Source: Escherichia coli (GTDB lineage Bacteria > Pseudomonadota > Gammaproteobacteria > Enterobacterales > Enterobacteriaceae). From it: a DNA stretch of 64,000 bases. Positions within the stretch are counted from its first letter, which is position 1. Every line of letters begins with the position of its first letter. The notes under the pieces are model-generated. The model saw only the letters and a list, made by a program, of their open reading frames with translations. It was not told where the DNA came from and searched no databases. A program made the position numbers and the translations under genes. This document shows positions 1-64,000 of the stretch, one piece after another. The stretch lies in NCBI RefSeq assembly GCF_003991155.1, contig NZ_CP031293.1, one strand, 5' to 3'.

Positions 1-149
1 GCGATGGCATAAATAATAAAGCCGACTAAAAAGATATGACTGTTCATAATTCACATCCTGCCAGTAGAGAGAGAATAAAGTAAGAGTTCCCGGAGTGCTG
101 AATGTATTCAGCACTCAATTGCGGTCTATTTTTTTAATTCTTAAATTTA

Positions 150-539
150 TTAGCGGGTCGCGTTATAACAGGTCACATCGACTTCAACTTTACAATCGAC
201 AACCAGATCAGCTACACAACAAATACGTGCAGGCGGATTCTCGCCAAAAAATTCTCTGAATACTTTATTAAATGACTGGAAATAGCGGGCGTCGGTCAGG
301 ATCACTTTCACGTGAACCACATCCGCCAGGCTATAACCGGCTTCAGTCATGATGTCGACACAGTTTTGGATCGCCAGTCGTGACTGTTCAACGATACCGC
401 CTTCTACCACTTCACCGTTTTTCATGGGGGTTTGCCCGGAGACGTACAGCCAGCCGCCCGCCTCAACCGCCCTGGCAAACGGCAAATGCTGCCCGCCAGT
501 GCCTGTTCCACCTTCCGTACCGTAACGTTTAATACTCAT
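150..539 (-). CDS. RidA/YjgF-family reactive enamine/imine deaminase
   Basis: ORF track 150..545; ATG at 539 preceded by AAGGAG-like SD; translation MSIKRYGTEGG...CYNATR has the size (~129 aa) and sequence pattern of RidA/YjgF proteins; starts 10 bp after the stop of the upstream deacylase gene (operon-like). Confidence 0.7.
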   Translation of the reverse strand: MSIKRYGTEGGTGTGGQHLPFARAVEAGGWLYVSGQTPMKNGEVVEGGIVEQSRLAIQNCVDIMTEAGYSLADVVHVKVILTDARYFQSFNKVFREFFGENPPARICCVADLVVDCKVEVDVTCYNATR

Positions 540-548
540 ATTCACTCC

Positions 549-1991
549 TTAATGTGAGGTCTGGCGGCGCAGGAAGCGTCCCGCACGGCCTGTAATATGT
601 TTATCGGGACCATAGCTCATAACGCCGTTCACCATCACCGCCTCAATGCCATCTGCCGGGCGTTTGGGATCAGAAAAGCTGGCAACATCACGAATGGTTT
701 GTGGATCGAACAACACCAGGTCCGCAAAATAGCCGACTTTCACCAGCCCACGCTGAGGCAGACGAAAACGGCTGGCAGAAAGCCCGGTCATTTTGTGGAT
801 AGCCGTGGTCAGTGGGAATAAGCCTTCATCACGGCAATAGTGACCCAGCACGCGAGGGAAAGCGCCCCATAAACGCGGATGCGGCATGGGATCATTGGGC
901 AGTCCGTCAGAGCCAATCATACTGACCGGATAACTCAACACTCGGCGGACGTCGCGCTCGTCCATGTTGTAATAGATAGCCCCGGCAGGCATCAGCAACT
1001 TCGCGGCCTCCAGCATACTCATCTGCCAGTCGATGGCGATTTGCGCCAGTGTTTTCCCGGCCTGCTGCGGATGTGTTTGTGACCAGGTGATCACAATATC
1101 GAATTCGTCGGTGACTTGTTTGAGATCCAGCGTTGAAGAGCTGGCTGAGTAAGGGTAGACATCGCAGCCAATTTCCTGGTGTTGACGCATTTGGTCAAAA
1201 AAGGCCAACGTTTCTTTTGTCCGCCCCCAGTTTTTCGCCCCGGCGCATTTATGGTGGGAAACCACGACAGGCACTTTGCCATGACGCCCAATACGAAACG
1301 CCTCATCCAGGGCATCGAGAATCGGTTCAAATTCAGAACGCAGATGGGTGGTATAAACGCCCTTCTCACCGGCTAATTCTTCCGCCAGCGCCATGACTTC
1401 TTCGGTAGTCGCCTGAAATGCCGTTGCATAGGCCAGCCCGGAACTTAACCCCAGCGCCCCCTGACTCAACGCCAGACGTAAGTCGGCACGCATAGCGGCA
1501 ATTTCATCCACCGTCGCCGGGCGAAACAGGTCGTCCATATGGTTATTACGCAGCGCCGTATGACCAATCAGCGTGCCAACGTTCAGTGACGGCCTGGCTG
1601 CTTCCACTGCCTGGGCATAGCTTTCAACGGTAGGATAAATAAAGTGCTCTGCTTCCCCCAACAGATTCATCGGGTCAGGAACTTCACCTTTCATTTTCGC
1701 CGACGCCGCACTAATCCCGCAGTTACCGACAATCACCGTAGTGATCCCCTGGCTGATCTTTGGCAGATATTCCGGGATGCGAATAACGTTGATATCGTCA
1801 TGGGTATGAACGTCGATAAACCCTGGTGCCAGCACCCGCCCTTCCCCGTCAATGACCTGCTGCGCCGTAACGTTAAGCGCAGGGGCAATATCGACAATCC
1901 GATCACCTGTTATTGCCACGTCACCGCGAAATTCAGGGCCGCCGCTACCGTCGATAACGGTCACATTTTTGATTAACCAGTCAACCTGCAT
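549..1991 (-). CDS. N-acyl-D-amino-acid deacylase (D-aminoacylase, amidohydrolase-3 family)
   Basis: ORF track 549..2000; likely ATG at 1991 with GGAG SD 8 nt upstream; ~480 aa with metal-binding HTHDD motif near N-terminus and overall D-aminoacylase-like sequence. Confidence 0.7.
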   Translation of the reverse strand: MQVDWLIKNVTVIDGSGGPEFRGDVAITGDRIVDIAPALNVTAQQVIDGEGRVLAPGFIDVHTHDDINVIRIPEYLPKISQGITTVIVGNCGISAASAKMKGEVPDPMNLLGEAEHFIYPTVESYAQAVEAARPSLNVGTLIGHTALRNNHMDDLFRPATVDEIAAMRADLRLALSQGALGLSSGLAYATAFQATTEEVMALAEELAGEKGVYTTHLRSEFEPILDALDEAFRIGRHGKVPVVVSHHKCAGAKNWGRTKETLAFFDQMRQHQEIGCDVYPYSASSSTLDLKQVTDEFDIVITWSQTHPQQAGKTLAQIAIDWQMSMLEAAKLLMPAGAIYYNMDERDVRRVLSYPVSMIGSDGLPNDPMPHPRLWGAFPRVLGHYCRDEGLFPLTTAIHKMTGLSASRFRLPQRGLVKVGYFADLVLFDPQTIRDVASFSDPKRPADGIEAVMVNGVMSYGPDKHITGRAGRFLRRQTSH

Positions 1992-2191
1992 GTTCGTCAC
2001 TCCATTTCTGCAATGGTGACAAGTTAACCATTTACAAGGACGAAAAACAGTGGAAAACTACGCAAAACCCAGATGATTTTATGATACTTTTATTCATAAA
2101 TAATAAGATAAATAAACTAAATATTTATATTTCATTTAGTTACAAATGATACTCACATCCGATACGGTGAAAAACTTAAAAGGTAAATGTT

Positions 2192-3412
2192 ATGAAATAC
2201 CACTCAGAACCTCTGGTTCCCCATAAATCTGCCCTGATGCAAATGCCCGCAAATCTCCTTGCCGAAGATGTCTGTTTACCTGCCGCGATCATTAAAAAGC
2301 AGGCCCTGGAGAACAACATTACGTGGATGCAACGCTACGCTGACGCGCGCGGCGTTTCACTGGCACCGCACGGTAAAACCACCATGACGCCGTGGATTTT
2401 TCAGGCGCAGCAGGCGGCTGGTGCCTGGGCAATAGGTGTCGGTAGCGCATGGCAGGCTGGTGCGGCAATGGCGAGCGGTATTCAGCGAGTGCTGATGGTT
2501 AACCAGCTGGTCGGCAAGGCGAATATGCAGTTGATTGCCCAGTTGCAACGACATTACCCGACGGTCGATTTTATCTGCTGTATCGACAGCATTGAGAACG
2601 CCCGCGCTTTGTCTGCCTTTTTTGCCAGTCAGCAACAGACACTGAACGTGATGATTGAGTTGGGTGTCCCCGGCGGGCGCTGTGGTTGCCGCTCAAGGGA
2701 TGCCGCACTGACACTGGCTAAACAGGCAGCCCAATTACCGGGGTTACGCCTGCGGGGGCTTGAGTTATATGAAGGCGTTTTACACGGTGACGCTCCACAA
2801 CCGCAGGTAGAAGCTCTGCTGCGGGATGCCGCACAACTGGCCTGTGATATGGCAAGTCTGGTTGATGGCGAGTTTATTCTCACCGGAGCAGGCACGGTCT
2901 GGTATGACGTGGTGTGCAATATCTGGCTGGCGGCAGAAAAGCCTGATAACTGCCGCATTGTTATTCGCCCTGGCTGCTACATCACTCACGACACCGGGAT
3001 CTACGACGCGGCACAACAACAGTTGCTTGCCCGTGATCCTGTGGCCTGCGATCTGGCAGGCGATCTCACATCTGCGCTGGAACTGGTCGCCATGGTGCAA
3101 TCGGTGCCGGAAGCTGATCGTGCGGTGGTAAATTTTGGTAAGCGTGATTGCGCCTTCGACGCCGGACTGCCGCAACCAGTCGCCCACTACCGCAACGGCA
3201 AATCACTGGCATTTGATCCACAGGCGATTCGCAGTACAGGTATTATGGATCAGCACTGCATGTTGCAACTGTCAGCTAATAGCGACGTGCAAGTGGGGGA
3301 TATTCTGGTGTTTGGCACATCGCATCCGTGCCTGACCTTCGACAAATGGAAAACGTTGTTATTGACTGATGACGACTACAACGTACTGGCAGAATTAGAC
3401 ACTCTCTTCTAA
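2192..3412 (+). CDS. PLP-dependent alanine-racemase-fold enzyme, D-serine dehydratase-like (DSD1)/D-threonine aldolase family
   Basis: 406 aa ORF with PHGKTT motif (candidate PLP lysine) near N-terminus; divergent from the deacylase/RidA pair; followed by a hairpin terminator. Confidence 0.55.
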   Translation: MKYHSEPLVPHKSALMQMPANLLAEDVCLPAAIIKKQALENNITWMQRYADARGVSLAPHGKTTMTPWIFQAQQAAGAWAIGVGSAWQAGAAMASGIQRVLMVNQLVGKANMQLIAQLQRHYPTVDFICCIDSIENARALSAFFASQQQTLNVMIELGVPGGRCGCRSRDAALTLAKQAAQLPGLRLRGLELYEGVLHGDAPQPQVEALLRDAAQLACDMASLVDGEFILTGAGTVWYDVVCNIWLAAEKPDNCRIVIRPGCYITHDTGIYDAAQQQLLARDPVACDLAGDLTSALELVAMVQSVPEADRAVVNFGKRDCAFDAGLPQPVAHYRNGKSLAFDPQAIRSTGIMDQHCMLQLSANSDVQVGDILVFGTSHPCLTFDKWKTLLLTDDDYNVLAELDTLF

Positions 3413-3416
3413 GAAC

Positions 3417-3451
3417 GCCCCTTCGGTTAATTATCGAAGGGGCATTTTTAT
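3417..3451 (+). terminator. Rho-independent terminator after the DSD1-like gene
   Basis: GCCCCTTCG ... CGAAGGGGC stem followed by ATTTTTATT. Confidence 0.55.
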
Positions 3452-3495
3452 TGTGATCTCAATCACATATCCACCCGACGAATAATTCTTGCCCA

Positions 3496-3523
3496 ACCGC
3501 TCACCGCCATTCCTGACCGCTTA
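3496..3523 (+). promoter_or_regulatory. Putative BtsR (YehT) binding site: direct repeat ACCGCTCA-N12-ACCGCTTA upstream of btsT
   Basis: Two copies of ACC(G)CT(C/T)A about 12-13 bp apart, roughly 160-180 bp upstream of the btsT start; matches the reported LytTR-type BtsR motif in the yjiY promoter. Confidence 0.5.
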
Positions 3524-3679
3524 CATCCCTAAAATAACCACTCAGTTATTTACCTTACTTTACGCGCGCGTAACTCTGGCAACATCACTGCAGGATAGCG
3601 GTCAATTTACCTCCTCAAACGCAACGCAAACCTAGAACGGCTTCGGCCAACTATTAATCAATACATGCCAGGTTTTACT

Positions 3680-5830
3680 ATGGATACTAAAAAGATATTC
3701 AAGCACATACCCTGGGTGATTCTCGGAATCATCGGTGCATTCTGCCTCGCGGTAGTTGCATTACGTCGGGGGGAGCACGTCAGTGCCCTGTGGATCGTGG
3801 TCGCCTCTGTGTCGGTGTATCTGGTGGCTTATCGCTACTACAGTCTGTACATCGCCCAGAAGGTGATGAAACTCGACCCCACGCGCGCGACGCCTGCGGT
3901 TATTAACAACGACGGTCTGAACTATGTTCCGACCAACCGTTACGTGTTGTTTGGTCACCACTTCGCCGCTATCGCCGGTGCTGGTCCGCTGGTTGGTCCG
4001 GTTCTCGCCGCGCAGATGGGCTACCTGCCTGGCACGCTGTGGCTGCTGGCGGGGGTAGTGCTGGCCGGTGCGGTACAGGACTTTATGGTGCTGTTTATCT
4101 CCTCTCGCCGTAACGGCGCATCTCTCGGTGAGATGATCAAAGAAGAGATGGGACCAGTACCGGGGACTATCGCGCTGTTTGGCTGTTTCTTAATCATGAT
4201 CATCATCCTTGCCGTCCTGGCGCTGATTGTGGTTAAAGCCCTGGCCGAAAGTCCGTGGGGTGTCTTCACCGTTTGCTCAACCGTACCGATTGCGCTGTTT
4301 ATGGGTATCTACATGCGCTTTATTCGTCCGGGGCGTGTGGGTGAAGTCTCTGTCATTGGTATCGTGCTGCTGGTTGCCTCTATCTACTTCGGTGGCGTGA
4401 TTGCTCACGATCCGTACTGGGGTCCGGCACTGACCTTTAAAGACACCACCATTACCTTCGCGCTGATTGGCTATGCGTTTGTTTCCGCACTGCTGCCAGT
4501 GTGGCTGATCCTCGCACCGCGCGACTATCTGGCAACCTTCCTGAAAATCGGCGTTATCGTCGGCCTGGCGCTGGGTATCGTGGTGTTGAACCCGGAACTG
4601 AAAATGCCTGCGATGACCCAGTACATTGACGGTACTGGCCCGCTGTGGAAAGGCGCTCTGTTCCCGTTCCTGTTCATCACCATCGCCTGTGGTGCGGTAT
4701 CTGGCTTCCACGCGCTGATCTCTTCCGGTACGACGCCGAAACTGCTGGCTAACGAAACCGACGCGCGTTTCATCGGCTACGGCGCAATGCTGATGGAATC
4801 CTTCGTGGCGATTATGGCGCTGGTTGCTGCGTCCATCATCGAACCGGGTCTTTACTTCGCGATGAACACCCCGCCTGCTGGCCTTGGCATCACCATGCCT
4901 AACCTGCATGAAATGGGTGGCGAGAACGCGCCGATCATCATGGCGCAGCTGAAAGACGTTACCGCACACGCGGCAGCGACCGTCAGCTCCTGGGGCTTCG
5001 TGATTTCGCCAGAGCAGATCCTGCAAACCGCGAAAGACATTGGTGAGCCTTCTGTCCTGAACCGTGCAGGTGGTGCGCCGACGCTGGCGGTAGGTATCGC
5101 TCACGTGTTCCACAAAGTGCTGCCGATGGCTGACATGGGCTTCTGGTATCACTTCGGTATTCTGTTCGAAGCCCTGTTCATCCTGACCGCGCTGGATGCG
5201 GGTACCCGTTCTGGTCGCTTTATGCTTCAAGACCTGCTGGGTAACTTCATCCCGTTCCTGAAAAAAACCGACTCTCTGGTTGCCGGTATCATCGGTACTG
5301 CGGGCTGTGTGGGTCTGTGGGGCTACCTGCTGTATCAGGGCGTGGTCGATCCGCTGGGCGGCGTTAAGAGCCTGTGGCCGCTGTTCGGTATCTCCAACCA
5401 GATGCTGGCAGCCGTAGCGCTGGTACTGGGCACCGTTGTGCTGATTAAGATGAAGCGCACCCAATACATCTGGGTAACTGTTGTTCCGGCTGTATGGCTG
5501 CTTATCTGCACCACCTGGGCGCTGGGCCTGAAACTGTTCAGCACCAACCCGCAGATGGAAGGCTTCTTCTACATGGCAAGCCAGTACAAAGAGAAGATTG
5601 CTAACGGTACTGACCTGACGGCACAGCAGATTGCCAACATGAACCACATCGTTGTGAACAACTACACCAACGCAGGTCTGAGTATTCTGTTCCTGATTGT
5701 GGTGTACAGCATCATCTTCTACGGTTTCAAAACCTGGCTGAAGGTGCGTAACAGCGACAAACGTACTGACAAAGAAACTCCGTACGTTCCAATCCCGGAA
5801 GGCGGCGTGAAGATCTCTTCGCACCACTAA
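3680..5830 (+). CDS. btsT: Pyruvate/H+ symporter, CstA family
   Basis: 716 aa from ATG at 3680 (MDTKKIFKHIPWVILG...); multi-pass membrane protein sequence recognised as BtsT/YjiY; ORF track 3665..5830. Confidence 0.9.
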   Translation: MDTKKIFKHIPWVILGIIGAFCLAVVALRRGEHVSALWIVVASVSVYLVAYRYYSLYIAQKVMKLDPTRATPAVINNDGLNYVPTNRYVLFGHHFAAIAGAGPLVGPVLAAQMGYLPGTLWLLAGVVLAGAVQDFMVLFISSRRNGASLGEMIKEEMGPVPGTIALFGCFLIMIIILAVLALIVVKALAESPWGVFTVCSTVPIALFMGIYMRFIRPGRVGEVSVIGIVLLVASIYFGGVIAHDPYWGPALTFKDTTITFALIGYAFVSALLPVWLILAPRDYLATFLKIGVIVGLALGIVVLNPELKMPAMTQYIDGTGPLWKGALFPFLFITIACGAVSGFHALISSGTTPKLLANETDARFIGYGAMLMESFVAIMALVAASIIEPGLYFAMNTPPAGLGITMPNLHEMGGENAPIIMAQLKDVTAHAAATVSSWGFVISPEQILQTAKDIGEPSVLNRAGGAPTLAVGIAHVFHKVLPMADMGFWYHFGILFEALFILTALDAGTRSGRFMLQDLLGNFIPFLKKTDSLVAGIIGTAGCVGLWGYLLYQGVVDPLGGVKSLWPLFGISNQMLAAVALVLGTVVLIKMKRTQYIWVTVVPAVWLLICTTWALGLKLFSTNPQMEGFFYMASQYKEKIANGTDLTAQQIANMNHIVVNNYTNAGLSILFLIVVYSIIFYGFKTWLKVRNSDKRTDKETPYVPIPEGGVKISSHH

Positions 5831-5838
5831 CCGTGTTT

Positions 5839-5866
5839 AGCCCCGCTTCGGCGGGGCTTTGTTCTT
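5839..5866 (+). terminator. Rho-independent terminator after btsT
   Basis: AGCCCCGC-TTCG-GCGGGGCT hairpin followed by TTGTTCTT. Confidence 0.55.
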
Positions 5867-5879
5867 ATCAGAGTGAACT

Positions 5880-6083
5880 ATGTTTGGTAACTTAGGACAG
5901 GCAAAAAAATATCTCGGCCAGGCGGCGAAGATGTTGATTGGCATTCCAGACTACGACAACTACGTCGAGCATATGAAGACCAACCATCCCGACAAGCCGT
6001 ACATGAGCTATGAAGAATTCTTCCGCGAACGCCAGAACGCACGCTACGGCGGCGATGGTAAAGGCGGTATGCGCTGTTGTTAA
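5880..6083 (+). CDS. yjiX: Small conserved protein YjiX (DUF466)
   Basis: 67 aa [17 protein letters not shown]...GMRCC, directly downstream of btsT as in E. coli. Confidence 0.85.
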
Positions 6084-6093
6084 CGGAGAGAGC

Positions 6094-7050
6094 ATGAACC
6101 CGATTGCAGTTACCCTACTCACCGGTTTTTTAGGCGCGGGCAAAACTACCCTGCTGCGCCATATTCTTAACGAACAGCACGGCTACAAGATTGCCGTGAT
6201 TGAAAACGAATTCGGCGAAGTCTCCGTTGATGATCAACTGATTGGCGACCGCGCCACGCAGATCAAAACGCTGACCAACGGCTGCATCTGCTGTTCGCGC
6301 TCCAACGAGCTGGAAGACGCACTACTCGACCTGCTGGATAATCTCGACAAGGGCAATATTCAGTTCGACCGTCTGGTCATTGAATGCACCGGCATGGCCG
6401 ATCCCGGCCCGATTATTCAGACCTTTTTCTCCCATGAGATTTTATGCCAGCGCTACCTGCTGGACGGCGTGATTGCGCTGGTGGATGCGGTACATGCCGA
6501 TGAGCAGATGAACCAGTTCACCATCGCCCAGTCACAGGTTGGCTACGCCGACCGTATTCTGCTGACTAAAACCGACGTCGCAGGCGAAGCAGAAAAACTG
6601 CGTGAACGCCTGGCGCGCATCAACGCCCGTGCACCGATCTACACCGTCACCCACGGCGACATCGACCTGGGCCTGCTGTTCAACACCAACGGTTTTATGC
6701 TGGAAGAGAACGTCGTCAGCACCAAACCGCGTTTCCACTTTATCGCGGACAAACAAAACGATATTTCGTCGATTGTGGTGGAACTGGATTACCCGGTAGA
6801 TATCAGCGAAGTTTCCCGCGTGATGGAAAACCTGCTGCTGGAGTCGGCGGATAAACTACTGCGTTACAAAGGGATGCTATGGATTGACGGCGAACCTAAT
6901 CGCCTGCTGTTCCAGGGCGTCCAACGCCTCTACAGCGCCGACTGGGACCGCCCGTGGGGCGATGAAACACCGCATAGCACAATGGTGTTTATCGGGATTC
7001 AGCTGCCGGAGGATGAGATTCGGGCGGCGTTTGCGGGGTTGAGGAAGTAA
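6094..7050 (+). CDS. yjiA: CobW/P47K-family GTPase YjiA
   Basis: ATG at 6094 gives 318 aa MNPIAVTLLTGFLGAGKTTLL... with GTP-binding P-loop and CxCC motif; ORF track 6010..7050 extends upstream in frame. Confidence 0.85.
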   Translation: MNPIAVTLLTGFLGAGKTTLLRHILNEQHGYKIAVIENEFGEVSVDDQLIGDRATQIKTLTNGCICCSRSNELEDALLDLLDNLDKGNIQFDRLVIECTGMADPGPIIQTFFSHEILCQRYLLDGVIALVDAVHADEQMNQFTIAQSQVGYADRILLTKTDVAGEAEKLRERLARINARAPIYTVTHGDIDLGLLFNTNGFMLEENVVSTKPRFHFIADKQNDISSIVVELDYPVDISEVSRVMENLLLESADKLLRYKGMLWIDGEPNRLLFQGVQRLYSADWDRPWGDETPHSTMVFIGIQLPEDEIRAAFAGLRK

Positions 7051-7083
7051 TTTTGGATGATGGCCGCCATGTGGCGGCCTGAA

Positions 7084-7386
7084 TTATTTTTTGTTCTGAT
7101 CGCGCAGCATCGCTTCACGTAAAATTGCGTTCAGGCGAGTTTGATAGCCTTTACCTGGTCGCTTCAACCATTCCATCACATCAGAATCAATACGCACCGA
7201 GGCCTGAGTTTTCAATGGCCGATAAAACTTACCGCGTTCTGCGTTAGACCATTGCTCATCGCTGGAAGGTGGGATATCACTGTAATCAATATCTTCGTCG
7301 GATTTATTCGCCAGCGCCTTCAGTTCGGCCTCATGCTGCACATCGAGTGTAGAGGAGGTCCCTCGTTTATGTTTAACCATGCTCAT
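7084..7386 (-). CDS. BrnA-like antitoxin (ribbon-helix-helix type)
   Basis: ATG at 7386 (MSMVKHKRGTSSTLD...); downstream of and overlapping the BrnT-like gene by 14 bp in the toxin-first order typical of brnTA. Confidence 0.6.
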   Translation of the reverse strand: MSMVKHKRGTSSTLDVQHEAELKALANKSDEDIDYSDIPPSSDEQWSNAERGKFYRPLKTQASVRIDSDVMEWLKRPGKGYQTRLNAILREAMLRDQNKK

Positions 7387-7654
7387 AGCGATTCCTCTCT
7401 TTACGATCTGCTTTTCGTGCACTGATGATTCGAATAATTTCATTTCCGCTTTCGAAACGGATGGTATGCGCAACCAGAATAACCACGATGCCGTAAACCA
7501 GGCCGATTGTCTGCCAGCGATACTCACCGTTTTCTATGCGTTCTTGCTGTGACAAATGTTGTGGATCATCAAACACTAACACCGCATCTTCAAAGCGGAT
7601 GCCATGTTTCACCCGATTACTTTTGGCCTTGTTTGCATCCCATTCAAACTCCAT
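7373..7654 (-). CDS. BrnT-like toxin (DUF497 ribonuclease toxin family)
   Basis: Translation MEFEWDANKAKSNRVKHGIRFEDA... matches the conserved N-terminal signature of BrnT/DUF497 toxins; start taken at ATG 7654 (in-frame alternatives at 7660 and 7669). Confidence 0.65.
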   Translation of the reverse strand: MEFEWDANKAKSNRVKHGIRFEDAVLVFDDPQHLSQQERIENGEYRWQTIGLVYGIVVILVAHTIRFESGNEIIRIISARKADRKERNRYEHG

Positions 7655-7856
7655 TGGCATAGTTGCCATCCCTAATTGTATATACAAAAATGTATCTACA
7701 ATTATTCTGCAATTATAGCGTTGATGTTGGAAATAGCATCACGTTTTGGATAATCAACCATGAAATTGACAATGAGTGAGTTGGACTTGATTCATCCAAT
7801 AGAATTTCTCGCCTGACATGGCACACTAAACACCTCGCTGTCGTTAAGGGATTACC

Positions 7857-9023
7857 GTGAAAAACTACAAAGTCATTACCCCGCTTTTTCCTACCTATGC
7901 GCAAGTTAAGGCTATGATGAAAGCCGTCTCAGGCTATTCCCTGAAAGCGGTGCGCAATATGATTACTGCCATTCACGAGCAAACCGGTACGCCGCAAAAA
8001 CCCGTTGACTGGTCAGAACCCGACCTGTGGATCAGCGAGCGCTTAACGGGTGAAGATGCCGACATCGCCCGTCGTATTTGGGATACCGATAATCACATCT
8101 TGAACCCGCGCCACAGCTACGGCTGCTACTTATTCCTCAACTATCCCCAGTTTGAGCTGATGGAAAGCACACCAGATGATATCTGGCAGCCCACCTCGCG
8201 CGGGCAAAAATTCCTGCAAGATGACGAAAAAACGCTGCGTTCACTGGACGACCAGGAAGGCATTCTGCAACTGCTTGAGCTGCTGGCTGGCCGGGAAATG
8301 TCGCGCCGCGCCGATTTATTGCCGGAATGGCAGGCCTTTTTGCATCAGCATTCGAAATTCGCGTCAGCAAGTTCAGTGAAAAGCACGCTCTACTCCCGTC
8401 TCTATAACCTTATCGACCGTGACATGGTTAACCGTGAAGGCATGAGCTATCGCATCACCGATACCGGGCGCGCCTGGCTTGGAAAAGCGTTGCCAGCACG
8501 AAAAAGCGATCCGCGTAAAGAGCTGTTGGAAGCGGTAAAACGCTATAACGAACAGCAAAAAGAGCTGCTGCGCGAACAAATCAGCACGATGAACCCGTAC
8601 AAATTTGAGCAACTGGTTGGTCAATTACTGGAAGCAATGGGCTACGAGCAGGTCGAAGTGACCAAAGCCTCAGGCGACAAAGGTGTGGACGTGATTGGTC
8701 AGGTGCAGGTCGGCATCACCACTATTACCGAAGTGGTGCAGGTCAAAAGAATGCAGAACACTATCACTCGCCCGTATATCGACCAGTTGCGCGGGGCGTT
8801 GCCTTACCACAAAGCCATTCGCGGTACGCTCATCACCACCGGGAAATTTGCGGCGAAATGTGCAGAAGCGGCGCTCTTTCCGGGTGCCGCGCCCATTACG
8901 CTTATCGACGGCGATCGTTTACTGGAACTGTTAATCGAAAATAACGTCGGCATTCGCCGCAGCAATGCAGTGGAATTGCTGGATGTGGATTTGCAGTTGT
9001 TTGATGAGCTGGAGATGGATTAA
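7857..9023 (+). CDS. Mrr-family (type IV-like) restriction endonuclease with extended N-terminal region
   Basis: C-terminal ~130 aa carry the Mrr catalytic core (GDKGVDVIG ... EVVQVKR ... LITTGKF ... LIDGDRL); winged-helix-like segment (SYRITDTGRAWL) upstream; start codon uncertain (GTG 7857 or internal ATG). Confidence 0.65.
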   Translation: MKNYKVITPLFPTYAQVKAMMKAVSGYSLKAVRNMITAIHEQTGTPQKPVDWSEPDLWISERLTGEDADIARRIWDTDNHILNPRHSYGCYLFLNYPQFELMESTPDDIWQPTSRGQKFLQDDEKTLRSLDDQEGILQLLELLAGREMSRRADLLPEWQAFLHQHSKFASASSVKSTLYSRLYNLIDRDMVNREGMSYRITDTGRAWLGKALPARKSDPRKELLEAVKRYNEQQKELLREQISTMNPYKFEQLVGQLLEAMGYEQVEVTKASGDKGVDVIGQVQVGITTITEVVQVKRMQNTITRPYIDQLRGALPYHKAIRGTLITTGKFAAKCAEAALFPGAAPITLIDGDRLLELLIENNVGIRRSNAVELLDVDLQLFDELEMD

Positions 9024-9067
9024 AGGGCGAAATCTGCCGCCTCTACCATTACAATACGGAGTTCATC

Positions 9068-9244
9068 GTGGTCAAAGCACCAACTAAAAAAGCCAAAGCA
9101 AAGAAAAGCTCTGAAGAAACATTATGTGATACCACAAACCAATTTCGTGGTAGCGTTGAGTCCTCCGAATACAAGCACGTGGTGTTAAGCCTCGTGCTCC
9201 AGAAACTCATCAGCGATAAGTTTGAAGCACGCCGCAAAAAATGA
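9068..9244 (+). pseudogene. Truncated 5' fragment of a type I R-M methyltransferase gene (hsdM N-terminal domain only)
   Basis: Reading frame VVKAPTKKAKAKKSSEETLCDTTNQFRGSVESSEYKHVVLSLVLQKLISDKFEARRKK-stop; the SEYKHVV...ISD motif is the hallmark of HsdM N-terminal domains; frame ends after 58 codons. Confidence 0.55.
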
Positions 9245-9903
9245 TTGCCGAAGCGTTAAAAGCTGATGGGATGGAAGAAATTTATTTTTCTGGCGACAAA
9301 AAAGCGGAATCTATCGATATTTTTGACGAAGATTATCTGGCGCGAATTAACAAGATCAAACTTCCAGCAACGAAGATCCTGTTATTACAAAAATTACTGG
9401 AAAAAGCGATCAGCGAGTTCAGGAAAGTGAACCAGTTGCAAGGGATTAACTTCACCCGCCGCTTCCAGGCGATTATAGATCGTTATAATGAGCGGCGAGA
9501 AGATGATGTACTCAACGGTGAAGAATTCGATACATTCAGTCAGGAAATGATTGATATTATCTATGATATTAAAACCGAAATGGGCACCTGGGCCGATTTA
9601 GGCATTGATATTGAAGAAAAAGCCTTTTTCGACATTCTTGCTCATATGCGCGATAAATATCAGTTCACCTATGACGATGAAAAAATGCTGTCACTGGCAA
9701 AAGAGATGAAAAGCGTTGTTGACAACACATCGAAATATCCTGACTGGAGTAAACGCGATGATATTAAAGCGAAACTGAAAGTTGAACTTATTCTGCTTCT
9801 ACACAAGCATAAGTTCCCGCCAGTAGCGAATGATGATGTTTATATGGGTGTGCTGGCACAGGCAGAGAATTTTAAAGAACATCATATGAGTGCTTTAAAT
9901 TAA
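9241..9903 (+). pseudogene. 3' fragment of a type I R-M restriction subunit gene (hsdR C-terminal DUF3387-like domain)
   Basis: 220-aa ORF with EEKAFFDIL ... DWSKRDDIKAKLKVELILLLHKHKFPP, the conserved C-terminal domain pattern of HsdR; no helicase or nuclease domains upstream; begins in a different frame immediately at the stop of the hsdM fragment. Confidence 0.6.
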
Positions 9904-9910
9904 TTATGAA

Positions 9911-9936
9911 GGCCGGATACACTTTGTTATCCGGCC
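9911..9936 (+). terminator. Stem-loop (REP-like palindrome) after the hsdR remnant
   Basis: GGCCGGATA ... TATCCGGCC 9-bp inverted repeat; weak T-tract, so terminator function uncertain. Confidence 0.35.
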
Positions 9937-10024
9937 ATTCTGAATTAACGTTAATTTCTCTTCCAGATCTTTCCAGTAACGCTTTTATTATTTTCTATTT
10001 TTAGCTGGACTTTCCCTGTATTTA

Positions 10025-10040
10025 CTGATGATATATCCAG
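10025..10040 (+). promoter_or_regulatory. Putative LexA box (CTG-N10-CAG) in the symE promoter
   Basis: CTGATGATATATCCAG about 80 bp upstream of the symE ATG; symE is a known SOS-regulated gene. Confidence 0.55.
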
Positions 10041-10047
10041 GTATTTA

Positions 10048-10124
10048 GCGCGGTGCGAATGTGCGCCAACACACCCGCACCGCTCATCACAATCCCTATT
10101 TCACGAGAATAGTAATCATGACTG
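10048..10124 (-). ncRNA. symR: SymR-like cis-antisense sRNA overlapping the symE 5' end (position inferred)
   Basis: By analogy with K-12 symE/symR; a TAGAAT -10-like hexamer lies on the minus strand just inside the symE coding start. Exact ends not determinable from sequence alone. Confidence 0.35.
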
Positions 10125-10456
10125 ACACGCATTCTATTGCACAACCGTTCGAAGCAGAAGTCTCCCCGGCAAATAACCGTCAATTAACCGTGAGTTATGC
10201 GAGCCGCTACCCGGATTACAGCCGTATTCCCGCCATCACCCTGAAAGGTCAGTGGCTGGAAACCGCCGGTTTTGCTACCGGCACGGCGGTAGATGTCAAA
10301 GTGATGGAAGGCTGTATTGTCCTCACCGCCCAACCACCCGCCGCCGAAGAGAGCGAACTGATGCAGTCACTGCGCCAGGTGTGCAAGCTGTCGGCGCGTA
10401 AACAAAGGCAGGTGCAGGATTTTATTGGGGTGATTAGTAGCAAAACGCCACGCTAA
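10118..10456 (+). CDS. symE: SOS-induced toxin-like protein SymE
   Basis: ATG at 10118: [48 protein letters not shown]... recognised as SymE (YjiW). Confidence 0.85.
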
Positions 10457-10497
10457 GTTTCTCTCCCCTTCCCCATACGGAAAGGGGAATTGCCCCC

Positions 10498-10662
10498 TCA
10501 CTCCACATCTTCCCTGCGTAACCCAATATCCCTCAACCGCTCATCACTCATCTGCTGTAACACCCGCCGGGCCTGCATTTGCCGCCGCCAACGCCTCACT
10601 GCCTGCCAGAGTTGCACAAGTCCAATAAACGGTGCTTTAGCTTTGTTTTCGTGAAATTCCAT
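10498..10662 (-). CDS. yjiS: DUF1127 small protein YjiS
   Basis: Not in the ORF track (54 aa); minus-strand translation MEFHENKAKAPFIGLVQLWQAVRRWRRQMQARRVLQQMSDERLRDIGLRREDVE with the DUF1127 signature. Confidence 0.8.
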   Translation of the reverse strand: MEFHENKAKAPFIGLVQLWQAVRRWRRQMQARRVLQQMSDERLRDIGLRREDVE

Positions 10663-10838
10663 CTGCTGCCTCCTCATCTTTCAGAGGCTTCATCATCCGC
10701 CTTCTGGCAGCTCACAATACAGATGCAAATATTAGTTTTATTTAACATACAGACAGGTTAAAACAGCATCTGCATCCGGTTTTTTAGCCTCATCTGTACC
10801 GGTTTTTCCCTCTGTATGGTCCAAATAAGGAATACAGC

Positions 10839-12251
10839 ATGACGCGTTATCAACATCTGGCGACTCTGCTTGCCGAGCGGATTGAGCAAGGGCTGTATCG
10901 TCACGGGGAGAAATTGCCGTCGGTGCGCAGCTTGAGTCAGGAGCACGGCGTCAGTATCAGCACCGTGCAGCAGGCGTACCAGACGCTGGAGACGATGAAG
11001 CTCATCACTCCGCAGCCGCGTTCGGGTTATTTTGTCGCACAACGGAAAGCCCAGCCGCCAGTACCGCCGATGACGCGTCCGGTGCAGCGCCCGGTGGAAA
11101 TTACCCAGTGGGATCAGGTGCTGGATATGCTGGAGGCGCATAGCGACAGTTCCATTGTTCCGTTAAGTAAAAGCACGCCGGATGTCGAAACGCCCAGCCT
11201 GAAACCGCTGTGGCGGGAGCTAAGCCGGGTGGTGCAGCATAATCTGCAAACCGTTCTCGGTTATGACTTGTTAGCCGGTCAGCGAGTGTTGCGAGAGCAG
11301 ATTGCCCGCCTGATGCTCGACAGCGGCTCGGTGGTCACCGCCGATGACATCATCATTACTAGCGGCTGCCATAACTCGATGTCGCTAGCGTTAATGGCGG
11401 TGTGTAAACCGGGCGATATTGTCGCGGTCGAATCCCCCTGTTATTACGGTTCGATGCAGATGCTGCGCGGCATGGGCGTGAAAGTGATTGAAATCCCCAC
11501 CGATCCAGAAACAGGCATCAGCGTTGAAGCGCTGGAACTGGCGCTGGAGCAGTGGCCGATTAAAGGCATCATTCTGGTGCCAAACTGTAATAATCCGCTG
11601 GGATTTATTATGCCGGACGCGCGCAAACGGGCCGTTCTCTCTCTCGCTCAGCGTCATGATATTGTGATTTTTGAAGATGATGTCTACGGCGAACTGGCAA
11701 CGGAGTATCCGCGCCCGCGGACCATTCATTCCTGGGATATCGACGGGCGAGTGCTGTTGTGCAGCTCGTTCAGTAAAAGTATTGCTCCAGGCCTGCGCGT
11801 GGGTTGGGTCGCACCGGGGCGTTATCACGATAAACTGATGCATATGAAATACGCCATCAGCAGCTTTAATGTGCCGTCCACGCAAATGGCGGCGGCAACG
11901 TTTGTGCTGGAAGGTCACTATCATCGCCATATCCGGCGGATGCGGCAGATCTATCAGCGCAATTTGGCGCTTTATACCTGCTGGATACGGGAATATTTTC
12001 CCTGCGAAATCTGTATTACGCGCCCGAAAGGCGGATTTTTACTGTGGATAGAATTGCCTGAACAGGTCGATATGGTTTGCGTTGCGCGGCAGCTATACCG
12101 CATAAAAATCCAGGTGGCGGCAGGCTCGATTTTCTCAGCTTCCGGCAAATACCGTAATTGTCTGCGCATCAACTGCGCTTTGCCGCTCAGCGAAACCTAT
12201 CGCGAAGCACTGAAGCAAATTGGCGAAGCCGTGTATCGGGCAATGGAATGA
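10839..12251 (+). CDS. yjiR: MocR/GntR-family PLP-dependent transcriptional regulator
   Basis: 470 aa; N-terminal GntR-type HTH (LPSVRSLSQEHGVSISTVQQAY) plus aminotransferase-like domain. Confidence 0.85.
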   Translation: MTRYQHLATLLAERIEQGLYRHGEKLPSVRSLSQEHGVSISTVQQAYQTLETMKLITPQPRSGYFVAQRKAQPPVPPMTRPVQRPVEITQWDQVLDMLEAHSDSSIVPLSKSTPDVETPSLKPLWRELSRVVQHNLQTVLGYDLLAGQRVLREQIARLMLDSGSVVTADDIIITSGCHNSMSLALMAVCKPGDIVAVESPCYYGSMQMLRGMGVKVIEIPTDPETGISVEALELALEQWPIKGIILVPNCNNPLGFIMPDARKRAVLSLAQRHDIVIFEDDVYGELATEYPRPRTIHSWDIDGRVLLCSSFSKSIAPGLRVGWVAPGRYHDKLMHMKYAISSFNVPSTQMAAATFVLEGHYHRHIRRMRQIYQRNLALYTCWIREYFPCEICITRPKGGFLLWIELPEQVDMVCVARQLYRIKIQVAAGSIFSASGKYRNCLRINCALPLSETYREALKQIGEAVYRAME

Positions 12252-12368
12252 ATTCGAAATAGTGGCGAGCCCCCTGATTTCCTCTCACGAATAGCGTGTG
12301 ACTCGTTTTATCTTTGCAGGGTCATCTCCACGTTCCAGTATGGCTTAGGCAAATTGCGCTTCGTTCAT

Positions 12369-12467
12369 GCCGGATGCCATGTGAACGCCTTACCAGGTCT
12401 ACAAAATTTTTAAAGTTCAATATATTGAATGGGTTATGTAGACCTGATAAGCGTAGCACATCAGGCA
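12369..12467. repeat. REP/BIME-like pair of inverted palindromic units
   Basis: GCCGGATGCCATGTGAACGCCTTACCAGGTCTAC and an inverted partner GTAGACCTGATAAGCGTAGCACATCAGGCA in the yjiR-rpnD intergenic region. Confidence 0.55.
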
Positions 12468-12493
12468 GCTTTGCGTTTGTCATCGGCCTCTGA

Positions 12494-13450
12494 TTAGTAC
12501 TCGATCCATGGATCGCGCTTGCTTTCAGGCAAGGGCTGATCTAATGCCTGCATTTGCTCTGCCGAAAGTCCGGTATATCGTTGTATCCATTCAGGATCCG
12601 CCCCATTCTGCAACAACAATCGGAGGAGGCTCTTTTCCCCTTCTTCTTTCCCTTCTTTCCTCCCCCTCTCCCTTCCCAACAGCCATCCATCATTATGAAT
12701 TCGCTCTGCAATCGTCATTATTCGCTCCCTGTGTTGTGGCATTCGACGGATAAGTTCGCTGATAAACTCATTAAAACGCGCTTCATCGCCAGTCAGTAAA
12801 ATGTAATTTAACAGCGCGGTTATCTGGCTGTCATTAGCGCACCCTGTAACCAGTAATACTGCCAGTTGATCAATAAGCCCCATTAGATCGCGCTGGCGAA
12901 TATGCTTTTGGATCAACTCCAGCAGGGCGACTCTGCGATGCTGCACAATCTCGTCGTCTGGCACGACAGTGACATCCACCAGCGGGAACGCTGCGGTATA
13001 AAGCTTCCGTGCGGTAGCCGGGTCGGCAAATTCATCCAGCCAGCACAAAGACCAGGGGTAAGGACTACGGCTACCGTGATAAAACAGCATCGGGATGACC
13101 AGCGGTAGCGGCCGGCGTTTATCATGCTCGATATGGCGCTGCATCACCGCCATGGAATATCGCATCAGGCGAAAGGCCATATGGATATCCTCGCGGCTCT
13201 GATGTTCAATCACCACATAAATATAGCCATCTCCTTCGCGGGTCTTTACCGACCACAGAATATCGGAATGTAGCGCCCGCAATTTTTCATCGACAAAGCT
13301 GGCGTATTCCAGTTTTAAGCTGTCGAGATCGCACAGTTCACGTAAATCTTTGGGTAAGTGGATCTCCATAAAATCCCGCGCGGTGTCAGGGTGGGTGAGA
13401 AAAGATTTAAATAATGCGTCATGCGGCGTGCTGGTCGTGAAGTTTGTCAT
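12494..13450 (-). CDS. rpnD: Rpn-family recombination-promoting nuclease (PD-(D/E)xK, transposase_31-like)
   Basis: 318-aa intact ORF with Rpn/YhgA-like N-terminus ([26 protein letters not shown]). Confidence 0.75.
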
Positions 13451-13916
13451 GGCGATCCGTCACCTGTAGATAAGATGGCCCGACTGTAGCGACTAACAAA
13501 ACCATTCTCACCCGGCAATTTCTCGTTCCCCGAGGTGCTTTCCAGGCTATTTTTGTTCCTCTGCAAACGATACATTTTTCCGGAAACAGGCTCGCATTTT
13601 ACATTTCCTGTACCCGGCAGATATTCCCCTTTCCACCGCACTCTTTTGATTAACCGCAAATTTTAATTACACTTAAGGTGTATATTTTCTATGCAACCCA
13701 TCAATTCAAGAGGTGTAATGTGCTGATGACTATTTGTAATCGTTATACATTCTGACCTGGAGTCAGAAGGTATTTCTCTGTCTGTATGTTCACAGGCAGT
13801 GTGGTTGATTACATGAAATTCAGTACATTTGCCCGTCTCGCCTGCCTTTCGTCATTACCGACGGTATTGAATTTCGTTTTCCCCATTGGGATTCTCCGGA
13901 CAAGGAGTTGTTTGTT

Positions 13917-15149
13917 ATGCCACGTTTTTTTGCCCGCCATGCCGCCACGCTGTTTTTCCCGATGGCGTTGATTTTGTATGACTTTGCTGCGTATCTGTCG
14001 ACGGACCTGATCCAGCCAGGGATCATTAATGTGGTCCGTGATTTTAATGCCGATGTCAGTCTGGCCCCTGCTGCCGTCAGTCTCTATCTCGCTGGAGGCA
14101 TGGCATTGCAGTGGCTGCTGGGGCCGCTTTCCGACAGGATTGGCCGCAGGCCGGTGCTGATTACCGGGGCGTTAATTTTTACCCTTGCCTGCGCCGCGAC
14201 AATGTTCACCACGTCAATGACACAATTTCTTATCGCGCGTGCAATTCAGGGCACCAGTATCTGTTTTATTGCCACCGTTGGTTATGTCACGGTGCAGGAG
14301 GCGTTCGGACAGACAAAAGGGATCAAGTTGATGGCGATTATCACCTCCATCGTACTGATTGCGCCGATTATTGGCCCGCTTTCCGGCGCAGCTCTGATGC
14401 ACTTTGTGCACTGGAAAGTCCTTTTTGCCATCATTGCGGTTATGGGTTTTATCTCATTTGTCGGCTTGCTGCTGGCGATGCCAGAGACGGTGAAGCGCGG
14501 CGCGGTTCCGTTTAGCGCCAAAAGCGTCTTACGCGATTTTCGCAATGTCTTTTGCAACCGGCTGTTCCTCTTTGGCGCGGCAACCATCGCCCTCAGCTAT
14601 ATCCCAATGATGAGCTGGGTGGCTGTCTCGCCGGTGATCCTGATCGATGCGGGCGGCTTAACAACTTCGCAGTTCGCCTGGACGCAGGTTCCGGTATTCG
14701 GCGCGGTGATTGTCGCGAATGCCATCGTGGCGCGTTTCGTTAAAGATCCGACCGAACCGCGGTTTATCTGGCGTGCCGTACCCCTTCAACTGGTCGGCCT
14801 CGCGCTGTTGATTATCGGCAATCTGCTGTCGCCACACGTCTGGCTGTGGTCGGTGCTCGGCACCAGTCTGTATGCTTTCGGGATTGGTTTGATCTTCCCG
14901 ACCTTATTCCGCTTTACGCTGTTTTCCAATAACTTACCGAAAGGGACCGTCTCCGCATCGCTGAATATGGTGATCCTGATGGTGATGTCTGTCTCGGTCG
15001 AAATCGGCCGCTGGCTGTGGTTTAACGGCGGTCGCTTGCCGTTTCATCTGTTAGCCGTTGTGGCAGGCGTTATCGTCGTTTTCACCCTGGCCGGATTGCT
15101 TAATCGCGTGCGCCAACATCAGGCTGCCGAGCTGGCGGAGGAGCGGTGA
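13917..15149 (+). CDS. mdtM: MFS multidrug efflux transporter MdtM
   Basis: ATG at 13917 with AAGGAG SD; 410 aa [27 protein letters not shown]... recognised as MdtM (YjiO). Confidence 0.9.
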
Positions 15150-15189
15150 TTTTTGCGCGATCCTGCCGTCAGGCTCTATTCTTAACGTT

Positions 15190-16470
15190 ATGAATAAACT
15201 CATCGAACTCAGACGCGCCAAAATGTTGGCGCTCTCTTTACTGCTTATCGCCGCTGCTACCTTTGTCGTTACGCTGTTTTTGCCGCCCAATTTTTGGGTG
15301 AGCGGCGTGAAGGCGATTGCTGAAGCGGCGATGGTCGGCGCGCTGGCTGACTGGTTTGCGGTGGTGGCGCTATTTCGCCGCGTGCCGATTCCGATCATTT
15401 CTCGTCATACGGCGATTATCCCGCGTAATAAAGACCGGATTGGCGAAAATCTCGGTCAGTTCGTGCAGGAAAAATTTCTCGATACCCAATCGCTGGTGGC
15501 ATTGATTCGACGTCACGAACCGGCGTTGTTGATTGGCAACTGGTTTAGTCAGCCAGAAAACGCCCGCCGCGTTGGTCAGCATCTGTTGCAGATCATGAGT
15601 GGTTTTCTTGAACTGACCGATGATGCGCGTATTCAGCGCCTGCTTAAGCGCGCGGTCCACCGGGCGATTGATAAGGTTGATCTTTCTGGCACCAGTGCGT
15701 TGATGCTGGAGAGTATGACCAAAAACGATCGTCATCAGGTGCTGCTCGATACGCTGATCGCACAGTTGATCGCCCTTCTCCAGCGCGATAAATCGCGCAA
15801 GTTTATCGCCCAGCAGATTGTTCGCTGGCTGGAGAGTGAGCATCCACTGAAAGCCAAAATTCTCCCCACTGAATGGCTGGGCGAACATAGCGCGGAGTTA
15901 GTTTCTGACGCGGTGAATTCTTTGCTTGATGATATTAGTCGCGATCGTGCGCATCAGATCCGCCATGCATTTGATCGCGCCACTTTTGCCCTGATCGACA
16001 AGTTGAAAAACGATCCTGAAATGGCAGCGCGAGCCGATGCCGTAAAAAGCTATCTGAAAGAAGATGAAGCTTTTAACCGCTATCTCAGTGAATTGTGGGG
16101 GGATTTGCGGGAATGGCTGAAAGCGGATATCAACAGTGAAGATTCTCGTGTGAAAGAACGCATCGCACGAGCGGGTCAATGGTTTGGCGAAACGTTAATT
16201 GCCGATGATGCCTTGCGGGCGTCGTTAAATGGTCACCTGGAACAAGCCGCGCACCGCGTCGCGCCTGAGTTTTCCGCATTCCTGACGCGCCACATCAGCG
16301 ATACGGTAAAAAGCTGGGATGCCAGGGATATGTCGCGGCAAATCGAGTTAAATATCGGCAAAGATCTGCAGTTTATTCGTGTTAACGGTACGCTGGTTGG
16401 CGGATGTATTGGGCTGATTTTATATTTGCTGTCGCAGCTCCCGGCCTTGTTCCCCCTCGGCAATTTTTAG
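15190..16470 (+). CDS. yjiN: DUF445 inner-membrane protein YjiN
   Basis: 426 aa from ATG 15190 ([25 protein letters not shown]...). Confidence 0.8.
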
Positions 16471-16585
16471 AAATCCATGAAAAACTAAGTGGCTAACCGC
16501 GAGAGAGATCAAATAAACCATACTAAAAGAATGGTAATAATGTGGCCTCTTTTCATTATCTCCCGTGGTACGGGGAAGGAAAATC

Positions 16586-17737
16586 ATGTCACTTGTCACC
16601 GATCTACCCGCTATTTTCGATCAGTTCTCTGAAGCTCGCCAGAAAGGCTTTCTCACCGTCATGGATCTCAAGGAGCGCGGCATTCCGCTGGTTGGCACTT
16701 ACTGCACCTTTATGCCGCAAGAGATCCCGATGGCAGCCGGTGCGGTTGTGGTTTCGCTCTGTTCCACCTCTGATGAAACCATTGAAGAAGCGGAGAAAGA
16801 TCTGCCGCGCAACCTCTGCCCGCTGATTAAAAGCAGCTACGGCTTTGGCAAAACCGATAAATGCCCCTACTTCTACTTTTCGGATCTGGTGGTCGGTGAA
16901 ACCACCTGCGACGGCAAAAAGAAAATGTATGAATACATGGCGGAGTTTAAGCCCGTGCATGTGATGCAATTGCCCAACAGCGTTAAGGACGATGCCTCGC
17001 GTGCATTATGGAAAGCTGAGATGCTGCGCTTACAAAAAGCGGTAGAGGAACGTTTTGGACACGAGATTAGCGAAGATGCTCTGCGCGATGCCATTGTGCT
17101 GAAAAACCGCGAACGTCGCGCACTGGCTAATTTTTATCATCTTGGGCAGTTAAATCCTCCGGCGCTTAGCGGCAGCGACATTCTGAAAGTGGTCTACGGC
17201 GCAACCTTCCGGTTCGATAAAGAGGCGTTGGTTGACGAACTGGATGCAATGACCGCCCGCGTTCGTCAGCAGTGGGAAGAAGGCCAGCGACTGGACCCGC
17301 GTCCACGCATTTTAATCACCGGCTGCCCAATTGGCGGCGCAGCAGAGAAAGTGGTGCGCGCGATTGAAGAGAATGGCGGCTGGGTTGTCGGTTATGAAAA
17401 CTGCACTGGGGCGAAAGCGACCGAGCAATGCGTGGCGGAAACGGGCGATGTCTACGACGCGCTGGCGGATAAATATCTGGCGATTGGCTGCTCCTGTGTT
17501 TCGCCGAACGATCAGCGCCTGCAAATGCTCAGCCAGATGGTTGAAGAATATCAGGTCGATGGCGTAGTTGATGTGATTTTGCAGGCGTGCCATACCTACG
17601 CGGTGGAATCGCTGGCGATTAAACGTCATGTGCGTCAGCAGCACAACATTCCTTATATCGCTATTGAAACAGACTACTCCACCTCAGATGTCGGGCAGCT
17701 CAGCACCCGTGTCGCGGCCTTTATTGAGATGCTGTAA
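16586..17737 (+). CDS. yjiM: 2-hydroxyglutaryl-CoA dehydratase D-component-like protein YjiM
   Basis: 383 aa from ATG 16586 (MSLVTDLPAIFDQF...) with SD GGAAGGA. Confidence 0.8.
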   Translation: MSLVTDLPAIFDQFSEARQKGFLTVMDLKERGIPLVGTYCTFMPQEIPMAAGAVVVSLCSTSDETIEEAEKDLPRNLCPLIKSSYGFGKTDKCPYFYFSDLVVGETTCDGKKKMYEYMAEFKPVHVMQLPNSVKDDASRALWKAEMLRLQKAVEERFGHEISEDALRDAIVLKNRERRALANFYHLGQLNPPALSGSDILKVVYGATFRFDKEALVDELDAMTARVRQQWEEGQRLDPRPRILITGCPIGGAAEKVVRAIEENGGWVVGYENCTGAKATEQCVAETGDVYDALADKYLAIGCSCVSPNDQRLQMLSQMVEEYQVDGVVDVILQACHTYAVESLAIKRHVRQQHNIPYIAIETDYSTSDVGQLSTRVAAFIEML

Positions 17738-17746
17738 GGAGTGGCA

Positions 17747-18514
<768 letters not shown>

Positions 18515-18697
18515 AAGAGTTTTTATTTTTATTTCACTCCACAGTCGGCGTCATACAAACCCGCAAAGCGTTGCAGGCAGCGGGCATGACTTTTCGCGTC
18601 AGCGATATTCCCCGTGATTTACGCGGCGGCTGCGGGTTATGCATTTGGCTGACCTGTCCCCCCGGCGAGGAAATACAATGGGTGATCCCTGGGCTGA

Positions 18698-19693
<996 letters not shown>

Positions 19694-19760
19694 CAGGCTG
19701 GCATATTTCACCTTTTTGTTATTAACTTGTTAACAACAAAAATGACATACAAGGTTAAAC

Positions 19761-20939
19761 ATGCCTTCGTCCTCGCATCCCGTAGAACGCTTTTCTTTCA
19801 GCACCGCGCTTTTCGGGATGCTGGTTCTGACCCTAGGTATGGGATTAGGTCGCTTCCTTTATACGCCTATGTTGCCCGTCATGATGGCGGAAGGGGCGTT
19901 TTCATTTAGCCAGCTCTCGTGGATTGCCAGCGGCAACTATGCGGGGTATCTGGCTGGCAGTCTGCTATTTTCGTTTGGCGCATTTCACCAGCCGTCGCGC
20001 CTACGCCCATTTCTGTTGGTTTCTGCCCTGGCGAGCGGGTTGTTGATCCTCGCAATGGCATGGTTGCCGCCATTTATTCTGGTGTTATTGATTCGCTTCC
20101 TGGCGGGTGTCGCCAGCGCCGGTATGCTGATTTTTGGTTCGACGCTGATTATGCAGCACACGCGCCATCCTTTTGTGCTGGCAGCTTTGTTTTCTGGCGT
20201 TGGCATTGGCATTGCACTGGGCAACGAATATGTTCTGGCAGGCCTGCATTTTGCCTTATCCTCGCAAACGTTATGGCAAGGCGCCGGGGCGCTTTCTGGC
20301 ATGATGCTGATTGCACTTACGCTTTTAATGCCCTCGAAAAAACACGCCATCGCACCAATGCCATTGGCAAAAACGGAGCAACAGATAATGAGCTGGTGGT
20401 TACTGGCTATTCTGTACGGCCTGGCGGGATTTGGTTATATCATCGTCGCGACTTACCTGCCGCTCATGGCGAAAGATGCAGGCTCACCATTGTTAACCGC
20501 CCATCTCTGGACGTTAGTCGGCTTATCAATTGTGCCAGGCTGCTTTAGCTGGCTATGGGCAGCAAAACGTTGGGGGGCTTTGCCTTGCCTGACGGCGAAT
20601 TTGCTGGTGCAGGCTATCAGTGTGCTGCTTACTCTCGCCAGCGACTCTCCTCTCTTGCTTATCATTAGTAGTATCGGTTTTGGCGGTACCTTTATGGGCA
20701 CGACATCTCTGGTGATGACTATCGCCCGCCAACTGAGCGTTCCGGGAAATCTCAATCTTTTAGGCTTTGTGACGCTCATTTACGGCATTGGACAAATCCT
20801 CGGCCCGGCGCTGACCAGTATGCTCGGCAATGGAACATCGGCGCTTGCCGGCGCCACTCTCTGCGGCGCGGCGGCGTTGTTTATTGCTGCGCTTATCAGC
20901 ACAGTACAATTATTTAAGCTGCAAGTGGTCACTTCATGA
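19761..20939 (+). CDS. yjiJ: MFS-type transporter YjiJ
   Basis: 392-aa polytopic membrane protein. Confidence 0.8.
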
Positions 20940-20951
20940 GGAGTGTTTCCC

Positions 20952-21506
20952 TTACCACTCAAGAAATTCGACCGCAACCGTTGATGTCAGCCAGACTCCG
21001 TTTTCCGCTTGCCAGAAAGGGATGCCTCGTTTCGCCATTTCCTGTGCTTTGACGGTTAAGATAACCGGCGATCCGTGTCTTGCTCCCACTTTGCGTGCCG
21101 TTGCTTCATCAGCAGAGAGATGCACGTAATGACGCTCCCCTGCAATCAGCCCCTGTTTTTTTATCTCGTCAAGGAAACGGCTTGCCGTACCGTGGTAAAG
21201 AAACTGTGGCGGTGTTTTTTCGGCAAAGGAAATAGCGACCTGCGAAGTCGAATGCCCCTGAACCGCGCGGATGCACCTACCATCACTGGAATAACTAAAA
21301 CGCTTTTTATCACTGGTGGCGACCACGGTATCCAGCAATGTACGGGTTAATCGCTTGCCCGCTTTTTGGGCACAAAGTATGAGCTTATCGATATCCGCCC
21401 ATCCTTCACGGTCAAGTACGATACCAATCGCCTCCGGTTTGTGTCGGAGGACAAAACTTAAAAACTTGCTCGTATCCGCCAGCTCTTTTTCGTTGTACTT
21501 TGCCAT
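20952..21506 (-). CDS. kptA: RNA 2'-phosphotransferase (Tpt1/KptA)
   Basis: 184 aa from ATG 21506 ([25 protein letters not shown]...). Confidence 0.85.
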
Positions 21507-21743
21507 CTCGTTTTCGTCCCTGGATTTTCTGTTTTTATTTACTGATGTCATTGTCACTGGGTTTATGAATTTTCTGCAACTCAATCCTGCGCAGAGCCTT
21601 TTCCACACAGCGTAATTTTTCCGCTATGCAAAAAACGCATAGCCAGAAACATACTTGCATTTTCCCCATACCCACATGGCTGATAAGGTTTTTCCGCTCC
21701 AGGAATTTTCCTGGCTCAAGCAACACACAAACACAAAAAAACA

Positions 21744-22439
21744 ATGGGGATTGTTATGACACAACAAGGGGATGCTGTAGCCGGGGAGCTGGCGACAGAA
21801 AAAGTGGGCATTAAAGGGTATCTGGCTTTTTTTCTCACCATAATCTTTTTTTCCGGTGTTTTTTCCGGAACAGACAGCTGGTGGCGCGTTTTTGATTTTT
21901 CCGTTCTGAACGGATCGTTTGGGCAACTGCCTGGTGCGAACGGAGCCACCACCTCATTTCGCGGGGCGGGTGGCGCGGGGGCTAAAGATGGCTTTCTCTT
22001 TGCGCTGGAGCTGGCACCGTCAGTCATTCTCTCTCTGGGGATTATTTCAATTACCGATGGTCTTGGTGGATTACGCGCCGCGCAGCAGTTAATGACACCT
22101 GTGCTAAAACCGTTGTTGGGCATTCCAGGGATCTGCTCGCTGGCGCTGATCGCTAACCTGCAAAACACGGATGCCGCCGCCGGTATGACCAAAGAGCTGG
22201 CGCAGGAAGGTGAAATTACCGAACGCGATAAAGTGATTTTCGCCGCATATCAAACCAGCGGTAGCGCCATCATCACCAACTACTTCTCTTCCGGCGTCGC
22301 GGTGTTTGCCTTTCTGGGCACGTCCGTAATCGTACCTTTAGCCGTCATCCTGGTGTTTAAATTTGTCGGAGCCAACATTTTGCGCGTCTGGCTTAACTTC
22401 GAAGAACGTCGCAACCCAACGCAAGGAGCGCAAGCATGA
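21744..22439 (+). CDS. yjiH: Nucleoside-recognition/SpmA-like membrane protein YjiH
   Basis: 231-aa membrane ORF; stop overlaps the yjiG start (ATGA). Confidence 0.75.
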   Translation: MGIVMTQQGDAVAGELATEKVGIKGYLAFFLTIIFFSGVFSGTDSWWRVFDFSVLNGSFGQLPGANGATTSFRGAGGAGAKDGFLFALELAPSVILSLGIISITDGLGGLRAAQQLMTPVLKPLLGIPGICSLALIANLQNTDAAAGMTKELAQEGEITERDKVIFAAYQTSGSAIITNYFSSGVAVFAFLGTSVIVPLAVILVFKFVGANILRVWLNFEERRNPTQGAQA

Positions 22440-22897
22440 CAACTCAGGTCCGCAAAAACGTCATGGATATGTTTATCGATGGCGCGCGCCGTGGCTTTAC
22501 TATCGCCACCACCAACCTGCTGCCAAACGTGGTGATGGCGTTTGTCATCATTCAGGCGCTGAAAATTACCGGCCTGCTCGACTGGGTGGGGCATATCTGT
22601 GAACCGGTAATGGCGCTGTGGGGATTACCCGGTGAAGCGGCAACCGTCCTTTTAGCCGCATTAATGAGTATGGGCGGCGCAGTCGGTGTTGCCGCCAGTC
22701 TGGCGACCGCTGGCGCATTAACCGGCCACGATGTCACCGTTTTACTGCCCGCGATGTATTTAATGGGCAACCCGGTGCAAAATGTCGGTCGCTGCCTGGG
22801 GACAGCCGAAGTGAATGCCAAATATTACCCGCATATCATTACGGTCTGCGTGATTAACGCATTGCTGTCGATCTGGGTTATGCAGCTTATTGTTTAA
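22436..22897 (+). CDS. yjiG: SpmB-like membrane protein YjiG
   Basis: 153-aa membrane ORF translationally coupled to yjiH. Confidence 0.8.
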   Translation: MTTQVRKNVMDMFIDGARRGFTIATTNLLPNVVMAFVIIQALKITGLLDWVGHICEPVMALWGLPGEAATVLLAALMSMGGAVGVAASLATAGALTGHDVTVLLPAMYLMGNPVQNVGRCLGTAEVNAKYYPHIITVCVINALLSIWVMQLIV

Positions 22898-22909
22898 CAA
22901 GGAGTTACC

Positions 22910-24082
22910 ATGATTGATTATACCGCAGCCGGTTTTACCCTGCTGCAGGGAGCGCATTTGTATGCGCCGGAAGATCGGGGAATTTGCGATGTCCTCGTCG
23001 CTAACGGCAAAATTATCGCCGTTGCCAGTAATATCCCTTCTGACATTGTACCGGACTGCACGGTTGTCGATCTCAGCGGGCAAATCCTCTGCCCAGGTTT
23101 TATTGATCAACACGTCCATTTGATTGGCGGTGGCGGCGAAGCAGGTCCCACGACGCGCACGCCGGAAGTGGCGCTAAGTCGCCTGACGGAAGCGGGCGTC
23201 ACGTCAGTGGTTGGTCTGCTGGGCACCGACTCTATCTCTCGCCACCCGGAATCCCTGCTCGCCAAGACCCGTGCGCTCAATGAAGAAGGCATCAGCGCCT
23301 GGATGCTGACCGGCGCTTATCATGTCCCTTCCCGCACTATTACGGGTTCCGTGGAAAAAGACGTGGCGATTATCGATCGCGTGATTGGTGTGAAATGCGC
23401 CATCTCTGATCACCGTTCTGCCGCACCGGACGTTTATCACCTGGCTAATATGGCGGCGGAATCCCGCGTTGGCGGTTTGCTCGGCGGCAAACCTGGCGTC
23501 ACCGTGTTCCACATGGGCGACAGTAAAAAGGCGTTACAGCCTGTCTATGACCTGCTGGAAAACTGCGATGTGCCGATCAGCAAGCTGCTGCCGACCCACG
23601 TTAACCGCAACGTTCCGTTGTTTGAGCAGGCGCTGGAGTTCGCGCGCAAAGGCGGCACCATCGACATCACCAGCAGCATTGACGAACCGGTCGCCCCTGC
23701 CGAAGGTATTGCCCGCGCCGTTCAGGCGGGTATTCCGCTGGCACGCGTCACCCTCAGCTCCGACGGCAACGGTAGCCAGCCGTTCTTCGATGACGAAGGG
23801 AATTTAACCCATATCGGTGTTGCCGGTTTTGAAACGTTGCTGGAAACCGTGCAGGTGCTGGTCAAAGACTATGATTTCAGTATCAGCGATGCCCTGCGCC
23901 CGCTCACCAGTAGCGTAGCCGGTTTCCTTAACCTGAGCGGGAAAGGCGAAATTCTGCCAGGCAATGACGCAGACTTACTGGTCATGACGCCAGAATTGCG
24001 CATTGAGCAGGTATACGCTCGCGGCAAACTGATGGTCAAAGACGGCAAAGCCTGCGTGAAAGGAACGTTTGAAACGGCTTAA
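22910..24082 (+). CDS. iadA: Isoaspartyl dipeptidase
   Basis: 390 aa; amidohydrolase metal-binding motifs (FIDQHVHLIGGGGE...). Confidence 0.85.
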   Translation: MIDYTAAGFTLLQGAHLYAPEDRGICDVLVANGKIIAVASNIPSDIVPDCTVVDLSGQILCPGFIDQHVHLIGGGGEAGPTTRTPEVALSRLTEAGVTSVVGLLGTDSISRHPESLLAKTRALNEEGISAWMLTGAYHVPSRTITGSVEKDVAIIDRVIGVKCAISDHRSAAPDVYHLANMAAESRVGGLLGGKPGVTVFHMGDSKKALQPVYDLLENCDVPISKLLPTHVNRNVPLFEQALEFARKGGTIDITSSIDEPVAPAEGIARAVQAGIPLARVTLSSDGNGSQPFFDDEGNLTHIGVAGFETLLETVQVLVKDYDFSISDALRPLTSSVAGFLNLSGKGEILPGNDADLLVMTPELRIEQVYARGKLMVKDGKACVKGTFETA

Positions 24083-24146
24083 ACGGTTGTCAGCCGCCCG
24101 AATGGACGTAGAATGCCCGCAAGGGCGGCTGACAGAGTAAAACGTA

Positions 24147-25058
24147 ATGGATGGCTGTGGTGCGGTTTTGCATAATATTGAAACAAAATGGCTTTATGAT
24201 TTTCTGACCCTGGAAAAATGCCGCAACTTTTCCCAGGCGGCAGTCAGTCGCAACGTCTCGCAACCGGCATTCAGCCGCCGCATCCGTGCACTGGAACAGG
24301 CGATTGGCGTTGAATTGTTTAACCGCCAGGTGACGCCGCTGCAACTCTCGGAACAAGGGAAAATCTTTCATTCGCAGATCCGCCATCTGTTGCAACAGTT
24401 AGAAAGCAATCTGGCAGAGCTGCGTGGCGGCAGCGATTACGCGCAACGTAAAATCAAGATAGCCGCTGCACACTCTCTTTCCCTCGGTCTGTTACCGTCC
24501 ATTATCAGCCAGATGCCGCCGCTCTTTACCTGGGCGATTGAAGCCATTGATGTCGATGAAGCGGTCGATAAACTGCGTGAAGGGCAAAGTGACTGTATTT
24601 TTTCCTTTCACGACGAAGATTTGCTGGAAGCACCATTTGACCACATTCGCTTATTTGAATCTCAATTGTTCCCCGTCTGCGCCAGTGACGAACACGGAGA
24701 AGCACTTTTTAACCTCGCGCAGCCACACTTTCCGTTACTGAATTACAGCCGCAACTCCTACATGGGGCGATTGATTAATCGCACCCTGACGCGCCACAGT
24801 GAGTTAAGTTTCAGCACCTTTTTTGTCTCTTCGATGAGCGAGCTTTTAAAGCAGGTTGCCCTCGACGGCTGTGGAATTGCCTGGTTGCCGGAGTATGCCA
24901 TCCAACAAGAAATTCGCAGCGGGAAGCTCGTTGTGCTTAATCGGGACGAACTAGTGATCCCGATTCAGGCTTACGCATACAGGATGAACACCCGTATGAA
25001 TCCCGTTGCCGAACGCTTCTGGCGTGAACTGCGCGAGCTGGAGATTGTGCTTAGCTGA
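24147..25058 (+). CDS. hypT: LysR-family regulator HypT (YjiE)
   Basis: 303 aa with N-terminal LysR HTH ([29 protein letters not shown]). Confidence 0.8.
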
Positions 25059-25443
25059 CATTCTCCAGCGTCGCACTACGCCAACCGCCATTATCCCAGA
25101 CCAGATCAAACGTTAGCGGTTCATCGTCGTGGTACAGCATTATCTCAAGGCAGATCGCCAGCGTGTGGCAGTACGCTTCTTTCAAATTGACCTGCAACGC
25201 CGCAATCCGTGGCTCATGAAATAACAGTGCAGAACGCAGCTGACGGCAATACCAGCCCTGAAGATGTTTGTCGCTCTGGTTATGCAGTTGCCACTCGGGC
25301 ATGCCTGAAACAAGTAATGACGGTAATGCCGAATGAGGAGAATTAAAAAGTGTGAGGAGATCGCTGCATACCGATTTACGCAGCGATGACGTTTTATTGC
25401 CTGAAATTTCAGGTAAAACAGCCTGAAGTGATTGGCGCATCAT
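25051..25443 (-). CDS. iraD: Anti-adapter protein IraD
   Basis: 130 aa [19 protein letters not shown]...; 3' end overlaps the hypT stop (convergent). Confidence 0.75.
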
Positions 25444-26115
25444 TTTGCGCACTCCTGACGTTTAGCAACATATGCGGCTTGCCCTGAACACCGGGCACCA
25501 CTGTATTGATGCTCATTTTCCATAGCCATTCCCTTTTGTTCATTACATCCATGTCAGTCTGAGACAGGCCTGAATCCTGTCAGCAAAGTATAAAACCTTA
25601 CTTGCCTATGAATATCTACTGACTTTTCAGGAAAAAAGTCATGATTTGATAAAAATCATCAAACTCAAAAAAAAACTGCTAGTATATTCTGAATATTCCG
25701 AATAGTTATGTAGATGAAAATACTTGTCACCGCCGCTACTTAATTCCGGTGGGAAATTATTTATTTCCGCATAATCAGCCATGTATTATTTGAAACAATT
25801 AGTTTGTAAATAATATAAATTGATAACATATCAAATACATCAAAAATACCATTCACAGGCATTATTAATATAGACATCAATATAGCAACATCAAATTCCA
25901 ATTAGTAATAAGATATGCTTTTTAATTGCATGAAAATAATTTCAAATGAGCGTTTTTTGATACTTTAGAGTGTTTCCTACCCTTTAATATCACCGTGTAG
26001 AGTTGATATCACTACAACAGAAACATGCATGTCATTTGTTTACTTCTCTTTTTACTACAGAAAAATTTATCTATTTTTCTAAACATCAGTGAAATACTCC
26101 TAAAAGGTAACTATT

Positions 26116-26946
26116 ATGTCTATGCCATTAAGCAATGCCCTTCAGAGCCAAATTATTACAGATAATCACTTCCTTCATCATCCAAAAGTCGACAGTGAGT
26201 TAACACGTCGATATGAATATGCACGCCTGGATACGGAAAATATCTATCTTCTGCCTCTTGCTCGTGGCAATAACCATAATTACGATGGAAAAAGCGTTGT
26301 CGAAATTAGAAAACTTGATATTAGTAAAGAGCCCTGGCCATTTAATTATGTGACAGAAACATGCAGAGAATCCGATGGTATTACAACAACAGGACGTATG
26401 CTCTATCGAAACTTGAAAATCACCACAGTTTTAGACGAAATATATGGTGGTATATGTAAAAAGGCGCATGCTGCCACAGAGTTAGCAGAAGGATTAAGGC
26501 TAAATTTATTTATGAAGAGCCCTTCCTATCCTGTTGAGGACTATACAGTTCATGAAATAACATTAGGCCCTGGTTGCAATGTTCCAGGTTACGCCGGAAC
26601 CACGATAGGATATATTTCAACCCTTCCAGCTTCTCAGGCAAAAAGATGGACCAATGAGCAGCCAAGGATTGATATCTATATTGATCAGATAATGACGGTA
26701 ACAGGGGTAGCAAATTCTTCCGGATTCGCCCTTGCCGCATTACTTAATGCTAATATTGAGTTGGGTAATGACCCAATAATTGGTATAGAAGCCTATCCCG
26801 GTACCGCGGAGATCCATGCAAAAATGGGATATAAAGTTATCCCGGGTGATGAAAATGCACCACTCAAACGTATGACTCTGCAACCGTCATCTCTTCCAGA
26901 ACTGTTTGAATTAAAAAATGGTGAATGGAATTATATTGGTAAATAA
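26116..26946 (+). CDS. yjiC: Uncharacterised protein YjiC
   Basis: 276-aa ORF downstream of a ~650 bp AT-rich intergenic region; position and size match yjiC. Confidence 0.6.
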   Translation: MSMPLSNALQSQIITDNHFLHHPKVDSELTRRYEYARLDTENIYLLPLARGNNHNYDGKSVVEIRKLDISKEPWPFNYVTETCRESDGITTTGRMLYRNLKITTVLDEIYGGICKKAHAATELAEGLRLNLFMKSPSYPVEDYTVHEITLGPGCNVPGYAGTTIGYISTLPASQAKRWTNEQPRIDIYIDQIMTVTGVANSSGFALAALLNANIELGNDPIIGIEAYPGTAEIHAKMGYKVIPGDENAPLKRMTLQPSSLPELFELKNGEWNYIGK

Positions 26947-27086
26947 CTACCAGGAACAATGAGTACTAATATTCAGGTTATACAGATATTTAAACAATAC
27001 CCTGCAATTTACAAAGTAATACTCATTGCGACTTCTTAATTTAAGAAAGCGCAAGAAACGTTTACCCTTGCGCTTATCATAATAAG

Positions 27087-27860
27087 TCAGGCGTCGACTT
27101 TATCCAGCGGCCATGAATCAAACAGATAGCCATCAAAATAAATATCGTCAACGTTCGAGAATTCCAGCAGACGTTGCTTAACGTTTTCCAGATGCTGCCA
27201 CATTGCCAGCTTCGCCGCTCGGGCATCTTTTTTGATTAACGCGGCGAGGATCTGTTTGTGATCGCCCAACCACTCTTTGCGATACAGGCTGTCATCCAGA
27301 TGGCTGTGCAACTGGATCCACATTGGATTGTTTTCCCGCCACTGCCAGGACTGACGGAACAGCTCCACCAGCATGCTGTTATGCGTTGCTTCGGCAATAG
27401 CGAGATGGAACTGCATGTCACCGCTTTCGCTGCTGCCCGGCGCACTGGAAGCCAGTTCACGCTCTTCCAGTTGCAATGCCTGACGCATTTTGACGATATC
27501 TTCGCGGGTAGCCTGCAAAGCGGCAAACTCGGCGATGTTGCTCTCCAATAACTGCCGCGCCTGTAACAGCTCAAAAGGACCGGCATCGTTGCAGACGTTG
27601 GCATCCGGACTGTCTGTGTTCTGGCTGCCTGAGTTATCAAGAACATAGATACCGGCACCCCGGCGTACTTCCACCAGCCCTTTGATCTCCAGCATGATCA
27701 GCGCTTCACGTACCACCGTCCGCGTGACATCAAGCATTTCTGCAATTTCACGCTCCGGCGGCAGCCGTTCGCCAGGATTGTACGGCGTCTTTATGATCAG
27801 ATCGCGGATCATCGCCCCGACTTCCTGGTAAGGTCTTTGCGCAGAGGTGGCAGATTTCAT
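27087..27860 (-). CDS. uxuR: GntR/FadR-family repressor of the uxu regulon
   Basis: 257 aa with GntR HTH (ERLPPEREIAEMLDVTRTVVREAL). Confidence 0.85.
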   Translation of the reverse strand: MKSATSAQRPYQEVGAMIRDLIIKTPYNPGERLPPEREIAEMLDVTRTVVREALIMLEIKGLVEVRRGAGIYVLDNSGSQNTDSPDANVCNDAGPFELLQARQLLESNIAEFAALQATREDIVKMRQALQLEERELASSAPGSSESGDMQFHLAIAEATHNSMLVELFRQSWQWRENNPMWIQLHSHLDDSLYRKEWLGDHKQILAALIKKDARAAKLAMWQHLENVKQRLLEFSNVDDIYFDGYLFDSWPLDKVDA

Positions 27861-27897
27861 GGTGTTGTGTCCGTTAGGTGCGGTTAATCAAATTTTT

Positions 27898-27931
27898 GCC
27901 GGATGCGGCGTGAACGCCTTATCCGGCCTAC
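27898..27931. repeat. REP element
   Basis: GCCGGATGCGGCGTGAACGCCTTATCCGGCCTAC, the canonical E. coli REP sequence, between uxuR and uxuB. Confidence 0.75.
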
Positions 27932-28074
27932 AACGGGCAATTTTACGGCCCCCGTTAATCTCAAACTATACCATTAGCACTGGAAGTTGGCACGTACAGG
28001 TGGGCAAAAAAACGAAAACTGGTCAACCAAATATCAGTTTGATTGACCAGTAAGTCTGTAGGGTAATCAGTTAG

Positions 28075-29535
28075 TTACAGCGCAGCCACACACTCGCGCG
28101 CACCGCGTTCGCACAGCTGCTGATATGCCGCCGTCACTGCGCCAACAAAGTCGGCATTCTGCGGCAGATCATCGGCAAAAATACCGCTCAGGCCCAGCAG
28201 CGCTTTCACGCGGTCTGCGCCCTGATACTGCGCGTTGATCTTCTGGAACTCCGCCAGCATCGGGTCGACCACGTCAATGGCATTACCCTGCTCATCCACG
28301 CCCTGGGTGTAACGCATCCAGCCAGCCACGCCCAGCGCCAGGTGACGCCAGCTGCCGCCGTTTTGCAGGTGCAGACGCACCGGGTCCAGCAGACGCTGCG
28401 GTAACTTCTGGCTGCCGTCCATCGCAATCTGCCAGGTACGGTGACGCAGAGACGGGTTGCTGAAACGCTCGATCAGCAGCGTCGCATAGGCGTTCAGGTC
28501 TGTACCTTCCGGCATCGACAGCGTTGGCGCTTGTTCCTGCATCATCAGGGCAAAGGCCGCTTTGCGATAATCCGGGTTAGTCATGGTGTCGGCAATGGTT
28601 TCATAGCCACCGAGGTAACCGAGGTACGCCAGGAAAGAGTGGCTGCCGTTCAGCATACGCAGCTTCATCATTTCGAACGGTACAACGTCTGCAACGAACT
28701 GTGCGCCCACTTTATCCCAGTCCGGACGACCATTAACGAAGTTATCTTCAATCACCCACTGACGGAACGGTTCGCAGGCAATGGCGCACGGGTCGTAAAC
28801 ACCCAGCTGGTCAGCAATTTCCTGTAAGGTTTCTGGCGTCGCCGCCGGAACGATGCGGTCAACCATGGTGCACGGGAAGGTGACGTTCTCTTCAATCCAT
28901 GCCGCCAGCTGTGGATCACGCGCCTGAGCCAGCCCCAGAACCGCGACCTTCGCCACATGACCGTTTTCACGTACGTTGTCGCAGGACATCACCGTAAACG
29001 CTTTCAGCCCTTTTTCACGACGCAGACGCAGGGCTTCTACGATGTAACCAATCGCGGACTTCGGCGCAGTCGGGTTTTCCAGATCGTGCTTAATCAGCGG
29101 ATTATTGAGATCCAGCTGACCGCTTGCCGCATCGGCGCAATAACCTTTCTCTGTGACCGTCAGGGAGACAATCGCCGTCTGCGGACGCGCCATCGCGTTG
29201 AGAATACCTTCACAACCGTCGATTTCCGGGTGCAGGGCTTCTTTCATCGAACCGATAATTTTCAGCTCGGTGCTTTCTGCGCCTTTTTCCGCCACGGTGT
29301 ACAGCAGTTGCTGTTTTTTCAGGTTTTCGATCAGCACGCGGTCGTTACCTGGCATCAGGTTAACTTCGCAGATACCCCAGTCGCTGTCGGTACTTTCCAG
29401 CAGATGATGGGTATACAGCGCCTGGTGCGCGCGGTGAAACGCTCCGCAACCGAGATGCACAATGCGTGATTCCAGACGAGAATGATCCCATGACGGGCGG
29501 GCAACCGGCAGATTGCTGTCAACAATAGTAGTCAT
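28075..29535 (-). CDS. uxuB: D-mannonate oxidoreductase
   Basis: 486 aa with Rossmann motif near N-terminus (IVHLGCGAFHRAHQ). Confidence 0.9.
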   Translation of the reverse strand: MTTIVDSNLPVARPSWDHSRLESRIVHLGCGAFHRAHQALYTHHLLESTDSDWGICEVNLMPGNDRVLIENLKKQQLLYTVAEKGAESTELKIIGSMKEALHPEIDGCEGILNAMARPQTAIVSLTVTEKGYCADAASGQLDLNNPLIKHDLENPTAPKSAIGYIVEALRLRREKGLKAFTVMSCDNVRENGHVAKVAVLGLAQARDPQLAAWIEENVTFPCTMVDRIVPAATPETLQEIADQLGVYDPCAIACEPFRQWVIEDNFVNGRPDWDKVGAQFVADVVPFEMMKLRMLNGSHSFLAYLGYLGGYETIADTMTNPDYRKAAFALMMQEQAPTLSMPEGTDLNAYATLLIERFSNPSLRHRTWQIAMDGSQKLPQRLLDPVRLHLQNGGSWRHLALGVAGWMRYTQGVDEQGNAIDVVDPMLAEFQKINAQYQGADRVKALLGLSGIFADDLPQNADFVGAVTAAYQQLCERGARECVAAL

Positions 29536-29615
29536 CGTAAACTCCAGAATCCGTCTTCAGAGAGTGACGGCAAGGAAGAAGGAACCGGCACGGCGCGCAG
29601 CCATGCCGGTGGATA

Positions 29616-30800
29616 TTAACGGCTAAAGAAAGCGCGCTGGATCGCCAGTTCGACACCGCGAACTTCGGCCAGGCCTTTCAGACGACCAATTGCGGAGTAA
29701 CCTGGGTTGGTTTTCTTCTTCAGGTCGTCCAGCATCTGATGACCGTGGTCCGGACGCATCGGGATCAGGTCTTCTTTGCCTTCCGCTTTACGACGGTGTT
29801 CTTCTTCAACAATCGCTTTCACCACTTCGTACATATCAACGTCACCGTTCAGGTGCGCCGCTTCGTGGAAGGTTTTCGGGTTATCTTCACGCATGGTGGA
29901 ACGCAGATGGGTGAAGTAAATACGCGGACCGAACTGCTTGATCATATCAACCAGATCGTTGTCAGCACGCACGCCGTAGGAACCGGTGCACATGGTGAAA
30001 CCGTTCGCCATGCTGTTTACGGTATCAACCATCCACTGCATATCTTCAATGGTGGAAACAATGCGCGGCAGGCCGAGGATTGGGCGCGGCGGATCGTCCG
30101 GGTGAACAGCCATACGGACGCCAACTTCTTCCGCAACTGGAATGATCGCCTTCAGGAAGACCGCAAAGTTTTCGCGCAGTTTGGCTTTGTCGATATCTTT
30201 GTACAGCTCCAGGTGCTTACGGAACTGGTCGAGGGTGTACCCTTCTTCCGCGCCCGGCAGACCGGCAATGATGTTACGGGTCAGACGCGCTTTGTCTTCG
30301 TCGCTCATAGTGGCGAAGCGTTCAGCTGCCTGAGCAATTTCTTCTTCGGTGTAATCCGCTTCCGCACCTGGGCGTTTCAGGATATGCATTTCGAATGCAG
30401 CGAATTCGATCTGGTCGAAGCGCAGAGCTTTGGAGCCGTCTGGCAGCACGTATTCGAGGTCAGTACGGGTCCAGTCGAGCACCGGCATGAAGTTGTAGCA
30501 CACGGTGCGAATGCCGCACTGCGCCAGGTTGCGCAGGGTCTGCTGATAGTTAGCAATCCACTGCTCATAGTTGCCAGTGTGGGTTTTGATATCTTCGTGA
30601 ATTGGTACGCTTTCAACGACAGACCACACCAGGCCTGCGTCTTCAACGATCGCCTTGCGTTTGAGGATCTCTTCTACGGACCATACTTCGCCGTTCGGGA
30701 TATGGTGCAGCGCGGTAACCACGCCAGTTGCGCCCGCCTGACGGACATCAGCTAAAGAAACCGGATCGTTTGGGCCGTACCAGCGCCAGGTCTGTTCCAT
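29616..30800 (-). CDS. uxuA: D-mannonate dehydratase
   Basis: 394 aa from ATG 30800 ([16 protein letters not shown]...). Confidence 0.9.
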
Positions 30801-30961
30801 GATTTTTCCTCTTTCACATAGTGGGTTCCACAGCAAAGAGACGTGGAGCCCCGGAGTTGTTTAGGTATCCGGATGAACAACCAGACCGCAGCCGTGGCGT
30901 TGCATCGGATGAGATGGCGTATAAGTTCTACCTTTTGGTAAGACATGTCAACCCGAATTCT

Positions 30962-30979
30962 AAAATTGGTTAACCACAT
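30962..30979. promoter_or_regulatory. Putative UxuR/ExuR operator (palindrome TGGTTAACCA) in the uxuA-gntP divergent region
   Basis: AAATTGGTTAACCACAT; perfect 10-bp palindrome of the GntR/FadR-type operator shape, ~165 bp upstream of uxuA. Confidence 0.4.
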
Positions 30980-31139
30980 CACAAGAATTTCACTCTCATG
31001 GTTGTTGCTGCAAATTGCATCAAAGGGTAATCGATGGTTATTGATCAGAGGATGTGACATTCATCGCAACAATGGTTGACCAATTTACATAACATGTCGC
31101 CCAAAATAACAACGGTTCAACCAGGTAAGGTAAAACGTT

Positions 31140-32483
31140 ATGCATGTGCTTAACATTCTCTGGGTGGTATTCGGCATTGGTCTGATGCTGGTACTGAATT
31201 TGAAGTTCAAAATCAATTCAATGGTGGCTTTGTTGGTGGCGGCGCTGTCCGTCGGGATGCTGGCGGGCATGGATTTGATGTCGCTGCTGCACACCATGAA
31301 AGCGGGCTTCGGCAACACGCTGGGGGAACTGGCTATCATCGTGGTGTTCGGTGCGGTCATCGGTAAATTGATGGTCGACTCCGGCGCGGCTCACCAGATA
31401 GCACATACGCTGCTGGCGCGTCTCGGTCTGCGCTATGTACAGCTGTCGGTGATTATCATCGGCCTGATTTTCGGTCTGGCGATGTTTTATGAAGTGGCCT
31501 TTATCATGTTAGCGCCGCTGGTTATTGTTATTGCCGCCGAAGCTAAAATTCCGTTCCTGAAACTGGCGATCCCGGCAGTAGCAGCTGCCACTACCGCACA
31601 TTCACTGTTCCCACCGCAGCCGGGTCCGGTGGCGCTGGTGAATGCTTATGGCGCGGATATGGGGATGGTTTATATCTATGGCGTACTGGTGACGATCCCA
31701 AGTGTAATCTGCGCAGGTCTGATCCTGCCGAAGTTCCTCGGCAATCTTGAGCGCCCAACGCCATCATTCCTGAAAGCAGATCAACCGGTAGATATGAATA
31801 ATCTGCCCTCTTTCGGCGTTTCGATTCTGGTGCCGCTGATCCCGGCGATCATTATGATCTCCACCACCATCGCCAATATCTGGCTGGTAAAAGATACCCC
31901 TGCCTGGGAAGTGGTTAACTTTATCGGTTCCTCGCCGATTGCAATGTTTATTGCGATGGTGGTTGCATTCGTACTCTTTGGCACCGCGCGTGGTCATGAC
32001 ATGCAGTGGGTGATGAACGCTTTTGAAAGCGCGGTGAAGAGTATTGCAATGGTGATTCTGATCATCGGTGCGGGTGGCGTGCTGAAGCAGACCATCATCG
32101 ACACCGGCATTGGCGACACCATCGGCATGTTGATGTCCCACGGCAATATCTCGCCCTACATCATGGCATGGCTGATCACTGTGCTAATTCGTCTGGCGAC
32201 GGGTCAGGGTGTCGTTTCGGCGATGACCGCCGCCGGGATTATCAGTGCTGCAATCCTTGATCCAGCAACCGGTCAGCTGGTTGGCGTGAATCCGGCGCTG
32301 CTGGTGCTGGCGACGGCTGCGGGTTCCAACACCCTCACCCACATTAATGATGCCTCATTCTGGCTGTTCAAAGGTTACTTTGACCTGTCGGTAAAAGACA
32401 CGTTGAAAACCTGGGGACTGCTGGAGCTGGTCAACTCCGTGGTTGGGCTGATTATTGTGTTGATTATTAGCATGGTAGCGTAA
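31140..32483 (+). CDS. gntP: Gluconate/fructuronate permease (GntP family)
   Basis: 447-aa polytopic membrane ORF. Confidence 0.9.
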
Positions 32484-32544
32484 AAGAACACCGGAGCCTG
32501 CCAATGGCAGGCTCTGACTGATGACAAAGTCTAAAAATGTGCCC

Positions 32545-32655
32545 GGCCAGTCCCCTCGCCCCTCCGGGGAGAGGGTTAGGGTGAGGGGAACAGACCAGCA
32601 AAGTGCGCTTTGTTTATGCCAGATGCGACGCTGACGCGTCTTATCTGGCCTACAA
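32545..32655. repeat. GC-rich palindromic repeat cluster (REP/BIME-like)
   Basis: CCCCTCGCCCCTCCGGGGAGAGGGTTAGGGTGAGGGGA followed by a REP-type unit TGCCAGATGCGACGCTGACGCGTCTTATCTGGCCTAC. Confidence 0.55.
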
Positions 32656-32725
32656 AGGGCTAACGTGCAGGTTTTTAGCTTCAGGTAATATTGCGTACCA
32701 GCATTAGCAATGTCCTGTGATTTCT

Positions 32726-33628
32726 TTATTGATAAACAAAAGTCACGCCAATAATCGATTGCACATTCCCTGCAGTCACCTGCCCTCCGGTACGTGCGTA
32801 ATTTGCCGTTAATCCCAGACTTACCGCCGAAGTCCCTACTGCTCCTAACGATACCGTGTTATTCGCTGGAATAATCGTACCGTTGCGCGTCAACTGTACG
32901 CCGACGCCCTGCGCGGGTGAAAACGAGGCGGTATTGGTGAAAATCGAGTTGCCCGCATCTGCGGTTGTGCCGGAGAGGTAATACCCCAGGTTTTGGCTTT
33001 TCGCACAATAAACGGTAAGAGGAATCGGCACTGAACCAGGGTAGTCCGGCAGAGTAACGGTGACATCACGAGCAGAAACATCGCAGCCGCCAGTGGGCAC
33101 CACCACATCATTATTGGCGTAAATATTCCACACAAACTGAAAATCATCGCTGTTATAGTTGTTGGTCTGTCGCAAAATAAGCACGGCCATTAATGAACCA
33201 GCTTTAATCGCCACCCCGCCAGCACTGCTCACAGGCGTCAAATAAAGCGCCACCGGCCACGGCTTATCCGTTCTCGAATTATAAACAACGCGCGGCGTTT
33301 CACTGGTGGTAGGAAATGGATAGCTACTACCACTATATTTTACGGTCCCGGAAAAATTAGATAACACGCCGCCATAAGCCGAGCCTCGTTGCAGTGTGAC
33401 ATAGTCTGTAATGGTTTCCGGATAATCGTTATGGCAAAAGATTTGCGTCGAAAGATCTACGACCAGGTTTTGCCCCACATTCACGGCAGGCGCAAGGTTT
33501 ACATAAACATTGGCGCTGCCACCGCCAATAGGGATAGCTGTACCATTGGCGGTTTTACAGGCGAATGACCAGGCATTTACCGACCAGCCCATCAGCAGTA
33601 CAGCAAACAGGGTAATAACTCGTTTCAT
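32726..33628 (-). CDS. fimH: Type 1 fimbrial mannose-specific adhesin
   Basis: 300 aa from ATG 33628 (MKRVITLFAVLLMGWSVNAWSFACKTANGTAIPIGGGSANVYVNLAP...). Confidence 0.9.
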   Translation of the reverse strand: MKRVITLFAVLLMGWSVNAWSFACKTANGTAIPIGGGSANVYVNLAPAVNVGQNLVVDLSTQIFCHNDYPETITDYVTLQRGSAYGGVLSNFSGTVKYSGSSYPFPTTSETPRVVYNSRTDKPWPVALYLTPVSSAGGVAIKAGSLMAVLILRQTNNYNSDDFQFVWNIYANNDVVVPTGGCDVSARDVTVTLPDYPGSVPIPLTVYCAKSQNLGYYLSGTTADAGNSIFTNTASFSPAQGVGVQLTRNGTIIPANNTVSLGAVGTSAVSLGLTANYARTGGQVTAGNVQSIIGVTFVYQ

Positions 33629-33647
33629 TACAATCATCTCTTCGGGT

Positions 33648-34151
33648 TCAGCTGTAGGTATAGGTGATGCTAATCACTGCCTGAATGGTTCCCTGAGTGG
33701 CTCCACCATTTACGGTCAATGCTCTGACCTGTAACGGGAAGTGCGCTGATTGTGAGGAATCATCCACCTGAACTGTTTTGGTTGCGCCAGTATTCAATGT
33801 GTTGCCACTGTCATCCTGTAGCTCTAACTGGATGTTTTGCGCGGTCCCCTGATTTTTATAATATCCGGTACTGTCGGCTGCCCCGCTGAAGCTGGCAGTG
33901 ACCCTCGACGTTCCCACCGGACAATTAGTCAACTCAAGCGCAACATCATGCCAGGCCGATGCCGCCCCGGCAGACATAAGACTGAAAGAATAAAGATCGC
34001 CGAGATCAACCGTGGCATTGGTGGTGGAAACCGTGCACGGTTTGGCGACGACCTTACCGTTCACCGTGATGGTGACATCGGCTGCCTGTATCGTCGCACT
34101 TGCGAGCGCCAATATTGCCGCCAATAAATACCCACGTTTGCGCCATTTCAT
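33648..34151 (-). CDS. fimG: Type 1 fimbrial minor subunit
   Basis: 167 aa; signal peptide and pilin-like C-terminus. Confidence 0.85.
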   Translation of the reverse strand: MKWRKRGYLLAAILALASATIQAADVTITVNGKVVAKPCTVSTTNATVDLGDLYSFSLMSAGAASAWHDVALELTNCPVGTSRVTASFSGAADSTGYYKNQGTAQNIQLELQDDSGNTLNTGATKTVQVDDSSQSAHFPLQVRALTVNGGATQGTIQAVISITYTYS

Positions 34152-34163
34152 GAGCATCTCCAG

Positions 34164-34694
34164 TTACTGATATTCAAGAGTGAAGGTAGCCGTGGCATTA
34201 ATATGCCCCGCAGTGACAGGCACCTGTGTCGCCATTAGCCGGGCGTAAAAATTCAACGTATTTGGTTTACCCGGCGTCAGGGTCGTCCACGAAAGCGCGG
34301 ACGATGGGGCATTAAGGGGTATCTCATTTTGCTGCTCATTCAGAAGCTGTATTCCCAGTCCCGCAGCCGCTGACACCGTATTTTCAAGTGCAAGCAGGTT
34401 GGCATTGTGGCTATCTGCAACGCCGGTAAACCCAACCTTTACGGCAGAAACAGCGTTACCACAGGGTGACAGCAAAATACGAAATGGAACGACAGGAGTC
34501 GTCGCGCCAATGTTGTTAAATTGCTTCGCCGCGTTTTCCATCAGATCAACAGTAAAATTGGTTGATTCAGCGGCCACACTACAGCCGTTATCTCTGACAT
34601 AGCCGCGGATAGTAATCGTGCTATCCGCAGCCAAAGCGTGACTTACCGCCAGCCACAAAAAAGCGCACAGAAGATAAAAAGGTTTGTTTCTCAT
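34164..34694 (-). CDS. fimF: Type 1 fimbrial minor subunit
   Basis: 176 aa [22 protein letters not shown]... Confidence 0.85.
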
Positions 34695-34703
34695 CACGCC
34701 CCC

Positions 34704-37340
34704 TTAACGACATTCAGCTGATAGCTGGGTTAATAACTGCTGCTGACTCTCTGGTGGCAGTTGATAATTGGCGACACAGTGAGCATTTTCCTCTTCTCCC
34801 CATTTCACCTGAACTTTTCCCGCTAAAGGCATTCCGCTGAGGTAAACCTGACCATTATCCGCAACAATGCCGCTACTCTGGCTACTCTCTGATGTCACCA
34901 TCGCCCCAAACGGCAGCGGCTTATTATTGTGGGTCAGCGTCATGAGCAGTTTTATCCCAACGCGCGCTTTAAACTCTGCTCGCACGATCGCCCCACGGGT
35001 GGGAACAACGTTAGCGACCGCGTTATCTAAATCGACGTTATCAGCCAGGGTATTGGTATCCAGCGCTACTCTGTTTTCCCGATATTCAGTGGCATAAGGC
35101 AGCACGGCATAACCGCGCCAGTCGGTACGCACCCCCGTCTGGTTTTCGACTTTTGCATCTTTTGCGCCAGGCGCTTTAACAAGCACCACCGTATCGTTTA
35201 ACGGCTGCCCCAGCGTTACGCCATTGGCATGAGCCAGTACCCCACCGCTGACTCCGTAATAGAGCTGCTTAATATCATCGCTATGGCTGTAACCGATGTT
35301 GGCATTGCCGTAACCACCGCGATAATTCAGCGTGGCGTAGCCTGTACTTCCGCTATTACCATCGCCTCCCCCGGCATAGCCGGTTTGCACGCTATAGCTG
35401 AGGTTGTTGTCTGCCAGCAACGTACCGTATACACCGGCCAGATTGGTCATCCGACCGTTGAGATCGTGTGACATGCTGTAGCTGGCACTGGCATGTCGCC
35501 ACTGAGATTTACTGTCAGAACGCAGCCAGTGGCTGAAAGGAATATTGACGTTAAGCGCTAACATCTGATCCCGTCCTTTTTGCCAGGCGTTTTTCGTCAG
35601 GCTATAGCTGAGCGTCCAGTTAATATCTTCGAACGCAGTATTTAATCCAGCCTGGAATTGCTCATCGACATTACTCGTTCCCCAATAAGTTTGATGGCTA
35701 CCACTCAAATACAGTGTTGATGTGCGCCCGAGTTGCTGAGTAACGGTGAGTTGTAATTTCCCGCGTTTGTTATAAGCGAGATTGTAATAGTCGGTGAATT
35801 TCGGCTTAACCTGAATAACTCCGTCCTGTGTTTCGATGTTGTAGCCATTCATTCGACTGTATGTTGTATCAGCGAAATTAAAATATCCGCTGGTCGAATA
35901 ACGGTAACCCACTAACTGAATATTCGTGCCTGACTCATTGAGCGATTTGTTATAGAGAAAACGCACCGATTGTCCATCATGCTGACTGTCATCGGGAAGT
36001 GTGGAATTAGCCTGCGTCATATCCACAGACAGAGCGCCCAGTGCCCCCATGTTTTTCCCGATACCGAAATTAAACGCACGATAACGATCCGCCAGTTGCG
36101 TTCCACCATATATTGTCCAGCCAGCCGGAAGGCCGTGGAGTAATGTACTCTGGAAAAAGCGGGGTTTTTCCTGTTGCGCATTTCCACTACGGTATTCTCC
36201 TGCCGTAATGGAATAACGAGTATGCCCTTCACGTTGCAAAAGCGGGACTGACGAATAGGGTACGGTAAAAATCTGCGTGCTGCCGTCAGCCTCTTTGATC
36301 GTTACCTGCAAGTCACCACTATTACCTGCGGCATAGATATCGTTGATGGTAAAAGGCCCCGGTGGCACCGTACTATTATAAATGTCATACCCATTTTGTT
36401 TAATAGTGACCTGTGCAGTACCACGAGCAATACCGTGGATCACCGGGGCAAATCCTCTTTGGCTATCGGGTAACATATTGTCATCTGAGGCCAATTGTGC
36501 GCCGCGAAAGTTAATACCATCGAAAATATCGCCCTGAGTATAACCATCACCCAGCGTCAGCCGGGAACGTAACGGTATTATGTCTCGCTCAAGCCAGGTA
36601 TTGATATGCTGCCATTTATTTTTGCTACCTGATGAACTGTCGCTACTGTTATAACTCCAGGTGGTATTGTCGCGTAAACGCCACGCACCAATATTTAACC
36701 CACTCTGTAGGTTTAAATATGCATAATGGCTGTTACCCCCAATTCGATTCTGTACACTATTTCCGCTGAAATTATAATTGAGCAATCCGGCATTAATACC
36801 GGGATCCCATAACTCAGGAGGAATATAACCACGCGCGCGATTACTCATAAATGCCTGAGGGATCGTCAGGTTGAGTCGCTGCTGACCCACATCCAGTTGC
36901 GCAGTAGCGTCATGTATCATTGAGGTTAATGGCACGCAGGCATCATCCGCCAGCAGATTCATACCGGAGACAGAAGCCGTATTCAGCCCCATACTGGCAA
37001 GTTGCGCGCGTGTCAGGCAGGGAACAATCCCTTGTTCGCTGTCGCCCGTATTAAATGTGACATCACGCGTTGCCATATAACCATTATTCAAATAGATATC
37101 GACACGATACGTCCCTGGCGGTAATTCTTGCCCATTTTCAAAACGCGATAAATCAGCCACAGCCTGGGGATCATCCGCTAAAAAACGCGGGTTAAAATAG
37201 AGTTCGGCAGATGACAAAGGTGCCTGTGCGGTAAAAGCACAGGCAACAAAGAGCCGGACAAAAAAACCAGCCAAACGATGCTTACGAATATGCAAGCACT
37301 GTGTGTTTCGCTGGTAAAGTCTTAAATTCAGATATGACAT
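34704..37340 (-). CDS. fimD: Fimbrial outer-membrane usher
   Basis: 878-aa usher-family ORF. Confidence 0.9.
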   Translation of the reverse strand: MSYLNLRLYQRNTQCLHIRKHRLAGFFVRLFVACAFTAQAPLSSAELYFNPRFLADDPQAVADLSRFENGQELPPGTYRVDIYLNNGYMATRDVTFNTGDSEQGIVPCLTRAQLASMGLNTASVSGMNLLADDACVPLTSMIHDATAQLDVGQQRLNLTIPQAFMSNRARGYIPPELWDPGINAGLLNYNFSGNSVQNRIGGNSHYAYLNLQSGLNIGAWRLRDNTTWSYNSSDSSSGSKNKWQHINTWLERDIIPLRSRLTLGDGYTQGDIFDGINFRGAQLASDDNMLPDSQRGFAPVIHGIARGTAQVTIKQNGYDIYNSTVPPGPFTINDIYAAGNSGDLQVTIKEADGSTQIFTVPYSSVPLLQREGHTRYSITAGEYRSGNAQQEKPRFFQSTLLHGLPAGWTIYGGTQLADRYRAFNFGIGKNMGALGALSVDMTQANSTLPDDSQHDGQSVRFLYNKSLNESGTNIQLVGYRYSTSGYFNFADTTYSRMNGYNIETQDGVIQVKPKFTDYYNLAYNKRGKLQLTVTQQLGRTSTLYLSGSHQTYWGTSNVDEQFQAGLNTAFEDINWTLSYSLTKNAWQKGRDQMLALNVNIPFSHWLRSDSKSQWRHASASYSMSHDLNGRMTNLAGVYGTLLADNNLSYSVQTGYAGGGDGNSGSTGYATLNYRGGYGNANIGYSHSDDIKQLYYGVSGGVLAHANGVTLGQPLNDTVVLVKAPGAKDAKVENQTGVRTDWRGYAVLPYATEYRENRVALDTNTLADNVDLDNAVANVVPTRGAIVRAEFKARVGIKLLMTLTHNNKPLPFGAMVTSESSQSSGIVADNGQVYLSGMPLAGKVQVKWGEEENAHCVANYQLPPESQQQLLTQLSAECR

Positions 37341-37405
37341 TATTCCTCCGGTTTAAATCACCCGGCAGTCAATTCTTTTTATTCAGGCGAAAAAATCCCC
37401 CTGCG

Positions 37406-38131
37406 TTATTCCATTACGCCCGTCATTTTGGGGGTAAGTGCGCCATAATCATTTATTGTTCGGTAAGTAATATTGCTTCCTGCATCAGAAGGCAATTTAA
37501 CCGTGCTTTCGCCCATTGGAGGCACCAATGCATTTTCAAGAACCCGAGTTCCGGCATTCAACTCTGTTACCGTCAGGTAATAGGGTGTCGGGTTAATCAG
37601 CATCAGAGAATTCGCGCTACGACGAAATCTTAATTTTTCTGCGGCCTGATCGGGTGGCAACGCTAATTTAGCCGGACGATAGTACAGTTTAATGCGGCTG
37701 ATAATTGCGAGCTGTAGCGTATTCTCAGTCAATTTTGATTTATCCATTGACGGAATCGCTTTAACATTCATCCAGAATAAACTTTCCCGATCCTGTGGCA
37801 ATTGGTTATTTGTTGCATCAAGAATACGCAAGGTATTCTCTTTTTTTCCCTTCATCGCAAACAGAGGTGGCGTCACGATAAAACGGCCATCCTTTACACC
37901 ATCGGCATTTTCTACCCATGATTGAATTAAATAGGTGCTATTTTCATCATTATTTGTCACGGCAAGTTGCACTTGTTTTTGCCCTGCCGGATAAATTACG
38001 CGAGTCGCACCTAAGGCCACTCCCGCTTCAGCGCGTCCGGCAACCATCATTGCCATGAACATCAGGATACCTGCCAGCAAGCAGAATGTTATTTCCTGCG
38101 ATTTCCTTACATTGACGTTTTTATTACTCAC
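37406..38131 (-). CDS. fimC: Periplasmic fimbrial chaperone
   Basis: 241 aa, PapD-like chaperone sequence. Confidence 0.9.
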   Translation of the reverse strand: MSNKNVNVRKSQEITFCLLAGILMFMAMMVAGRAEAGVALGATRVIYPAGQKQVQLAVTNNDENSTYLIQSWVENADGVKDGRFIVTPPLFAMKGKKENTLRILDATNNQLPQDRESLFWMNVKAIPSMDKSKLTENTLQLAIISRIKLYYRPAKLALPPDQAAEKLRFRRSANSLMLINPTPYYLTVTELNAGTRVLENALVPPMGESTVKLPSDAGSNITYRTINDYGALTPKMTGVME

Positions 38132-38167
38132 TGTCCTGTTCCTGTTATCACATTATCTGCTGAACAA

Positions 38168-38707
38168 TTACTGATAGGTTAAAGAGAACCAGGCCTGGGC
38201 ATTGGCGATGCCGCCAGTAACCCGACGCCCGGTAGCACGATATTTGGCGATGAAATGTAGCGAAGTAGAGCCTGAGTAAAGCCGTTTCCAGTTTGCTGGA
38301 GGACGGTTAATCGGTACGAGGTTTCCTTCATCATCAAACAACGCTACGCCAATATTGGTGGCTATCCCTGGCCCCTCTCCCACGGAAAGCACATCCGGAT
38401 TTTTACCATCCGCGACACCGTGAAACGCCACACCCACACGTTCACTCACCACCGTGCTACATTCCCGTAAATGAATAACAAAAGGCACCGGTGCGCTATC
38501 TTCCCCTACCGCATGAAACCGGTTACTGCTGATTTGCCCCATATTGACCGTCATTTGTTTATCACCGGCTTCAATCCGGCAAGCTTCCGCAATAATGACG
38601 CCCTGAAATTGCATATTTCCGCCGGGCAGCGTGGTATTCCATTTATTTCCGGCCAGAGCAAACATTGGCAGCAACGACGCTAACAGAAATAATCTCTTCC
38701 TTTTCAT
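38168..38707 (-). CDS. fimI: Fimbrin-like protein FimI
   Basis: 179 aa from ATG 38707 ([19 protein letters not shown]...); ORF track extends in frame to 38839. Confidence 0.8.
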
Positions 38708-38771
38708 CGTTATTTTTATCGCACAAGGGTGGGCATCCCTGCCCGTAATGACGTCCCTGAACCTGGGTAGG

Positions 38772-39320
38772 TTATTGATACTGAACCTTGAAGGTCGCAT
38801 CCGCATTAGCAGCACCCGGGGTTGCGACACCGGTTGCATAATAACGCGCCTGGAACGGAATGGTGTTAGTACCGTTATTCAGGGTTGTTTGCTCACTGAA
38901 TGTCGCACCGTCCAGCGTCAGCGCAGCACCCGTTCTGTCCAGGATCTGCACACCAACGTTTGTTGCACTACCTGCAGCAGAACTCTGCAGAGCCAGAACG
39001 TTGGTATGAGTCGCATCAATCGCCGTACCTAAAAAGGCAACAGCGGCTTTTGATGCAACATTGGTATCGCAATCATTCAGCTGAATGTTAAAACCGACAG
39101 CAGAACTGGTTGCTCCGTCCTGTGCCAGCGATGCGGTACGAACCTGTCCTAACTGAACGGTTTGATCAACAGAGCCTGCATCAACTGCGCAAGCGGCGTT
39201 AACAACTTCCCCTTTAAAGTGAACGGTCCCACCATTAACCGTCGTGGCAGCGGCCAGAGCCGCTGTAGAACTGAGGGACAGAGCCGACAGAACAACGATT
39301 GCCAGAGTTTTAATTTTCAT
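38772..39320 (-). CDS. fimA: Type 1 fimbrial major subunit
   Basis: 182 aa [23 protein letters not shown]... Confidence 0.9.
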
Positions 39321-39439
39321 GCTGCTTTCCTTTAAAAAAACTATTTCTAAATCGACATGGGCAGTCGTTCTGTACGCTTTGTTTTGTCAACGAGTTTGAC
39401 TGCCAACACTGCACAGTTTCCCCCCAAAAGATGAAACAT

Positions 39440-39753
39440 TTGGGGCCATTTTGACTCATAGAGGAAAGCATCGCGCACAAACTTTTTCAGTTTATTTGTT
39501 GGCTTAATGTTCTATAGTTATCTTTATTTGCAGTTTTTTATATTGCATGAGGTGGTTTTTGGAGAGAAGAATGAGGAAGTTGCGTCGAGCTACAGAAACG
39601 TTAGCTTTACATATAGCGGAGGTGATGTGAAATTAATTTACAAGAGAAATAATTTACATATCAAACAGTTAGATGATTTTTGTCGTTTTTTAATATTTTT
39701 ATGCTTGAGAAAAAATACGTAACTTATTTATGATATAGACAGTTTGGCCCCAA
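39440..39753. promoter_or_regulatory. fimS: fimS invertible phase-variation switch (314 bp) bounded by 9-bp inverted repeats TTGGGGCCA / TGGCCCCAA
   Basis: Both 9-bp inverted repeats read directly at 39440-39448 and 39745-39753, between fimA and fimE. Confidence 0.85.
39705..39735 (+). promoter_or_regulatory. fimA promoter inside fimS (TTGAGA-N18-TATGATA), pointing away from fimA (OFF orientation)
   Basis: -35/-10-like hexamers on the plus strand next to the fimE-proximal inverted repeat, whereas fimA is on the minus strand to the left. Confidence 0.5.
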
Positions 39754-39800
39754 TTGTCTTGTATTTATTTGTTTTTTAACTTTATTATCAATAAGTTAAA

Positions 39801-40397
39801 TCAAACTTCTTCTCTTTTTAATTTTTCGTTTATGAGATTATTTCTTTCCCATAATCCGGCAAAACGAGCAGCATTACTGGCGGTATAACGCACTGTATGG
39901 CGAATATTTCGATGCCCGAGATAATCCTGAATTAAACGGGTATCTGCACCACGCTCCGCCAGTTCATAACCGCAAGCATGCCTTAACATATGAGGATGAG
40001 TCTGCGTTACGGTTCCAGCTTCAATACCTGCATCACGAATAATGCGATAGGCCTGCTGGCGAGAAAGCCGACTCCCGCGGCGAGAAATAAATATAGCGTC
40101 GGTCCGGTCAGCGCCTTTCCAGTTAGCACGTTCCAGGGTCCAGCGTTCCACGGCTTCACGCTCATCAAAACGTAACGGGTGAACGGTAGAAAATCCGTTC
40201 TTCAGTCGGCGAATATTTATTCGACCTTCATTAAGGTCAAGATCCTGATAATGCAGATCAAGCAGTTCACTAATACGCATCCCATGCCGATATGCCAACA
40301 GAATAAGACAATAATCTCTGGCTCCCGTTGCCCCGTAACAAACCGCCTGCATCATGGCCTGAACTTCTTTACCGGTAAGATAACGACGTTTACTCAC
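39801..40397 (-). CDS. fimE: Tyrosine recombinase regulating fimS (ON-to-OFF)
   Basis: 198-aa integrase-family ORF (HPHMLRHACGY...). Confidence 0.9.
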   Translation of the reverse strand: MSKRRYLTGKEVQAMMQAVCYGATGARDYCLILLAYRHGMRISELLDLHYQDLDLNEGRINIRRLKNGFSTVHPLRFDEREAVERWTLERANWKGADRTDAIFISRRGSRLSRQQAYRIIRDAGIEAGTVTQTHPHMLRHACGYELAERGADTRLIQDYLGHRNIRHTVRYTASNAARFAGLWERNNLINEKLKREEV

Positions 40398-40874
40398 AAT
40401 AGTAGTACTCCTAACTGAGATATATTTGAATGAATACCTATAGGAAACCTCAATCGGTCAAAATTAGCCCAATAGATAAAAAGATAACCACACACGAAGT
40501 GATGTGGCTATCAGTCAATTACATTAAATATCATACAAAAATAAAATATCACCGATGTGACAACATCTATTTTCATTGATTTGATTCAATATAACAATAG
40601 ATTGCAGAGGATTAACTTCCAGTTGCTTAAAAAATAAAGAAAAAAGTGTGGAAACAGGAGAATTTAAGTGATGTGTAAATTTATGAATGATTTTGTTTAT
40701 TTATTTTGAAGAACATAAACCATTGGATTTTGTATGGGTATGGTTAACTTAATGTTTATTATGATAATTAAGAATTACACTTACAATAACATCAATTAAT
40801 AAATGGTTAATCATTTTTGATATATCGTAAGAATAATGTAGTTTTTAACACCATCCATGGTATCTCAACTATCT

Positions 40875-41477
40875 CTATAAAACAGCGTGACGCTGTCGTC
40901 CTCTGGCTCTATCCCAGATGCCGTAAAAACGCCCTGCATTGCTGGCGGTATACCAGACAGTATGACGAATATTGCGATGCCCAAGATAATCCTGGATAAG
41001 TCGCGTATCTATTCCCATATTCGCCAAAGCAAAACCACACGAATGGCGTAACATGTGCGGATGAATCTCCAGTGACAACCCGGCATTACCACCAGAAGTC
41101 GAGATAATATGGTAAAACTGTTGCCGAGAAAGCGGATTCCCCTTACGTGATAAAAATACCCACTCGCTCTCAGAATGCGGATAAGAAGTACGGATACTCA
41201 ACCAGTTTTTTAAAGCCTGAACTTCTTTGTTCAATAGCGGGTGCGTTGTTGAAAAGCCTTTTTTTAATCGATGGATATATATACACTTTGCCTTAAGATC
41301 AATATCCGAAATCCTCAATCGGCAAATTTCACTCGCCCGGAAACCATGAATAAAACAAAGCAAAGTCAGACAATAATTACGTGCAGCATGAGGCCCGGTA
41401 TTTGCTGCTTTAAGGAGTGATTCGATTTCACTATGGGTAAGGAAGTTCCTTTTTTTGTTATCAGCCTTATTCTTCAT
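40875..41477 (-). CDS. fimB: Tyrosine recombinase regulating fimS
   Basis: 200-aa integrase-family ORF (HPHMLRHSCGF...). Confidence 0.9.
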   Translation of the reverse strand: MKNKADNKKRNFLTHSEIESLLKAANTGPHAARNYCLTLLCFIHGFRASEICRLRISDIDLKAKCIYIHRLKKGFSTTHPLLNKEVQALKNWLSIRTSYPHSESEWVFLSRKGNPLSRQQFYHIISTSGGNAGLSLEIHPHMLRHSCGFALANMGIDTRLIQDYLGHRNIRHTVWYTASNAGRFYGIWDRARGRQRHAVL

Positions 41478-42490
41478 CGTTTTCCCTTATAATTACAGAC
41501 GCGCACTAGCTGTGCTGGGTTAGCAATAATCCAACATTTTAATCCTGATTATGTTTATAAAAGCGAACGTTTGCTTAATAACTAACGTAAGTGGACCAGT
41601 TCTTCTGAGCGAACTTAAATGGAGTAGCGATAGTTACTTATAATAACTTTGCCATACAAACGCCATGCTCTTGCATGCTATGTACCTTTATATATTTATC
41701 AATCTGATACGAATCTAATAATAACCCTCATCATTAATGCAACTAATCTTATCTATATATCATGTGATATGTTCTGTAACAAGTAAAATCAACATAAAAA
41801 ATTCAGCAAAATTTAATATTCGTTCAACTAGCCGTCTCACATATGACATTATTAGTCAACTGCATTTGCCACAAAATGGCTATTTCATGGAACGCAGTTA
41901 TTTCTTAGTGGCTATTATCATGCTAATTCTTAGGTCCCTAGCGATTATTCCTGCCTGGTTCATCAGCTTACGCCATGAGATTGTTACATTCCTTTTTATC
42001 CTGGAGATATGGGGGAACGCAGGCGACGCTTTTTCATCTACATCCGTTGGTAAATATGGCTTTGGTCACTACGACTTAAACCTTCCTCAATCACAGCTAT
42101 TCGCCGGGCGATACGGCAAACAAACTAAGTGAAACATCATCCTGAAAACACTAACATCAACAAGCCTCTCCAGATCGACATCAGGAGTGACCAGTTACAA
42201 GCCACAAACCAAGAAACATATTTCATGATGAGAATTATGCTCAGCCTGATGGCGGGTAAACACTTATTTTCACCAAGCTCACTGAGTTAGCTTGCAAAGC
42301 TTCCTTTGTTTAGATTCTAAATAAATTATTTATAAAACAAATAGTTAAAAGAAAGCCTTTAGTTTTTGAAGACCACCTCAAGTGTTCGTCTGGCTTCACA
42401 TGTCATCTTCCTCTTAGAAAAAGATCGACATATTTTGTGACACGAATTGCAAATCTGGTTTTGTTGTATGGATTGCGTGATTTTTGATCT

Positions 42491-42510
42491 GGTATAACAG
42501 GTATAAAGGT
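42491..42510. promoter_or_regulatory. Putative NanR operator (tandem GGTATA repeats)
   Basis: GGTATAACAGGTATAAAGGT in the long fimB-nanC intergenic region. Confidence 0.5.
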
Positions 42511-42929
42511 GCACCACGATAGTCAATGAGACTGGGCATCTCGTAATCTATGGCAAACATCACTTCAGTTCTTTCTCATCGGGTGATGAAAACGCACTTC
42601 AGTCAGAAAGGAATATGAAAATGAGATCAACAGACACTCTATTTTATGACTCTGGGTAAAATGAATTGAGTAAGTGATATAGCTTACGAACATTCAAATC
42701 AATTAAACATCAGAATAGATTTTATACTCAGGTATTTAATCTGGCTCTCTGTTTATTTAAATAATGTGGAAAGAGAATTTTCACAGGAGACCTTATACAA
42801 AAAATATAAAATACAGCTACTCGTTGCCAAAGACACTATAAGCCTGGCAAAAAATATTACACAACATAAATGCTAATTGTTTATGCGGGCTTTGTATTGC
42901 TTTCTGTATCCTACAAATGAGTGAAATTT

Positions 42930-43646
42930 ATGAAAAAGGCTAAAATACTTTCTGGCGTATTATTACTGTGCTTTTCGTCACCATTAATTTCTCAGGCTGC
43001 GACACTGGACGTACGTGGTGGATATCGTAGCGGAAGCCATGCCTATGAGACTCGACTCAAAGTCAGTGAGGGATGGCAAAATGGATGGTGGGCAAGCATG
43101 GAAAGTAATACCTGGAATACCATTCATGATAATAAAAAGGAAAATGCCGCACTCAATGATGTTCAGGTTGAAGTTAATTACGCGATTAAACTTGATGATC
43201 AATGGACGGTGCGCCCGGGAATGTTAACGCATTTTAGCAGCAACGGCACACGCTACGGACCCTACGTAAAACTGTCCTGGGACGCGACAAAAGATCTTAA
43301 TTTTGGCATTCGCTATCGTTACGACTGGAAAGCTTACCGACAACAAGACTTATCCGGTGATATGTCTCGTGATAACGTTCATCGTTGGGATGGATATGTC
43401 ACTTACCATATTAATAGTGATTTCACCTTCGCATGGCAAACGACGCTATACAGCAAACAGAACGATTATCGCTATGCAAACCATAAGAAATGGGCGACGG
43501 AAAATGCATTTGTTCTACAATACCATATGACGCCCGATATTACGCCATACATAGAATATGACTACCTTGACCGCCAGGGTGTTTACAACGGCAGAGATAA
43601 TTTATCGGAAAACAGTTATCGCATTGGTGTGTCATTTAAACTGTAG
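42930..43646 (+). CDS. nanC: N-acetylneuraminic acid outer-membrane channel (KdgM family)
   Basis: 238 aa from ATG 42930 (MKKAKILSGVLLLCFSSPLISQA...). Confidence 0.85.
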   Translation: MKKAKILSGVLLLCFSSPLISQAATLDVRGGYRSGSHAYETRLKVSEGWQNGWWASMESNTWNTIHDNKKENAALNDVQVEVNYAIKLDDQWTVRPGMLTHFSSNGTRYGPYVKLSWDATKDLNFGIRYRYDWKAYRQQDLSGDMSRDNVHRWDGYVTYHINSDFTFAWQTTLYSKQNDYRYANHKKWATENAFVLQYHMTPDITPYIEYDYLDRQGVYNGRDNLSENSYRIGVSFKL

Positions 43647-43665
43647 TAGACAGGAGACAGTCACA

Positions 43666-44772
43666 ATGAATAAAACAATAATGGCGCTTGCTATCATGAT
43701 GGCTTCATTTGCCGCAAACGCGTCTGTATTACCGGAAACTCCTGTGCCATTTAAAAGTGGTACCGGAGCAATTGATAACGACACTGTCTACATTGGTTTA
43801 GGTAGCGCAGGTACAGCATGGTACAAGCTGGATACACAGGCCAAAGATAAAAAATGGACAGCGTTAGCTGCATTCCCTGGTGAACCGAGAGATCAAGCAA
43901 CCTCGGCATTTATTGATGGCAATCTGTATGTGTTTGGCGGCATTGGCAAAAACAGCGAGGGCTTGACTCAGGTATTTAATGACGTACACAAATACAACCC
44001 CAAAACCAATAGCTGGGTTAAATTGATGTCGCACGCGCCGATGGGCATGGCGGGTCATGTGACTTTTGTACACAACGGCAAGGCTTATGTTACTGGCGGT
44101 GTTAACCAGAATATCTTCAATGGCTATTTTGAAGATCTCAACGAAGCTGGAAAAGATTCAACCGCTATAGATAAAATCAACGCCCACTATTTTGACAAAA
44201 AAGCAGAAGATTATTTCTTCAATAAGTTTCTGTTGTCTTTTGATCCCTCAACACAGCAATGGAGTTACGCTGGCGAATCTCCCTGGTACGGGACGGCTGG
44301 TGCGGCGGTTGTGAATAAGGGTGATAAAACCTGGCTTATTAATGGCGAAGCCAAACCAGGATTGCGAACGGATGCCGTATTTGAACTTGATTTCACCGGT
44401 AATAATTTAAAATGGAATAAGCTTGCTCCCGTCGCATCACCAGATGGCGTCGCTGGCGGTTTTGCAGGCATGAGCAATGACTCACTTATATTTGCCGGAG
44501 GAGCTGGATTCAAAGGTTCACGAGAAAATTACCAGAACGGTAAGAACTATGCGCATGAAGGCCTGAAAAAATCATATAGCGCTGATATTCATCTTTGGCA
44601 TAACGGGAAATGGGATAAATCGGGCGAATTATCGCAAGGTCGGGCCTACGGAGTATCATTGCCCTGGAATAATAGTCTATTGATTATTGGCGGTGAAACT
44701 GCGGGTGGCAAAGCGGTGACGGATTCAGTTTTAATTTCTGTGAAGGATAATAAAGTCACAGTACAAAACTAA
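43666..44772 (+). CDS. nanM: N-acetylneuraminate mutarotase (Kelch-repeat)
   Basis: 368 aa from ATG 43666 (MNKTIMALAIMMASFAANA...). Confidence 0.85.
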   Translation: MNKTIMALAIMMASFAANASVLPETPVPFKSGTGAIDNDTVYIGLGSAGTAWYKLDTQAKDKKWTALAAFPGEPRDQATSAFIDGNLYVFGGIGKNSEGLTQVFNDVHKYNPKTNSWVKLMSHAPMGMAGHVTFVHNGKAYVTGGVNQNIFNGYFEDLNEAGKDSTAIDKINAHYFDKKAEDYFFNKFLLSFDPSTQQWSYAGESPWYGTAGAAVVNKGDKTWLINGEAKPGLRTDAVFELDFTGNNLKWNKLAPVASPDGVAGGFAGMSNDSLIFAGGAGFKGSRENYQNGKNYAHEGLKKSYSADIHLWHNGKWDKSGELSQGRAYGVSLPWNNSLLIIGGETAGGKAVTDSVLISVKDNKVTVQN

Positions 44773-44777
44773 CGCTT

Positions 44778-44801
44778 CAGGGCCCCGGTAAAGGGGCCCT
44801 G
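44778..44801 (+). terminator. Stem-loop after nanM
   Basis: CAGGGCCCC-GGTAAA-GGGGCCCTG hairpin; weak T-tract. Confidence 0.4.
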
Positions 44802-44836
44802 CTATCAATTTGTCATTTGTATTACGCGAAAATTAT

Positions 44837-45823
44837 ATGAACGCAATAATATCGCCCGATTATTACTATGTTCTTACCGTTGCTGGTCAGTCTAATGCCA
44901 TGGCGTATGGCGAAGGACTGCCATTACCGGACAGGGAAGATGCGCCTCATTCCAGAATTAAACAATTAGCGAGATTTGCGCATACGCATCCCGGAGGCCC
45001 GTCATGTCACTTTAACGACATTATTCCACTGACTCACTGCCCACACGATGTTCAGGATATGCAGGGTTATCACCATCCTCTGGCAACGAATCATCAAACA
45101 CAGTACGGCACCGTTGGCCAGGCACTGCATATAGCACGGAAATTACTGCCCTTCATTCCTGATAATGCAGGGATTCTCATCGTTCCGTGTTGCCGTGGCG
45201 GATCGGCTTTTACCGCAGGCAGCGAAGGGACATATTCAGAACGGCACGGAGCCAGCCATGATGCTTGTCGTTGGGGAACGGATACTCCGCTATACCAGGA
45301 TTTAGTCAGCAGAACGCGAGCCGCACTGGCAAAAAATCCGCAGAACAAATTCCTCGGCGTATGCTGGATGCAAGGCGAATTTGACTTAATGACCAGTGAC
45401 TACGCGTCACACCCTCAACACTTTAATCATATGGTTGAAGCCTTTCGTAGGGATCTAAAACAATACCATTCTCAGCTTAATAATATTACTGACGCACCGT
45501 GGTTTTGCGGCGATACCACCTGGTACTGGAAAGAAAAATTCCCTCATGCGTATGAAGCGATTTATGGCAATTATCAAAATAATGTTTTAGCCAATATTAT
45601 TTTCGTCGACTTCCAGCAACAAGGTGAAAGAGGACTGACGAACGCGCCTGATGAAGATCCGGACGATTTAAGCACGGGATATTACGGTTCAGCGTACCGG
45701 TCACCGGAGAACTGGACGACGGCACTGCGAAGCAGTCATTTCAGCGCGGCAGCCCGTCGGGGGATTATTTCTGACAGGTTTGTAGAAGCAATTTTGCGTT
45801 TGTCACATTTTCACAAAGAATAG
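44837..45823 (+). CDS. nanS: 9-O-acetyl-N-acetylneuraminate esterase (SGNH/DUF303)
   Basis: From ATG 44837 (MNAIISPDYYYVLTVAGQSNAMA...); ORF track begins at 44810. Confidence 0.8.
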   Translation: MNAIISPDYYYVLTVAGQSNAMAYGEGLPLPDREDAPHSRIKQLARFAHTHPGGPSCHFNDIIPLTHCPHDVQDMQGYHHPLATNHQTQYGTVGQALHIARKLLPFIPDNAGILIVPCCRGGSAFTAGSEGTYSERHGASHDACRWGTDTPLYQDLVSRTRAALAKNPQNKFLGVCWMQGEFDLMTSDYASHPQHFNHMVEAFRRDLKQYHSQLNNITDAPWFCGDTTWYWKEKFPHAYEAIYGNYQNNVLANIIFVDFQQQGERGLTNAPDEDPDDLSTGYYGSAYRSPENWTTALRSSHFSAAARRGIISDRFVEAILRLSHFHKE

Positions 45824-45872
45824 TACACGCTATTCCTTGTGCAATCAGGCCAACTCGCAATAAAGGCAGCAA

Positions 45873-46567
45873 CTATGCTTGAAGCCCCTTCCCCGCCGGA
45901 TAAATAATATCCTTACGGCAATTGGTAACCGTATAAAAGGCCTGATGTTTTGAACTGCCGTTGACGGAGATGAAGTAATCTGCTTTTTTGGCAGCATCCA
46001 ATAACGCATCAATGGCAACGCGATCATTGTTGAGCTCAATTCATAGCGCTGGATACAATTTCAATAAGGCGTCTTTACCACGTTGCGTGGCATTTTTGTA
46101 ATACTGTAAAACACCCGCTTTTTCCCGCGGAGATTCCGATACAACGGAGACGTTACGCTTGCTGGTATGGTTTCTGTCGGGAGGGTACTACCGATATCCT
46201 TACAAGCGTAGAGCTGTTCCATCATGCGTGCCAACAACAACATACGGATATCCAACCGTTCCCAGCGACGTAGGAACATCTCGCGAATGTTAATCCAGTA
46301 CTGTAGTCGGCGATCGCTATCACCAGATTCACAATCATAAAGAACCTCTGCAATATCAAGAGTATACTTGAGAATTTATGTCGATTCATTTTTCGTGCAC
46401 AACATTTCGATAGCTTCGAGGGCATCATGGTATTCTTTGTGACTGAAGGTCCATGAAAGTAACGTATCGAGAATAATCCCTGTAGTTGCCAAAATGAGTT
46501 GATCACTACACAATGATTTGTTTGTACAGAAGGAACGATTATTATATGTTCTTGTAGGGCAGAGCAC
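45873..46567 (-). pseudogene. Degraded gene remnant (internal stops and one frameshift), possibly yjhR-like
   Basis: Minus-strand translation runs ...SWTFSHKEYHDALEAIEMLCTKNEST-stop-ILKYTLDIAEVLYDCESGDSDRRLQYWINIREMFLRRWERLDIRMLLLARMMEQLYA... then shifts frame to ...YYKNATQRGKDALLKLYPAL-stop-IELNNDRVAIDALLDAAKKADYFISVNGSSKHQAFYTV...; four overlapping short ORFs in the track. Confidence 0.45.
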
Positions 46568-46684
46568 GTTGCTACCGTAACAGCGTTGAAGATAATTTGG
46601 CCGAGACTGTAGTGGCCCAGTTTAAAAGGTAGCAGAATTTTAAAAGTGTCAGGTGCATAGAATTAAAAAAATGGAACTATAAAA

Positions 46685-48418
46685 ATGGAAATCATATTAC
46701 CAAAAAACACCTTATATGACAGAGAGCAAAATGTCTTTTTTGAAAAGGTTACGGCCTTAATTGGCGAAAATGGTGCTGGTAAGTCCTCGATTTTACAATC
46801 CGTATTTATTAACTGTTTAACAAAAAAATATCTACCAGAAACAAAGGTTGTTTGTTTTTCTTCTGGACAAAATGAGAAATACTCAACGTACTTCTCTGAT
46901 TATCTTTCTCATGAAAGGCAAGCAAATAGAGGTCTTAACTTAGATTGTTGTTATTACGATAAATCATGGTCAAAGTTACTAATATTCATATCCACAATTT
47001 GTAAATCAAATGGTCTTGTTAGAAATTTTTTATGTGAGAAAGGCTATATTGATGTATCAGATGATAAAAATGATGATATATCAAGCAAGCTTACATTGAC
47101 GGTCCGAGTAAATTCGGCTTACGTTAATCGAGTAAAAATGGCATTAGCACAAGAAGAACAAGGTATTGAAAATACTTTAAGGTATTCAGCTTATCATAGG
47201 ACTTTAGAAAGTTTCATTAATAATATTGTTAATGCTGATTATGATTTCGAGTCTCCACTTGAAGCTCAAGAGATCTTGCTAACTCATTCAAATTTTTTCA
47301 ATCCATCATTTGAGGAAGCAGAAGATTCCTTTTTTGATCCTATCATAACATTTTTCACTCAAGCAGCAGATAATGATTACTTTATAATAAAACCATCATT
47401 ACAGCTAGAGTTTAAAAATAATATCGAACTGAATGATATTAGTGATGGGGAATATCAAGTACTCTTTTTATACTCTCTGCTTGATATTTTTGATAGTCCT
47501 AATACTTTATTCTTATTAGATGAGATAGATTCCCATTTACATTACAAGAATATTGAGCTCTTATGGCATCGACTACATAGTATTAATGGTTATGCGATAA
47601 CAACCACCCATCTATTAGACTCAATTACAGCTACTGATAATGATTTTAAAAACTTAAAGATTGTTGATAAAGGAAAAATAAAAGAAGATGATAAAATAAA
47701 AACTATAATAGAACGTTTATCTGTCTTGACAAGAATATCAGACGTACAGTTCGAAGTGTGTCGTAAACTAGAAAACATAGTATTGATGGATGATTATAAT
47801 GATTGGACTATTTTTTATGCCTTAGCAAAGAAAAAAGGACTTGATGTATCAAAGTTAGATGGCCTCCATGCAATAAAACAGTCCTCTGGTTACGATAATT
47901 TAAATCAAGAGTTCGCAAAACCAAAAATAGAGTGGATTAATTCGCTTTTAAATGTAAATACTGATAAAAAAGTCAAAAGAATATTCATGATCTGCGACAA
48001 AGATGAGGCTCCAATTACCTATCAGAAAGATGGAGTTCAAGTCAATGGAAGTGAATATTCAAAACATATAGCGAAGTTAGAAAATAAAAACAAAAATAAA
48101 ATATATCTCCTTGCATGGAAAAGAAGAGAAATAAAAAACTACTTACTATCTTATACGGCATTGTCCCATCATGGATTTATCGAGCAAATAAACAATGGAG
48201 ATCTGCCAGCTAACAGTTATTTAAAAGAAAACGATCCTGGAGATAATTCAGCAATTAGCCGGCTTAACGTAAAACATTGCATCACAAAAATAATTGATTC
48301 TGATGGTATAGGATTAGATATATCAAAACTTTACTCATATATAGAACTTATACCACCTGCTGAGATCAGTGAAGATATAGTGAACATGTACAATTTTTTG
48401 GTGGAGAAATTAAAATGA
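46685..48418 (+). CDS. OLD/PARIS-like ABC-type ATPase (AAA_15/21-like) with C-terminal Toprim-like (RloB/DUF4435-like) domain
   Basis: 577 aa; Walker A LIGENGAGKSSIL, Walker B/D-loop LFLLDEIDSHLH, C-terminal DxD-type motif IFMICDKDE; very AT-rich coding sequence; stop overlaps the next gene's start (ATGA). Confidence 0.6.
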   Translation: MEIILPKNTLYDREQNVFFEKVTALIGENGAGKSSILQSVFINCLTKKYLPETKVVCFSSGQNEKYSTYFSDYLSHERQANRGLNLDCCYYDKSWSKLLIFISTICKSNGLVRNFLCEKGYIDVSDDKNDDISSKLTLTVRVNSAYVNRVKMALAQEEQGIENTLRYSAYHRTLESFINNIVNADYDFESPLEAQEILLTHSNFFNPSFEEAEDSFFDPIITFFTQAADNDYFIIKPSLQLEFKNNIELNDISDGEYQVLFLYSLLDIFDSPNTLFLLDEIDSHLHYKNIELLWHRLHSINGYAITTTHLLDSITATDNDFKNLKIVDKGKIKEDDKIKTIIERLSVLTRISDVQFEVCRKLENIVLMDDYNDWTIFYALAKKKGLDVSKLDGLHAIKQSSGYDNLNQEFAKPKIEWINSLLNVNTDKKVKRIFMICDKDEAPITYQKDGVQVNGSEYSKHIAKLENKNKNKIYLLAWKRREIKNYLLSYTALSHHGFIEQINNGDLPANSYLKENDPGDNSAISRLNVKHCITKIIDSDGIGLDISKLYSYIELIPPAEISEDIVNMYNFLVEKLK

Positions 48419-50322
48419 ACACCTCTTTATTTGAAGATCTACTTACACTAATCAAGAAAAAGAGTTCGATAAGGAATACAGAACAAGCAGTAGAGTTAAT
48501 TTCATTATTTATTTTTTTACATTATATAAAATTATATCTTTATGAAAATGATAAAAGATTTTCAGATATAAAAAACATATCAAGCAACAACATTAATGAA
48601 ATTAAATATTATTATCAGCAACTATATGAAAGTTTTATTTTCTCGATAGATATAAAAAATATAAACCACGACATGCTTGAAAAGCTCAGGAGTAAGATAG
48701 GTTTTTTAATTAATAACATCAATGACCATGAAATAATTAAATATATAGATTATTCTATTTCGCAGATACATTCACTTACAGAATTCTATCAATATGCAAA
48801 TTCTTATCAATCTTTAATTCTTAGGATGGTTAATGAATCGGGTCGTTCAGGTGAATATGTTACTCCATCTGCTTTAGTTCAGCTCATGGTTGAAATGTTA
48901 TCACCTACAGATGGCACATCAATCTACGACCCCGCATGTGGAACTGGGGGTTTATTAATAGAGTCAGCACGATATATTAAAGGCAACAGTTTAAACAAAA
49001 ACTTAAATTTAAATTATTCCCTTATTGGTAATGACACATCATCATTTGCCTGTCTAATCTCAATTGTTAACCTTTTAATCAATAAAGAATTTAATTTTGA
49101 AATAATACTAAAAGATAGCTTAGATATAAATTATAAGAATACAAAATATGACTTTATTTTAACTAACCCACCATTTGGGAAAAAGAGCGGTTGGGATAAT
49201 ATTCATATTGACACACATTATAAAGGACCTAATCTAGACTATTACTTCCTGGAGCATGTTATTGACTCTCTCGCTGTTAATGGCAAAGCAGCCATAATAT
49301 TACCAGAGCGTTTTTTATATGATGTGAGTAAAGAGTGCATCACTCTTAAAGATAAGATCTTCCAAAATTATAATTTAGATTGTATTTTATCTATACCGTC
49401 AGGTGCATTGCTTCCTTACACTGCAGTAAAATTATGTATTCTTTTTATAAGTAATCCTGGCCCAACAGATAGAATATTTTTCTACAATTTAAATAATGGT
49501 GAAAAATACTCACGTACAAATATTATAAAATTCGATGATTTTATAGATTTTTTAGAGTCAGCAAAAAATAGAACAATAACTGAACACTCCTGGATTATCA
49601 ATATTAGTGATACACCTTCATCTTATAACTTACTCTTAAAAGATAAAGAGCGAAACTCATATGAGTTTCTTAGTGATTCTATAGTTAACATTGAACAGAC
49701 AATACGTAATAATGAATTATTACTAACAGAGTTGTCTTTATTAAGAGAAAAAATAGCAATCTTAGAGTCAACAATAAAAAATCATTCGCATGAATATGAA
49801 TTTGAGAGACTTAAAGTTGGAAATATTGCAATAGTAAAATCCGGAAATTTATTACAAAAAAACAGGCTGTTACCCACTGGACCAATTCCTGTATACGGTG
49901 GAAATGGAGTTATTGGATATAACAATGAGGCAATGGTAAATGGTGAAAATATTATTATTGGTAAGGTCGGAGCTCTTTGCGGAAACGTTCGGTATGTTCA
50001 AGGTGATATTTGGGTGACAAATAACTCATTAATTATTAAGAATTATTTACCAAATAAAGTTTTAACACCCTACCTTGCAAAGTTATTATCTACTTTAAAC
50101 TTAAGAAAGCTCGCCGTTGGTACCGCTCAACAATATTTAACCACAACACAAATAAAAAATGTAGAAATTAGCATTCCACCTTTAACGACCCAGCATAAAT
50201 TAAATATGTGGCTTGATGAGTTAGATAATACCCTTGAACAATATAATAAGCTCATTGAAAAAATAATGAATGATAAGCGAGAACTTAAAGAGAATTTGTA
50301 TAAAGGTCTTTTAATAGAATAG
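48415..50322 (+). CDS. HsdM-like N6-adenine DNA methyltransferase fused to one HsdS-type target-recognition domain (M-S fusion)
   Basis: 635 aa; motif X EYVTP, motif I DPACGTGG, motif IV TNPPFG; C-terminal ~180 aa resemble a single TRD plus HsdS conserved helix (KVGNIAIVKSGN ... VTNNSLIIKN ... TTQHKLNMWLDELD); AT-rich; translationally coupled to the upstream gene. Confidence 0.7.
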   Translation: MNTSLFEDLLTLIKKKSSIRNTEQAVELISLFIFLHYIKLYLYENDKRFSDIKNISSNNINEIKYYYQQLYESFIFSIDIKNINHDMLEKLRSKIGFLINNINDHEIIKYIDYSISQIHSLTEFYQYANSYQSLILRMVNESGRSGEYVTPSALVQLMVEMLSPTDGTSIYDPACGTGGLLIESARYIKGNSLNKNLNLNYSLIGNDTSSFACLISIVNLLINKEFNFEIILKDSLDINYKNTKYDFILTNPPFGKKSGWDNIHIDTHYKGPNLDYYFLEHVIDSLAVNGKAAIILPERFLYDVSKECITLKDKIFQNYNLDCILSIPSGALLPYTAVKLCILFISNPGPTDRIFFYNLNNGEKYSRTNIIKFDDFIDFLESAKNRTITEHSWIINISDTPSSYNLLLKDKERNSYEFLSDSIVNIEQTIRNNELLLTELSLLREKIAILESTIKNHSHEYEFERLKVGNIAIVKSGNLLQKNRLLPTGPIPVYGGNGVIGYNNEAMVNGENIIIGKVGALCGNVRYVQGDIWVTNNSLIIKNYLPNKVLTPYLAKLLSTLNLRKLAVGTAQQYLTTTQIKNVEISIPPLTTQHKLNMWLDELDNTLEQYNKLIEKIMNDKRELKENLYKGLLIE

Positions 50323-50330
50323 ATCACAAT

Positions 50331-50357
50331 AGCAGGGTGTCCATAAAACACCCTGCT
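50331..50357. terminator. Hairpin between the convergent M-S fusion gene and hsdR
   Basis: AGCAGGGTG-TCCATAAAA-CACCCTGCT stem-loop. Confidence 0.45.
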
Positions 50358-50402
50358 ACTGGTTGCAAGTAAGTTGCAATATCTGTACTGCTGAAGCTAC
50401 TA

Positions 50403-53400
50403 TTAATAATGCTCCTCAATATACCCATACGCCTTCTGGAACAACTCTTTATCTTTCCCTAGTCCAAACTGGGCCAAGGTCAGTAAAAGCGCCTTTTGGA
50501 TTTCGCGCGGGCCACTGTTGGAATTTTGCCAGCCATCAAAGCGGGTAGCTTTCACAATTTTATCAATTTGCTCTACAACATCACCGATTAACTTAGGGGT
50601 AGTTTCCGGACGTGTTTCGAGGAAAAGCTTAGTCAACGCCTGTTTATTATCAGCTTCAGTTACTGGGCGCTCGCCCGTTTCGCGCTCGGCTTGAACGGTA
50701 TCTTTCGCTGCATCCAACAGGCCTTTCAACCAGTCAATGGCCTTGATAACACCAGCTTCATAGTCCTGACGCAGTTTTTCAAGGCGCTCGCCCAATGCCA
50801 CAAATTTAGGATCATGACTGCCGCGCAAACGTCCCATAAGATCAATCTCCAGGCGTTTGGCACGTTGTTCCTGCTCTTTAGCGGTCAGGGTAAAAATAGC
50901 GTGCTCGTCCATAACCAACTCGTCAATATCATCGCGAATACGATTGATATCAGTATGCTCATGGATCATCTTGATTGTTTCGGGGCCAAGGGCAGCCCAA
51001 ACAAGCGCACCTGTCTGCCCTACCGGACGCACCGATTCATAAATTTGCGCCAGCCATTTATAGTCCTGACGATAAGAGGTCAAAAAAGGATCTGGGTTGA
51101 TAGCTGACCATAACTTGGATAACACACCAAAGCTGGCAGCGAATTCATCGCGTTTCTCGTTGGTCGGCAGGCATTCCTGCGCGGCCATAATACCTTCAAA
51201 ACCAGCTATGGACCGATCCACACCAGGGAAGAAGGACAAACATTTATTCAGTTGTAACGGCAATAGCTCTTTAAATGCCTCAATTCCCTCTACAACTCCT
51301 TCAATTTCTTCAGGGTTATAGGCCAGAGCGGTACGCAGATTTTCGAAAACGCCGAGGTAGTCGATAATTAATCCCATGTCCTTGCGTACAGTATCGGTTT
51401 CGTACAACCGGTTGGTTCGGCACATGGCCTGAAGAAGAGTATGATCGCGTAGAGGCTTATCGAGGTACATGCAGTAGCAAATCGGGGCATCAAAACCCGT
51501 AAGCAGCTTGGCGGTTACGATAATAAGCTGTAATGGATGTTCAGGATCTTTAAAGCATTCAATCAGATCCTTTTGCACCTGTTCTTCGGCATCAATGTGC
51601 TGCCAGCGTTCAAAATCGACTTGTTTGACTGGCAGCTCCAACTCATCATGCCATTTAAGCCAATCCTTGTTGAGCTTGTCTTTTTTGCCACCCTCTTCAA
51701 CTTTAACCGGAGCCTGGTCAACGTTCATAACCACTTCAACCGCATCAAAACCAAGCTTTTCACCGAGCAAATAATACATCTGCACACAGGCTTCGCGATC
51801 GTATACCACAACCATGCCTTTCATCTTTTTCGGCATAACATGGTTGGTAAAATGCTCAGCAATATCATTACTCACCGCAGCCATACGCCTAGGGGATTTC
51901 AGCATGATTGCCAGCTTGCCTGCACGCCTGGACAATGCTGCTTTTTCTTCTTCATCCAGGTTGTTTTCGGTAGCCAGTTGCTCGAACTCTTCATTGATGG
52001 CATCACGATCCACTCGGAGTTCAGCCAGCCGAGGTTCGAACTTCACCGGGTTAGTTGCGCCATCCCGGATCGACTGCTTATAGCTATAGCGGCTCATATA
52101 GCGACCTGGATCTTCTTCGGCACCGAACAATTTGAACGTATTACGATCAATGCCAGAAATCGGAGTACCAGTCAGGCCATAGAAGTGGGCATTGGGCAAC
52201 GCCCAGCGCATTTTCTCGCCTAATCCCCCTTCCTGTGTACGGTGAGCTTCGTCAACCAACACAATGATATTGTCCCGGTTGTTCAGGCCATTAGGGTTGC
52301 TATCGTCAATTTCGATATCTTTAAATTTAAAGATGGTGGTGATTAAAATGCCACGGCTGTCTTGTTCTATGTATTCACCCAACTTTTTGCAGCTTTGCAC
52401 TTTAATCAGATTCTTAACGTCGGCTCCGCCAAAGGTCTCGTTAATTTGGCTGTCCAGATCTCGCCGGTCCACAACGATAAGTACCGTCGGGTTTTTTAAC
52501 GCATTATCGGCACGTAGCATTTTGGCGGCGTAAAGCATCAACAAGGATTTACCCGATCCCTGGAAATGCCAAATAAGACCTTTTTTTGGATAGCCTCTGC
52601 GAACACGCTCAACAATTTGTTTTGCAGCTTCAAATTGCGGATAACGCGGCAGGATTTTAACGCGTTTAGGTGGAGTATTTTTGCCCGTTTTGACGGTTGA
52701 AAATAATGCAAAAGATTCAAGTAACTGCAATAAGGTTTGTGGATTTAACAAACTCTCACAGCTGTTGAGTACCGATGCTAATCCCGGCAGAATTTCATCA
52801 CGAAGCTCAGTATTATGCCAGGGCCCCCAGTCTTTAACTCTGGCATTAATGGCACCATAGGCAAAGGTTTTTCCTTCGCTGGCAAAGCACAGCAAGTTAG
52901 GTACAAAGAAAGATTCAACATTTTTCCAGTAGTACTTTTTGCCACCCATGAAATCGGCAGCACCGTCTTGCCAGGTCACGCTGGGGCGTGTTGCGGTTTT
53001 AACTTCGCCCACTACTAGCGGTATGCCGTTCACATAAAGAACAATATCAAAATAGACTTCAGTGGCCGCGATATAGCGAACCTGCTGCGCCACCACAAAG
53101 TGGTTGTTCTCTATATTGTCAAAATCAATCAGATTGATGGTGATATGGTCGCCATTCTTACCAAAAGGCAAGGTTTTGTCGGCCATCAACCATTCCTGGA
53201 AGTTTTCATTGGCCTTTACCAAGCCGGTATGGCGGGCTTCTAAAACCACTCCTCGCAGTTTGTAAATGACCTCATCGGCATAGTCAGGCTGTCTGCCGAT
53301 ATCAGGGTTTAACGAACAAAGCGCGTCTTTTAGCCACTCATCAACGAAGATATCCTGCGCTTGTTTAGGCAGGTTTTCACCGTGGCAGTAAGTCCACTTG

Positions 53401-53465
53401 ACTCCGCTTAAACCTTTTAAACGGTCGATAATTCCATTTTCTGTGACGGTTTGTTCGTTAAACAA
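50403..53465 (-). CDS. hsdR: Type I restriction enzyme R subunit
   Basis: 1020 aa; SF2 helicase motifs (GSGKSLLMLYAA Walker A, VLVDEAHRTQ DEAH box); last gene of a tightly packed four-gene operon. Confidence 0.9.
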   Translation of the reverse strand: MFNEQTVTENGIIDRLKGLSGVKWTYCHGENLPKQAQDIFVDEWLKDALCSLNPDIGRQPDYADEVIYKLRGVVLEARHTGLVKANENFQEWLMADKTLPFGKNGDHITINLIDFDNIENNHFVVAQQVRYIAATEVYFDIVLYVNGIPLVVGEVKTATRPSVTWQDGAADFMGGKKYYWKNVESFFVPNLLCFASEGKTFAYGAINARVKDWGPWHNTELRDEILPGLASVLNSCESLLNPQTLLQLLESFALFSTVKTGKNTPPKRVKILPRYPQFEAAKQIVERVRRGYPKKGLIWHFQGSGKSLLMLYAAKMLRADNALKNPTVLIVVDRRDLDSQINETFGGADVKNLIKVQSCKKLGEYIEQDSRGILITTIFKFKDIEIDDSNPNGLNNRDNIIVLVDEAHRTQEGGLGEKMRWALPNAHFYGLTGTPISGIDRNTFKLFGAEEDPGRYMSRYSYKQSIRDGATNPVKFEPRLAELRVDRDAINEEFEQLATENNLDEEEKAALSRRAGKLAIMLKSPRRMAAVSNDIAEHFTNHVMPKKMKGMVVVYDREACVQMYYLLGEKLGFDAVEVVMNVDQAPVKVEEGGKKDKLNKDWLKWHDELELPVKQVDFERWQHIDAEEQVQKDLIECFKDPEHPLQLIIVTAKLLTGFDAPICYCMYLDKPLRDHTLLQAMCRTNRLYETDTVRKDMGLIIDYLGVFENLRTALAYNPEEIEGVVEGIEAFKELLPLQLNKCLSFFPGVDRSIAGFEGIMAAQECLPTNEKRDEFAASFGVLSKLWSAINPDPFLTSYRQDYKWLAQIYESVRPVGQTGALVWAALGPETIKMIHEHTDINRIRDDIDELVMDEHAIFTLTAKEQEQRAKRLEIDLMGRLRGSHDPKFVALGERLEKLRQDYEAGVIKAIDWLKGLLDAAKDTVQAERETGERPVTEADNKQALTKLFLETRPETTPKLIGDVVEQIDKIVKATRFDGWQNSNSGPREIQKALLLTLAQFGLGKDKELFQKAYGYIEEHY

Positions 53466-53466
53466 T

Positions 53467-54633
53467 TTATTGTCCCCTCAGAAGAATATTCAAATAACTG
53501 GACTTGAGTTTACGAATTTTTTGAAGCCTTGATTTAGCTTCTCTATAACTGTTTTCGGCTAAATGTAATATATCCTTATATTTCCCAAGCTCTCTTGATG
53601 GTGGTATAACCATCTTCTGAGAATGTACATCGGCATCATTAACAGCCGGGAAACTTGTACCAACTGCCAAATTGGTTAATGAATAAGTGAATTGCTTCGA
53701 CAAAGTGAAATAATAAATAAAATCGGACAAATCATTTTTTGCCCTTAGAACAGTAAAACCTGTTGATGCTATTGAATCATTCAATATTTCAGACACATAA
53801 AACGTAGCTCTATGATTGGGTCTAACAGTGCTAACAACAATATCTTTTTCCTTAAGAATACGCCGAGCTCGGCTGGGGGCTTCAGCGAAATGGTATTCTT
53901 TAGGAGTATCGACAAAACCAGGAAAAGTCACTGAAGATATATCTATATACCTAATCAGCTTATTTTTATTGGCATCATTACTTAACAAGTCAAAATTAAT
54001 ATTTGATACATCCTTCAATCTAACTTTGTTATATCCAAATGGCAGTTTTTCTTTTCGATCAAATGTAGTCAACCGATCAATTAATCTTTGAAATAAATTT
54101 AATGCAGACCTTTCAGTCTCATTTGCACAATGTAATACTTGTTCGATTTTTTTTAAAGAATTTAAAAAATCAACTTGCAGATCCATTTCAGGAATAATAA
54201 ATTCCTGCTGACTTAAAACTTTCCATTTTATCGTTGGAGACAATGACCCCTCCGAAATTGCTACTGCACGATTCATGAAAGTATCAGACTGCATAATAAA
54301 GGGTAAAAACTCAGGTATTACAGTATTTGAATTTGCCTCCAGAACCATGGCATGAGCCGAACAGATACAATCCCAATCTGCTACCGCGACTTTACGTTGA
54401 TAAGCACGACGCTTACCAAAAATAATCTGGCCTTTTTTCACTAAAAGCTTCTGCCCTTCAACGTCACTGGGTGTACCATGACGTTTGATTTTCAGGCTGT
54501 CAGGGTCTAAATGCTCCAAACCGACATAAATTTCAAGGTCTGTCTCGCTCGGTTCCACTCGTTTAGAGATATGTTTAGCGATATCGCCAAACTTCACCAT
54601 TTGCCAGCCTTCAGGTAATTGCTGTTCTGTCAT
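53467..54633 (-). CDS. hsdS: Type I R-M specificity subunit (two TRDs)
   Basis: 388 aa with two TRD-like halves separated by a conserved central region; AT-rich; abuts hsdM2 and hsdR. Confidence 0.85.
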   Translation of the reverse strand: MTEQQLPEGWQMVKFGDIAKHISKRVEPSETDLEIYVGLEHLDPDSLKIKRHGTPSDVEGQKLLVKKGQIIFGKRRAYQRKVAVADWDCICSAHAMVLEANSNTVIPEFLPFIMQSDTFMNRAVAISEGSLSPTIKWKVLSQQEFIIPEMDLQVDFLNSLKKIEQVLHCANETERSALNLFQRLIDRLTTFDRKEKLPFGYNKVRLKDVSNINFDLLSNDANKNKLIRYIDISSVTFPGFVDTPKEYHFAEAPSRARRILKEKDIVVSTVRPNHRATFYVSEILNDSIASTGFTVLRAKNDLSDFIYYFTLSKQFTYSLTNLAVGTSFPAVNDADVHSQKMVIPPSRELGKYKDILHLAENSYREAKSRLQKIRKLKSSYLNILLRGQ

Positions 54634-56133
54634 TTACTGCTCCACCTTGCTTTCAACGTTATATCCAAGCTCTGCAAGGCTCTGGAATAATTTATTAGTT
54701 TGCTTTTTCAACTGAGTACGGCTTACTTTCCACGCTTCAATCGCATGTTCAATATTATGTACTTCAGCGTTGTTTTGTGCTTGCACATACAGTGGAATTG
54801 AAAGGTTATAAAGGTTTTCTTTAATAGCTTCAATATTCACTAAAGAGGTTATATCGTTTTTTTTCTCCGGATTAAAATAAGCCTCGCATAATACCTCCAA
54901 ATCCTCATCGGATAAGCGACTATGAGCGCGTTCACGGGTAACATGCTCAACCCCGTTGATAAATAACACTTTATTTTTGCGTTCGGCAGGTTTATTGCAA
55001 TTAAGCACCACCACACAAGATTCCATCGGCGAGTTATAAAACAGATTTGGTCCCAAACCAATCACCGCTTCAATAATGTCCGATTCAATCACCTGTTTAC
55101 GAATGGCCTGCTCAGAATCACGGAACAGCACACCGTGTGGCCAGAGCATAGCAGCACGACCGGTATCGGGTTTTAAACTTTTAATTATATGGGTATAAAA
55201 AGCATAATCAGCGCAGCCCTGCGGTGGGACACCATAAAGATTTCGACCATACGGATCAGCAGCAAACTTGTCACGATTCCATTTTTTAATGGAGTACGGT
55301 GGGTTGGCAAAAATCACATCAAACTGCTTGAGCCGATCGTTTTCAATAAACTTTGGCTCAGCCAAAGTATCACCACGCAGCACATCAAACTCTTCAATAT
55401 CGTGCAGGAACATATTCATACGGGCGATTGCGGATGTCAGCAGGTTCACTTCCTGACCATAAAGGTGCACAGAGCGCCACTCTTCCCCTCTAGCACGCAG
55501 ATCCATCACTGCATTTAGCAACATCCCACCTGTGCCACACGTTGGATCATAGGCGGTTTCACCCGGTTTTAAGCCCATAATGCGCGTCATTAAATGCACG
55601 ACTGTTCGGTTGGTGTAGAACTCTGCTGCCGTATGACCGGAATCATCAGCGAACTTTTTAATCAGGTATTCGTAGGCCTCACCAAGATCATCCTGAGCGA
55701 CAGATTTAATGCCTAGCGGAATTTGACTGAAATGTTCAATCAGATCAGCCAGCAGATGATCGGGCAGGCGCTCTTTATTGGTCCACTGCGCATCACCGAA
55801 GACGCCATGTAAACGCGGATTATTGGCTTCAATTAGTCGAAGCGCATTCTGGATCGCTTCACCAATGTTTTTACTGGTATTGCGTACCTTTTCCCAACTG
55901 GCTTCAGAGGGAATGTTGAAACGGTGAAACATCGGCATGGCGGCATATTCAGCATCACCTTCATGGAGTTCCAGCGCTTCGTTATATTCTTCCAGATAGA
56001 CATCTGACAGGCGTTTGTAAAACAGCAACGGGAAGATATACTGCTTGTAGTCTGATGCGTCAATTTGGCCACGAAGAAATTCGGCGGCTCCCCAGAGCAG
56101 CTCTTCCAGCTTTTTATTACTCATAGTACTCAT
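54634..56133 (-). CDS. hsdM: Type I R-M methyltransferase subunit, paralogue 2 (motif X variant FYTNR)
   Basis: 499 aa; HsdM_N (DASDYKQYIFPLLFYKRLSDVY), DPTCGTGG, ANPPYS; start overlaps the stop of the upstream hsdM paralogue (ATGA). Confidence 0.85.
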   Translation of the reverse strand: MSTMSNKKLEELLWGAAEFLRGQIDASDYKQYIFPLLFYKRLSDVYLEEYNEALELHEGDAEYAAMPMFHRFNIPSEASWEKVRNTSKNIGEAIQNALRLIEANNPRLHGVFGDAQWTNKERLPDHLLADLIEHFSQIPLGIKSVAQDDLGEAYEYLIKKFADDSGHTAAEFYTNRTVVHLMTRIMGLKPGETAYDPTCGTGGMLLNAVMDLRARGEEWRSVHLYGQEVNLLTSAIARMNMFLHDIEEFDVLRGDTLAEPKFIENDRLKQFDVIFANPPYSIKKWNRDKFAADPYGRNLYGVPPQGCADYAFYTHIIKSLKPDTGRAAMLWPHGVLFRDSEQAIRKQVIESDIIEAVIGLGPNLFYNSPMESCVVVLNCNKPAERKNKVLFINGVEHVTRERAHSRLSDEDLEVLCEAYFNPEKKNDITSLVNIEAIKENLYNLSIPLYVQAQNNAEVHNIEHAIEAWKVSRTQLKKQTNKLFQSLAELGYNVESKVEQ

Positions 56134-57629
56134 ACCTCGAAACCTTCTTTGATAAGCAGGGCCTCCAGCTCCTCTTCTGCTTTTTCCAGCTCAGCCAGCT
56201 TCCGTTGAAAATCTTTGAGCGCCTCTTCCACAGTGATGGTTTCTTCTTCGAGTGGCTTTTGCACATAACGAGCAATATTTAGATTGAAGTCATTTTCTTC
56301 AATCTCCTTCAGAGAAACCCAGCGTGCAACGCCTTCGATTTCTTTTGCATCTGGCCCTTGTTGCGCCTGGTCATGATAGATTTGGTATATTTCATCGGCC
56401 TGCTTGTTGGACAGCGTATTCTGCGCACGTCCCTTGGTATAGATTTCTTCAGCATTGATGATCAATACATGATCTTTATGCGCGGCCGGACGTGATTTAC
56501 GCAGCACCAAAATACACGCAGGAATCCCAGTCCCATAGAACAGGTTGGAAGCAACACCAATAATCGCCACAATGCGATTCTCTTGCAGTAATTTGGTTCG
56601 AATTGCCCCCTCTGCGCCGCCACGAAACAGCACACCATGAGGTAATACGACTGCCATACGTCCATTGTCGTTAAGTGAAGCAAACATATGCTGCACCCAG
56701 GCAAAATCACCATTTGTTTTAGGCGCCAGGCCATATTGCTTACGGCCATAGGGATCGTTCGACCACAGATCGTATCCCCATTCTTTTAAGCTAAATGGTG
56801 GGTTGGCAACAACGCAGTCAAAGGTTTCTAAACGATCGCTTTTTAAAAATTTAGGTTCGCGTAAAGTATCCCCTCGGACAATATCGAAATCTTCCTGTCC
56901 ATGCAGGAACAGATTCATACGCGCAATAGCTTCCGTCGTTAAGTTCTTTTCCTGACCCTTGATTTTTAGTAAACGCGGATCACCACCATTTTCTTTTACA
57001 TGGTGGATGGTCTCAAGCAGCATACCACCGGTACCACAGGCGGGATCGTAGACACTCTCACCGGCTTTTGGATCAAGAATGTTAACCATCAAACGAACGA
57101 TAGTTCGTGGGGTATAGAACTCACCGGCTTTCTTATTGGCTTTGTCTGCAAAGCGTTTGATCAGATACTCGTATGCGCGCCCCATATCATCGTCACGGAC
57201 ACTAGAAACGCCAAGGTTCACCTTATTGAAGTGATTGAGTAACGTAGCCAGTAACTCATCAGAAAGGCGTTCTTTATTGGTCCAGCTGGCATCGCCAAAA
57301 ATGCCATGCAGTTTAGGGTTTGCCAGTTCTATACCACGGAAGGACTCTTTTAAAGCCTGACCGATGTCCTTGGTCTCAGCGAAAACATCGCGCCAGTGGC
57401 AATTTTCAGGTATCTGAATACGGTGAAACATCTTGCCCTTGGCAAGCTCTGCATCCCCAATGCTCTCCATCGCATCGGCAAATTCTTCGTCATACACGTC
57501 ACAAATGCGCTTGAAGAACAGGATGGGGAAAATGTACGTTTTGTAATCTGACGCATCAATGGGCCCTGTAATAATATGGGCTGCATGCCATAGATGGGCC
57601 TCGAGATCTTTTAGGTTAATCAGTGTCAT
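56130..57629 (-). CDS. hsdM: Type I R-M methyltransferase subunit, paralogue 1
   Basis: 499 aa from ATG 57629 (MTLINLKDLEAHLW...); DASDYKTYIFPILFFKRICDVY, GEFYTPR, DPACGTGG, ANPPFS; ORF track extends to 57731. Confidence 0.85.
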   Translation of the reverse strand: MTLINLKDLEAHLWHAAHIITGPIDASDYKTYIFPILFFKRICDVYDEEFADAMESIGDAELAKGKMFHRIQIPENCHWRDVFAETKDIGQALKESFRGIELANPKLHGIFGDASWTNKERLSDELLATLLNHFNKVNLGVSSVRDDDMGRAYEYLIKRFADKANKKAGEFYTPRTIVRLMVNILDPKAGESVYDPACGTGGMLLETIHHVKENGGDPRLLKIKGQEKNLTTEAIARMNLFLHGQEDFDIVRGDTLREPKFLKSDRLETFDCVVANPPFSLKEWGYDLWSNDPYGRKQYGLAPKTNGDFAWVQHMFASLNDNGRMAVVLPHGVLFRGGAEGAIRTKLLQENRIVAIIGVASNLFYGTGIPACILVLRKSRPAAHKDHVLIINAEEIYTKGRAQNTLSNKQADEIYQIYHDQAQQGPDAKEIEGVARWVSLKEIEENDFNLNIARYVQKPLEEETITVEEALKDFQRKLAELEKAEEELEALLIKEGFEV

Positions 57630-57872
57630 TGTTGTCTCTTTTCGATCCTGCAGTGCTTGAACTCTCAGCAACTCATGGATTTCACAGTAAAAAAGCAAGT
57701 AAAGCGATTCCACAACCACCTGAGCGTTCAATATGTATGACGCCTTTACCCAAGTTGCTTAAATCAAGGAAATTGCCAGAGATAATACTCTGGCATCAGA
57801 ATGATACCAAGTTGAAGGGCTGATTTCCGCATCAATACCTTGTGGTAATAGGGGATTACTCTTTTACCCTTA

Positions 57873-58910
57873 TTGGCGCAAAATGGCGGCATTTCCTCAT
57901 TTCTCCATCGGAGCATCTTACGCGCTATAACCACTCTCGTTTTTTCCTATTCCCATGCAGATGAAGCACTACGCAATGAACTTGAGAAGCATCTCTCCCC
58001 GCTGAAGCGAACCGGGAAGATCACAACATGGCACGATCGCCGCATCGTTCCTGGTCAGGAGTTCGAACGTCAGATCGACCACTATTTTTCGCAAGCAGAT
58101 ATCATCCTGATCCTGATCAGCAGTGACTTTATTGCTTCTGATTACTGCTATCAGGTAGAGATGAAAAACGCACTGGAACGGCATAACCGGGGCGAGGCAG
58201 TGGTCATTCCGGTAATTTTAAGAGACTGTGCATGGCATCAGTTAGAATTCGGCAGCATTATGGCGGCGACTATCGACGGTAAACCCATCACTAAGTTTGC
58301 CACCCACGATGAAGGCTACGTTCAGGTCGTCGAGGCTGTCTCGCGTGCCATTGCCCGGATGGAAGCCAAAAAACCACAGCAAACCATACATATCCCTTCA
58401 CCGGCTCCGGCGAATCCGATCTTTCAGGGAGTAGATTCCGTTTTTACACCGCGTTCAAGCAACCTTACTCTACCCAAGAAATTTACCGATCTGGATAAAG
58501 ATCGTGCCAGACGTGAGGGCTTTGAATATGTTGCCCGCTATTTTGAAAATTCGTTAGATGAACTCAAAAAGCGCCACCCCGGATTAGATATCGATTTTAA
58601 TCGGCTTGATACAGATTCATTCACCTGTGCCGTGTATATCAATGGCAGTAAGGTCGGCCAATGTGGCATCTGGCGAGGCAATCAACATCATGGAATGGGA
58701 GATATCTGTTATAGCCAGGATAATGTTGTTCGAAACAGTATTAACGAAACTCTAAGCCTTGCTGATAACGGCCAGACTCTTGGTTTTCGTGCTCTGATGG
58801 GAGGCTTCAGTCGAGGAACTTCACGAGACGAACTATTGACCAATGAAGGTATGTCGGAACATCTCTGGGAAATGTTCTTCGGGCTAATCAAGCAAAGAAT
58901 GTCCCGATAA
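57873..58910 (+). CDS. TIR-domain protein with uncharacterised C-terminal domain
   Basis: 345 aa; N-terminal ~150 aa show bacterial TIR pattern (VFSYSHADEALRNELEKHL ... ADIILILISSDFIASDYCYQVEMKNALERH); remaining ~190 aa not recognised. Confidence 0.65.
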   Translation: MAQNGGISSFLHRSILRAITTLVFSYSHADEALRNELEKHLSPLKRTGKITTWHDRRIVPGQEFERQIDHYFSQADIILILISSDFIASDYCYQVEMKNALERHNRGEAVVIPVILRDCAWHQLEFGSIMAATIDGKPITKFATHDEGYVQVVEAVSRAIARMEAKKPQQTIHIPSPAPANPIFQGVDSVFTPRSSNLTLPKKFTDLDKDRARREGFEYVARYFENSLDELKKRHPGLDIDFNRLDTDSFTCAVYINGSKVGQCGIWRGNQHHGMGDICYSQDNVVRNSINETLSLADNGQTLGFRALMGGFSRGTSRDELLTNEGMSEHLWEMFFGLIKQRMSR

Positions 58911-59094
58911 TTTGCCATATCACAGTCGGGCATACTGCCCGATTTTTGTGCTGTCATTATTGGCAATATCTCAATAGGCGTTGAGAAATGGTGCAATTTA
59001 ATCTTGCCAGAGCGCTGTTACTTGGGGACGAAATTAATGGGCTCCTGCTGTAGTTACAGCAACGCCTGTAAATACAAAAATAGGCGTTGCAAAT

Positions 59095-60150
59095 TCATGC
59101 TGGCAAATACGTTTTCTTAAGCGGCACCAATAGCTTAGTCTCTATATCCACTTGCTCATAGTTTTCAACTAACGCGCGTACCAAATCATCCAGCGTCCAT
59201 AGCGTCAACGGGATTGTAGAACGATCGGCCTCATAACGCGCATCCTTGCTGAATCCGCCGGTACTGACATACAGCCCGCGATCGTCTTTATGGCGGCCAC
59301 CGATAAAGCTACGGATTTGCTGGCTGCTCATCTGTTCCCGCCGGTGCTTCACCTCAACAATAATGCGCGGATTTTCAAACCCAAATCCGTCAGGCGAAGC
59401 AATGATGTCTTTCCCACGGTCAGCACCCGCAGGCGATACCTGAGTTTTATATCCCATGCTGCGTAACACGCCAGCGACCAGATTCTGCATCTCATCCCAG
59501 TCGAGACGGTTGATACGATCCTTGATGCCTTCAAAAGCGATCATTTCCATGTCGCGCAGAGGATTAGAAACGACCTCATCCTCTTCACCTGAAACAGGTA
59601 CTTCCGGCACGATATCTGAGACAGGCTTATTGCCCTGCACTAATTCATTCACAGCAAAATCAGGCACCTGAAAAACTGTCAGCGTTGAACCAAGGGTGTT
59701 TCTAGTTGCATCACTCAGACTATCGCGCTTAATCTCTTCCGCATTCCACTTCACTTTACGGGCGATGCCCATGCCATCTTCAAGCCACTCGGCATGAAAC
59801 TCAAAATCTGACGCTATTTTCCCTATTAAATAGGTCCGATTAGAAGGTGAATAAGTGATAGCCCAGTCGCCTTTCTGCATTTCATTCACAAAGCGCCAGA
59901 CCTGAGAAGCTCCAGAACGAACTGTGCCTGGCTTAGTCTGTGGCTCAAGCTCCTGATACCGGGTAAACAACTGCTCTCTTGAGCATCCAGGTTTCACATA
60001 GGGAGCGAGCTGCGACCAACCAATTGCAACAACCTGTTTGTCTCTGAAGTCGTCGTACAATTTTCCGCCATCACCGCGGATCATCCACATCTTAGTCGCC
60101 ACAATAATTCCTTCTGAAAATACTTCATCGTTATACCGGGACGTGATCAT
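59095..60150 (-). CDS. Putative modification-dependent restriction endonuclease: PUA/EVE-like N-terminal domain fused to Mrr-type catalytic domain
   Basis: C-terminus has the Mrr core (GADRGKDIIAS ... IIVEVKHRRE ... YVSTGGFS); N-terminus has EVE-like pattern (VWRFVNEMQKGDWAITYS ... YLIGKIA); ATG 60150 has SD AAGGTGG (ORF track starts at 60183). Confidence 0.6.
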   Translation of the reverse strand: MITSRYNDEVFSEGIIVATKMWMIRGDGGKLYDDFRDKQVVAIGWSQLAPYVKPGCSREQLFTRYQELEPQTKPGTVRSGASQVWRFVNEMQKGDWAITYSPSNRTYLIGKIASDFEFHAEWLEDGMGIARKVKWNAEEIKRDSLSDATRNTLGSTLTVFQVPDFAVNELVQGNKPVSDIVPEVPVSGEEDEVVSNPLRDMEMIAFEGIKDRINRLDWDEMQNLVAGVLRSMGYKTQVSPAGADRGKDIIASPDGFGFENPRIIVEVKHRREQMSSQQIRSFIGGRHKDDRGLYVSTGGFSKDARYEADRSTIPLTLWTLDDLVRALVENYEQVDIETKLLVPLKKTYLPA

Positions 60151-60212
60151 TCCATTCAGCCACCTTATCCAGGGGAAAAACACCGATAAGATGGCTAATC
60201 AAAATGTCTGTT

Positions 60213-63200
60213 CTAAACCTGACGCCTATCAAGACTATTATAAATAGCCTCAATCTCACCTTTCAGGTTATCACCAGAGTAAACCATCGATGTATCGTAT
60301 CGTTCATATCGCGCTTCCCGTGTCGCACTAAACCAGTTGAACGATCCCACGCATAGCAAACCATCATCACCAATAACAATTTTGCTATGAACACGGTTTA
60401 CCAGCTTTGTAGCAATACCCAGCGCATTCAGTTTCTCCAGCGCCGCTTTAAGGTTCTGCTGCTTCTCTTTTCGCTTCTCAAAATCTTTATGTTCAGTGTT
60501 GTAGCTTCTGTCAGTGACTATCGTGACGTTAATACCACGTGAACACGCCGCAATCATGGAATCAAGAAAACCCGTTTGCTCCAGCTTTTGCCAGGTCAGC
60601 CATGGAGAAACTATCGTGATGTGTTTATCGGTATTTTCAAACGTCTGATTCAGGAAGTTATCATGCTGCTCCACACCATGAAGTGTGTAGATTTTGGTCT
60701 CGGAAGTTTTTAAATCCTTACGCTCTTTATAATCAAAAGAGAGCGCATTCTTCTCGAACTCAAAGAGATATTTTGCCAGCAATCCTCGCGGAGATGAGGG
60801 AGCCTGGATCTCAAACAGATCCATATCGCCGAAGACCAGGAAGCTATCCTTCGCACGGGAGACTGCAACATTCAGCATGCTGTTATCGCTATCAATAAAC
60901 CCGCCGTCTTCATGTTTTGAATAGACTGGCGAGAATATAACAATCGCTCTTTCCGCTCCCTGAAGAGAGTGCACGGTGCCCACTGTGAGCGACTTTTCAT
61001 TCGCGCCCGTACTGATACCTTGTTTACCCAGCGCCTGTTTTATAGTGGATACCTGCGCGCTAAAAGGCGTCACGATACCGACAACTTCATGAAGCGATTT
61101 GCCGTAATGCGCTTCAATATTTTGCTGGTTCTCTGCCAACCAGGCCGCTATCGTTTCAGCCTCAAGCAAATTATATCTACTTCCACTACTTGCCTGCTCT
61201 CCTTTACCATCAATATGGAGATAACCCATTGCGGGCATTAAATTGCTCTCTTCACGCCCTCTTTTAGGCAACAACTTACCGTGATAGCAGAGCGTATTAC
61301 AGTATCCAATAATATTATCGAAGCACCGGCGGTGTTCATATAGGTACATACCACGAGCCAGTTCGGGATCATATTGATAGCGCGAAGCAAACTGCGCTAT
61401 TTTCATAACGCTGCCAGATGCGGCACTTTTACCAAGGTCTGCGATTGCCGTATATTTCTCGGTAATCTCTTCTTGCGTACTGCCAGACAGAATTTTTTCC
61501 GCCAGCATGTTACCGACATCAATCGCGGGAGCAATACTCCATATTGGCGGGATCTGCTCCGTATCGCCAATCACTAATGCCTTCTTAGCTAATGCAAACG
61601 AGGCAGCAGCCACTTCAGGAAGCACCTGCCCGGCTTCATCGACAATGAGTAAATCGGCAAAATCATACAAATAACTTTTCTCGAATTTACGTTGTCCTTT
61701 GTGCTCACTTATCTGCATATTGCCGGGCAGCATATAGCATGTCATCACCACACATGGAGTGAGTTTCATTCGACGTTGCCAACGGGCGGTTACCCCTTTA
61801 GCGCCTTGTTTCTTCTTCTCTTCCTGCAGATCATCAATTCTGGCCATATCCATCAGCCAACGACCTTCCCAGTAGTGAGTCGTCAGTAAAAATGCAGGGA
61901 AGCGAATCTGCGTATCAGCCAGTTCATCGGCCTGTGAGAAGCTCAGTTCCTCGTCGCCCTCATACCCTAAATCAAATGCCAGCCTCTGCCACTCCTGAAC
62001 CGCCTGCTGTTCTTTAAGAACGATTTCATGGGCGGAGTCAATCTGCTGCCGGTATGTTGTTTGCTCGCGCTCAGCGGAATTGAGCAGCCCATCAATATTA
62101 CGTTCGATAGTTTCAGGATCAGACCACTGATTTCCTGCAATCAGCGCGCCTAATTTATCTTCGAGAAACAGCTGTATTTGGTACTGTCGCTTATTGCGAA
62201 CCGCCGGGAGCCAGGAAAATAATGAATAGATCAGTGATTCACCGGCGCGATATTTTTTCCATTCCGTTTTAGCACTCTTCAGTAGAGTGACTTTTTGTTC
62301 TTGTCCGGAAAGTAATTTATTTAAATTATCGAGATATTGCTCAATATCATTAGCAATAAGCTCACGCGCAGCCCGAATCTGGCTTAACATTTGCCATGTT
62401 GCGTTCAGTCTTATCAGTTGCTCGGATTTTGCTGCCAACTGACCATGCAGGAGTTCAATGATCTTTTCAGGGGATGAACACTCTTTTTCAGGAAAGGCTG
62501 CCTTAGCCTTCTCCAGATAAAACAGCAGTGCATCCTCTACATACTCTTTTGACTCAACCTGGGTGAAGAAATCTTCAGTTTGATATTTTTTGGCTGCCTC
62601 AGCTTTACGAGTGCTTGAGGGAAAATAAGCGCCGAAGCTTTTCAGCTCTGGCAACCATCGTCCGGCCATCGCACCTGAACCTTGCGAAAAGTCTTTCCCG
62701 AATGCCTCAATAATGTTCGTTACAGCCTGGTTATTCGTTGAAGTCGCGATAATAACCGGAGGCTCAGATTTTTCGAGAGCTGCTCTGGCCCACTGCGTGG
62801 CGATGATAGAAAGCACCAGCGTGGTTTTTCCGGTTCCCGGAGGTCCATTAACAGCAAGGATATCGCCATGTCTTGCATCCAGAAAATGGCTTAAGGCATC
62901 GCGCTGAGCCTTTGCCAGCGGAAACTTATCTCCGGAGTGTCCAAGCCTGTCGCTGAATTTTGCTCCTGGGGCCAGCAAAGACTCTGCAGCATGAACCTCT
63001 CGCGAGGCGAAGCGATTGAAGAGCGGCACATCCTTCTTGCAAACAAGCAGGTGATCATAAAGAGAAAGGATATGGAAACTGGCACCGCCAGATTGCGCCG
63101 TTTTAACAATATAACCGTGCTCAGCGAGTACATATTGCTCAGGATTTTTAATCCAGTCGCCGGCAACATTCTTCAGCAGCCTCTCTGAATCATCCAGATA

Positions 63201-63728
63201 TTGACGCCACTCCTGCTGCAAGGCTGCATATCGTGCTTCCCGTTCTTCATCCGTTTCGGCAGTCTTATCAATGCTGTCATCAAAGTTGATAGAGAACGAG
63301 GTATGGATTGTCTTGTATTTGTCATACTGCCCAATATCACCAATCGAAAATGCTCCTTTTGGCAAAGGTTCAAGCAGGTCTCTGGGAATGGAGGTCGCTG
63401 GCGTCGGATATAAAAAACCCTCACGGCTTAGCAAGGCTGGCGTCACTAGCGGGGTAACAATATCAGGTGCGCCTGCGGAACGGTCCTTACCATGCTGCAG
63501 TAACCGAAAATAAACTTTTGGGCGCAAGACGACATCGACCGTTTCGACATCGTCTTTTTCTCCCTCAAAAAATTTACTGACAATCGCTTCGTCAAGACGT
63601 CCCGCCGCTATCCCATGCCAGTGAGTGAAATTTTTGGCGTCTTTCCGTTCAAAACTGCCCTTTCCTGACTCAGCATCTGCAAGCGAGTTGCGCCAGTATG
63701 AGGCAAACCCTAAAGCATTTTCATCCAT
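60213..63728 (-). CDS. SF1 (Upf1/Dna2-like) helicase fused to C-terminal PLD-family nuclease; type II Mokosh-like
   Basis: 1171 aa; Walker [14 protein letters not shown], Walker [11 protein letters not shown], helicase C-terminal motifs ([17 protein letters not shown]), PLD HxK(x)4D motif [21 protein letters not shown]. Confidence 0.7.
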
Positions 63729-64000
63729 TACCAGTCCTATGACTCAATGAAATCCATTGATTTATCGAATATAAAATCACCGTATGGATAACTATTGTCC
63801 ACGTTGAAAGGCTGGCTGCAATGTTTTGTTCACGCTTCGATACAAATACTCAGGTTATACGGAGTTCAGAAAACGACCATATCATGTTGCATGGCACATA
63901 AAAGCTTTATAACCGAAGCAGCAAAGGATTACCGGCTGCGCAGCACGCCCCGAAAGCCCGTGAGCCCTGCTGGACAGCGTTCAGTGCAATATTGGAGCCT

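Follow-up and report, generated by a model that had tools for sequence, protein, structure and literature searches.

An intact rpnD orthologue in Escherichia coli with a predicted nested antitoxin frame, compared with the interrupted gene of K-12

The Rpn proteins of Escherichia coli, RpnA to RpnE, were defined as recombination-promoting nucleases (Kingston et al. 2017, PMC5350276). Purified RpnA is a Mg2+-dependent, Ca2+-stimulated DNA endonuclease for which sequence specificity was not evident; substitutions of D11, D63, E82, Q84, and R94 abolished or altered its activities in vivo, and the D165A substitution in the PDDEI motif made the protein hyperactive (Kingston et al. 2017, PMC5350276). 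The rpn genes were later described as gene-within-gene toxin-antitoxin systems in which a short product, RpnS, blocks the full-length RpnL (Zhong et al. 2023, PMC10400941). RpnA_S starts in frame at the internal M244, the upstream K240-E241 codons serve as its ribosome-binding site, and mutating these codons abolishes the short protein (Zhong et al. 2023, PMC10400941). The C-terminal domain that the two products share differs among strains by whole 4-residue repeats, which start 8 to 20 residues past the internal Met, and RpnC_L is neutralized only by RpnC_S of equal repeat number (Zhong et al. 2023, PMC10400941). Neutralization of the cognate RpnL by RpnS has been demonstrated for RpnA, RpnB, and RpnC, internal transcription start sites are present in rpn genes, and tagging revealed a small protein for each of the five rpn genes of K-12 (Zhong et al. 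2023, PMC10400941); ribosome profiling gives internal start signals in all five, rpnD included. Antiphage activity has been demonstrated in the Rpn family only for the plasmid paralogue RpnP2, whose plasmid-encoded gene (RpnP2_LS) belongs to the same family and has the same gene-within-gene layout as rpnD according to that paper (Zhong et al. 2023, PMC10400941).

For rpnD itself, a premature stop in the K-12 gene was already stated by Kingston et al. 2017 (PMC5350276), and a footnote to Table S1 in the supplement of that study specifies that all overexpression of rpnD used a repaired gene, rpnDc. The repaired gene increased RecA-independent recombination 4.7-fold, left 94% fewer viable recipients, and belonged to the quickest inducers of the SOS response (Kingston et al. 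2017, PMC5350276). Because of these activities of rpnDc, an uninterrupted RpnD frame is known to yield an active, toxic protein.

Here, we describe rpnD in a stretch of 64,000 nucleotides of E. coli DNA (NCBI RefSeq assembly GCF_003991155.1, contig NZ_CP031293.1), called the window below. Both the ORF listing and the raw sequence contain, on the minus strand at 12494..13450, one ORF with an ATG start, 318 codons plus a stop, and zero internal stops. The parts of the gene on which the following comparisons turn are these:

12494..13450, minus strand: full-length rpnD coding sequence (RpnD_L, 318 aa plus stop), identified from the ORF, the identical coding sequence WP_000181180.1 in NZ_CP029747.1, and the neighbors mdtM and yjiR
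12821..13429, minus strand: Transposase_31/YhgA-like domain, residues 8-210, with a PD-(D/E)XK core, identified from PF04754 (E 4.6e-86) and the alignment to K-12 RpnA
13139..13141, minus strand: codon 104, CAG (Gln), which is TAG in K-12, identified from the alignment, the ORFs, and the allele counts

The gene is flanked by yjiR (10839..12251, plus strand) and mdtM (13908..15149, plus strand), and rpnD holds this position between the two genes in the window, in E. coli 2016C-3878, in a K-12 derivative, and in MG1655. Synteny together with about 93 to 94% nucleotide identity to K-12 rpnD establishes orthology. A segment of 1401 bases around rpnD has 100% identity to strain 2016C-3878 (NZ_CP029747.1), in which the 957-nt coding sequence is annotated as intact (WP_000181180.1). 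The translated product matches the Pfam family PF04754 (Transposase_31, YhgA-like) with 288 bits (cut-off, 21) over positions 1-202 of the 203-position profile, and TIGR01784 (Rpn family recombination-promoting nuclease/putative transposase) with 168.9 bits against a cut-off of 52.1, so the ORF is not open by chance. What the window carries is the E. coli rpnD orthologue in intact form, a gene of the Rpn family (YhgA-like, PF04754).

The K-12 gene is closely similar apart from a single lesion. The annotation of MG1655 treats rpnD (b4584, 4568998..4569918), located between mdtM and yjiR, as a pseudogene, and that of rpnD in a K-12 derivative carries the remark "internal stop." Pairwise alignment of the window with K-12 rpnD gave a mean column identity of about 94%, and the only disabling change was CAG to TAG at codon 104, which divides the K-12 frame into ORFs of 103 and 190 aa that correspond to the old yjiP and yjiQ. 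The first-pass annotation, which had called rpnD intact at 318 aa without giving its strand and had taken K-12 to carry a split yjiP/yjiQ pseudogene, is thus borne out on both points, and the alignment shows that K-12 rpnD is not likewise a single intact ORF. The idea that the K-12 gene is in fact uninterrupted, or that an amber suppressor allows its readthrough, was rejected since the footnote of Kingston et al. says that a repaired gene was used. Of the first 244 residues, 236 are identical between the two alleles, and K-12 shares the internal start and the Shine-Dalgarno sequence described below. Besides codon 104, the K-12 allele differs in having two instead of five 4-residue units, which accounts for a 36-bp difference, and in its last 50 or so residues, which have diverged from those of the window with a dN/dS of about 0.7.

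Which of the two states is the original one was addressed by allele counts among 5426 complete E. coli genomes, using 30-mers whose seeding of a match requires the diagnostic base. Of the 5426 genomes, 339 had the TAG allele of codon 104, and the named strains among the matches listed were all K-12 laboratory derivatives (MG1655, C600, MC1061, MC4100, ER strains, and transconjugants), the remainder being a few strains with genomes of a size similar to that of K-12. The CAG allele was present in at least 3445 of them, and the loci sampled cover several distinct allele types. Gln is also found at position 104 in the RpnD of Escherichia albertii (P0025, 310 aa) and in the paralogue RpnA, and it is conserved at 90% or more in a family alignment of 29 sequences. 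Because of these counts and the Gln in E. albertii, in RpnA, and in the family alignment, the amber codon is a derived lesion of the K-12 lineage. Judged by allele frequencies and homologues, intact rpnD is the ancestral and prevalent state in E. coli, as the first-pass annotation had suggested it might be.

An rpnD match was found in 4699 genomes, with a median of one place per genome and at one chromosomal site. ORF integrity was judged in 12 annotated loci, while the genome-wide figures are allele-specific k-mer counts. Nine of the 12 loci carry an intact gene (window/2016C-3878, FDAARGOS_1285, UTME-14, 2014C-3061, HS, N96, MEI3A, SK1144, and O18), and three are disrupted, by the K-12 stop codon, by a frameshift in O157:H7, and by the loss of the region beside IS1 in O55:H7 DEC5E. 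The 318-aa type is common: the window segment is matched at 99% identity or more in 483 genomes, and the nearest protein cluster at 90% identity (P0001) has 3918 member sequences.

The catalytic part of the protein is well conserved. In the alignment of window RpnD with K-12 RpnA, D11, D63, E82, Q84, and R94 and the PDDEI motif (residues 164-168) are identical, and among 29 homologues, D11, D63, E82, R94, and D165 are invariant and Q84 is conserved at 90% or more. For codons 1-244, which encode the nuclease part, the sampled alleles give a median dN/dS of 0.11 (range, 0.055 to 0.20) at a dS of 0.08 to 0.20, and the window nuclease domain compared with nine other alleles gives values of 0.07 to 0.17. 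These ratios indicate purifying selection acting on the nuclease domain of a rather diverged gene. From the conserved catalytic residues, a dN/dS of about 0.1, and the activity of repaired K-12 rpnD, we infer that rpnD of the window is functional.

RpnA (YhgA; RpnA_L nuclease and RpnA_S antitoxin; PDB 7TH0) shares 58% identity with window RpnD, all of the tested catalytic residues, and an alignable C-terminal helical domain in which its internal M244 aligns with M245 of RpnD. The two are nevertheless paralogues and not orthologues: window RpnD scores 386.9 bits with the RpnA equivalog NF007361, below the cut-off of 583, and rpnA sits elsewhere, in the order feoC-rpnA-bioH. At the position of the RpnD repeats, K-12 RpnA lacks inserted units, and the tail of RpnD is longer.

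The C-terminal part of the gene contains the elements expected of a nested antitoxin frame:

12494..12718, minus strand: predicted RpnD_S, a nested in-frame ORF (Met245 to the end, 74 aa plus stop), candidate antitoxin, identified from the alignment of Met245 with RpnA M244
12725..12730, minus strand: Shine-Dalgarno-like AGGGAG, 6 nt upstream of the internal ATG, identified from the sequence and corresponding to the RpnA K240-E241 codons
12626..12685, minus strand: hypervariable block of five 4-residue units, residues 256-275, identified by comparison between alleles
12805..12834, minus strand: candidate internal sigma-70 promoter (ATGACA-18-TG-TAAATT), about 87 nt upstream of the internal ATG, identified by a consensus scan and a lead only

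Met245 is encoded by the ATG at 12718..12716 and is invariant among the 29 homologues. In the scan for internal promoters, the number of sites in the region equaled the expectation from shuffled sequence. The repeats start 11 residues after Met245, which is inside the range of 8 to 20 residues given by Zhong et al. 2023. Tandem Repeats Finder detected only a weak 12-bp periodicity (score, 33); the units are too diverged in the DNA of one sequence, so a comparison between alleles was needed to call them. The K-12 units are YIKG and EQRI. The alleles compared have the following numbers of units:

2 units, 306 aa: K-12, O18, SK1144, and MEI3A
3 units, 310 aa: E. albertii
4 units, 314 aa: HS, N96, and FDAARGOS_1285
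5 units, 318 aa: window, UTME-14, and 2014C-3061
6 units, 321 aa: P0026

In these sequences, repeat number varies among rpnD alleles in the manner of the hypervariability that Zhong et al. 2023 described. Past the repeats, the tail changes at a far higher rate than the nuclease domain, with dN/dS values of up to 0.7 to 0.8 against two-unit alleles.

Searches with the short product and with structure added less. A Pfam search with the 74-aa RpnS part alone gave no significant match; PF27070 is listed for homologues in precomputed annotations and was absent from the Pfam search result here. The family profile matches 7TH0 in the C-terminal domain (profile positions 261-303, E 1e-5), a match that is partly circular since RpnA itself is in the profile. 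The PDB match obtained with the single sequence, a designed ankyrin-repeat protein, was rejected because it arises through the chance motif LLLQNGADP and not through homology; the PDB search with the single sequence returned no true relative. AlphaFold2 with the 29-sequence alignment predicted helices at residues 247-261, 267-281, 286-293, and 297-304, at low confidence (mean pLDDT, 55; pTM, 0.38).

Taken together, it is highly probable that rpnD of the window is an intact gene for a nuclease toxin with a nested RpnD_S antitoxin and a likely role in defense, the activities being carried over from the paralogues and from repaired K-12 rpnD. By analogy with these, RpnD_L would be a Mg2+-dependent PD-(D/E)XK DNA endonuclease of low sequence specificity that is toxic if unchecked. 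RpnD_S, of 74 aa, would be translated in the same frame from Met245 and would be expected to bind RpnD_L via the shared C-terminal helical domain and thereby block the nuclease, so that RpnD_L and RpnD_S would form a gene-within-gene toxin-antitoxin pair. Which RpnL a given RpnS neutralizes may depend on how many 4-residue units the first helix of the C-terminal domain contains, five in this allele. The most likely physiological role would be to defend against phage or foreign DNA, and RecA-independent recombination would arise as a by-product of DNA breaks. PADLOC 2023 has no model that matches rpnD of the window.

The surroundings of the gene fit such a role. On the yjiR side, at 7084-10662, the window holds a compact version of the "immigration control region" of K-12, with the following content:

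7084-7386, minus strand: BrnA
7373-7660, minus strand: BrnT
7857-9023, plus strand: restriction endonuclease
9068-9903, plus strand: hsdM and hsdR fragments, annotated as pseudogenes
10047-10123, minus strand: SymR antisense RNA (Rfam, 88.9 bits)
10118-10456, plus strand: symE
10498-10662, minus strand: yjiS

The yjiT, yjiV, and mcrBC genes and the intact hsd genes of K-12 are absent from this region of the window. The presence of a defense and toxin cluster beside rpnD fits the published enrichment of rpn genes near defense genes (Zhong et al. 2023, PMC10400941).

Two further elements lie close to rpnD. Just downstream of the rpnD stop, between the convergent ends of rpnD and yjiR, the repeat search found the following:

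12389..12451, no strand assigned: inverted repeat with 18-nt arms, 89% complementary, and a 27-nt loop, kept in K-12

This repeat is either REP-like or like a bidirectional terminator. Upstream of mdtM, at 13720-13768, lies ytiE, an 11-codon ORF with a GTG start (MLMTICNRYTF) that is identical base for base in MG1655 and is overlapped by a hairpin with a 7-bp stem (13750-13768), the loop of which is unlike that of K-12. The ORF and the hairpin look like a leader peptide combined with an attenuator for mdtM.

The same neighborhood bears on a different view of what RpnD is for, namely, that it serves mainly in RecA-independent recombination and gene acquisition, as the name recombination-promoting nuclease implies, and not in phage defense. 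The 4.7-fold effect of the overexpressed repaired gene speaks for this view, and rpnD adjoins the hypervariable immigration control region, the exchange of which RpnD promoted (Kingston et al. 2017, PMC5350276). However, deletion of rpnA through rpnD left basal recombination unchanged (Kingston et al. 2017, PMC5350276), and the toxin-antitoxin behavior, the hypervariability of the repeats, and the phage protection given by a paralogue favor defense (Zhong et al. 2023, PMC10400941). We therefore regard recombination as an unlikely main role, and the two roles are not mutually exclusive.

An intact frame could also belong to a gene that is impaired or silent in this lineage, for example, because a substitution cripples the nuclease or because the gene is not expressed. 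The residue that raises this question is S49Y (TCC to TAC; window 13304-13306, minus strand): position 49 is Ser in 27 of 28 homologues, and at all other columns conserved at 90% or more among the 28, window RpnD has the conserved residue. Full-length Rpn proteins can also be scarce, as full-length RpnA_L and RpnD_L were undetected in MG1655 under the conditions tested (Zhong et al. 2023, PMC10400941). Yet the S49Y allele is kept with an open frame in 527 complete genomes, including ATCC 25922 and JJ2434, and since it is common to so many genomes, it is a lineage allele and not a private lesion. The purifying selection on the nuclease domain argues against impairment as well, and every residue tested in RpnA is conserved in window RpnD. 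Impairment or silence is accordingly improbable in our judgment, more so than the recombination role.

Older annotations ("putative transposase," "ISNCY family transposase") and the Pfam name Transposase_31 would instead make rpnD a transposase gene within a mobile element resembling an insertion sequence, a reading that is hardly credible. The best NCBIfam match of window RpnD, which bears the ISNCY name (NF007418), reaches 396.5 bits against a cut-off of 583, and Zhong et al. 2023 (PMC10400941) argue that there is no autonomous transposase with this fold and that the ends of rpn genes are undefined. The repeat search found no terminal inverted or direct repeats bracketing rpnD (the sole long-range pair, 78% complementary, lies inside the yjiR and mdtM coding sequences), and about 4700 genomes carry the gene as a single copy at one and the same chromosomal site, so the old label is unsupported.

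The disrupted loci indicate how RpnD_L is lost. In O157:H7 (NE1127, L009:1285-1334), rpnD lies at the same locus as in the window, and the nuclease domain is the same up to residue 254. There, 25 bp (GACGATTGCAGAGCGAATTCATAAT) that take in the internal start codon have been duplicated in tandem; the resulting frameshift truncates RpnD_L at 260 aa, and the duplicated ATG opens a separate, intact RpnS frame of 66 codons with three units. The duplication junction is present in 279 of the 5426 genomes, essentially the O157:H7 lineage. On sequence comparison, the lesions of K-12 and O157:H7 are both derived, and these unrelated lineages lost RpnD_L independently, by the amber codon 104 and by the 25-bp duplication, with the RpnS frame left open in both.

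Other loci have been rearranged around or through the gene. In O55:H7 DEC5E (L014 3001-4000), IS1 directly follows mdtM, and rpnD, yjiR, yjiS, and the restriction region are gone, with BrnT/BrnA coming next; this is a third, independent route of rpnD loss. In SK1144 and O18 (L012 and L013), mdtM is missing and rpnD directly follows yjiN, with rpnD intact at 306 aa; O18 has DUF262 and GmrSD genes in place of yjiR, of which SK1144 has only a fragment. Both flanks of rpnD are recombination prone in these two strains, while rpnD itself stays intact.

The open RpnS frames invite speculation, which we consider doubtful, that an orphan RpnS is kept for a function of its own, such as anti-addiction against an incoming rpnD or the neutralization of related toxins, or that the five-unit S49Y allele of ATCC 25922-like strains is an active defense specificity type that a two-unit RpnS would be unable to neutralize. 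The window allele is in any case a possible natural test case for whether repeat number sets toxin-antitoxin specificity.

In conclusion, the uninterrupted rpnD of the window is correctly read but ordinary: it is the species norm and already in the literature, and K-12 is the exception. K-12 is atypical for rpnD in that the RpnD toxin-antitoxin gene, beside a restriction and defense island, is potentially active in most E. coli. Rpn biology inferred from K-12 therefore omits the RpnD nuclease, and the significance of the finding otherwise lies mainly in the correct annotation of the gene.

Follow-up and report, generated by a model that had tools for sequence, protein, structure and literature searches.

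An Escherichia coli fimS switch assembled in the OFF orientation between fimE and fimA

The DNA between fimE and fimA in the Escherichia coli strain considered here is, with a probability that we put at about 97%, the fimS phase-variation switch of this species assembled in the OFF state, so placed that the promoter it carries faces fimE and the fimAICDFGH operon is left without a promoter. The switch occupies positions 39440–39753 of the window, by which we mean the whole stretch of 64,000 nucleotides of contig NZ_CP031293.1 that was analysed. The switch is a known and ordinary one, without novel features, and the K-12 reference shows it in the same state. We read the identity of fimS, its boundaries and its orientation from the sequence, as well as the intactness of the genes around it; for promoter activity, recombinase action, the sites for IHF, Lrp and Fis and the terminator we rely on published work on K-12.

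The element is exactly 314 bp long and lies between fimE (39801–40397, minus strand) and fimA (38772–39320, minus strand). Perfect 9-bp repeats enclose these 314 bp, TGGCCCCAA on the fimE side being the reverse complement of TTGGGGCCA on the fimA side, and both the length of the element and that of its repeats match the sizes described for fimS (PMC2647292). The fimE-proximal repeat (IRL) is separated from the fimE stop codon by 47 bp, and the fimA-proximal repeat (IRR) from the fimA ATG by 119 bp. Open reading frames and transferred annotation together give the gene order fimB-fimE-fimS-fimA-fimICDFGH, with every gene on the minus strand; this complete type 1 fimbrial cluster spans 32.7–41.5 kb. 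An earlier note on this DNA had already located fimS at 39440–39753 and had put fimA on the minus strand at the opposite side of the switch; the positions of the repeats confirm these coordinates as exact, and the open reading frames do place fimA at the low-coordinate side. The element and its boundaries are as follows.

39440–39753, no strand: fimS invertible element in the OFF orientation, from its repeat boundaries, homology to MG1655 and the OFF restriction patterns
39440–39448, plus strand: IRR, the fimA-proximal 9-bp inverted repeat, TTGGGGCCA, from a sequence search
39745–39753, plus strand: IRL, the fimE-proximal 9-bp inverted repeat, TGGCCCCAA, from a sequence search

Repeats of this length are not above chance, as other perfect 9-nt inverted repeats occur within the same 800 bp, and the promoter hexamers described below are statistically ordinary as well; the assignment to fimS therefore rests on homology and on published assays. 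We regard the features of the switch as real because of this homology and because the element inverts in nature, and not because of the statistics of hexamers or repeats. In K-12 MG1655 (NC_000913.3) fimS lies at the same locus, between fimE (b4313) and fimA (b4314), has the same length of 314 bp and the same 9-bp repeats, and stands in the OFF orientation, with promoter hexamers and SnaBI, HinfI and BstUI marker sites identical to those of the window. The fimE-fimS-fimA regions of the two are collinear with 97% column identity across 440 bp. About a dozen substitutions separate them, including a cluster around 39520–39535, and these leave the repeats and the hexamers untouched; one of the differences is an A at position 39737 in place of the K-12 G, 3 nt downstream of the -10 hexamer and between this hexamer and IRL. 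When all 64 kb of the window were scanned for tRNAs and against Rfam, nothing was returned in or near fimS, and the sole match was SymR at 10047–10123.

Orientation was determined by running four published PCR and restriction assays in silico (two with HinfI, one with SnaBI and one with BstUI), both on the window as assembled and after inversion of 39440–39753. The ON and OFF fragment sizes of these assays had been tied to phenotype by their original authors. The sites that serve as markers are the following.

39716–39721, no strand: SnaBI site TACGTA inside the promoter spacer, orientation marker, from a site search
39453–39457, no strand: HinfI site GACTC near IRR, orientation marker, from a site search
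39472–39475, no strand: BstUI site CGCG, orientation marker, from a site search

For HinfI with primers CMD1258/1259, where the published fragments are 411+239 bp for OFF and 128+522 bp for ON (PMC6727828), the window yields 236+414 bp and its inverted version 519+131 bp. The second HinfI assay, with primers Phase_L/Phase_R, has published values of 359+200 bp for OFF and 489 bp for ON (PMC4349694), and gives 198+361 bp on the window and 481+78 bp after inversion. The SnaBI assay with Inv-1/Inv-2 (published OFF 440+161 bp, ON 403+198 bp; PMC4374849, PMC11724981), for which the PCR primers on this strain are CAGTAATGCTGCTCGTTTTGCCG and GACAGAGCCGACAGAACAACG, cuts the product from the window into 442+161 bp and that from the inverted version into 198+405 bp. 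Finally, BstUI with OL4/OL20 (published OFF 539+187 bp, ON 433+293 bp; PMC9993118) gives 188+539 bp and 434+293 bp, respectively. All four assays thus show the OFF pattern for the window and the ON pattern once the 314 bp are inverted, with in-silico and published sizes up to 8 bp apart, a discrepancy that we attribute to strain differences and rounding. The orientation call, resting on four phenotype-calibrated assays that all read OFF, is independent of the hexamers. The earlier note had considered its own reading open to refutation if the true fimA promoter were on the other strand from the hexamers that it had picked out; this is not what the calibrated assays indicate, as they give OFF without any recourse to the hexamers. 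The in-silico fragment sizes can also be used directly as the expected values of a laboratory phase assay on this strain.

The promoter that the switch carries is represented by one candidate.

39705–39734, plus strand: PfimA candidate with the -35 hexamer TTGAGA (39705–39710), an 18-nt spacer and the -10 hexamer TATGAT (39729–39734), from a promoter scan

This candidate agrees with the consensus at 10 of 12 positions and is the best sigma-70 match in the 650 bp scanned. The region contains two promoter-like sites, shuffled sequences 1.9 ± 1.3, which puts such matches at chance level. Its TATGAT ends 10 nt before the fimE-proximal repeat, the candidate is directed at fimE and away from fimA, and the position, strand and direction that the earlier note had assigned to TTGAGA-N18-TATGAT hold at 39705–39734. 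As PfimA must face fimA in the ON state, its place in the assembled orientation has to be the plus strand, and TTGAGA-N18-TATGAT is the sole promoter-like match on the strand that faces fimA once fimS is inverted. These hexamers probably correspond to the mapped PfimA, reportedly that of Olsen and Klemm (1994); in a full-text literature search, no relevant paper gave either hexamer in connection with fimS. A second promoter-like match also lies inside fimS, TTGATA-N18-TAAATT on the minus strand (39664 to 39635), which agrees with the consensus at 9 of 12 positions. With the switch OFF this match is directed at fimA, and it shares bases with an IHF consensus match at 39659–39671.

According to work on K-12, FimB inverts fimS in both directions, while FimE acts mainly from ON to OFF and is dominant over FimB (PMC2647292; PMC9993118). 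The same studies describe a Rho-dependent terminator inside fimS that shortens and destabilises the fimE transcript in the OFF state, and in the ON state transcription of fimE that runs through the switch into fimA. Sites for the accessory proteins have also been laid out, with IHF-2 inside fimS and IHF-1 beside IRL, and binding of Fis and Lrp has been reported for a 135-bp probe (PMC9993118). On the window as assembled, the primer pair BSREVBIO/BSFORBIO gives a product of exactly 135 bp. The corresponding positions are these.

39659–39671, plus strand: IHF consensus match TATCAAACAGTTA inside fimS, at the expected place of IHF-2, from the pattern WATCAANNNNTTR
39786–39798, plus strand: IHF consensus match TATCAATAAGTTA just outside IRL, at the expected place of IHF-1, from the same pattern
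39421–39555, no strand: IRR-proximal end of the OFF fimS, corresponding to the 135-bp Fis/Lrp probe of Dorman's laboratory, from primer positions

Transferred to this strain, the model would have FimB and FimE acting at the 9-bp repeats and inverting the 314-bp segment that bears the fimA promoter. In the OFF arrangement the promoter beside the fimE-proximal repeat would fire toward fimE, and because the promoter-bearing segment points away from fimA, fimAICDFGH would be without a promoter; the fimE transcript would in addition meet the Rho-dependent terminator carried by fimS. To our knowledge, terminators of this kind have no signature that can be scanned for, and a scan of the fimS region for intrinsic terminators found none. 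One may further imagine that PfimA in the OFF state, with a start near 39741 on the plus strand, produces an antisense RNA into the 3' end of fimE, which together with the Rho-dependent terminator would lower FimE in OFF cells and stabilise the period open to OFF-to-ON switching. We consider this distinctly unlikely, the literature examined offered no support for it, and if it were true it would concern all E. coli and not this window specifically.

How common the observed arrangement is was asked of complete genomes. A 601-bp query spanning the switch was compared with 5426 complete E. coli genomes, and a match was called collinear when at least 80% of the query was covered; coverage of at least 80% in one place means the same orientation, since a switch in the other orientation has its core aligned on one strand and its flanks on the other. 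The query had a match in 4719 of the 5426 genomes and was collinear in 4456 of them, which are OFF like the window, whereas the query with its 314 bp inverted was collinear in 249 (ON); 14 genomes gave partial matches only and about 700 none at all. Complete assemblies of E. coli are accordingly about 95% OFF and about 5% ON, and the OFF set includes MG1655-derived records, UTI89 and the NC_000913.3 reference. Both orientations therefore occur naturally, with their breakpoints at the repeats. In one of the ON genomes, that of strain E20 (NZ_CP121147.1), all 601 bp agree with those of the window once its 314 bp are inverted in silico (100% identity), including the A-for-G difference just downstream of the -10 hexamer, and it follows that this very allele inverts precisely at these repeats. 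In strain 111 and an O157 strain, 585 bp were aligned instead of 601 bp (16–17 bp shorter), and such alignments would fit a small deletion at the switch.

The same survey bears on the question of whether an assembled orientation means anything, as a culture with a substantial mixture of ON and OFF cells could have offered the assembler two well-supported paths, one of which was reported. We consider this unlikely for the present window, given that a consensus assembly reports the majority path and that a skew of 4456 to 249 toward OFF argues that assembled orientation tracks a real biological bias and is not a coin flip. As fimS inverts at measurable rates, OFF in the assembly would rather be the state of most cells in the sequenced culture. 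The earlier note had spoken of a sequenced molecule representing the non-fimbriate phase: the OFF part of this statement stands by the assays, but an assembly reflects the majority of a culture and neither a single molecule nor a fixed phenotype.

A majority in the OFF state could also come about if the switch were genetically locked, through a deletion in fimS or an inactive fimB, so that the strain could never be fimbriate. The genes that bear on this are the following.

39801–40397, minus strand: fimE, tyrosine-type DNA invertase (ON-to-OFF), 198 aa, full length, from its ORF and NCBIfam NF007371
40875–41477, minus strand: fimB, tyrosine-type DNA invertase (both directions), 200 aa, full length, from its ORF and NCBIfam NF007370
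38772–39320, minus strand: fimA, major type 1 fimbrial subunit, its promoter disconnected in OFF, from its ORF and NCBIfam NF011741
32726–38707, minus strand: fimI-fimC-fimD-fimF-fimG-fimH, the rest of the PfimA-driven operon, from ORFs and the annotation of a near-identical record

Locking of this kind is documented elsewhere, for example in Shigella flexneri, where fimB carries nonsense mutations and all genomes are OFF; some genome matches are, as described above, 16–17 bp shorter over the same span, and the window itself departs from K-12 by one substitution in FimB (A102S), one in FimE (Q88L) and the A at 39737 described above. Yet fimS is present at its full 314 bp with perfect repeats, and both recombinases are full length and match their families over the full length (FimE with 450 bits to NF007371, FimB with 458 bits to NF007370). 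The structural genes that were compared with K-12, namely fimA, fimD, fimF, fimG and fimH, are full length, FimA being identical at 176 of 182 residues, and fimI and fimC are open reading frames of the annotated length. Above all, the identical 601-bp allele stands ON in strain E20, so that this sequence can invert. The S. flexneri fimB nonsense mutants and the lineages with a shorter fimS share the OFF arrangement with the window, which differs from them in that its fimB, fimE and fimS are intact. We have therefore rejected a locked switch, which we hold to be very unlikely here, in view of the two intact recombinases and of the ON allele in E20. With recombinases, repeats and the compared structural genes intact, the switch in this strain is probably not locked, and the strain can probably turn it ON.

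That the switch is in truth ON, with a functional fimA promoter on the other strand such as the TTGATA-N18-TAAATT match (9/12) that faces fimA from the minus strand inside fimS, is extremely improbable and effectively refuted, as the four phenotype-calibrated assays all class the arrangement as OFF, 95% of assemblies and the K-12 reference are arranged alike, in keeping with the ON-to-OFF dominance of FimE (PMC2647292), and the minus-strand match is the weaker one, overlaps an IHF consensus and is of a kind whose number is at chance.

An assembled fimS orientation records the dominant phase of a culture and is in this sense relevant to the prediction of type 1 fimbriation from genomes. The OFF orientation is, however, the norm among complete genomes (about 95% of them, K-12 included) and is not to be read as an inability to make fimbriae. 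The earlier note had thought the orientation worth knowing when fimbrial expression is inferred from the assembly; the orientation it gave is correct, but OFF is the default state, so little is learned from it about the strain.

Some further observations concern the fim operon and the rest of the window. In the annotation of NZ_CP029747.1 fimG (33648–34157, minus strand) appears with a late start and 147 aa, as if truncated. This truncation was rejected, as an open frame of 167 aa is present, in which K-12 is matched at 165 of 167 residues; judged by the reading frame, the 147-aa annotation is a start-site issue. The 35 nt of the small RNA fimR2, which lies between fimA and fimI in K-12, are 100% conserved at 38727–38761 on the minus strand, and the Rfam scan gave no matching family for it at the gathering threshold. 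The 64-kb window is the reverse complement of positions 299130–363129 of NZ_CP029747.1 (strain 2016C-3878, from a human rectal swab, USA) except for one base. At this base, position 33188 within fimH (32726–33628, minus strand), the window has C and NZ_CP029747.1 has A, which changes residue 147 of the FimH precursor from Ile to Met (residue 126 of the mature protein if a signal peptide of 21 aa is removed). A 61-mer centred on 33188 had no exact match among the 4633 complete E. coli genomes that carry the stretch, and the variant could be a private adhesin mutation, a sequencing error or the mark of a sister isolate.

Beyond nanCMS an island of defence type extends over 46685–63728, its annotation transferred from the near-identical record, as is that of each of its parts below.

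46685–50322, plus strand: AAA ATPase and N-6 DNA methylase
50403–57629, minus strand: type I restriction-modification system, made up of hsdR, hsdS and a pair of neighbouring M-subunit genes
57927–58910, plus strand: TIR-domain protein
59095–60084, minus strand: restriction endonuclease
60213–63728, minus strand: AAA-domain protein of 1171 aa

Near the other end of the window the antitoxin RNA SymR (Rfam RF01809; 10047–10123, minus strand) overlaps the start of symE (10118–10456). Pseudogene remnants of a type I restriction-modification system, at about 9068–9903, adjoin SymR and symE, and a BrnT/BrnA toxin-antitoxin pair is located at about 7084–7660.

Beyond the K-12 switch, with which the fimS of the window shares its locus, dimensions, marker sites and OFF state, a like logic is found in the fimS of Klebsiella, in the ipuS/UpaE switch of UPEC and in the flagellar switch of Clostridioides difficile, in which a short promoter-bearing or regulatory segment bounded by inverted repeats is reported to be flipped by a recombinase whose gene lies elsewhere in the genome. 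The loci and the sequences of these three switches differ from those of the E. coli fimS present in the window.

Follow-up and report, generated by a model that had tools for sequence, protein, structure and literature searches.

The stretch of DNA that follows nanS is a strain-variable defence island and not core sequence, and it is very probably a mosaic, lacking an integrase and some 19.6–19.8 kb long, that sits in the nanS–leuX interval known as hotspot #37; its history and function we infer from what it carries today. Within the window (the whole stretch of Escherichia coli DNA analysed, 64,000 nucleotides), positions 45802–64000 hold the nanS-proximal 18.2 kb, and the island takes up the entire interval from nanS to the tRNA-Leu gene leuX. 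From nanS towards leuX, its modules are an apparent dpdD scar, an operon of an ATPase and an M·S methylase, a type I restriction–modification (R-M) operon with two HsdM proteins, a TIR-Y4lF protein, an Mrr nuclease and a type II Mokosh protein. A preliminary description of this DNA had proposed an accessory defence cluster after nanS; a strain-variable set of anti-phage genes is indeed found there, and the open reading frames lie where that description placed them.

In kind, the finding is already known, and the island is a typical example of a published hotspot. According to Hochhauser et al. (2023, PLoS Genet 19:e1010694), hotspot #37 has nanS and yjgB as flanks, with tRNA-Leu-CAA, and 462 of 475 genomes have an occupant there; it is dedicated to defence and lacks a detectable mobile genetic element in 68% of cases, and the same paper records Dpd, type I and Mokosh II systems at this site. 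The hotspot is also reviewed in EcoSal Plus 2025 (PMC12707154). Our island shares its flanks (nanS on one side, leuX and ahr, the latter being yjgB, on the other), its variable occupancy, its defence content and the lack of a detectable mobile element seen in most instances, and represents one occupancy variant, carried by about 1.9% of complete genomes, with no difference in kind. As a locus it adds little: raw sequence reproduces the published nanS–leuX picture, including the puzzle that mobility is not visible in most cases. What it offers is a worked illustration of turnover, in which a Dpd scar, a truncated integrase and intact cassettes that are separate elsewhere stand together in one 20 kb.

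Left junction, distribution and composition

The core flank nanS (44837–45823, plus strand, from the RefSeq annotation of an identical genome) is itself crossed by the left junction. Alignment with genomes lacking the island, by which the preliminary description had proposed to define the junctions, fixes this edge at 45801/45802, 22 bp inside the gene: homology ends exactly at position 45801 in about 4,900 of about 5,000 nanS-bearing genomes, K-12 included. The final 22 bp of nanS come from the island allele and alter the NanS carboxy terminus, which runs ILRLSHFHKE to the stop here versus ILQFWRER in K-12. The junctions are the same in every carrier.

The first island element (45802–46510, minus strand) was flagged in the preliminary description as a decayed gene with stops and a frameshift. 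The decay is real, and the gene is the 3′ end of dpdD, from the 7-deazaguanine system Dpd. Read on the minus strand, this 0.7 kb contains two in-frame stops and one frameshift; its translations match DpdD over the last ~200 residues (NCBIfam NF041061, 2.1e-30, profile positions 496–697 of 704; PADLOC DpdD, 3.9e-50), with roughly the first 495 codons missing. There is no intact dpdA–K cluster, the last ~200 dpdD codons alone remaining. The remnant is confined to the 102 island-bearing genomes; low-stringency blastn for an intact progenitor returned the same 102 carriers only, and a protein search gave fragments plus one 63%-identical protein of 250 aa and nothing more. To judge from these matches, a Dpd system once stood here, of which the dpdD 3′ end is the scar.

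A set of 5,426 complete genomes of E. coli includes 100 (~1.9%) that carry 80% or more of the island. Its content is present in 100–102 of the same 5,426, which bears out the accessory status claimed for it, the region not being syntenic in most E. coli. Other contents at the same locus include DISARM, Dnd/Dpt and the K-12 genes. When divergence between carriers is compared, the island stands at 96–99.7% and the flanks at 98.2–98.6%; the two are similar, so that vertical descent accompanied by loss and transfer together with the flanks both fit. This likeness, together with junctions identical in all carriers, could also be read as the mark of sequence ancestral or core to E. coli, which most strains have lost. 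We consider that reading very improbable, however, since carriers make up 1.9% of genomes, GC content is heterogeneous (29–49%), the modules recur in different contexts and different genera at 87–93% identity, and the dpdD scar and an integrase stub point to earlier occupants. A strain-variable mosaic is the reading we retain.

The strong AT-richness reported in the preliminary description holds for the ATPase gene (30.7% GC), the M·S gene (29.1%) and hsdS (36.3%) but not for the island overall, which is not uniform: the whole is 42.3% GC, and the remaining genes range from 44.7 to 49.3%. The three AT-rich genes may be targets of H-NS silencing, as that description had proposed. Upstream, the region from fimE/fimB to nanC (39000–42920) has a GC content of 38.5%.

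Two methylation-linked operons

Two plus-strand genes that overlap by 4 nt follow the dpdD remnant. The first (46685–48418) encodes a 577-aa OLD-like ABC ATPase (AAA_21/SMC_N; Pfam, PADLOC) with a Toprim-like C-terminal domain, and the second (48415–50322) an M·S fusion that joins an N6-adenine methyltransferase to a single target-recognition domain (TRD; Pfam N6_Mtase, 5.2e-42, and Methylase_S, 9.9e-18) and displays DPACGTGG and NPPF motifs. Of the ATPase-Toprim/M-S pair named in the preliminary description, the ATPase and the M·S protein both stand, the amino terminus of the former being an OLD-type ABC ATPase, as in OLD-family nucleases. The Toprim assignment finds no match in Pfam and has moderate structural support: the model of the C-terminal domain resembles the Toprim domains of AriB and OLD, and the region holds an invariant C-D-x-D-x-A and an acidic D-D-x-N-D at the expected Toprim glutamate site.

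Salmonella, Raoultella and Acinetobacter share the conserved ATPase and M·S pair. In each of the five sampled lineages, an N6-adenine methylase gene lies directly 3′ of the ATPase gene; three of them, the most distant being Acinetobacter, have this partner as an M·S fusion, and in a Pseudomonas-type subfamily it is a separate hsdM and hsdS within a type I operon. No full-length model was found for the ATPase in PADLOC 2.0, or for either protein in NCBIfam 2026.

PARIS, Gabija GajA and PrrC have effectors of the OLD type or the ABC-ATPase type, which act as a backup for restriction systems. The island ATPase shares with PARIS (AriA/AriB) and GajA the ABC ATPase head and a C-terminal model like those of AriB and the OLD Toprim, and its gene, like prrC, is physically linked to type I components. 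It matches no AriA, GajA or PtuA model over its full length (best, 53 bits in PADLOC); it comes without a separate AriB, a GajB UvrD-like helicase or an anticodon-nuclease domain; and its partner in every context is a methylase (here the M·S fusion), not a canonical AriB or GajB. We tentatively put forward, with more doubt than confidence, that the AT-rich operon at 46685–50322 is an uncharacterised two-gene immune module linked to methylation. It is possibly a restriction system in which an OLD-like ATPase-Toprim nuclease replaces HsdR; by analogy with PrrC and PARIS, it is also possibly a guardian, which would fire when anti-restriction proteins block its methylase partner.

The neighbouring operon, on the minus strand, is the type I R-M system that the preliminary description had recognised, with motor/nuclease, methylase and two-TRD specificity domains all in place. 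It comprises hsdM-a (56130–57629, NPPF motif) and its paralogue hsdM-b (54634–56133, NPPY motif), each with HsdM_N and N6_Mtase domains (Pfam; PADLOC), a two-TRD hsdS (53467–54633; Pfam; PADLOC Specificity_I, 8.9e-203) and hsdR (50403–53465; HSDR_N, SWI2_SNF2 and T1R_D3-like in Pfam; PADLOC REase_I, 2.7e-110). HsdR is intact in its nuclease and motor domains, and its nearest solved relative is EcoR124I HsdR (8e-28). The operon has the hsdM-hsdS-hsdR organization and all the standard domains of the canonical EcoKI and EcoR124I systems; whereas these use a single hsdM for both M subunits, two HsdM paralogues stand here in tandem. They are 46% identical to one another, with catalytic motifs intact in both.

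The two-hsdM order recurs in Salmonella, in another E. coli and at a distant metagenomic locus, where the arrangement matches orthologue by orthologue (hsdM-b by position) at only 55–58% identity. In Salmonella and E. coli Combat13F7, hsdM-a is 98% identical. Between carriers, hsdS and hsdM-b vary, and one hsdS TRD is replaced in strain ST70. In Combat13F7 the two-hsdM cassette directly adjoins the leuX integrase. The operon may build an obligately heteromeric methylase. A literature search for tandem hsdM paralogues gave only unrelated uses of the terms. Neither this type I variant nor the ATPase with its M·S methylase has a name in the libraries searched, and both could widen what counts as a restriction–modification system.

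TIR, Mrr and Mokosh genes

The TIR gene claimed in the preliminary description is present at 57927–58910 on the plus strand and encodes a TIR-Y4lF protein (Pfam TIR_2, 5e-14) that matches the PADLOC ThsB1 model over its full length (2e-153); PF27176 is listed on its homologues. The match is to ThsB of Thoeris, but the ThsA partner of that system (a SIR2 or TM effector with a SLOG/Macro sensor) was found neither in the island nor next to TIR homologues in six contexts, so the gene does not belong to a Thoeris system. One SIR2 protein lies near a TIR homologue, and its best model is PDC-S25. TIR homologues adjoin three different type I operons. Wider sampling places the family at the border between cargo and backbone of CP4-57-like islands, some with non-R-M cargo or with none, and a specific functional link between TIR and type I R-M was dropped on these contexts. 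In two carriers, ST70 and PCN033, the TIR gene has a deletion of ~230 bp, which indicates that not all modules are maintained.

The next gene (59095–60084, minus strand) encodes an Mrr-family nuclease that corresponds to the PADLOC candidate PDC-S02 (1.4e-82). It had been described as EVE-Mrr. The Mrr_cat PD-(D/E)xK domain is clear (Pfam, 2e-23), while the EVE call at the amino terminus is faint, being one sub-threshold Pfam match (E = 0.17; 12.3 bits, the cutoff being 23); by sequence, no solved structure resembling this N-terminal region was found. We take the protein to be an Mrr-type nuclease, probably modification-dependent, with a putative N-terminal reader domain that is possibly EVE-like.

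The helicase-PLD gene of the preliminary description (60213–63728, minus strand) is mkoC. Its product matches PADLOC MkoC over the full length (1684 bits, positions 1–1169), carries Pfam AAA_11, AAA_12 and PLDc_2 domains and, as in type II Mokosh, unites an SF1 (COG1112-type) helicase and a C-terminal PLD nuclease in one protein. The MkoC module (60148–63874) stands alone in ~800 genomes, often beside an intact integrase.

Predicted from these genes, the island would provide layered anti-phage and anti-plasmid immunity, the layers being two methylation-based systems of self/non-self discrimination, a reader of modified DNA, a helicase-nuclease and a TIR effector. One could instead regard the methylase modules as mainly epigenetic regulators or selfish addiction modules, clustered as the by-product of a permissive site. 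Type I systems with a variable hsdS can change methylomes, hsdS and hsdM-b do vary between carriers, and TIR, dpdD and MkoC (the last as yjhR in K-12) show decay. Yet all the intact genes have a match among defence-family models, across the species the locus shows a statistical dedication to defence, and hsdR keeps its nuclease and motor domains; we judge a mainly regulatory or selfish role highly unlikely and favour immunity.

Right end and history of the locus

Positions 63729–64000 hold the start of the last ~1.7 kb of the island (33178–34841 in the identical genome L001). As the preliminary description had surmised, the right boundary falls outside the window: in genomes with an identical or near-identical island, leuX and then ahr are reached ~1.7 kb past the window end, a boundary read not from the source genome but from genomes identical over the shared 33 kb. 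There follow, past the window, genes for an RNase H-like protein and then an HNH_2 endonuclease, next a 5′ integrase remnant and finally leuX, and the full nanS-to-leuX island with leuX directly adjacent is seen in OkiPb01695 and ST70. The integrase remnant beside leuX is ~110 bp of the 5′ part only and bears the annotation of a DUF4102 pseudogene, with 71% identity to the leuX-intB region of K-12 and 85% to the 5′ end of an intact integrase in another strain.

This remnant apart, no integrase of the island's own was found. Searches of 38000–64000 gave no tRNA, no Rfam family and no long terminal repeats, and nothing anywhere in the window, the nanS side included, matches the 3′ end of leuX (43 nt or 23 nt, up to 3 mismatches). 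That no integrase or tRNA had been recognised earlier, with mobilisation called unclear, agrees with these searches and with the published description of the locus. With no intact integrase and no distal leuX repeat near nanS, a classical tRNA-integrated, self-mobilising island was rejected.

A still-mobile integrative element, excising whole from leuX by means of an integrase just past the window, has nonetheless one genome in its favour: AR Bank #0349, 100% identical, encodes a tyrosine integrase ~1.8 kb past the window end and carries a 43-nt leuX direct repeat. The repeat pair, however, brackets a different element of 12.4 kb, beyond the defence genes in the direction of leuX. Just 2 genomes carry this element, flanked by a 43-nt repeat of its own, against 100 that carry the island. 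In other carriers that position holds leuX itself or a CP4-like island, the latter in PCN033; no leuX-like repeat lies near nanS; and the integrase that belongs to the island is the ~110 bp stub only. The single mobile unit is largely refuted, and we give it almost no weight.

Several modules occur apart from one another. The block from the ATPase to TIR is 87–93% identical in Salmonella, whose version begins exactly at window position 46511, and HB-Coli0 combines Mrr, MkoC and HNH with DISARM, which replaces the left half. The modules are found separately in other genomes, and neither flanking repeats nor a working recombinase belongs to the island, which fits a history of accretion and replacement at leuX with the integrase lost afterwards. 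Islands bearing an integrase would have inserted at leuX repeatedly, after which deletions and recombination between islands would have swapped cargo and removed the integrase, an order of events read solely from present-day mosaics. The block would now be immobile by itself, and presumably passes down together with its flanks or moves between strains by homologous recombination via nanS/fim and leuX/ahr.

The KpLE2 / PR-Y region of K-12 (from leuX-intB to yjhR-nanS) occupies the same chromosomal interval. Its content differs, with ~40 kb of mostly metabolic and IS genes (fec, sgc and yjh genes), and K-12 shares no DNA with the island past position 45801, inside nanS. There intB is a pseudogene, and decayed defence genes are likewise kept: yjhR corresponds to the C-terminal third of MkoC, so that K-12 retains a truncated Mokosh gene at the same interval, annotated merely as yjhR.

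The island at the nanS–leuX hotspot

Upstream of the island, fimE, fimB, nanC, nanM and nanS are arranged as in E. coli K-12, with the orientation reversed. Of 5,426 complete E. coli genomes, 100 contain at least 80% of 45824–64000, and the island is accessory rather than core, as the preliminary description had proposed. A probe spanning the end of nanS finds matches in 5,018 genomes, ending at 45801 in all but 102, which places the left junction at 45801/45802, 22 bp within nanS, so that carriers make NanS with an altered, slightly longer carboxy terminus (..RLSHFHKE, from island sequence 45802–45823, versus ..QFWRER). The right boundary does lie outside the window: in genomes whose island sequence is the same or almost the same, MkoC is followed in order by a 125-aa RNase H-like gene, an HNH_2 endonuclease gene, a short 5′ remnant of an integrase gene, and leuX with ahr. 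The whole island measures ~19.6–19.8 kb.

Base composition is uneven. The island had been called AT-rich, which holds for the ATPase (30.7% GC), M·S (29.1%) and hsdS (36.3%) genes only; the others range from 44.7 to 49.3% GC, the whole island is at 42.3%, and the upstream interval from fimE/fimB to nanC (39000–42920) is at 38.5%. That H-NS may silence the AT-rich segments is a reasonable suggestion, given the general behaviour of H-NS on AT-rich DNA.

The locus is a published defence hotspot, #37, and the initial finding, including its mobilisation puzzle, is therefore a rediscovery; the observation of a defence island was correct and its interpretation sound. In Hochhauser et al. (2023, PLoS Genet 19:e1010694), hotspot #37 is flanked by nanS and yjgB with tRNA-Leu-CAA, is occupied in 462 of 475 genomes, is apparently dedicated to defence (31 system types) and lacks a detectable mobile element in 68% of cases; its tables include Mokosh II, type I R-M and Dpd. 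A 2025 review (EcoSal Plus, PMC12707154) makes the same points, with leuX given as the anchor. What retains value here is the ATPase/M·S pair and the two-HsdM variant. As a side observation, the K-12 (NC_000913.3) pseudogene yjhR, adjoining nanS at 41016–42032 of the K-12 locus L002, is the C-terminal third of an MkoC protein (PADLOC MkoC, 3.8e-139, profile 812–1135 of 1136); the same hotspot in K-12 therefore contains a truncated Mokosh gene.

Defence cargo and an older dpdD layer

Island genes were assigned by Pfam, PADLOC and NCBIfam profile matches, and the ORF positions already reported downstream of nanS proved exact. The interval 38000–64000 contains no tRNA, no Rfam family and no notable repeat. 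The decayed gene described at the left junction is visible in the minus-strand translation of 45873–46489, a single protein reading broken by two stops and one frameshift. Once joined, this translation matches DpdD over its final ~200 residues (NCBIfam NF041061, 2.1e-30, profile 496–697 of 704; PADLOC DpdD, 3.9e-50), which identifies the remnant as the 3′ stub of dpdD, a gene of the 7-deazaguanine Dpd modification/restriction cluster; nucleotide and protein searches returned no intact close relative. The stub is confined to the 102 island-bearing genomes and in Salmonella the copy of the adjacent block starts exactly at 46511; the stub would thus be a separate, older layer, overwritten by the present cargo.

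That cargo opens on the plus strand with a 577-aa ABC-type ATPase (46685–48418; AAA_21, SMC_N), whose gene overlaps by 4 nt that of an N6-adenine methylase fused to a single target-recognition domain (M·S, 48415–50322). The ATPase family is kept at 53–89% identity across Gammaproteobacteria, with an invariant C-D-x-D-x-A motif, and usually sits beside a type I hsdR (the window pair at 46685–50322 and loci L007, L009 and L011). In each of the five contexts inspected, the gene after that of the ATPase encodes an N6-adenine methylase. E. coli, Salmonella, Raoultella and Acinetobacter have an M·S fusion here; a Pseudomonas-type subfamily has separate hsdM and hsdS genes that are part of a type I operon. 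There the ATPase gene, placed between hsdR and hsdM, is reminiscent of prrC inside EcoprrI. In recent comparative work, ABC ATPases of the OLD type that come with Toprim or other nucleases are described as backup effectors attached to BREX and RM-like systems; for guardians of restriction, the tested models are PrrC and PARIS. The ATPase/M·S pair may itself restrict DNA or may guard a methylase.

Further right lie a TIR protein gene (57927–58910, plus strand; PADLOC ThsB1, 2e-153), an Mrr_cat nuclease gene (59095–60084, minus strand; PADLOC candidate PDC-S02, 1.4e-82) and a gene for a 1171-aa SF1 helicase-PLD protein (60213–63728, minus strand), an end-to-end match (1684 bits) to MkoC of Mokosh type II. 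The TIR-Y4lF protein is a member of a very large family in enterobacteria, whose genes occur in several genera where variable defence cargo meets a CP4-57-like island backbone of YfjJ, AlpA, GTPase, RadC and CbtA (loci L013, L014, L019 and L021). Assignment to Thoeris, which the ThsB1 match would favour, was rejected, since ThsA is never adjacent in the island or in the homologue contexts examined. Carriers ST70 and PCN033 have lost ~230 bp of the gene (58473–58702).

A type I system with two HsdM

The closely packed minus-strand operon at 50403–57629 comprises hsdM-a (56130–57629), hsdM-b (54634–56133), hsdS and hsdR. The two hsdM genes are tandem paralogues with 46% identity, both keeping the catalytic motifs (NPPF, NPPY), and pairs occur at 54634–57629 in the window and in loci L016 (11188–14177), L004 (17937–20923) and L025 (1497–4435). 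A metagenomic locus only 55–58% identical has position-wise orthologues in the same HTH-M-M-S-R order; a related locus carries only one M, and the small HTH gene that precedes the two-hsdM operon elsewhere is missing in the window. From these comparisons the duplication is judged old and maintained, which suggests that the two HsdM may form a heteromeric methylase; no paper on tandem HsdM paralogues or such a methylase was found. The parts most divergent between carriers, and relative to Salmonella, are hsdS and hsdM-b (53467–56133): one TRD of hsdS is replaced and hsdM-b is 83–94% identical, whereas hsdM-a is 98–99.7% identical, suggesting recombination centred on the specificity gene.

Mobilisation and assembly of the island

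The preliminary description recognised no integrase, and the island indeed lacks a working recombinase, holding only the 5′ remnant, annotated as a DUF4102 pseudogene, which shares 71% identity with the K-12 leuX-intB region and 85% with the start of an intact integrase elsewhere. A leuX-derived repeat was searched for at the nanS end of the island and not found. One 100%-identical genome has an integrase shortly past the window end, a candidate for the island's own that was rejected because a pair of 43-nt direct repeats, perfect copies of the 3′ end of leuX, brackets it within a separate 12.4 kb element. This element (34799–47223 of L001, a genome that extends past the window), encoding a tyrosine integrase, a Dit-like tail protein and a resolvase, separates the island from the intact leuX, with its integrase at the end farther from that tRNA gene, and occurs in 2 of 5,426 genomes only. 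Its slot is filled by a CP4-like island in PCN033, and leuX directly adjoins the island in other carriers.

The modules of the island are independently distributed. MkoC occurs alone in ~800 genomes, often next to an intact integrase; the two-hsdM cassette directly adjoins the leuX integrase in Combat13F7; and the ATPase-to-TIR block is common to Salmonella at 87–93% identity. In HB-Coli0 (L018, 1–8808) the Mrr-MkoC-HNH-leuX half is retained and a four-gene DISARM-like cluster (DUF499, DUF3780, DUF1156, PLD) replaces the left half, which reveals a recombination point that falls between TIR and Mrr, close to window 59052. The island is best explained by repeated integrations at leuX, followed by replacements and deletions through which the integrase would have been lost, with a resulting block that would travel only together with its flanks. 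OkiPb01695 (L028, ~98% identity) was left out as a measure of divergence, because the frameshifts that its assembly shows in many genes of the region (fimC, ATPase, M·S, TIR and MkoC) more likely reflect sequencing error than biology. Between the two carriers compared, island identity (96–99.7%, with hsdS and hsdM-b recombined) is similar to that of the flanks (98.2–98.6%).

What the first reader, a model, noticed from the sequence alone, without database searches (positions are those of the whole stretch)
45873..46567. Decaying gene at the island junction
A single minus-strand reading frame is interrupted by a TAA, then continues after a +1 shift and a TGA. The product is not recognisable by eye. 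In K-12 a pseudogene (yjhR) occupies the equivalent position next to nanS, so this may be the same relic, or a gene disrupted when the island was acquired.
Basis: seen in the sequence. Interest (0 to 1): 0.3.

Follow-up and report, generated by a model that had tools for sequence, protein, structure and literature searches.

The report
Broken remnant of defence gene dpdD
The broken reading frame next to nanS is the dead last third of dpdD, a gene of the Dpd DNA-modification and restriction system, left at the edge of the E. coli leuX island hotspot after other defence genes took over; it is an ordinary pseudogene and is not the K-12 yjhR relic.

Summary
On the minus strand, one ancestral frame carries TAA (46378-46376), a 1-bp frame change in an A-run (46097-46092) and TGA (46043-46041).

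Three independent profile sets identify it as the C-terminal ~210 residues of DpdD, which is ~715 aa when intact. DpdD belongs to the Dpd 7-deazaguanine restriction-modification system.

The remnant runs from 46480 to 45845, followed by a conserved hairpin to about 45813. The first ~500 codons are missing. I found two more 1-bp deletions near the 3' end.

The truncation point coincides with a drop in GC from ~45% to ~30%. That drop marks the start of an AAA-ATPase and methyltransferase module.

The same haplotype is present in 102 of 5426 complete E. coli genomes. Some lesions occur in all 11 alleles I aligned; others vary between alleles. They are therefore not sequencing errors, and decay is continuing.

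K-12 yjhR is unrelated. It is the C-terminal third of a Mokosh MkoC gene.

Intact dpd clusters in an Enterobacter-like genome carry dpdD as the last gene, next to the core genes on the far side. The Salmonella Montevideo dpd cluster sits at leuX. The best reading is a fossil of an earlier Dpd island. It is ordinary and of low interest.

The parts
45845..46480 (-). 5'-truncated, multiply broken 3' remnant of dpdD. It corresponds to about residues 505-715 of an intact DpdD of ~715 aa.
   Evidence: NCBIfam NF041061 profile positions 496-697 of 704, E = 1.7e-37. PADLOC DpdD positions 516-725 of 729, E = 1.3e-66. Own profile positions 509-709. Full-length relatives match at their residues ~504-713. 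DNA alignment to the C. koseri dpdD covers 46480 to 45813.
46376..46378 (-). TAA nonsense codon. It is CAA (Gln) in C. koseri and in 6 of the 11 E. coli alleles aligned.
   Evidence: The exact TAA 34-mer occurs in 62 of the 102 carrier genomes.
46092..46097 (-). 1-bp deletion in or next to an A5 run (ACAAAAATGCC), which changes the frame. Present in all 11 alleles aligned.
   Evidence: tblastn frame switch. DNA alignment gap against C. koseri. No polymorphism at this site.
46041..46043 (-). TGA nonsense codon. It is TCA (Ser) in the Citrobacter and Enterobacter sequences. Present in all 11 alleles.
45885..45894 (-). 1-bp deletion in GGGGAAGGGG, a second frame change. Two of the 11 alleles (L007, L021) still have the extra A.
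   Evidence: The exact deleted-state 35-mer occurs in 89 of 102 genomes.
45858..45859 (-). 1-bp deletion (TTTATT-GCGAG versus TTTATTCGTGAG), a third frame change. Present in all 11 alleles.
45845..45847 (-). Ancestral dpdD stop codon TGA, now out of frame.
   Evidence: Alignment with the L004 and L016 gene ends.
45814..45838 (.). 12-bp stem-loop that followed the dpdD stop and is conserved in the Enterobacter copy. On the + strand it now spans the nanS stop codon (TAG 45821-45823).
   Evidence: Fold energy -14.8 kcal/mol, z = -5.0. The L004 counterpart folds at -18.7 kcal/mol, z = -5.9. Sequence comparison.
45797..45813 (.). Junction between core and island. K-12 homology ends at about 45801 and dpdD-lineage homology ends at 45813. 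The last 8 codons of nanS are encoded by island-side DNA.
46481..46684 (.). AT-rich spacer upstream of the AAA-ATPase gene with no detectable dpdD homology. The finding's upper 87 nt fall here.
44837..45823 (+). nanS, the core gene that borders the leuX hotspot. It converges on the remnant.
46685..50322 (+). AAA-ATPase plus N6-methyltransferase/specificity fusion at ~30% GC. This is the module whose start coincides with the truncation of dpdD.
   Evidence: It is present in the same 102 genomes as the remnant.

Best explanation
The region is a non-functional remnant of dpdD, a gene of the Dpd 7-deazaguanine DNA modification and restriction system. Only the last ~30% of the gene survives (46480 to 45845), together with its downstream hairpin.

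It does nothing as a protein. The first ~500 codons and the native start are gone. What remains carries two nonsense codons and three 1-bp deletions in this strain.

Most likely history (inferred): a Dpd island once occupied the interval between tRNA-Leu(CAA) leuX and nanS, either in an ancestor of these strains or in the donor of this haplotype. In that island dpdD was the last gene, reading away from leuX. Everything on the leuX side of codon ~505 was then replaced by other defence cargo, beginning with the AT-rich AAA-ATPase and methyltransferase module. The stub left behind has been decaying neutrally since.

Lesions present in every allele examined are older. These are the truncation, the A-run deletion, TCA to TGA, and the 45859/45858 deletion. 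Lesions that vary between alleles are younger. These are CAA to TAA, the 45894-45885 deletion, and indels or stops private to single alleles.
For: Identity (shown):
- Three independent DpdD profile sets hit only the C-terminal ~210 positions.
- A search of 1.84 billion representative proteins gave 526 hits. Almost all are 700-760 aa and match at their C-terminal end.
- Another member of the same 90% protein cluster is already named 'protein DpdD, partial [Escherichia coli]' by NCBI.

Truncation (shown):
- DNA and profile homology both start exactly at 46480.
- GC falls from ~45% to ~30% at that point.
- All 102 carrier genomes have the remnant and the ATPase module contiguous, which implies a single origin event.

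Decay (shown):
- Five lesions relative to the C. koseri gene.
- TAA is present in 5 of 11 alleles and the 45894-45885 deletion in 9 of 11.
- Extra lesions are private to some alleles: +T at 46345 in L006 and L022, a 1-bp loss at 45989 in L005, and TAT to TAA at 46053 in L007.
- PGAP leaves the region unannotated in most genomes.

Once a functional gene (shown):
- Divergence from the C. koseri allele has dN/dS = 0.09, with differences of 45:26:88 by codon position.
- Within E. coli the polymorphisms fall 7:5:8 by codon position, with 12 non-synonymous and 8 synonymous changes, two of them nonsense.

Setting:
- The island lies between nanS and tRNA-Leu(CAA). This is the known leuX hotspot, bordered by nanS (bioRxiv 10.1101/2020.03.26.007484).
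- The S. Montevideo dpd cluster is inserted at leuX (PMC5699537).
- In the intact clusters L009-L011, dpdD is the terminal gene next to the core genes on the far side. That flank is 83.6% identical to the Enterobacter flank of L012.
- L012 has a second truncated DpdD fragment in a leuX island, in the same orientation relative to the tRNA.
Against: - No intact close orthologue was found. The best full-length relative is only 46% identical. A word-indexed search of 5.8 billion clusters returned only fragments. GTDB species representatives gave nothing. The ancestral ORF therefore cannot be fully reconstructed, and the donor lineage is unsampled.
- No other dpd gene fragment was detected. I profile-scanned the window only for DpdD, not for DpdA-C or DpdE-K.
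- No complete E. coli genome showed a dpdD detectable by blastn other than this remnant. Whether E. coli itself ever held a full Dpd island is therefore inference.
- The within-species codon-position test is underpowered (20 sites; p = 0.35 against the selected pattern).
- Letter-order naming of the S. Montevideo genes suggests dpdD is not terminal there. I could not check this because the primary paper is not held.
Confidence: 0.9

Rival explanations
1. It is the same relic as the K-12 pseudogene yjhR, only more diverged.
For: It has the same position and orientation: the 3' end of a gene converging on nanS at the hotspot border.
Against: There is no sequence similarity by blastn or tblastx. 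yjhR belongs to a different family, Mokosh MkoC with a helicase C-terminus and a PLD nuclease. The remnant is DpdD.
Confidence: 0.01
2. The gene is intact and the stops and shifts are sequencing or assembly errors.
For: Three of the lesions are single-base deletions in or next to homopolymer runs, the kind of site where sequencing errors occur.
Against: The identical sequence occurs in dozens of independently sequenced complete genomes. Even with every lesion repaired, the gene would lack its first ~500 codons.
Confidence: 0.01
3. The stub was already truncated and decaying when a composite defence island carrying it entered E. coli from another enterobacterium. On this reading E. coli never hosted a working Dpd system. 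This is a rival about the history only, not about what the sequence is.
For: No E. coli complete genome has another dpdD detectable by blastn. The remnant and the ATPase module are always linked. Similar stubs exist in Enterobacter, Citrobacter and Salmonella leuX-type islands.
Against: The stub abuts E. coli nanS directly, about 12 nt beyond its own hairpin, so the far end of the dpd island was joined to the nanS core sequence. A donor with a nanS-like flank would be needed. Younger lesions are polymorphic within E. coli, so at least part of the decay happened there.
Confidence: 0.3
4. The fragment is kept for a function. It could act as a stand-alone DpdD C-terminal domain protein, or as non-coding sequence: a stem-loop ending nanS transcription, or a promoter region for the ATPase module.
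For: A 250-aa uninterrupted C-terminal DpdD ORF is conserved in Enterobacter (P0153, on at least 22 contigs). The hairpin is conserved and now spans the nanS stop codon. Alleles without TAA encode ORFs of 143-168 aa that some pipelines call.
Against: All 11 E. coli alleles share the frameshift that cuts off the best-conserved last 70 residues. The start codon lies in non-homologous sequence. New stops and indels keep arising. There is no Rfam match. The hairpin is not followed by a T-run.
Confidence: 0.05

Closest known systems
DpdD of the Dpd (dpdA-dpdK) 7-deazaguanine DNA modification and restriction system (Salmonella enterica serovar Montevideo; NCBIfam NF041061, Pfam PF28109, PADLOC DpdD)
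   Same: The sequence is homologous to the C-terminal ~210 residues. It lies in the leuX hotspot, where the S. Montevideo cluster also sits (PMC5699537).
   Different: Only ~30% of the gene is present. It is broken by two stops and three 1-bp deletions, and no dpdA-C or dpdE-K genes accompany it. The nearest intact protein is only 46% identical. The role of DpdD itself is unknown beyond its assignment to the restriction part of the system (PMC10164549).
Truncated DpdD fragments of Enterobacter asburiae, Citrobacter koseri, Salmonella and some E. coli (cluster of P0001/P0153, 250 aa)
   Same: They cover the same part of the gene, at 71% amino-acid and 74.5% nucleotide identity. They have the same downstream hairpin and the same leuX-island setting and orientation.
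   Different: It is a different allele, which diverged under purifying selection (dN/dS 0.09). The truncation point differs (profile position ~460 versus ~505). The ORF is uninterrupted in Enterobacter. The neighbours differ and include queD/PTPS. The C. koseri copy is cut by a contig end and may be full length.
yjhR pseudogene of E. coli K-12
   Same: It is the same type of object at the same place: a 5'-truncated 3' remnant of a defence gene that converges on nanS at the border of the leuX hotspot.
   Different: It comes from a different gene family, Mokosh type II MkoC, and shows no sequence similarity to this remnant.

Membership tests
DpdD (NF041061 / PF28109 / PADLOC DpdD) | Significant sequence similarity to the family profile | tested here: met
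   E = 1.7e-37, E = 1.3e-66, and E = 1.5e-22 plus 2e-30 in a six-frame scan. The match covers only profile positions ~496-709.
DpdD (NF041061 / PF28109 / PADLOC DpdD) | Full-length match reaching the curated equivalog cut-off (300 bits; ~700-760 aa protein) | tested here: not met
   The score is 129.7 bits against a cut-off of 300. Nothing in the window matches profile positions 1-508.
DpdD (NF041061 / PF28109 / PADLOC DpdD) | Uninterrupted open reading frame with its own start | tested here: not met
   There are two in-frame stops, three 1-bp deletions and a 5' truncation.
Dpd system (dpdA-K cluster) | Co-location with dpdA, dpdB, dpdC and the dpdE-K genes | tested here: not met
   None of the genes annotated between nanS and leuX is a dpd gene. 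PADLOC scans of seven island proteins gave type I RM, a ThsB-like protein, PDC-S02, MkoC and AriA/mad3-like hits, and no Dpd hit. I did not run profile scans for decayed fragments of dpdA-C or dpdE-K.
Dpd system (dpdA-K cluster) | dPreQ0/dADG modification of genomic DNA and restriction of unmodified DNA | not testable with these tools
   This needs LC-MS of the strain's DNA and transformation assays. Both are expected to be negative, because dpdA-C are absent.
yjhR / Mokosh MkoC remnant | Sequence similarity to yjhR or MkoC | tested here: not met
   tblastx found nothing significant. The repaired remnant hits only DpdD models in PADLOC.

The most novel reading that the evidence does not exclude
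C-terminal DpdD stubs recur at leuX-type islands in at least four enterobacterial genera, and in Enterobacter the stub is an uninterrupted 250-aa ORF. The least ordinary reading not excluded is that the DpdD C-terminal domain has a stand-alone activity that favours its retention, for example as a decoy or modulator of Dpd-type restriction. On this reading the E. coli copy is a recently inactivated version of such a mini-gene, not just debris.
Probability: 0.05. Interest if true: 0.4.

Novelty: already known. Interest (0 to 1): 0.12.

Why it matters
Its main value is for annotation and bookkeeping. The ~650 bp between nanS and the ATPase gene, left blank by PGAP in most of the 102 carrier genomes, can be labelled 'dpdD pseudogene fragment'. 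The equation with yjhR should be dropped.

It also gives a small, concrete example of how defence cargo turns over at the E. coli leuX hotspot. In these strains a Dpd island gave way to an ATPase and methyltransferase module with type I RM, a ThsB-like gene and Mokosh. In K-12 a Mokosh gene gave way to KpLE2 cargo. In both cases the 3' stub of the previous occupant stays next to nanS. Such stubs could be mined to reconstruct the order in which systems occupied a hotspot.

Finally, it is a caution for defence-system finders. Short DpdD hits like this one, and the 148-position PADLOC DpdD model, should not be counted as Dpd systems.

Tried and rejected
- **Pfam (local copy):** no hit for the remnant, for P0001 or for the full-length P0005. 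The copy evidently lacks PF28109, so this says nothing.
- **Word-indexed protein search:** it returned only four fragments and no intact relative.
- **Peptide-pattern scan of 100,044 GTDB species genomes:** no confirmed relative.
- **PDB sequence search with full-length DpdD:** nothing.
- **Rfam at permissive threshold on 45600-46900:** nothing.
- **Repeat search for target-site duplications or IS ends around the AT-rich module (45700-50700):** only chance-level short repeats.
- **Promoter and terminator scan:** near background.
- **Thiaville et al. 2016 (PMC4801273):** not held, so I could not verify the gene order of the S. Montevideo cluster.
- **Distant blastn for other dpdD alleles in complete E. 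coli genomes:** only the same 102 loci.
- **Codon-position test of within-species polymorphism:** consistent with neutrality, but too few sites to be decisive.

Full report
**Setting.** The window is E. coli chromosome. It contains the fim genes, nanC-nanM-nanS (nanS on the + strand, 44837-45823), and then a block of defence genes that runs to tRNA-Leu(CAA) leuX just beyond the window end. The nan operon and ahr/leuX are the published borders of the E. coli leuX insertion hotspot (bioRxiv 10.1101/2020.03.26.007484). The finding lies in the 860-bp gap between nanS and the first island gene. PGAP leaves this gap unannotated in most genomes.

**Observation.**
- An ORF starts at GTG 46567 and ends at TAA 46378-46376.
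- The same frame continues to about 46094.
- The sense then moves to another frame, which is interrupted by TGA 46043-46041 and closed by TAG at 45875-45873.

**Identity.**
- The joined translation has no hit in the local Pfam copy. It does match the NCBIfam equivalog model for DpdD (NF041061) at E = 1.7e-37, covering profile positions 496-697 of 704.
- After repair of the lesions it matches PADLOC DpdD PDLC02826 at E = 1.3e-66, positions 516-725 of 729.
- An exhaustive HMMER search of 1.84 billion representative proteins gave 526 hits. Almost all are 700-760 aa and align to the query through their last ~210 residues. The best full-length protein, P0005 (716 aa), is 46% identical over its residues 504-713. 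The database labels these proteins PF28109:DpdD.
- I built a profile from 40 of the full-length proteins and scanned the whole window in six frames. The only significant hits were 46480-46097 (profile 509-638, E = 1.5e-22) and 46094-45885 (profile 640-709, E = 2e-30). A weak co-linear tail covered 45897-45856.
- One member of the same 90% cluster as the E. coli ORF fragments is already named 'protein DpdD, partial [Escherichia coli]' by NCBI.
- DpdD belongs to the dpdA-dpdK cluster. DpdA/B/C install dPreQ0 and dADG in DNA, and DpdD-K are assigned to restriction (PMC10164549).

**Extent and lesions.** The closest sequences are C-terminal DpdD fragments from Enterobacter, Citrobacter and Salmonella (P0001/P0153, 250 aa, and P0158, 308 aa and cut by a contig end). 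They are 71% identical in amino acids and 74.5% in nucleotides. A base-by-base alignment with the C. koseri gene runs from window 46480 to 45813. Relative to that gene the window has:
1. No homology upstream of 46480, so about 500 codons are missing.
2. TAA for CAA at 46378-46376.
3. A 1-bp deletion in or next to the A-run at 46097-46092.
4. TGA for TCA at 46043-46041.
5. A 1-bp deletion in GGGGAAGGGG at 45894-45885.
6. A 1-bp deletion at 45859/45858.

The ancestral stop is TGA 45847-45845. A 12-bp-stem hairpin at 45838-45814 follows it and is conserved in the Enterobacter copy.

**The truncation point.** GC content is 45-47% across the remnant. It falls to about 30% from ~46450 to ~50350 and then returns to 44-50%. 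The AT-rich block encodes an AAA-ATPase (AriA/mad3/PtuA-like) and an N6-methyltransferase fused to a specificity domain. In complete E. coli genomes this block and the remnant occur in exactly the same 102 of 5426 genomes, and they are always contiguous. This points to a single truncation event. No flanking repeats hint at the mechanism.

**Not sequencing error; decay is ongoing.**
- Fifty genomes are at least 99% identical over the 801 bp, and many are 100% identical.
- I aligned 11 alleles. The truncation, the A-run deletion, the TGA and the 45859/45858 deletion are present in all 11.
- TAA is present in 5 of 11. The exact TAA 34-mer occurs in 62 of 102 genomes.
- The 45894-45885 deletion is present in 9 of 11. 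The exact 35-mer occurs in 89 of 102 genomes.
- Some alleles carry further private lesions: +T at 46345 in L006 and L022, a 1-bp loss at 45989 in L005, and TAT to TAA at 46053 in L007.
- Within E. coli, the 20 polymorphic sites fall 7:5:8 on codon positions 1:2:3, with 12 non-synonymous and 8 synonymous changes. This fits neutrality, but the sample is too small to exclude the selected pattern (p = 0.35).
- Divergence from the C. koseri allele is strongly biased to third positions (45:26:88) with dN/dS = 0.09. The two alleles therefore separated while both were working genes, and the inactivation is comparatively recent.

**Junction with the core.** K-12 homology ends at window 45801. The K-12 NanS protein ends ...AILQFWRER. 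The window's NanS ends ...AILRLSHFHKE, and its stop codon lies inside the old dpdD hairpin. dpdD-lineage homology reaches 45813. The core-island joint is therefore within 45797-45813, and the last eight nanS codons are island-derived.

**Comparison with yjhR.** K-12 yjhR occupies the same position and orientation but is unrelated. blastn and tblastx show no significant similarity. yjhR matches PADLOC MkoC at 3.8e-139, profile positions 812-1135 of 1136. It is 67% identical to residues 834-1171 of the intact 1171-aa MkoC encoded at window 60213-63728. That yjhR is a Mokosh protein is already in the literature (bioRxiv 10.1101/2022.12.12.520048).

**History (inference).**
- The S. Montevideo dpd cluster is inserted at leuX (PMC5699537).
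- In three contigs with an intact cluster (L009-L011) the gene order is ...DpdG, H, I, J, K(PLD), DpdD. dpdD is last and lies ~900 bp from core genes. Those core genes are 83.6% identical to the far-side flank of an Enterobacter asburiae leuX island (L012).
- L012 carries tRNA-Leu(CAA), an integrase, unrelated cargo, and a truncated DpdD fragment that reads away from the tRNA.
- The E. coli remnant has the same relation to leuX: it is the last feature of the island, it reads away from the tRNA, and it abuts the core gene on the far side.
- The simplest account is that a leuX-integrated Dpd island had everything on the tRNA side of dpdD codon ~505 replaced by other defence genes.
- Whether this happened in E. 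coli or in a donor cannot be decided. No complete E. coli genome has another blastn-detectable dpdD. No intact close orthologue exists in the protein collections or in GTDB representative genomes.

**Function.** None is expected. The native start and ~70% of the protein are missing. Every allele lacks the reading frame for the best-conserved last 70 residues, and new stops keep appearing. There is no Rfam family and no convincing promoter or terminator signal. A residual possibility is that the hairpin or the stub matters for nanS 3'-end formation, or that DpdD C-terminal fragments have a life of their own, given the intact 250-aa ORF in Enterobacter. I give this about 5%.

**Verdict.** It is an ordinary pseudogene fragment of a known family that NCBI already names in at least one assembly. 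Interest is low. It has minor value as a datable trace of defence-system turnover at the leuX hotspot.

Noticed in passing
L002:5016-6032 (K-12 yjhR) versus window 60213-63728 (- strand): K-12 yjhR is the C-terminal 338 aa of a Mokosh type II MkoC. It is 67% identical to residues 834-1171 of the intact 1171-aa MkoC in this window. Both K-12 and this strain therefore keep a 3' stub of a different defence gene pointing at nanS. The Mokosh identity of yjhR is already published.
   Followed up: yes
window 45797-45823: The 3' end of nanS is chimeric. The last 8 codons and the stop differ from K-12 (RLSHFHKE* versus QFWRER*) and are encoded by island-side DNA. The stop codon sits in the former dpdD hairpin. 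Other island haplotypes probably give NanS other tails.
   Followed up: partly
window 46481-50350: A two-gene module at ~30% GC, made of an AAA-ATPase (AriA/mad3/PtuA-like) and an N6-methyltransferase fused to a type I specificity domain. The nearest plasmid homologues of the ATPase are in Vibrio, Salinivibrio and Shewanella at 42-52% identity. It looks like a methylation-associated defence pair that has not been characterised.
   Followed up: partly
window 50403-63728: The rest of the island is all defence cargo: type I RM with two tandem hsdM genes (54634-56124 and 56130-57629), a ThsB-like TIR protein (57927-58910) with no ThsA nearby, a PDC-S02 restriction-endonuclease-like gene (59095-60084), and MkoC. 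No integrase is annotated between nanS and leuX.
   Followed up: partly
PADLOC model PDLC02837: One PADLOC 'DpdD' model is only 148 positions long and matches the remnant's residues 66-209 end to end (E = 1.9e-53). It seems to have been built from fragments like this one and could produce spurious partial Dpd calls.
   Followed up: no
L012:10001-11151, also L013-L016: In Enterobacter and Citrobacter the truncated DpdD fragment is followed, on the opposite strand, by a PTPS/QueD-family gene (preQ0 pathway). A TraI_2_C fragment lies upstream. This may be further debris of a dpd/preQ0 island.
   Followed up: no
L018 (NZ_CP116100.1 2252525-2253925): In strain DETEC-P881 no nanS CDS is annotated upstream of the remnant; only a 57-bp hypothetical ORF is. 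nanS may be disrupted or rearranged in that genome.
   Followed up: no
L005 (NZ_AP042570.1), locus 8825-12464: In strain OkiPb01695 the ATPase gene is shorter (1416 bp). The methyltransferase is split into separate HsdM-family and S-subunit ORFs, and fimC is frameshifted. This suggests decay of the neighbouring module too, or lower assembly quality.
   Followed up: no

Follow-up and report, generated by a model that had tools for sequence, protein, structure and literature searches.

Two overlapping genes, here called ORF1 and ORF2, lie in a 64,000-nucleotide stretch of Escherichia coli DNA (the window; contig NZ_CP031293.1 of assembly GCF_003991155.1). The question they raise is whether an ATPase-Toprim protein and a methyltransferase fused to a target-recognition domain (TRD) make up a noncanonical restriction-modification (R-M) system, as originally predicted from the sequence, or a defense module of another kind. 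A check of open reading frames and translations recovered both genes with their ATGA overlap (table 1), and all the motifs on which the prediction was built (GENGAGKSS, LLDEIDSHLH, ICDKDE, EYVTP, DPACGTGG, and NPPF) are present in the translated products. The pair belongs to an E. coli defense island, adjacent to nanS, and is indeed more AT-rich than its surroundings (GC 0.28–0.32 over ORF1 and ORF2 vs. 0.44–0.48 in the flanks). The further remark that the genes lack obvious Shine–Dalgarno sequences holds for ORF1, whose site is weak, but not for ORF2, which has a good one (GGAG, 8 nt 5′ of the ATG, within ORF1). The neighboring operon, described as a classical type I operon lying back to back with the pair, is actually convergent (tail-to-tail), with an 80-bp gap between the pair and its hsdR, and, with its two HsdM paralogs, departs from the classical form. 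The operon formed by ORF1 and ORF2 has no HsdR; the nearest hsdR belongs to a separate operon on the other strand.

Table 1. Positions in the window of the gene pair, its predicted domains, and the adjacent type I operon
Feature	Position	Strand	Remarks
ORF1	46685..48418	+	577 aa, ATG start; RefSeq WP_061092743.1 "AAA family ATPase"
ABC ATPase head (ORF1 residues 1–350)	46685..47734	+	
Toprim-like domain, predicted (ORF1 residues 352–577)	47738..48415	+	
ATGA overlap, ORF1 stop/ORF2 start	48415..48418	+	Read from sequence
ORF2	48415..50322	+	635 aa, ATG start; RefSeq WP_061092744.1 "N-6 DNA methylase"
Gamma-class N6-adenine methyltransferase core (ORF2 residues 126–400)	48790..49614	+	Motif I DPACGTGG and motif IV NPPF intact
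Single TRD (461–590) and C-terminal conserved-region helix (591–635) (ORF2 residues 461–635)	49795..50319	+	
Type I R-M operon: two hsdM paralogs, hsdS, hsdR (1020 aa)	50403..57731	−	Context; membership in the system not shown

The ATPase head of ORF1 contains a Walker A motif (G27–S35), a signature-like motif (S253-D-G-E-Y-Q258), a Walker B motif (D279–E280), and H309, with a variable insert at about residues 106–235; the only Pfam matches of the protein, AAA_21 and SMC_N, cover residues 13–301. Residues 350–577 matched no Pfam, PDB-sequence, NCBIfam, or PADLOC family, and no Pfam match to the C-terminal domain (Toprim_OLD included) was found in ORF1 or in any of 33 homologs. In an AlphaFold2 model (pLDDT 91), the C-terminal region is nevertheless predicted to adopt a Toprim-like fold resembling AriB, OLD, and retron Eco2, and Foldseek searches with the whole protein gave GajA, Thermus scotoductus OLD, and the retron Eco8 OLD nuclease as best matches. 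Conserved positions in this region comprise [D/E]369-x3-D373-W374, D438-x-D440, R481-E482...Y486, and K530. The OLD/PARIS-type architecture first proposed for ORF1 is thus borne out, its Toprim part by predicted structure and conserved motifs rather than by a sequence-family match, and we regard ORF1 as an OLD/PARIS-like ABC ATPase-Toprim protein and a predicted nuclease. Homologs conserved over the entire length make up about 85 clusters at 50% identity (E-value below 1e-30).

ORF2 consists of an HsdM-type core and half an HsdS. Pfam identifies N6_Mtase (residues 131–399) and Methylase_S (462–617), and no nuclease or helicase domain; the PADLOC models MTase_I (5e-63) and Specificity_I (9e-28) also match, a helical linker (401–460) precedes the TRD, and the chain 7EEW_A from the PDB aligns over residues 8–614 (E-value 8.6e-85). 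The predicted HsdM fusion to a single TRD, devoid of nuclease and helicase, is therefore correct, but its architecture was already known, having been solved as 7EEW and called the M1S1/2 "minimal methyltransferase." Within the fusion family, no region is better conserved across genera than the TRD, and both NPPF and DPACGTGG are strictly kept throughout the clade to which ORF2 belongs.

About 2% of complete E. coli genomes contain the pair; a match was found in 102 E. coli genomes, and in every one of them both genes are present. The family extends to Salmonella, Klebsiella, Vibrio, Acinetobacter, Pseudomonas, Aliarcobacter, and others; the two genes recur together, mostly overlapping, in Acinetobacter, Snodgrassella, Vibrio, Psychrobacter, and Aliarcobacter, with overlaps of 8–29 nt at the same junction in Snodgrassella, V. 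vulnificus, Psychrobacter, Aliarcobacter, and a metagenome contig. Among 14 distinct contexts examined, none had an ORF1-family gene without a methyltransferase or methyltransferase-like neighbor. These were either contexts with the M-S1/2 fusion (the window, L006/7, L016/17, L018/19, L024/25, L026/27, and L029/30) or contexts within hsdR-hsdM-hsdS operons of the EcoAI/EcoEI_R_C type (L002-5, L008-10, L012-15, and L020-23). The divergence of the ATPase closely follows that of the fusion (Spearman 0.96, 17 pairs), although such co-divergence could come from plain co-inheritance of adjacent genes. The overlap and its conservation across genera support the view that the two genes are one operon-like unit, and the linkage on which the original prediction depended does hold in other genomes.

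More distant relatives of ORF1 (27–55% identity) lie inside complete type IB hsdR-hsdM-hsdS operons, between hsdR and hsdM. Where such operons share R and M subunits at 95% identity, their ATPases have just 43% identity, a diversification that is as expected of an arms-race sensor. Three natural configurations of the family can be distinguished: the ATPase gene lies within a type IB operon, next to a fusion that looks active, or next to one whose catalytic motif has degenerated.

The last configuration is that of a sister clade that includes the "minimal intact methyltransferase" M1S1/2 of V. vulnificus YJ016 (PDB 7EEW; Seo et al. 2022, via PMC12429846), which, as cited in PMC12429846, dimerizes into (M1S1/2)2. 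This fusion resembles ORF2 in architecture over nearly its full length, TRD included, while the two share only about 31% identity (BLASTP), and its motif IV reads GVPF where ORF2 has NPPF. Close homologs of the 7EEW fusion (97% identity) are also overlapped by an upstream ORF1-family ATPase gene. The clade as a whole has GVPF, GIPF, or ASPF instead of NPPF, the catalytic Asn of motif IV being gone in roughly 98 of the 100 sequences in which the motif was located, and yet retains both the TRD and the overlapping ORF1-family gene. Judging from (D/N)PP(Y/F) methyltransferases in general, such replacements are expected to inactivate the enzyme, and their sequences suggest that the sister-clade fusions probably cannot methylate DNA and hence could not protect the host genome. 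Given that the pairing outlives the loss of this residue, methylation does not appear to be the conserved role of the partner. PDB 7EEW holds the sister-clade fusion in co-crystal with T7 Ocr. Because Ocr binds type I methyltransferases generally, this structure shows no sensing role.

The explanation that we prefer, tentatively and at slightly less than an even chance, is by analogy: the pair may be a two-gene antiphage module of the PrrC/PARIS-like "restriction guardian" kind, a reading favored over that of a new kind of restriction enzyme. For such a module we infer a physical association of ORF1 with ORF2, a trigger, a substrate, and a defense phenotype. The ORF2 dimer would form a type I-style methyltransferase core, (M1S1/2)2, serving as platform or sensor; this core would bind DNA in the same cleft to which DNA-mimic antirestriction proteins bind, and methylation of a single fixed, symmetric site is probably retained in the ORF2 clade. 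ORF1, the putative effector, would be made together with ORF2, probably bound to it, and held inactive until a phage factor (an Ocr/ArdA-type DNA mimic or a Stp-like inhibitor are candidates) disturbs either the methyltransferase platform or the ATPase sensor. Infection would then be aborted by the activated Toprim nuclease, which would cut tRNA, as PARIS, P2 Old, and PrrC do, or DNA, as Gabija does. In favor of this reading we count the predicted ATPase-Toprim architecture, the constant methyltransferase or methyltransferase-like neighbors, the joint presence and co-divergence of the two genes, the loss of the catalytic Asn in the sister clade, the Ocr co-crystal, and the variable ATPases of type IB operons. 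Precedents have also been reported: PrrC, encoded within a type IC locus, is activated by Stp, Ocr has been described as a trigger of the ABC ATPase/Toprim systems PARIS and Gabija, and the ATPase-Toprim fusion HEC-04, itself embedded in another system, provides defense that depends on its Walker A motif and Toprim domain. Against a guardian, the strict conservation of NPPF and motif I in the ORF2 clade is also what a self-methylating R-M-like system would predict.

A more specific proposal, possible but doubtful, is that the fusion, a type I methyltransferase reduced to its minimum, acts as a dedicated sensor or bait in which a conserved cleft for DNA traps DNA-mimic antirestriction proteins of phages, or reads a fixed feature of DNA, and so licenses its obligate OLD-like partner to kill the infected cell; the fusion would have abandoned catalysis in the 7EEW clade and would still methylate in the E. 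coli clade. If this were true, the family would represent an unrecognized, widespread class of anti-antirestriction systems built from R-M parts, and the solved structure 7EEW would gain a new interpretation.

We consider it rather unlikely that the pair is the noncanonical R-M system of the original prediction, in which ORF2 would methylate a host site and set specificity while ORF1, replacing HsdR, would cleave unmethylated foreign DNA. Such a system would be in agreement with an operon that lacks HsdR, with genes that are translationally coupled and always paired, with the reported ability of OLD-family and GajA proteins to cut DNA, and with the invariant catalytic motifs of the ORF2 clade, as expected if self-methylation is essential. 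However, the relatives of ORF1 in type IB operons already stand beside a full HsdR. The specificity part of the system does not vary as that of R-M enzymes does, the fusion TRD being unusually conserved whereas the HsdS subunits of the related type IB operons are hypervariable. Lastly, an R-M system could not work in the sister clade, where the same pairing involves a methyltransferase that is probably dead. The replacement of HsdR by the ATPase-Toprim protein is disfavored on these grounds, to which we add that the representative of the sister clade was crystallized with the phage antirestriction protein Ocr.

Distinctly unlikely, too, is a scenario in which the two genes are mere neighbors, ORF1 being a self-sufficient abortive-infection protein of the OLD/HEC-04 type and ORF2 an orphan or auxiliary methyltransferase. 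Single-protein ATPase-Toprim defenses have been described (P2 Old and HEC-04), unrelated defense genes are reported to be often embedded in R-M loci, with selfish linkage as a proposed cause, and the ATPase has been swapped independently of R and M in type IB operons. But independence hardly accounts for an overlap that persists among fusions ranging in identity from 100% to about 31%, in Gammaproteobacteria, Betaproteobacteria, and Campylobacterota, nor for the absence of solitary ORF1-family genes in the contexts above, and a partner without a role would not readily be kept in the sister clade once it had probably become inactive. Very improbable is the remaining alternative, in which ORF2 provides the neighboring HsdR with an alternative M/S core, R2(M1S1/2)2, and ORF1 is an accessory to that type I enzyme: a complete type I system does adjoin the pair in five of seven pair contexts, and in V. 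vulnificus the pair comes immediately after an hsdR whose product is 86% identical to the HsdR of the window, the fusion of that species being described as part of a type I operon (PMC12429846), but the Psychrobacter pair has no type I neighbor, E. coli strain PAR has the same type I operon and no pair, the HsdR families beside the pair vary with the host (EcoEI_R_C in Snodgrassella; HSDR_N/T1R_D3 in Vibrio, Acinetobacter, and E. coli), the convergent operons of the window are not cotranscribed, and the HsdM of type IB operons, not the neighboring HsdMs, is the closer relative of the ORF2 core.

The three natural configurations, together with the Ocr co-crystal of one partner, make it testable whether R-M methyltransferases can serve as infection sensors. 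Defense-system finders probably miss the pair, because its members are annotated just as "AAA family ATPase" and "N-6 DNA methylase."

The original prediction recognized no named system in this pairing, and we likewise found none that covers both genes in PADLOC, NCBIfam, or the literature searched. A classical type I R-M system was rejected for an operon made of ORF1 and ORF2 only, with no HsdR, and type IIG and type ISP enzymes for an ORF2 chain with neither nuclease nor helicase. MADS was also rejected: the NCBIfam MADS2 score was 59.5 bits against a cut-off of 720, the PADLOC mad3 match was partial (2e-13), and there are two genes here vs. an eight-gene locus. The same applies to AbiL (AbiLi/AbiLii, i.e., RloA/RloB), for which the AbiLi match was weak and partial (8.5e-10) and no RloB Pfam match was found in the C-terminal domain. 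ORF2 itself fits the M1S1/2 "minimal" form, with HsdM core, one TRD, and conserved-region helix in a single chain, and differs from the 7EEW clade in having, besides motif I, an intact catalytic motif IV, (D/N)PP(Y/F). HEC-04 has been reported as an ATPase-Toprim fusion embedded in a larger defense system, Hma, and as requiring its Walker A motif and Toprim metal site for defense (Payne et al. 2024 preprint). Its models were absent from the best 25 PADLOC matches of ORF1, and it has no dedicated methyltransferase partner.

Closer likenesses are found among three groups. [quoted passage not shown] It differs from them in having no Toprim_OLD match and in lacking the helicase (UvrD/GajB) or retron partner of OLD-family systems, and a methyltransferase-TRD fusion or type IB operon as the partner of an OLD-family protein is not described in the literature searched. 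PARIS also combines an ABC ATPase with a Toprim-type effector (AriA and AriB, DUF4435/Toprim, sometimes merged as AriAB), and has been described as sensing Ocr, an inhibitor of type I R-M. The PADLOC AriA model PDLC02980 is the best but weak match of ORF1 (E-value 1.1e-14, residues 22–297), the AriAB models match only locally (residues 239–295, 1e-6), and neither DUF4435 nor AriAB profiles match its C-terminal domain. PARIS, moreover, lacks a methyltransferase and resides in P4 satellite hotspots, whereas ORF1 consists of one polypeptide, and its gene is found in R-M-type loci, in every case coupled with a type I methyltransferase or methyltransferase-like gene. Finally, PrrC and RloC are, like ORF1, effectors with an ABC-type ATPase encoded in or attached to a type I R-M locus, and the placement of ORF1 relatives between hsdR and hsdM resembles that of prrC within ecoprrI; the guardian logic reported for PrrC is to fire when restriction is inhibited. 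No PrrC or RloC model was among the PADLOC and NCBIfam matches of ORF1, its C-terminal domain is predicted to be Toprim-like where PrrC has an anticodon nuclease, and the form found in the window, unlike the PrrC locus, lacks HsdR and retains just a methyltransferase-like partner. ABC ATPase-Toprim proteins (Old, Gabija, and PARIS) and guardians of R-M systems (PrrC) are known kinds; the present family is a compact, genetically obligate pairing of a predicted OLD-like effector with a type I methyltransferase module.

The two genes of the pair, ORF1 and ORF2, are arranged as predicted from the sequence: they overlap by ATGA on the same strand (see table) and are markedly AT-rich, with a GC content of 0.28-0.32 versus 0.44-0.48 on both flanks. 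The expected absence of Shine-Dalgarno sequences is true of ORF1 only, because a GGAG lies 8 nt upstream of the ATG of ORF2. Scans for consensus promoters and terminators gave nothing above shuffled expectation, so that we claim no promoter for the pair, and the terminator scan found no + strand terminator between the two genes. The 3.6-kb segment has a match in 102 of 5426 complete E. coli genomes (95-100% identity), with both genes covered and a chromosomal location in all 102. In the E. coli RefSeq annotation, which labels ORF1 "AAA family ATPase" and ORF2 "N-6 DNA methylase," the pair lies downstream of fimB/fimE and nanC-nanM-nanS.

Features of the pair and of the island downstream of it
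Feature	Position in the window	Strand	Remarks
ORF1	46685-48418	+	Ends in ATGA overlap with ORF2
ORF2	48415-50322	+	Begins in ATGA overlap with ORF1
Type I operon			Downstream of the pair, convergent; two hsdM paralogs, hsdS, hsdR
Tandem HsdM paralogs	53467-57731	-	499 and 533 aa, before hsdS and hsdR; both near TIGR00497 cut-off
ThsB-like TIR protein	57873-58910		PADLOC ThsB1 2e-153
PDC-S02 candidate	59095-60183		Restriction-like protein
MkoC	60213-63728		Mokosh type II

The type I operon, the TIR protein, the PDC-S02 candidate, and MkoC place the pair in a defence island. The GC content begins to drop at ~46.5 kb, between nanS and ORF1 (45823-46685), which is probably the left edge of this acquired island; on the - strand, an ORF of 94 aa (46222-46506) matched nothing in NCBIfam. 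The neighbouring operon, described in the original prediction as a classical type I operon back-to-back with the pair, does adjoin it but is convergent and contains two hsdM paralogs. It resembles M1M2S systems such as PacII, non-canonical type I systems reported to make both m6A and m4C (PMC9613975), and E. coli PAR has this four-gene operon too, in a leuX island. No ThsA was seen beside the ThsB-like TIR protein.

The family of ORF1 is compact, and its members, which occur in Enterobacteriaceae, Vibrio, Aeromonas, Acinetobacter, Pseudomonas, and other taxa, are conserved from end to end (136 clusters at 50% identity, E<1e-10, among 1.84 billion representatives). Pfam matches (AAA_21/SMC_N) are confined to the N-terminal 300 residues, PADLOC gave weak partial matches to AriA, mad3, PtuA, AbiLi, and GajA, and no NCBIfam model came close to its cut-off. 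The ABC motifs are invariant in an alignment of 57 sequences (K33, S253-D254-x-E256, D279-E280, and H309), as are D373-W374, D438-x-D440, Y486, and K530 in the C-terminal part, where residue 369 is either D or E and most sequences keep E482. In their spacing, [D/E]-x3-D and the D-x-D after it match Toprim motifs. Some family members (P0137, P0140, P0145, P0154, P0160, and P0165) are 730-747 aa long and carry an extra N-terminal segment of ~160 residues; one example of these (locus L013, 7001-9226) is found beside a GmrSD_N protein within a type IB operon.

The original prediction of an OLD/PARIS-like protein is borne out for the ATPase by Pfam and for the C-terminal domain by Toprim-like motifs and predicted fold, but not by any C-terminal profile match: no Pfam family was found in the last 230 residues of ORF1 or of any of 33 homologs, a PDB profile search gave no PDB sequence match, and NCBIfam, PADLOC, and PHROGs returned nothing specific. 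Structural comparison of this domain scored highest with PH0156 (8.1 over 162 residues), followed by Retron Ec67/Eco2 (7.9, 153), AriB (7.3, 161), the Class 2 OLD C-terminal region (7.0, 150), TsOLD (5.6, 130), GajA (5.5, 140), and the DnaG core (5.2, 100); Piwi MID domains reached similar scores, but over ~105-112 residues. We conclude that ORF1 has a predicted OLD/PARIS-type architecture, an ABC ATPase followed by a Toprim domain, and that, judged by sequence, it forms a separate family without a name.

ORF2 was correctly described as an HsdM core with a single target-recognition domain (TRD): Pfam identifies N6_Mtase (131-399) and then one Methylase_S (462-617), helices flank the TRD on both sides, and neither Pfam nor PADLOC detects a nuclease or helicase domain. 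Its residues 8-614 align with chain A of PDB 7EEW (E 8.6e-85), an entry that also contains T7 Ocr. PMC12429846 identifies the 7EEW protein as the V. vulnificus YJ016 HsdM-S1/2 fusion of Seo et al. 2022, two chains of which recapitulate one M2S1 methyltransferase; the architecture of ORF2 is therefore already known. The TRD is the best-conserved region of these fusions, with identities of 40-62% versus 34-54% for the catalytic core and 13-34% for the N-terminus (column conservation with the V. vulnificus clade included: 0.58, 0.55, and 0.40, respectively), and nothing in the family points to TRD shuffling. Motif IV is always NPPF in the clade of ORF2; in the sister clade, that of 7EEW, it reads GVPF, GIPF, AIPF, ASPF, or similar in ~98 of the 100 sequences in which it was located. 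The Asp/Asn of (D/N)PP(Y/F) is generally needed for catalysis by amino-methyltransferases, so that the 7EEW clade is probably inactive as a methyltransferase. Despite this loss, the clade retains both the TRD and the overlapping ATPase-Toprim gene.

Homologs of ORF1 and ORF2 are clearly coupled in other genomes, as judged from 12 exact-protein look-ups, two plasmid records, and the E. coli collection. A member of the ORF1 family lies immediately upstream of a fusion gene in Acinetobacter (fusion 36% identical to ORF2, 23-nt gap), Snodgrassella (46%, 11-nt overlap), a metagenome contig (32%, 8-nt overlap), V. vulnificus (31%, 8-nt overlap; this fusion is 97% identical to 7EEW), Psychrobacter (32%, 8-nt overlap), and Aliarcobacter butzleri (29-nt overlap), and the ATPases of the last three are 42-43% identical to ORF1. 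Twelve further ATPase/fusion pairs were matched between the two homolog lists by their contig-length fingerprints, including Salmonella, Raoultella, Pectobacterium, Cellvibrio, Pseudoalteromonas, and Vibrio. The two partners show correlated identities to their counterparts in the window (Spearman 0.96, n=17 pairs), and among the contexts examined no ORF1-family gene lacked a methyltransferase(-like) neighbor. One Psychrobacter contig (L026, 6191-8001) has an ATPase called at 438 aa, ~490 nt before the fusion gene, and may carry a decaying copy; a related contig (L027) has a full 605-aa ATPase gene. In A. butzleri (L029, 1417-5126), hsdR is separated from the pair by another ABC ATPase gene (884 aa, AAA_15/21) and by a gene encoding 352 aa, and two ATPase modules are thus stacked behind a single type I hsdR.

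More distant relatives of ORF1 (27-55% identity) lie within type IB operons, usually in the order hsdR-ATPase-hsdM-hsdS. The HsdR of these operons, annotated as EcoAI/FtnUII family, contains EcoEI_R_C. The embedded form occurs in P. aeruginosa, in a Tn7-like element of E. coli, on two metagenome contigs, and on Shewanella and Vibrio plasmids, as well as in two cases that are more remote and have their genes in a different order. By E-value, the ORF2 core resembles the HsdM of these operons (E 1e-41 to 1e-50) more closely than it does either of the two neighboring HsdMs of the window (1e-18 and 1e-29). Between hosts, HsdR and HsdM of the type IB operons are 84-97% identical and HsdS, as would be expected, 28-53%; the ATPase is only 43% identical between operons with R and M 95% identical (L008 8001-9797 vs. 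L014 8001-9851), with a divergence that is spread along the protein and peaks in the ATPase insert. The embedded ATPase-Toprim gene is replaced as an allele, like hsdS. After hsdS, the P. aeruginosa and E. coli operons encode a 650-672-aa protein (L002 12599-14551, L008 12524-14542) with no Pfam or PADLOC match; this position holds SIR2 and a DUF87/HerA-like ATPase in L012, SIR2 in L014, and nothing in L015. A phage or plasmid origin was rejected; the searches gave no phage match and only four plasmid matches, all to the embedded form.

These data are best, if tentatively, accommodated by a two-gene module with the methyltransferase(-like) dimer as its putative platform or sensor and ORF1 as its putative effector; every mechanistic step beyond architecture and linkage is one that we infer. 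The original idea that ORF1 stands in for HsdR in a restriction-modification system keeps some weight, since no member of the clade of ORF2 departs from NPPF, but it is disfavored and appears unlikely, as it leaves unexplained the conservation of the TRD, the loss of motif IV in the sister clade, and the fact that ORF1 relatives are found together with HsdR. That ORF1 and ORF2 are functionally separate neighbors fits the conserved overlap less well, and we consider it quite improbable. A full type I system adjoins the pair in E. coli, Acinetobacter, Snodgrassella, V. vulnificus (HsdR 86% identical to that of the window), and Aliarcobacter, and ORF2 might accordingly supply an auxiliary core to the adjacent HsdR; this is very improbable, since the HsdR family next to the pair varies from host to host, the pair stands alone in Psychrobacter, and E. 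coli PAR has the same two-HsdM operon but not the pair. We treat the neighboring type I system as context.

As anticipated, no named system was found for the pair: searches of PADLOC v2 and NCBIfam gave no model for its family, and a literature search, with several key papers outside its reach, found no paper naming it. MADS was rejected on NCBIfam scores far beneath the cut-offs, and a paper on OLD/PA2735 of P. aeruginosa PAO1161 was set aside, since it deals with genes that are not linked. Gao_RL is listed as a SNF2-helicase system, its identity with ORF1/ORF2 not being established. The building blocks of the pair and its general logic are already known. The concept of a guardian of restriction-modification is established: PrrC is embedded in EcoprrI and released by Stp, and PARIS is triggered by Ocr. 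Payne et al. showed that ABC ATPase genes, the ATPase-Toprim fusion HEC-04 among them, are frequently embedded in other defence systems and provide defence themselves.
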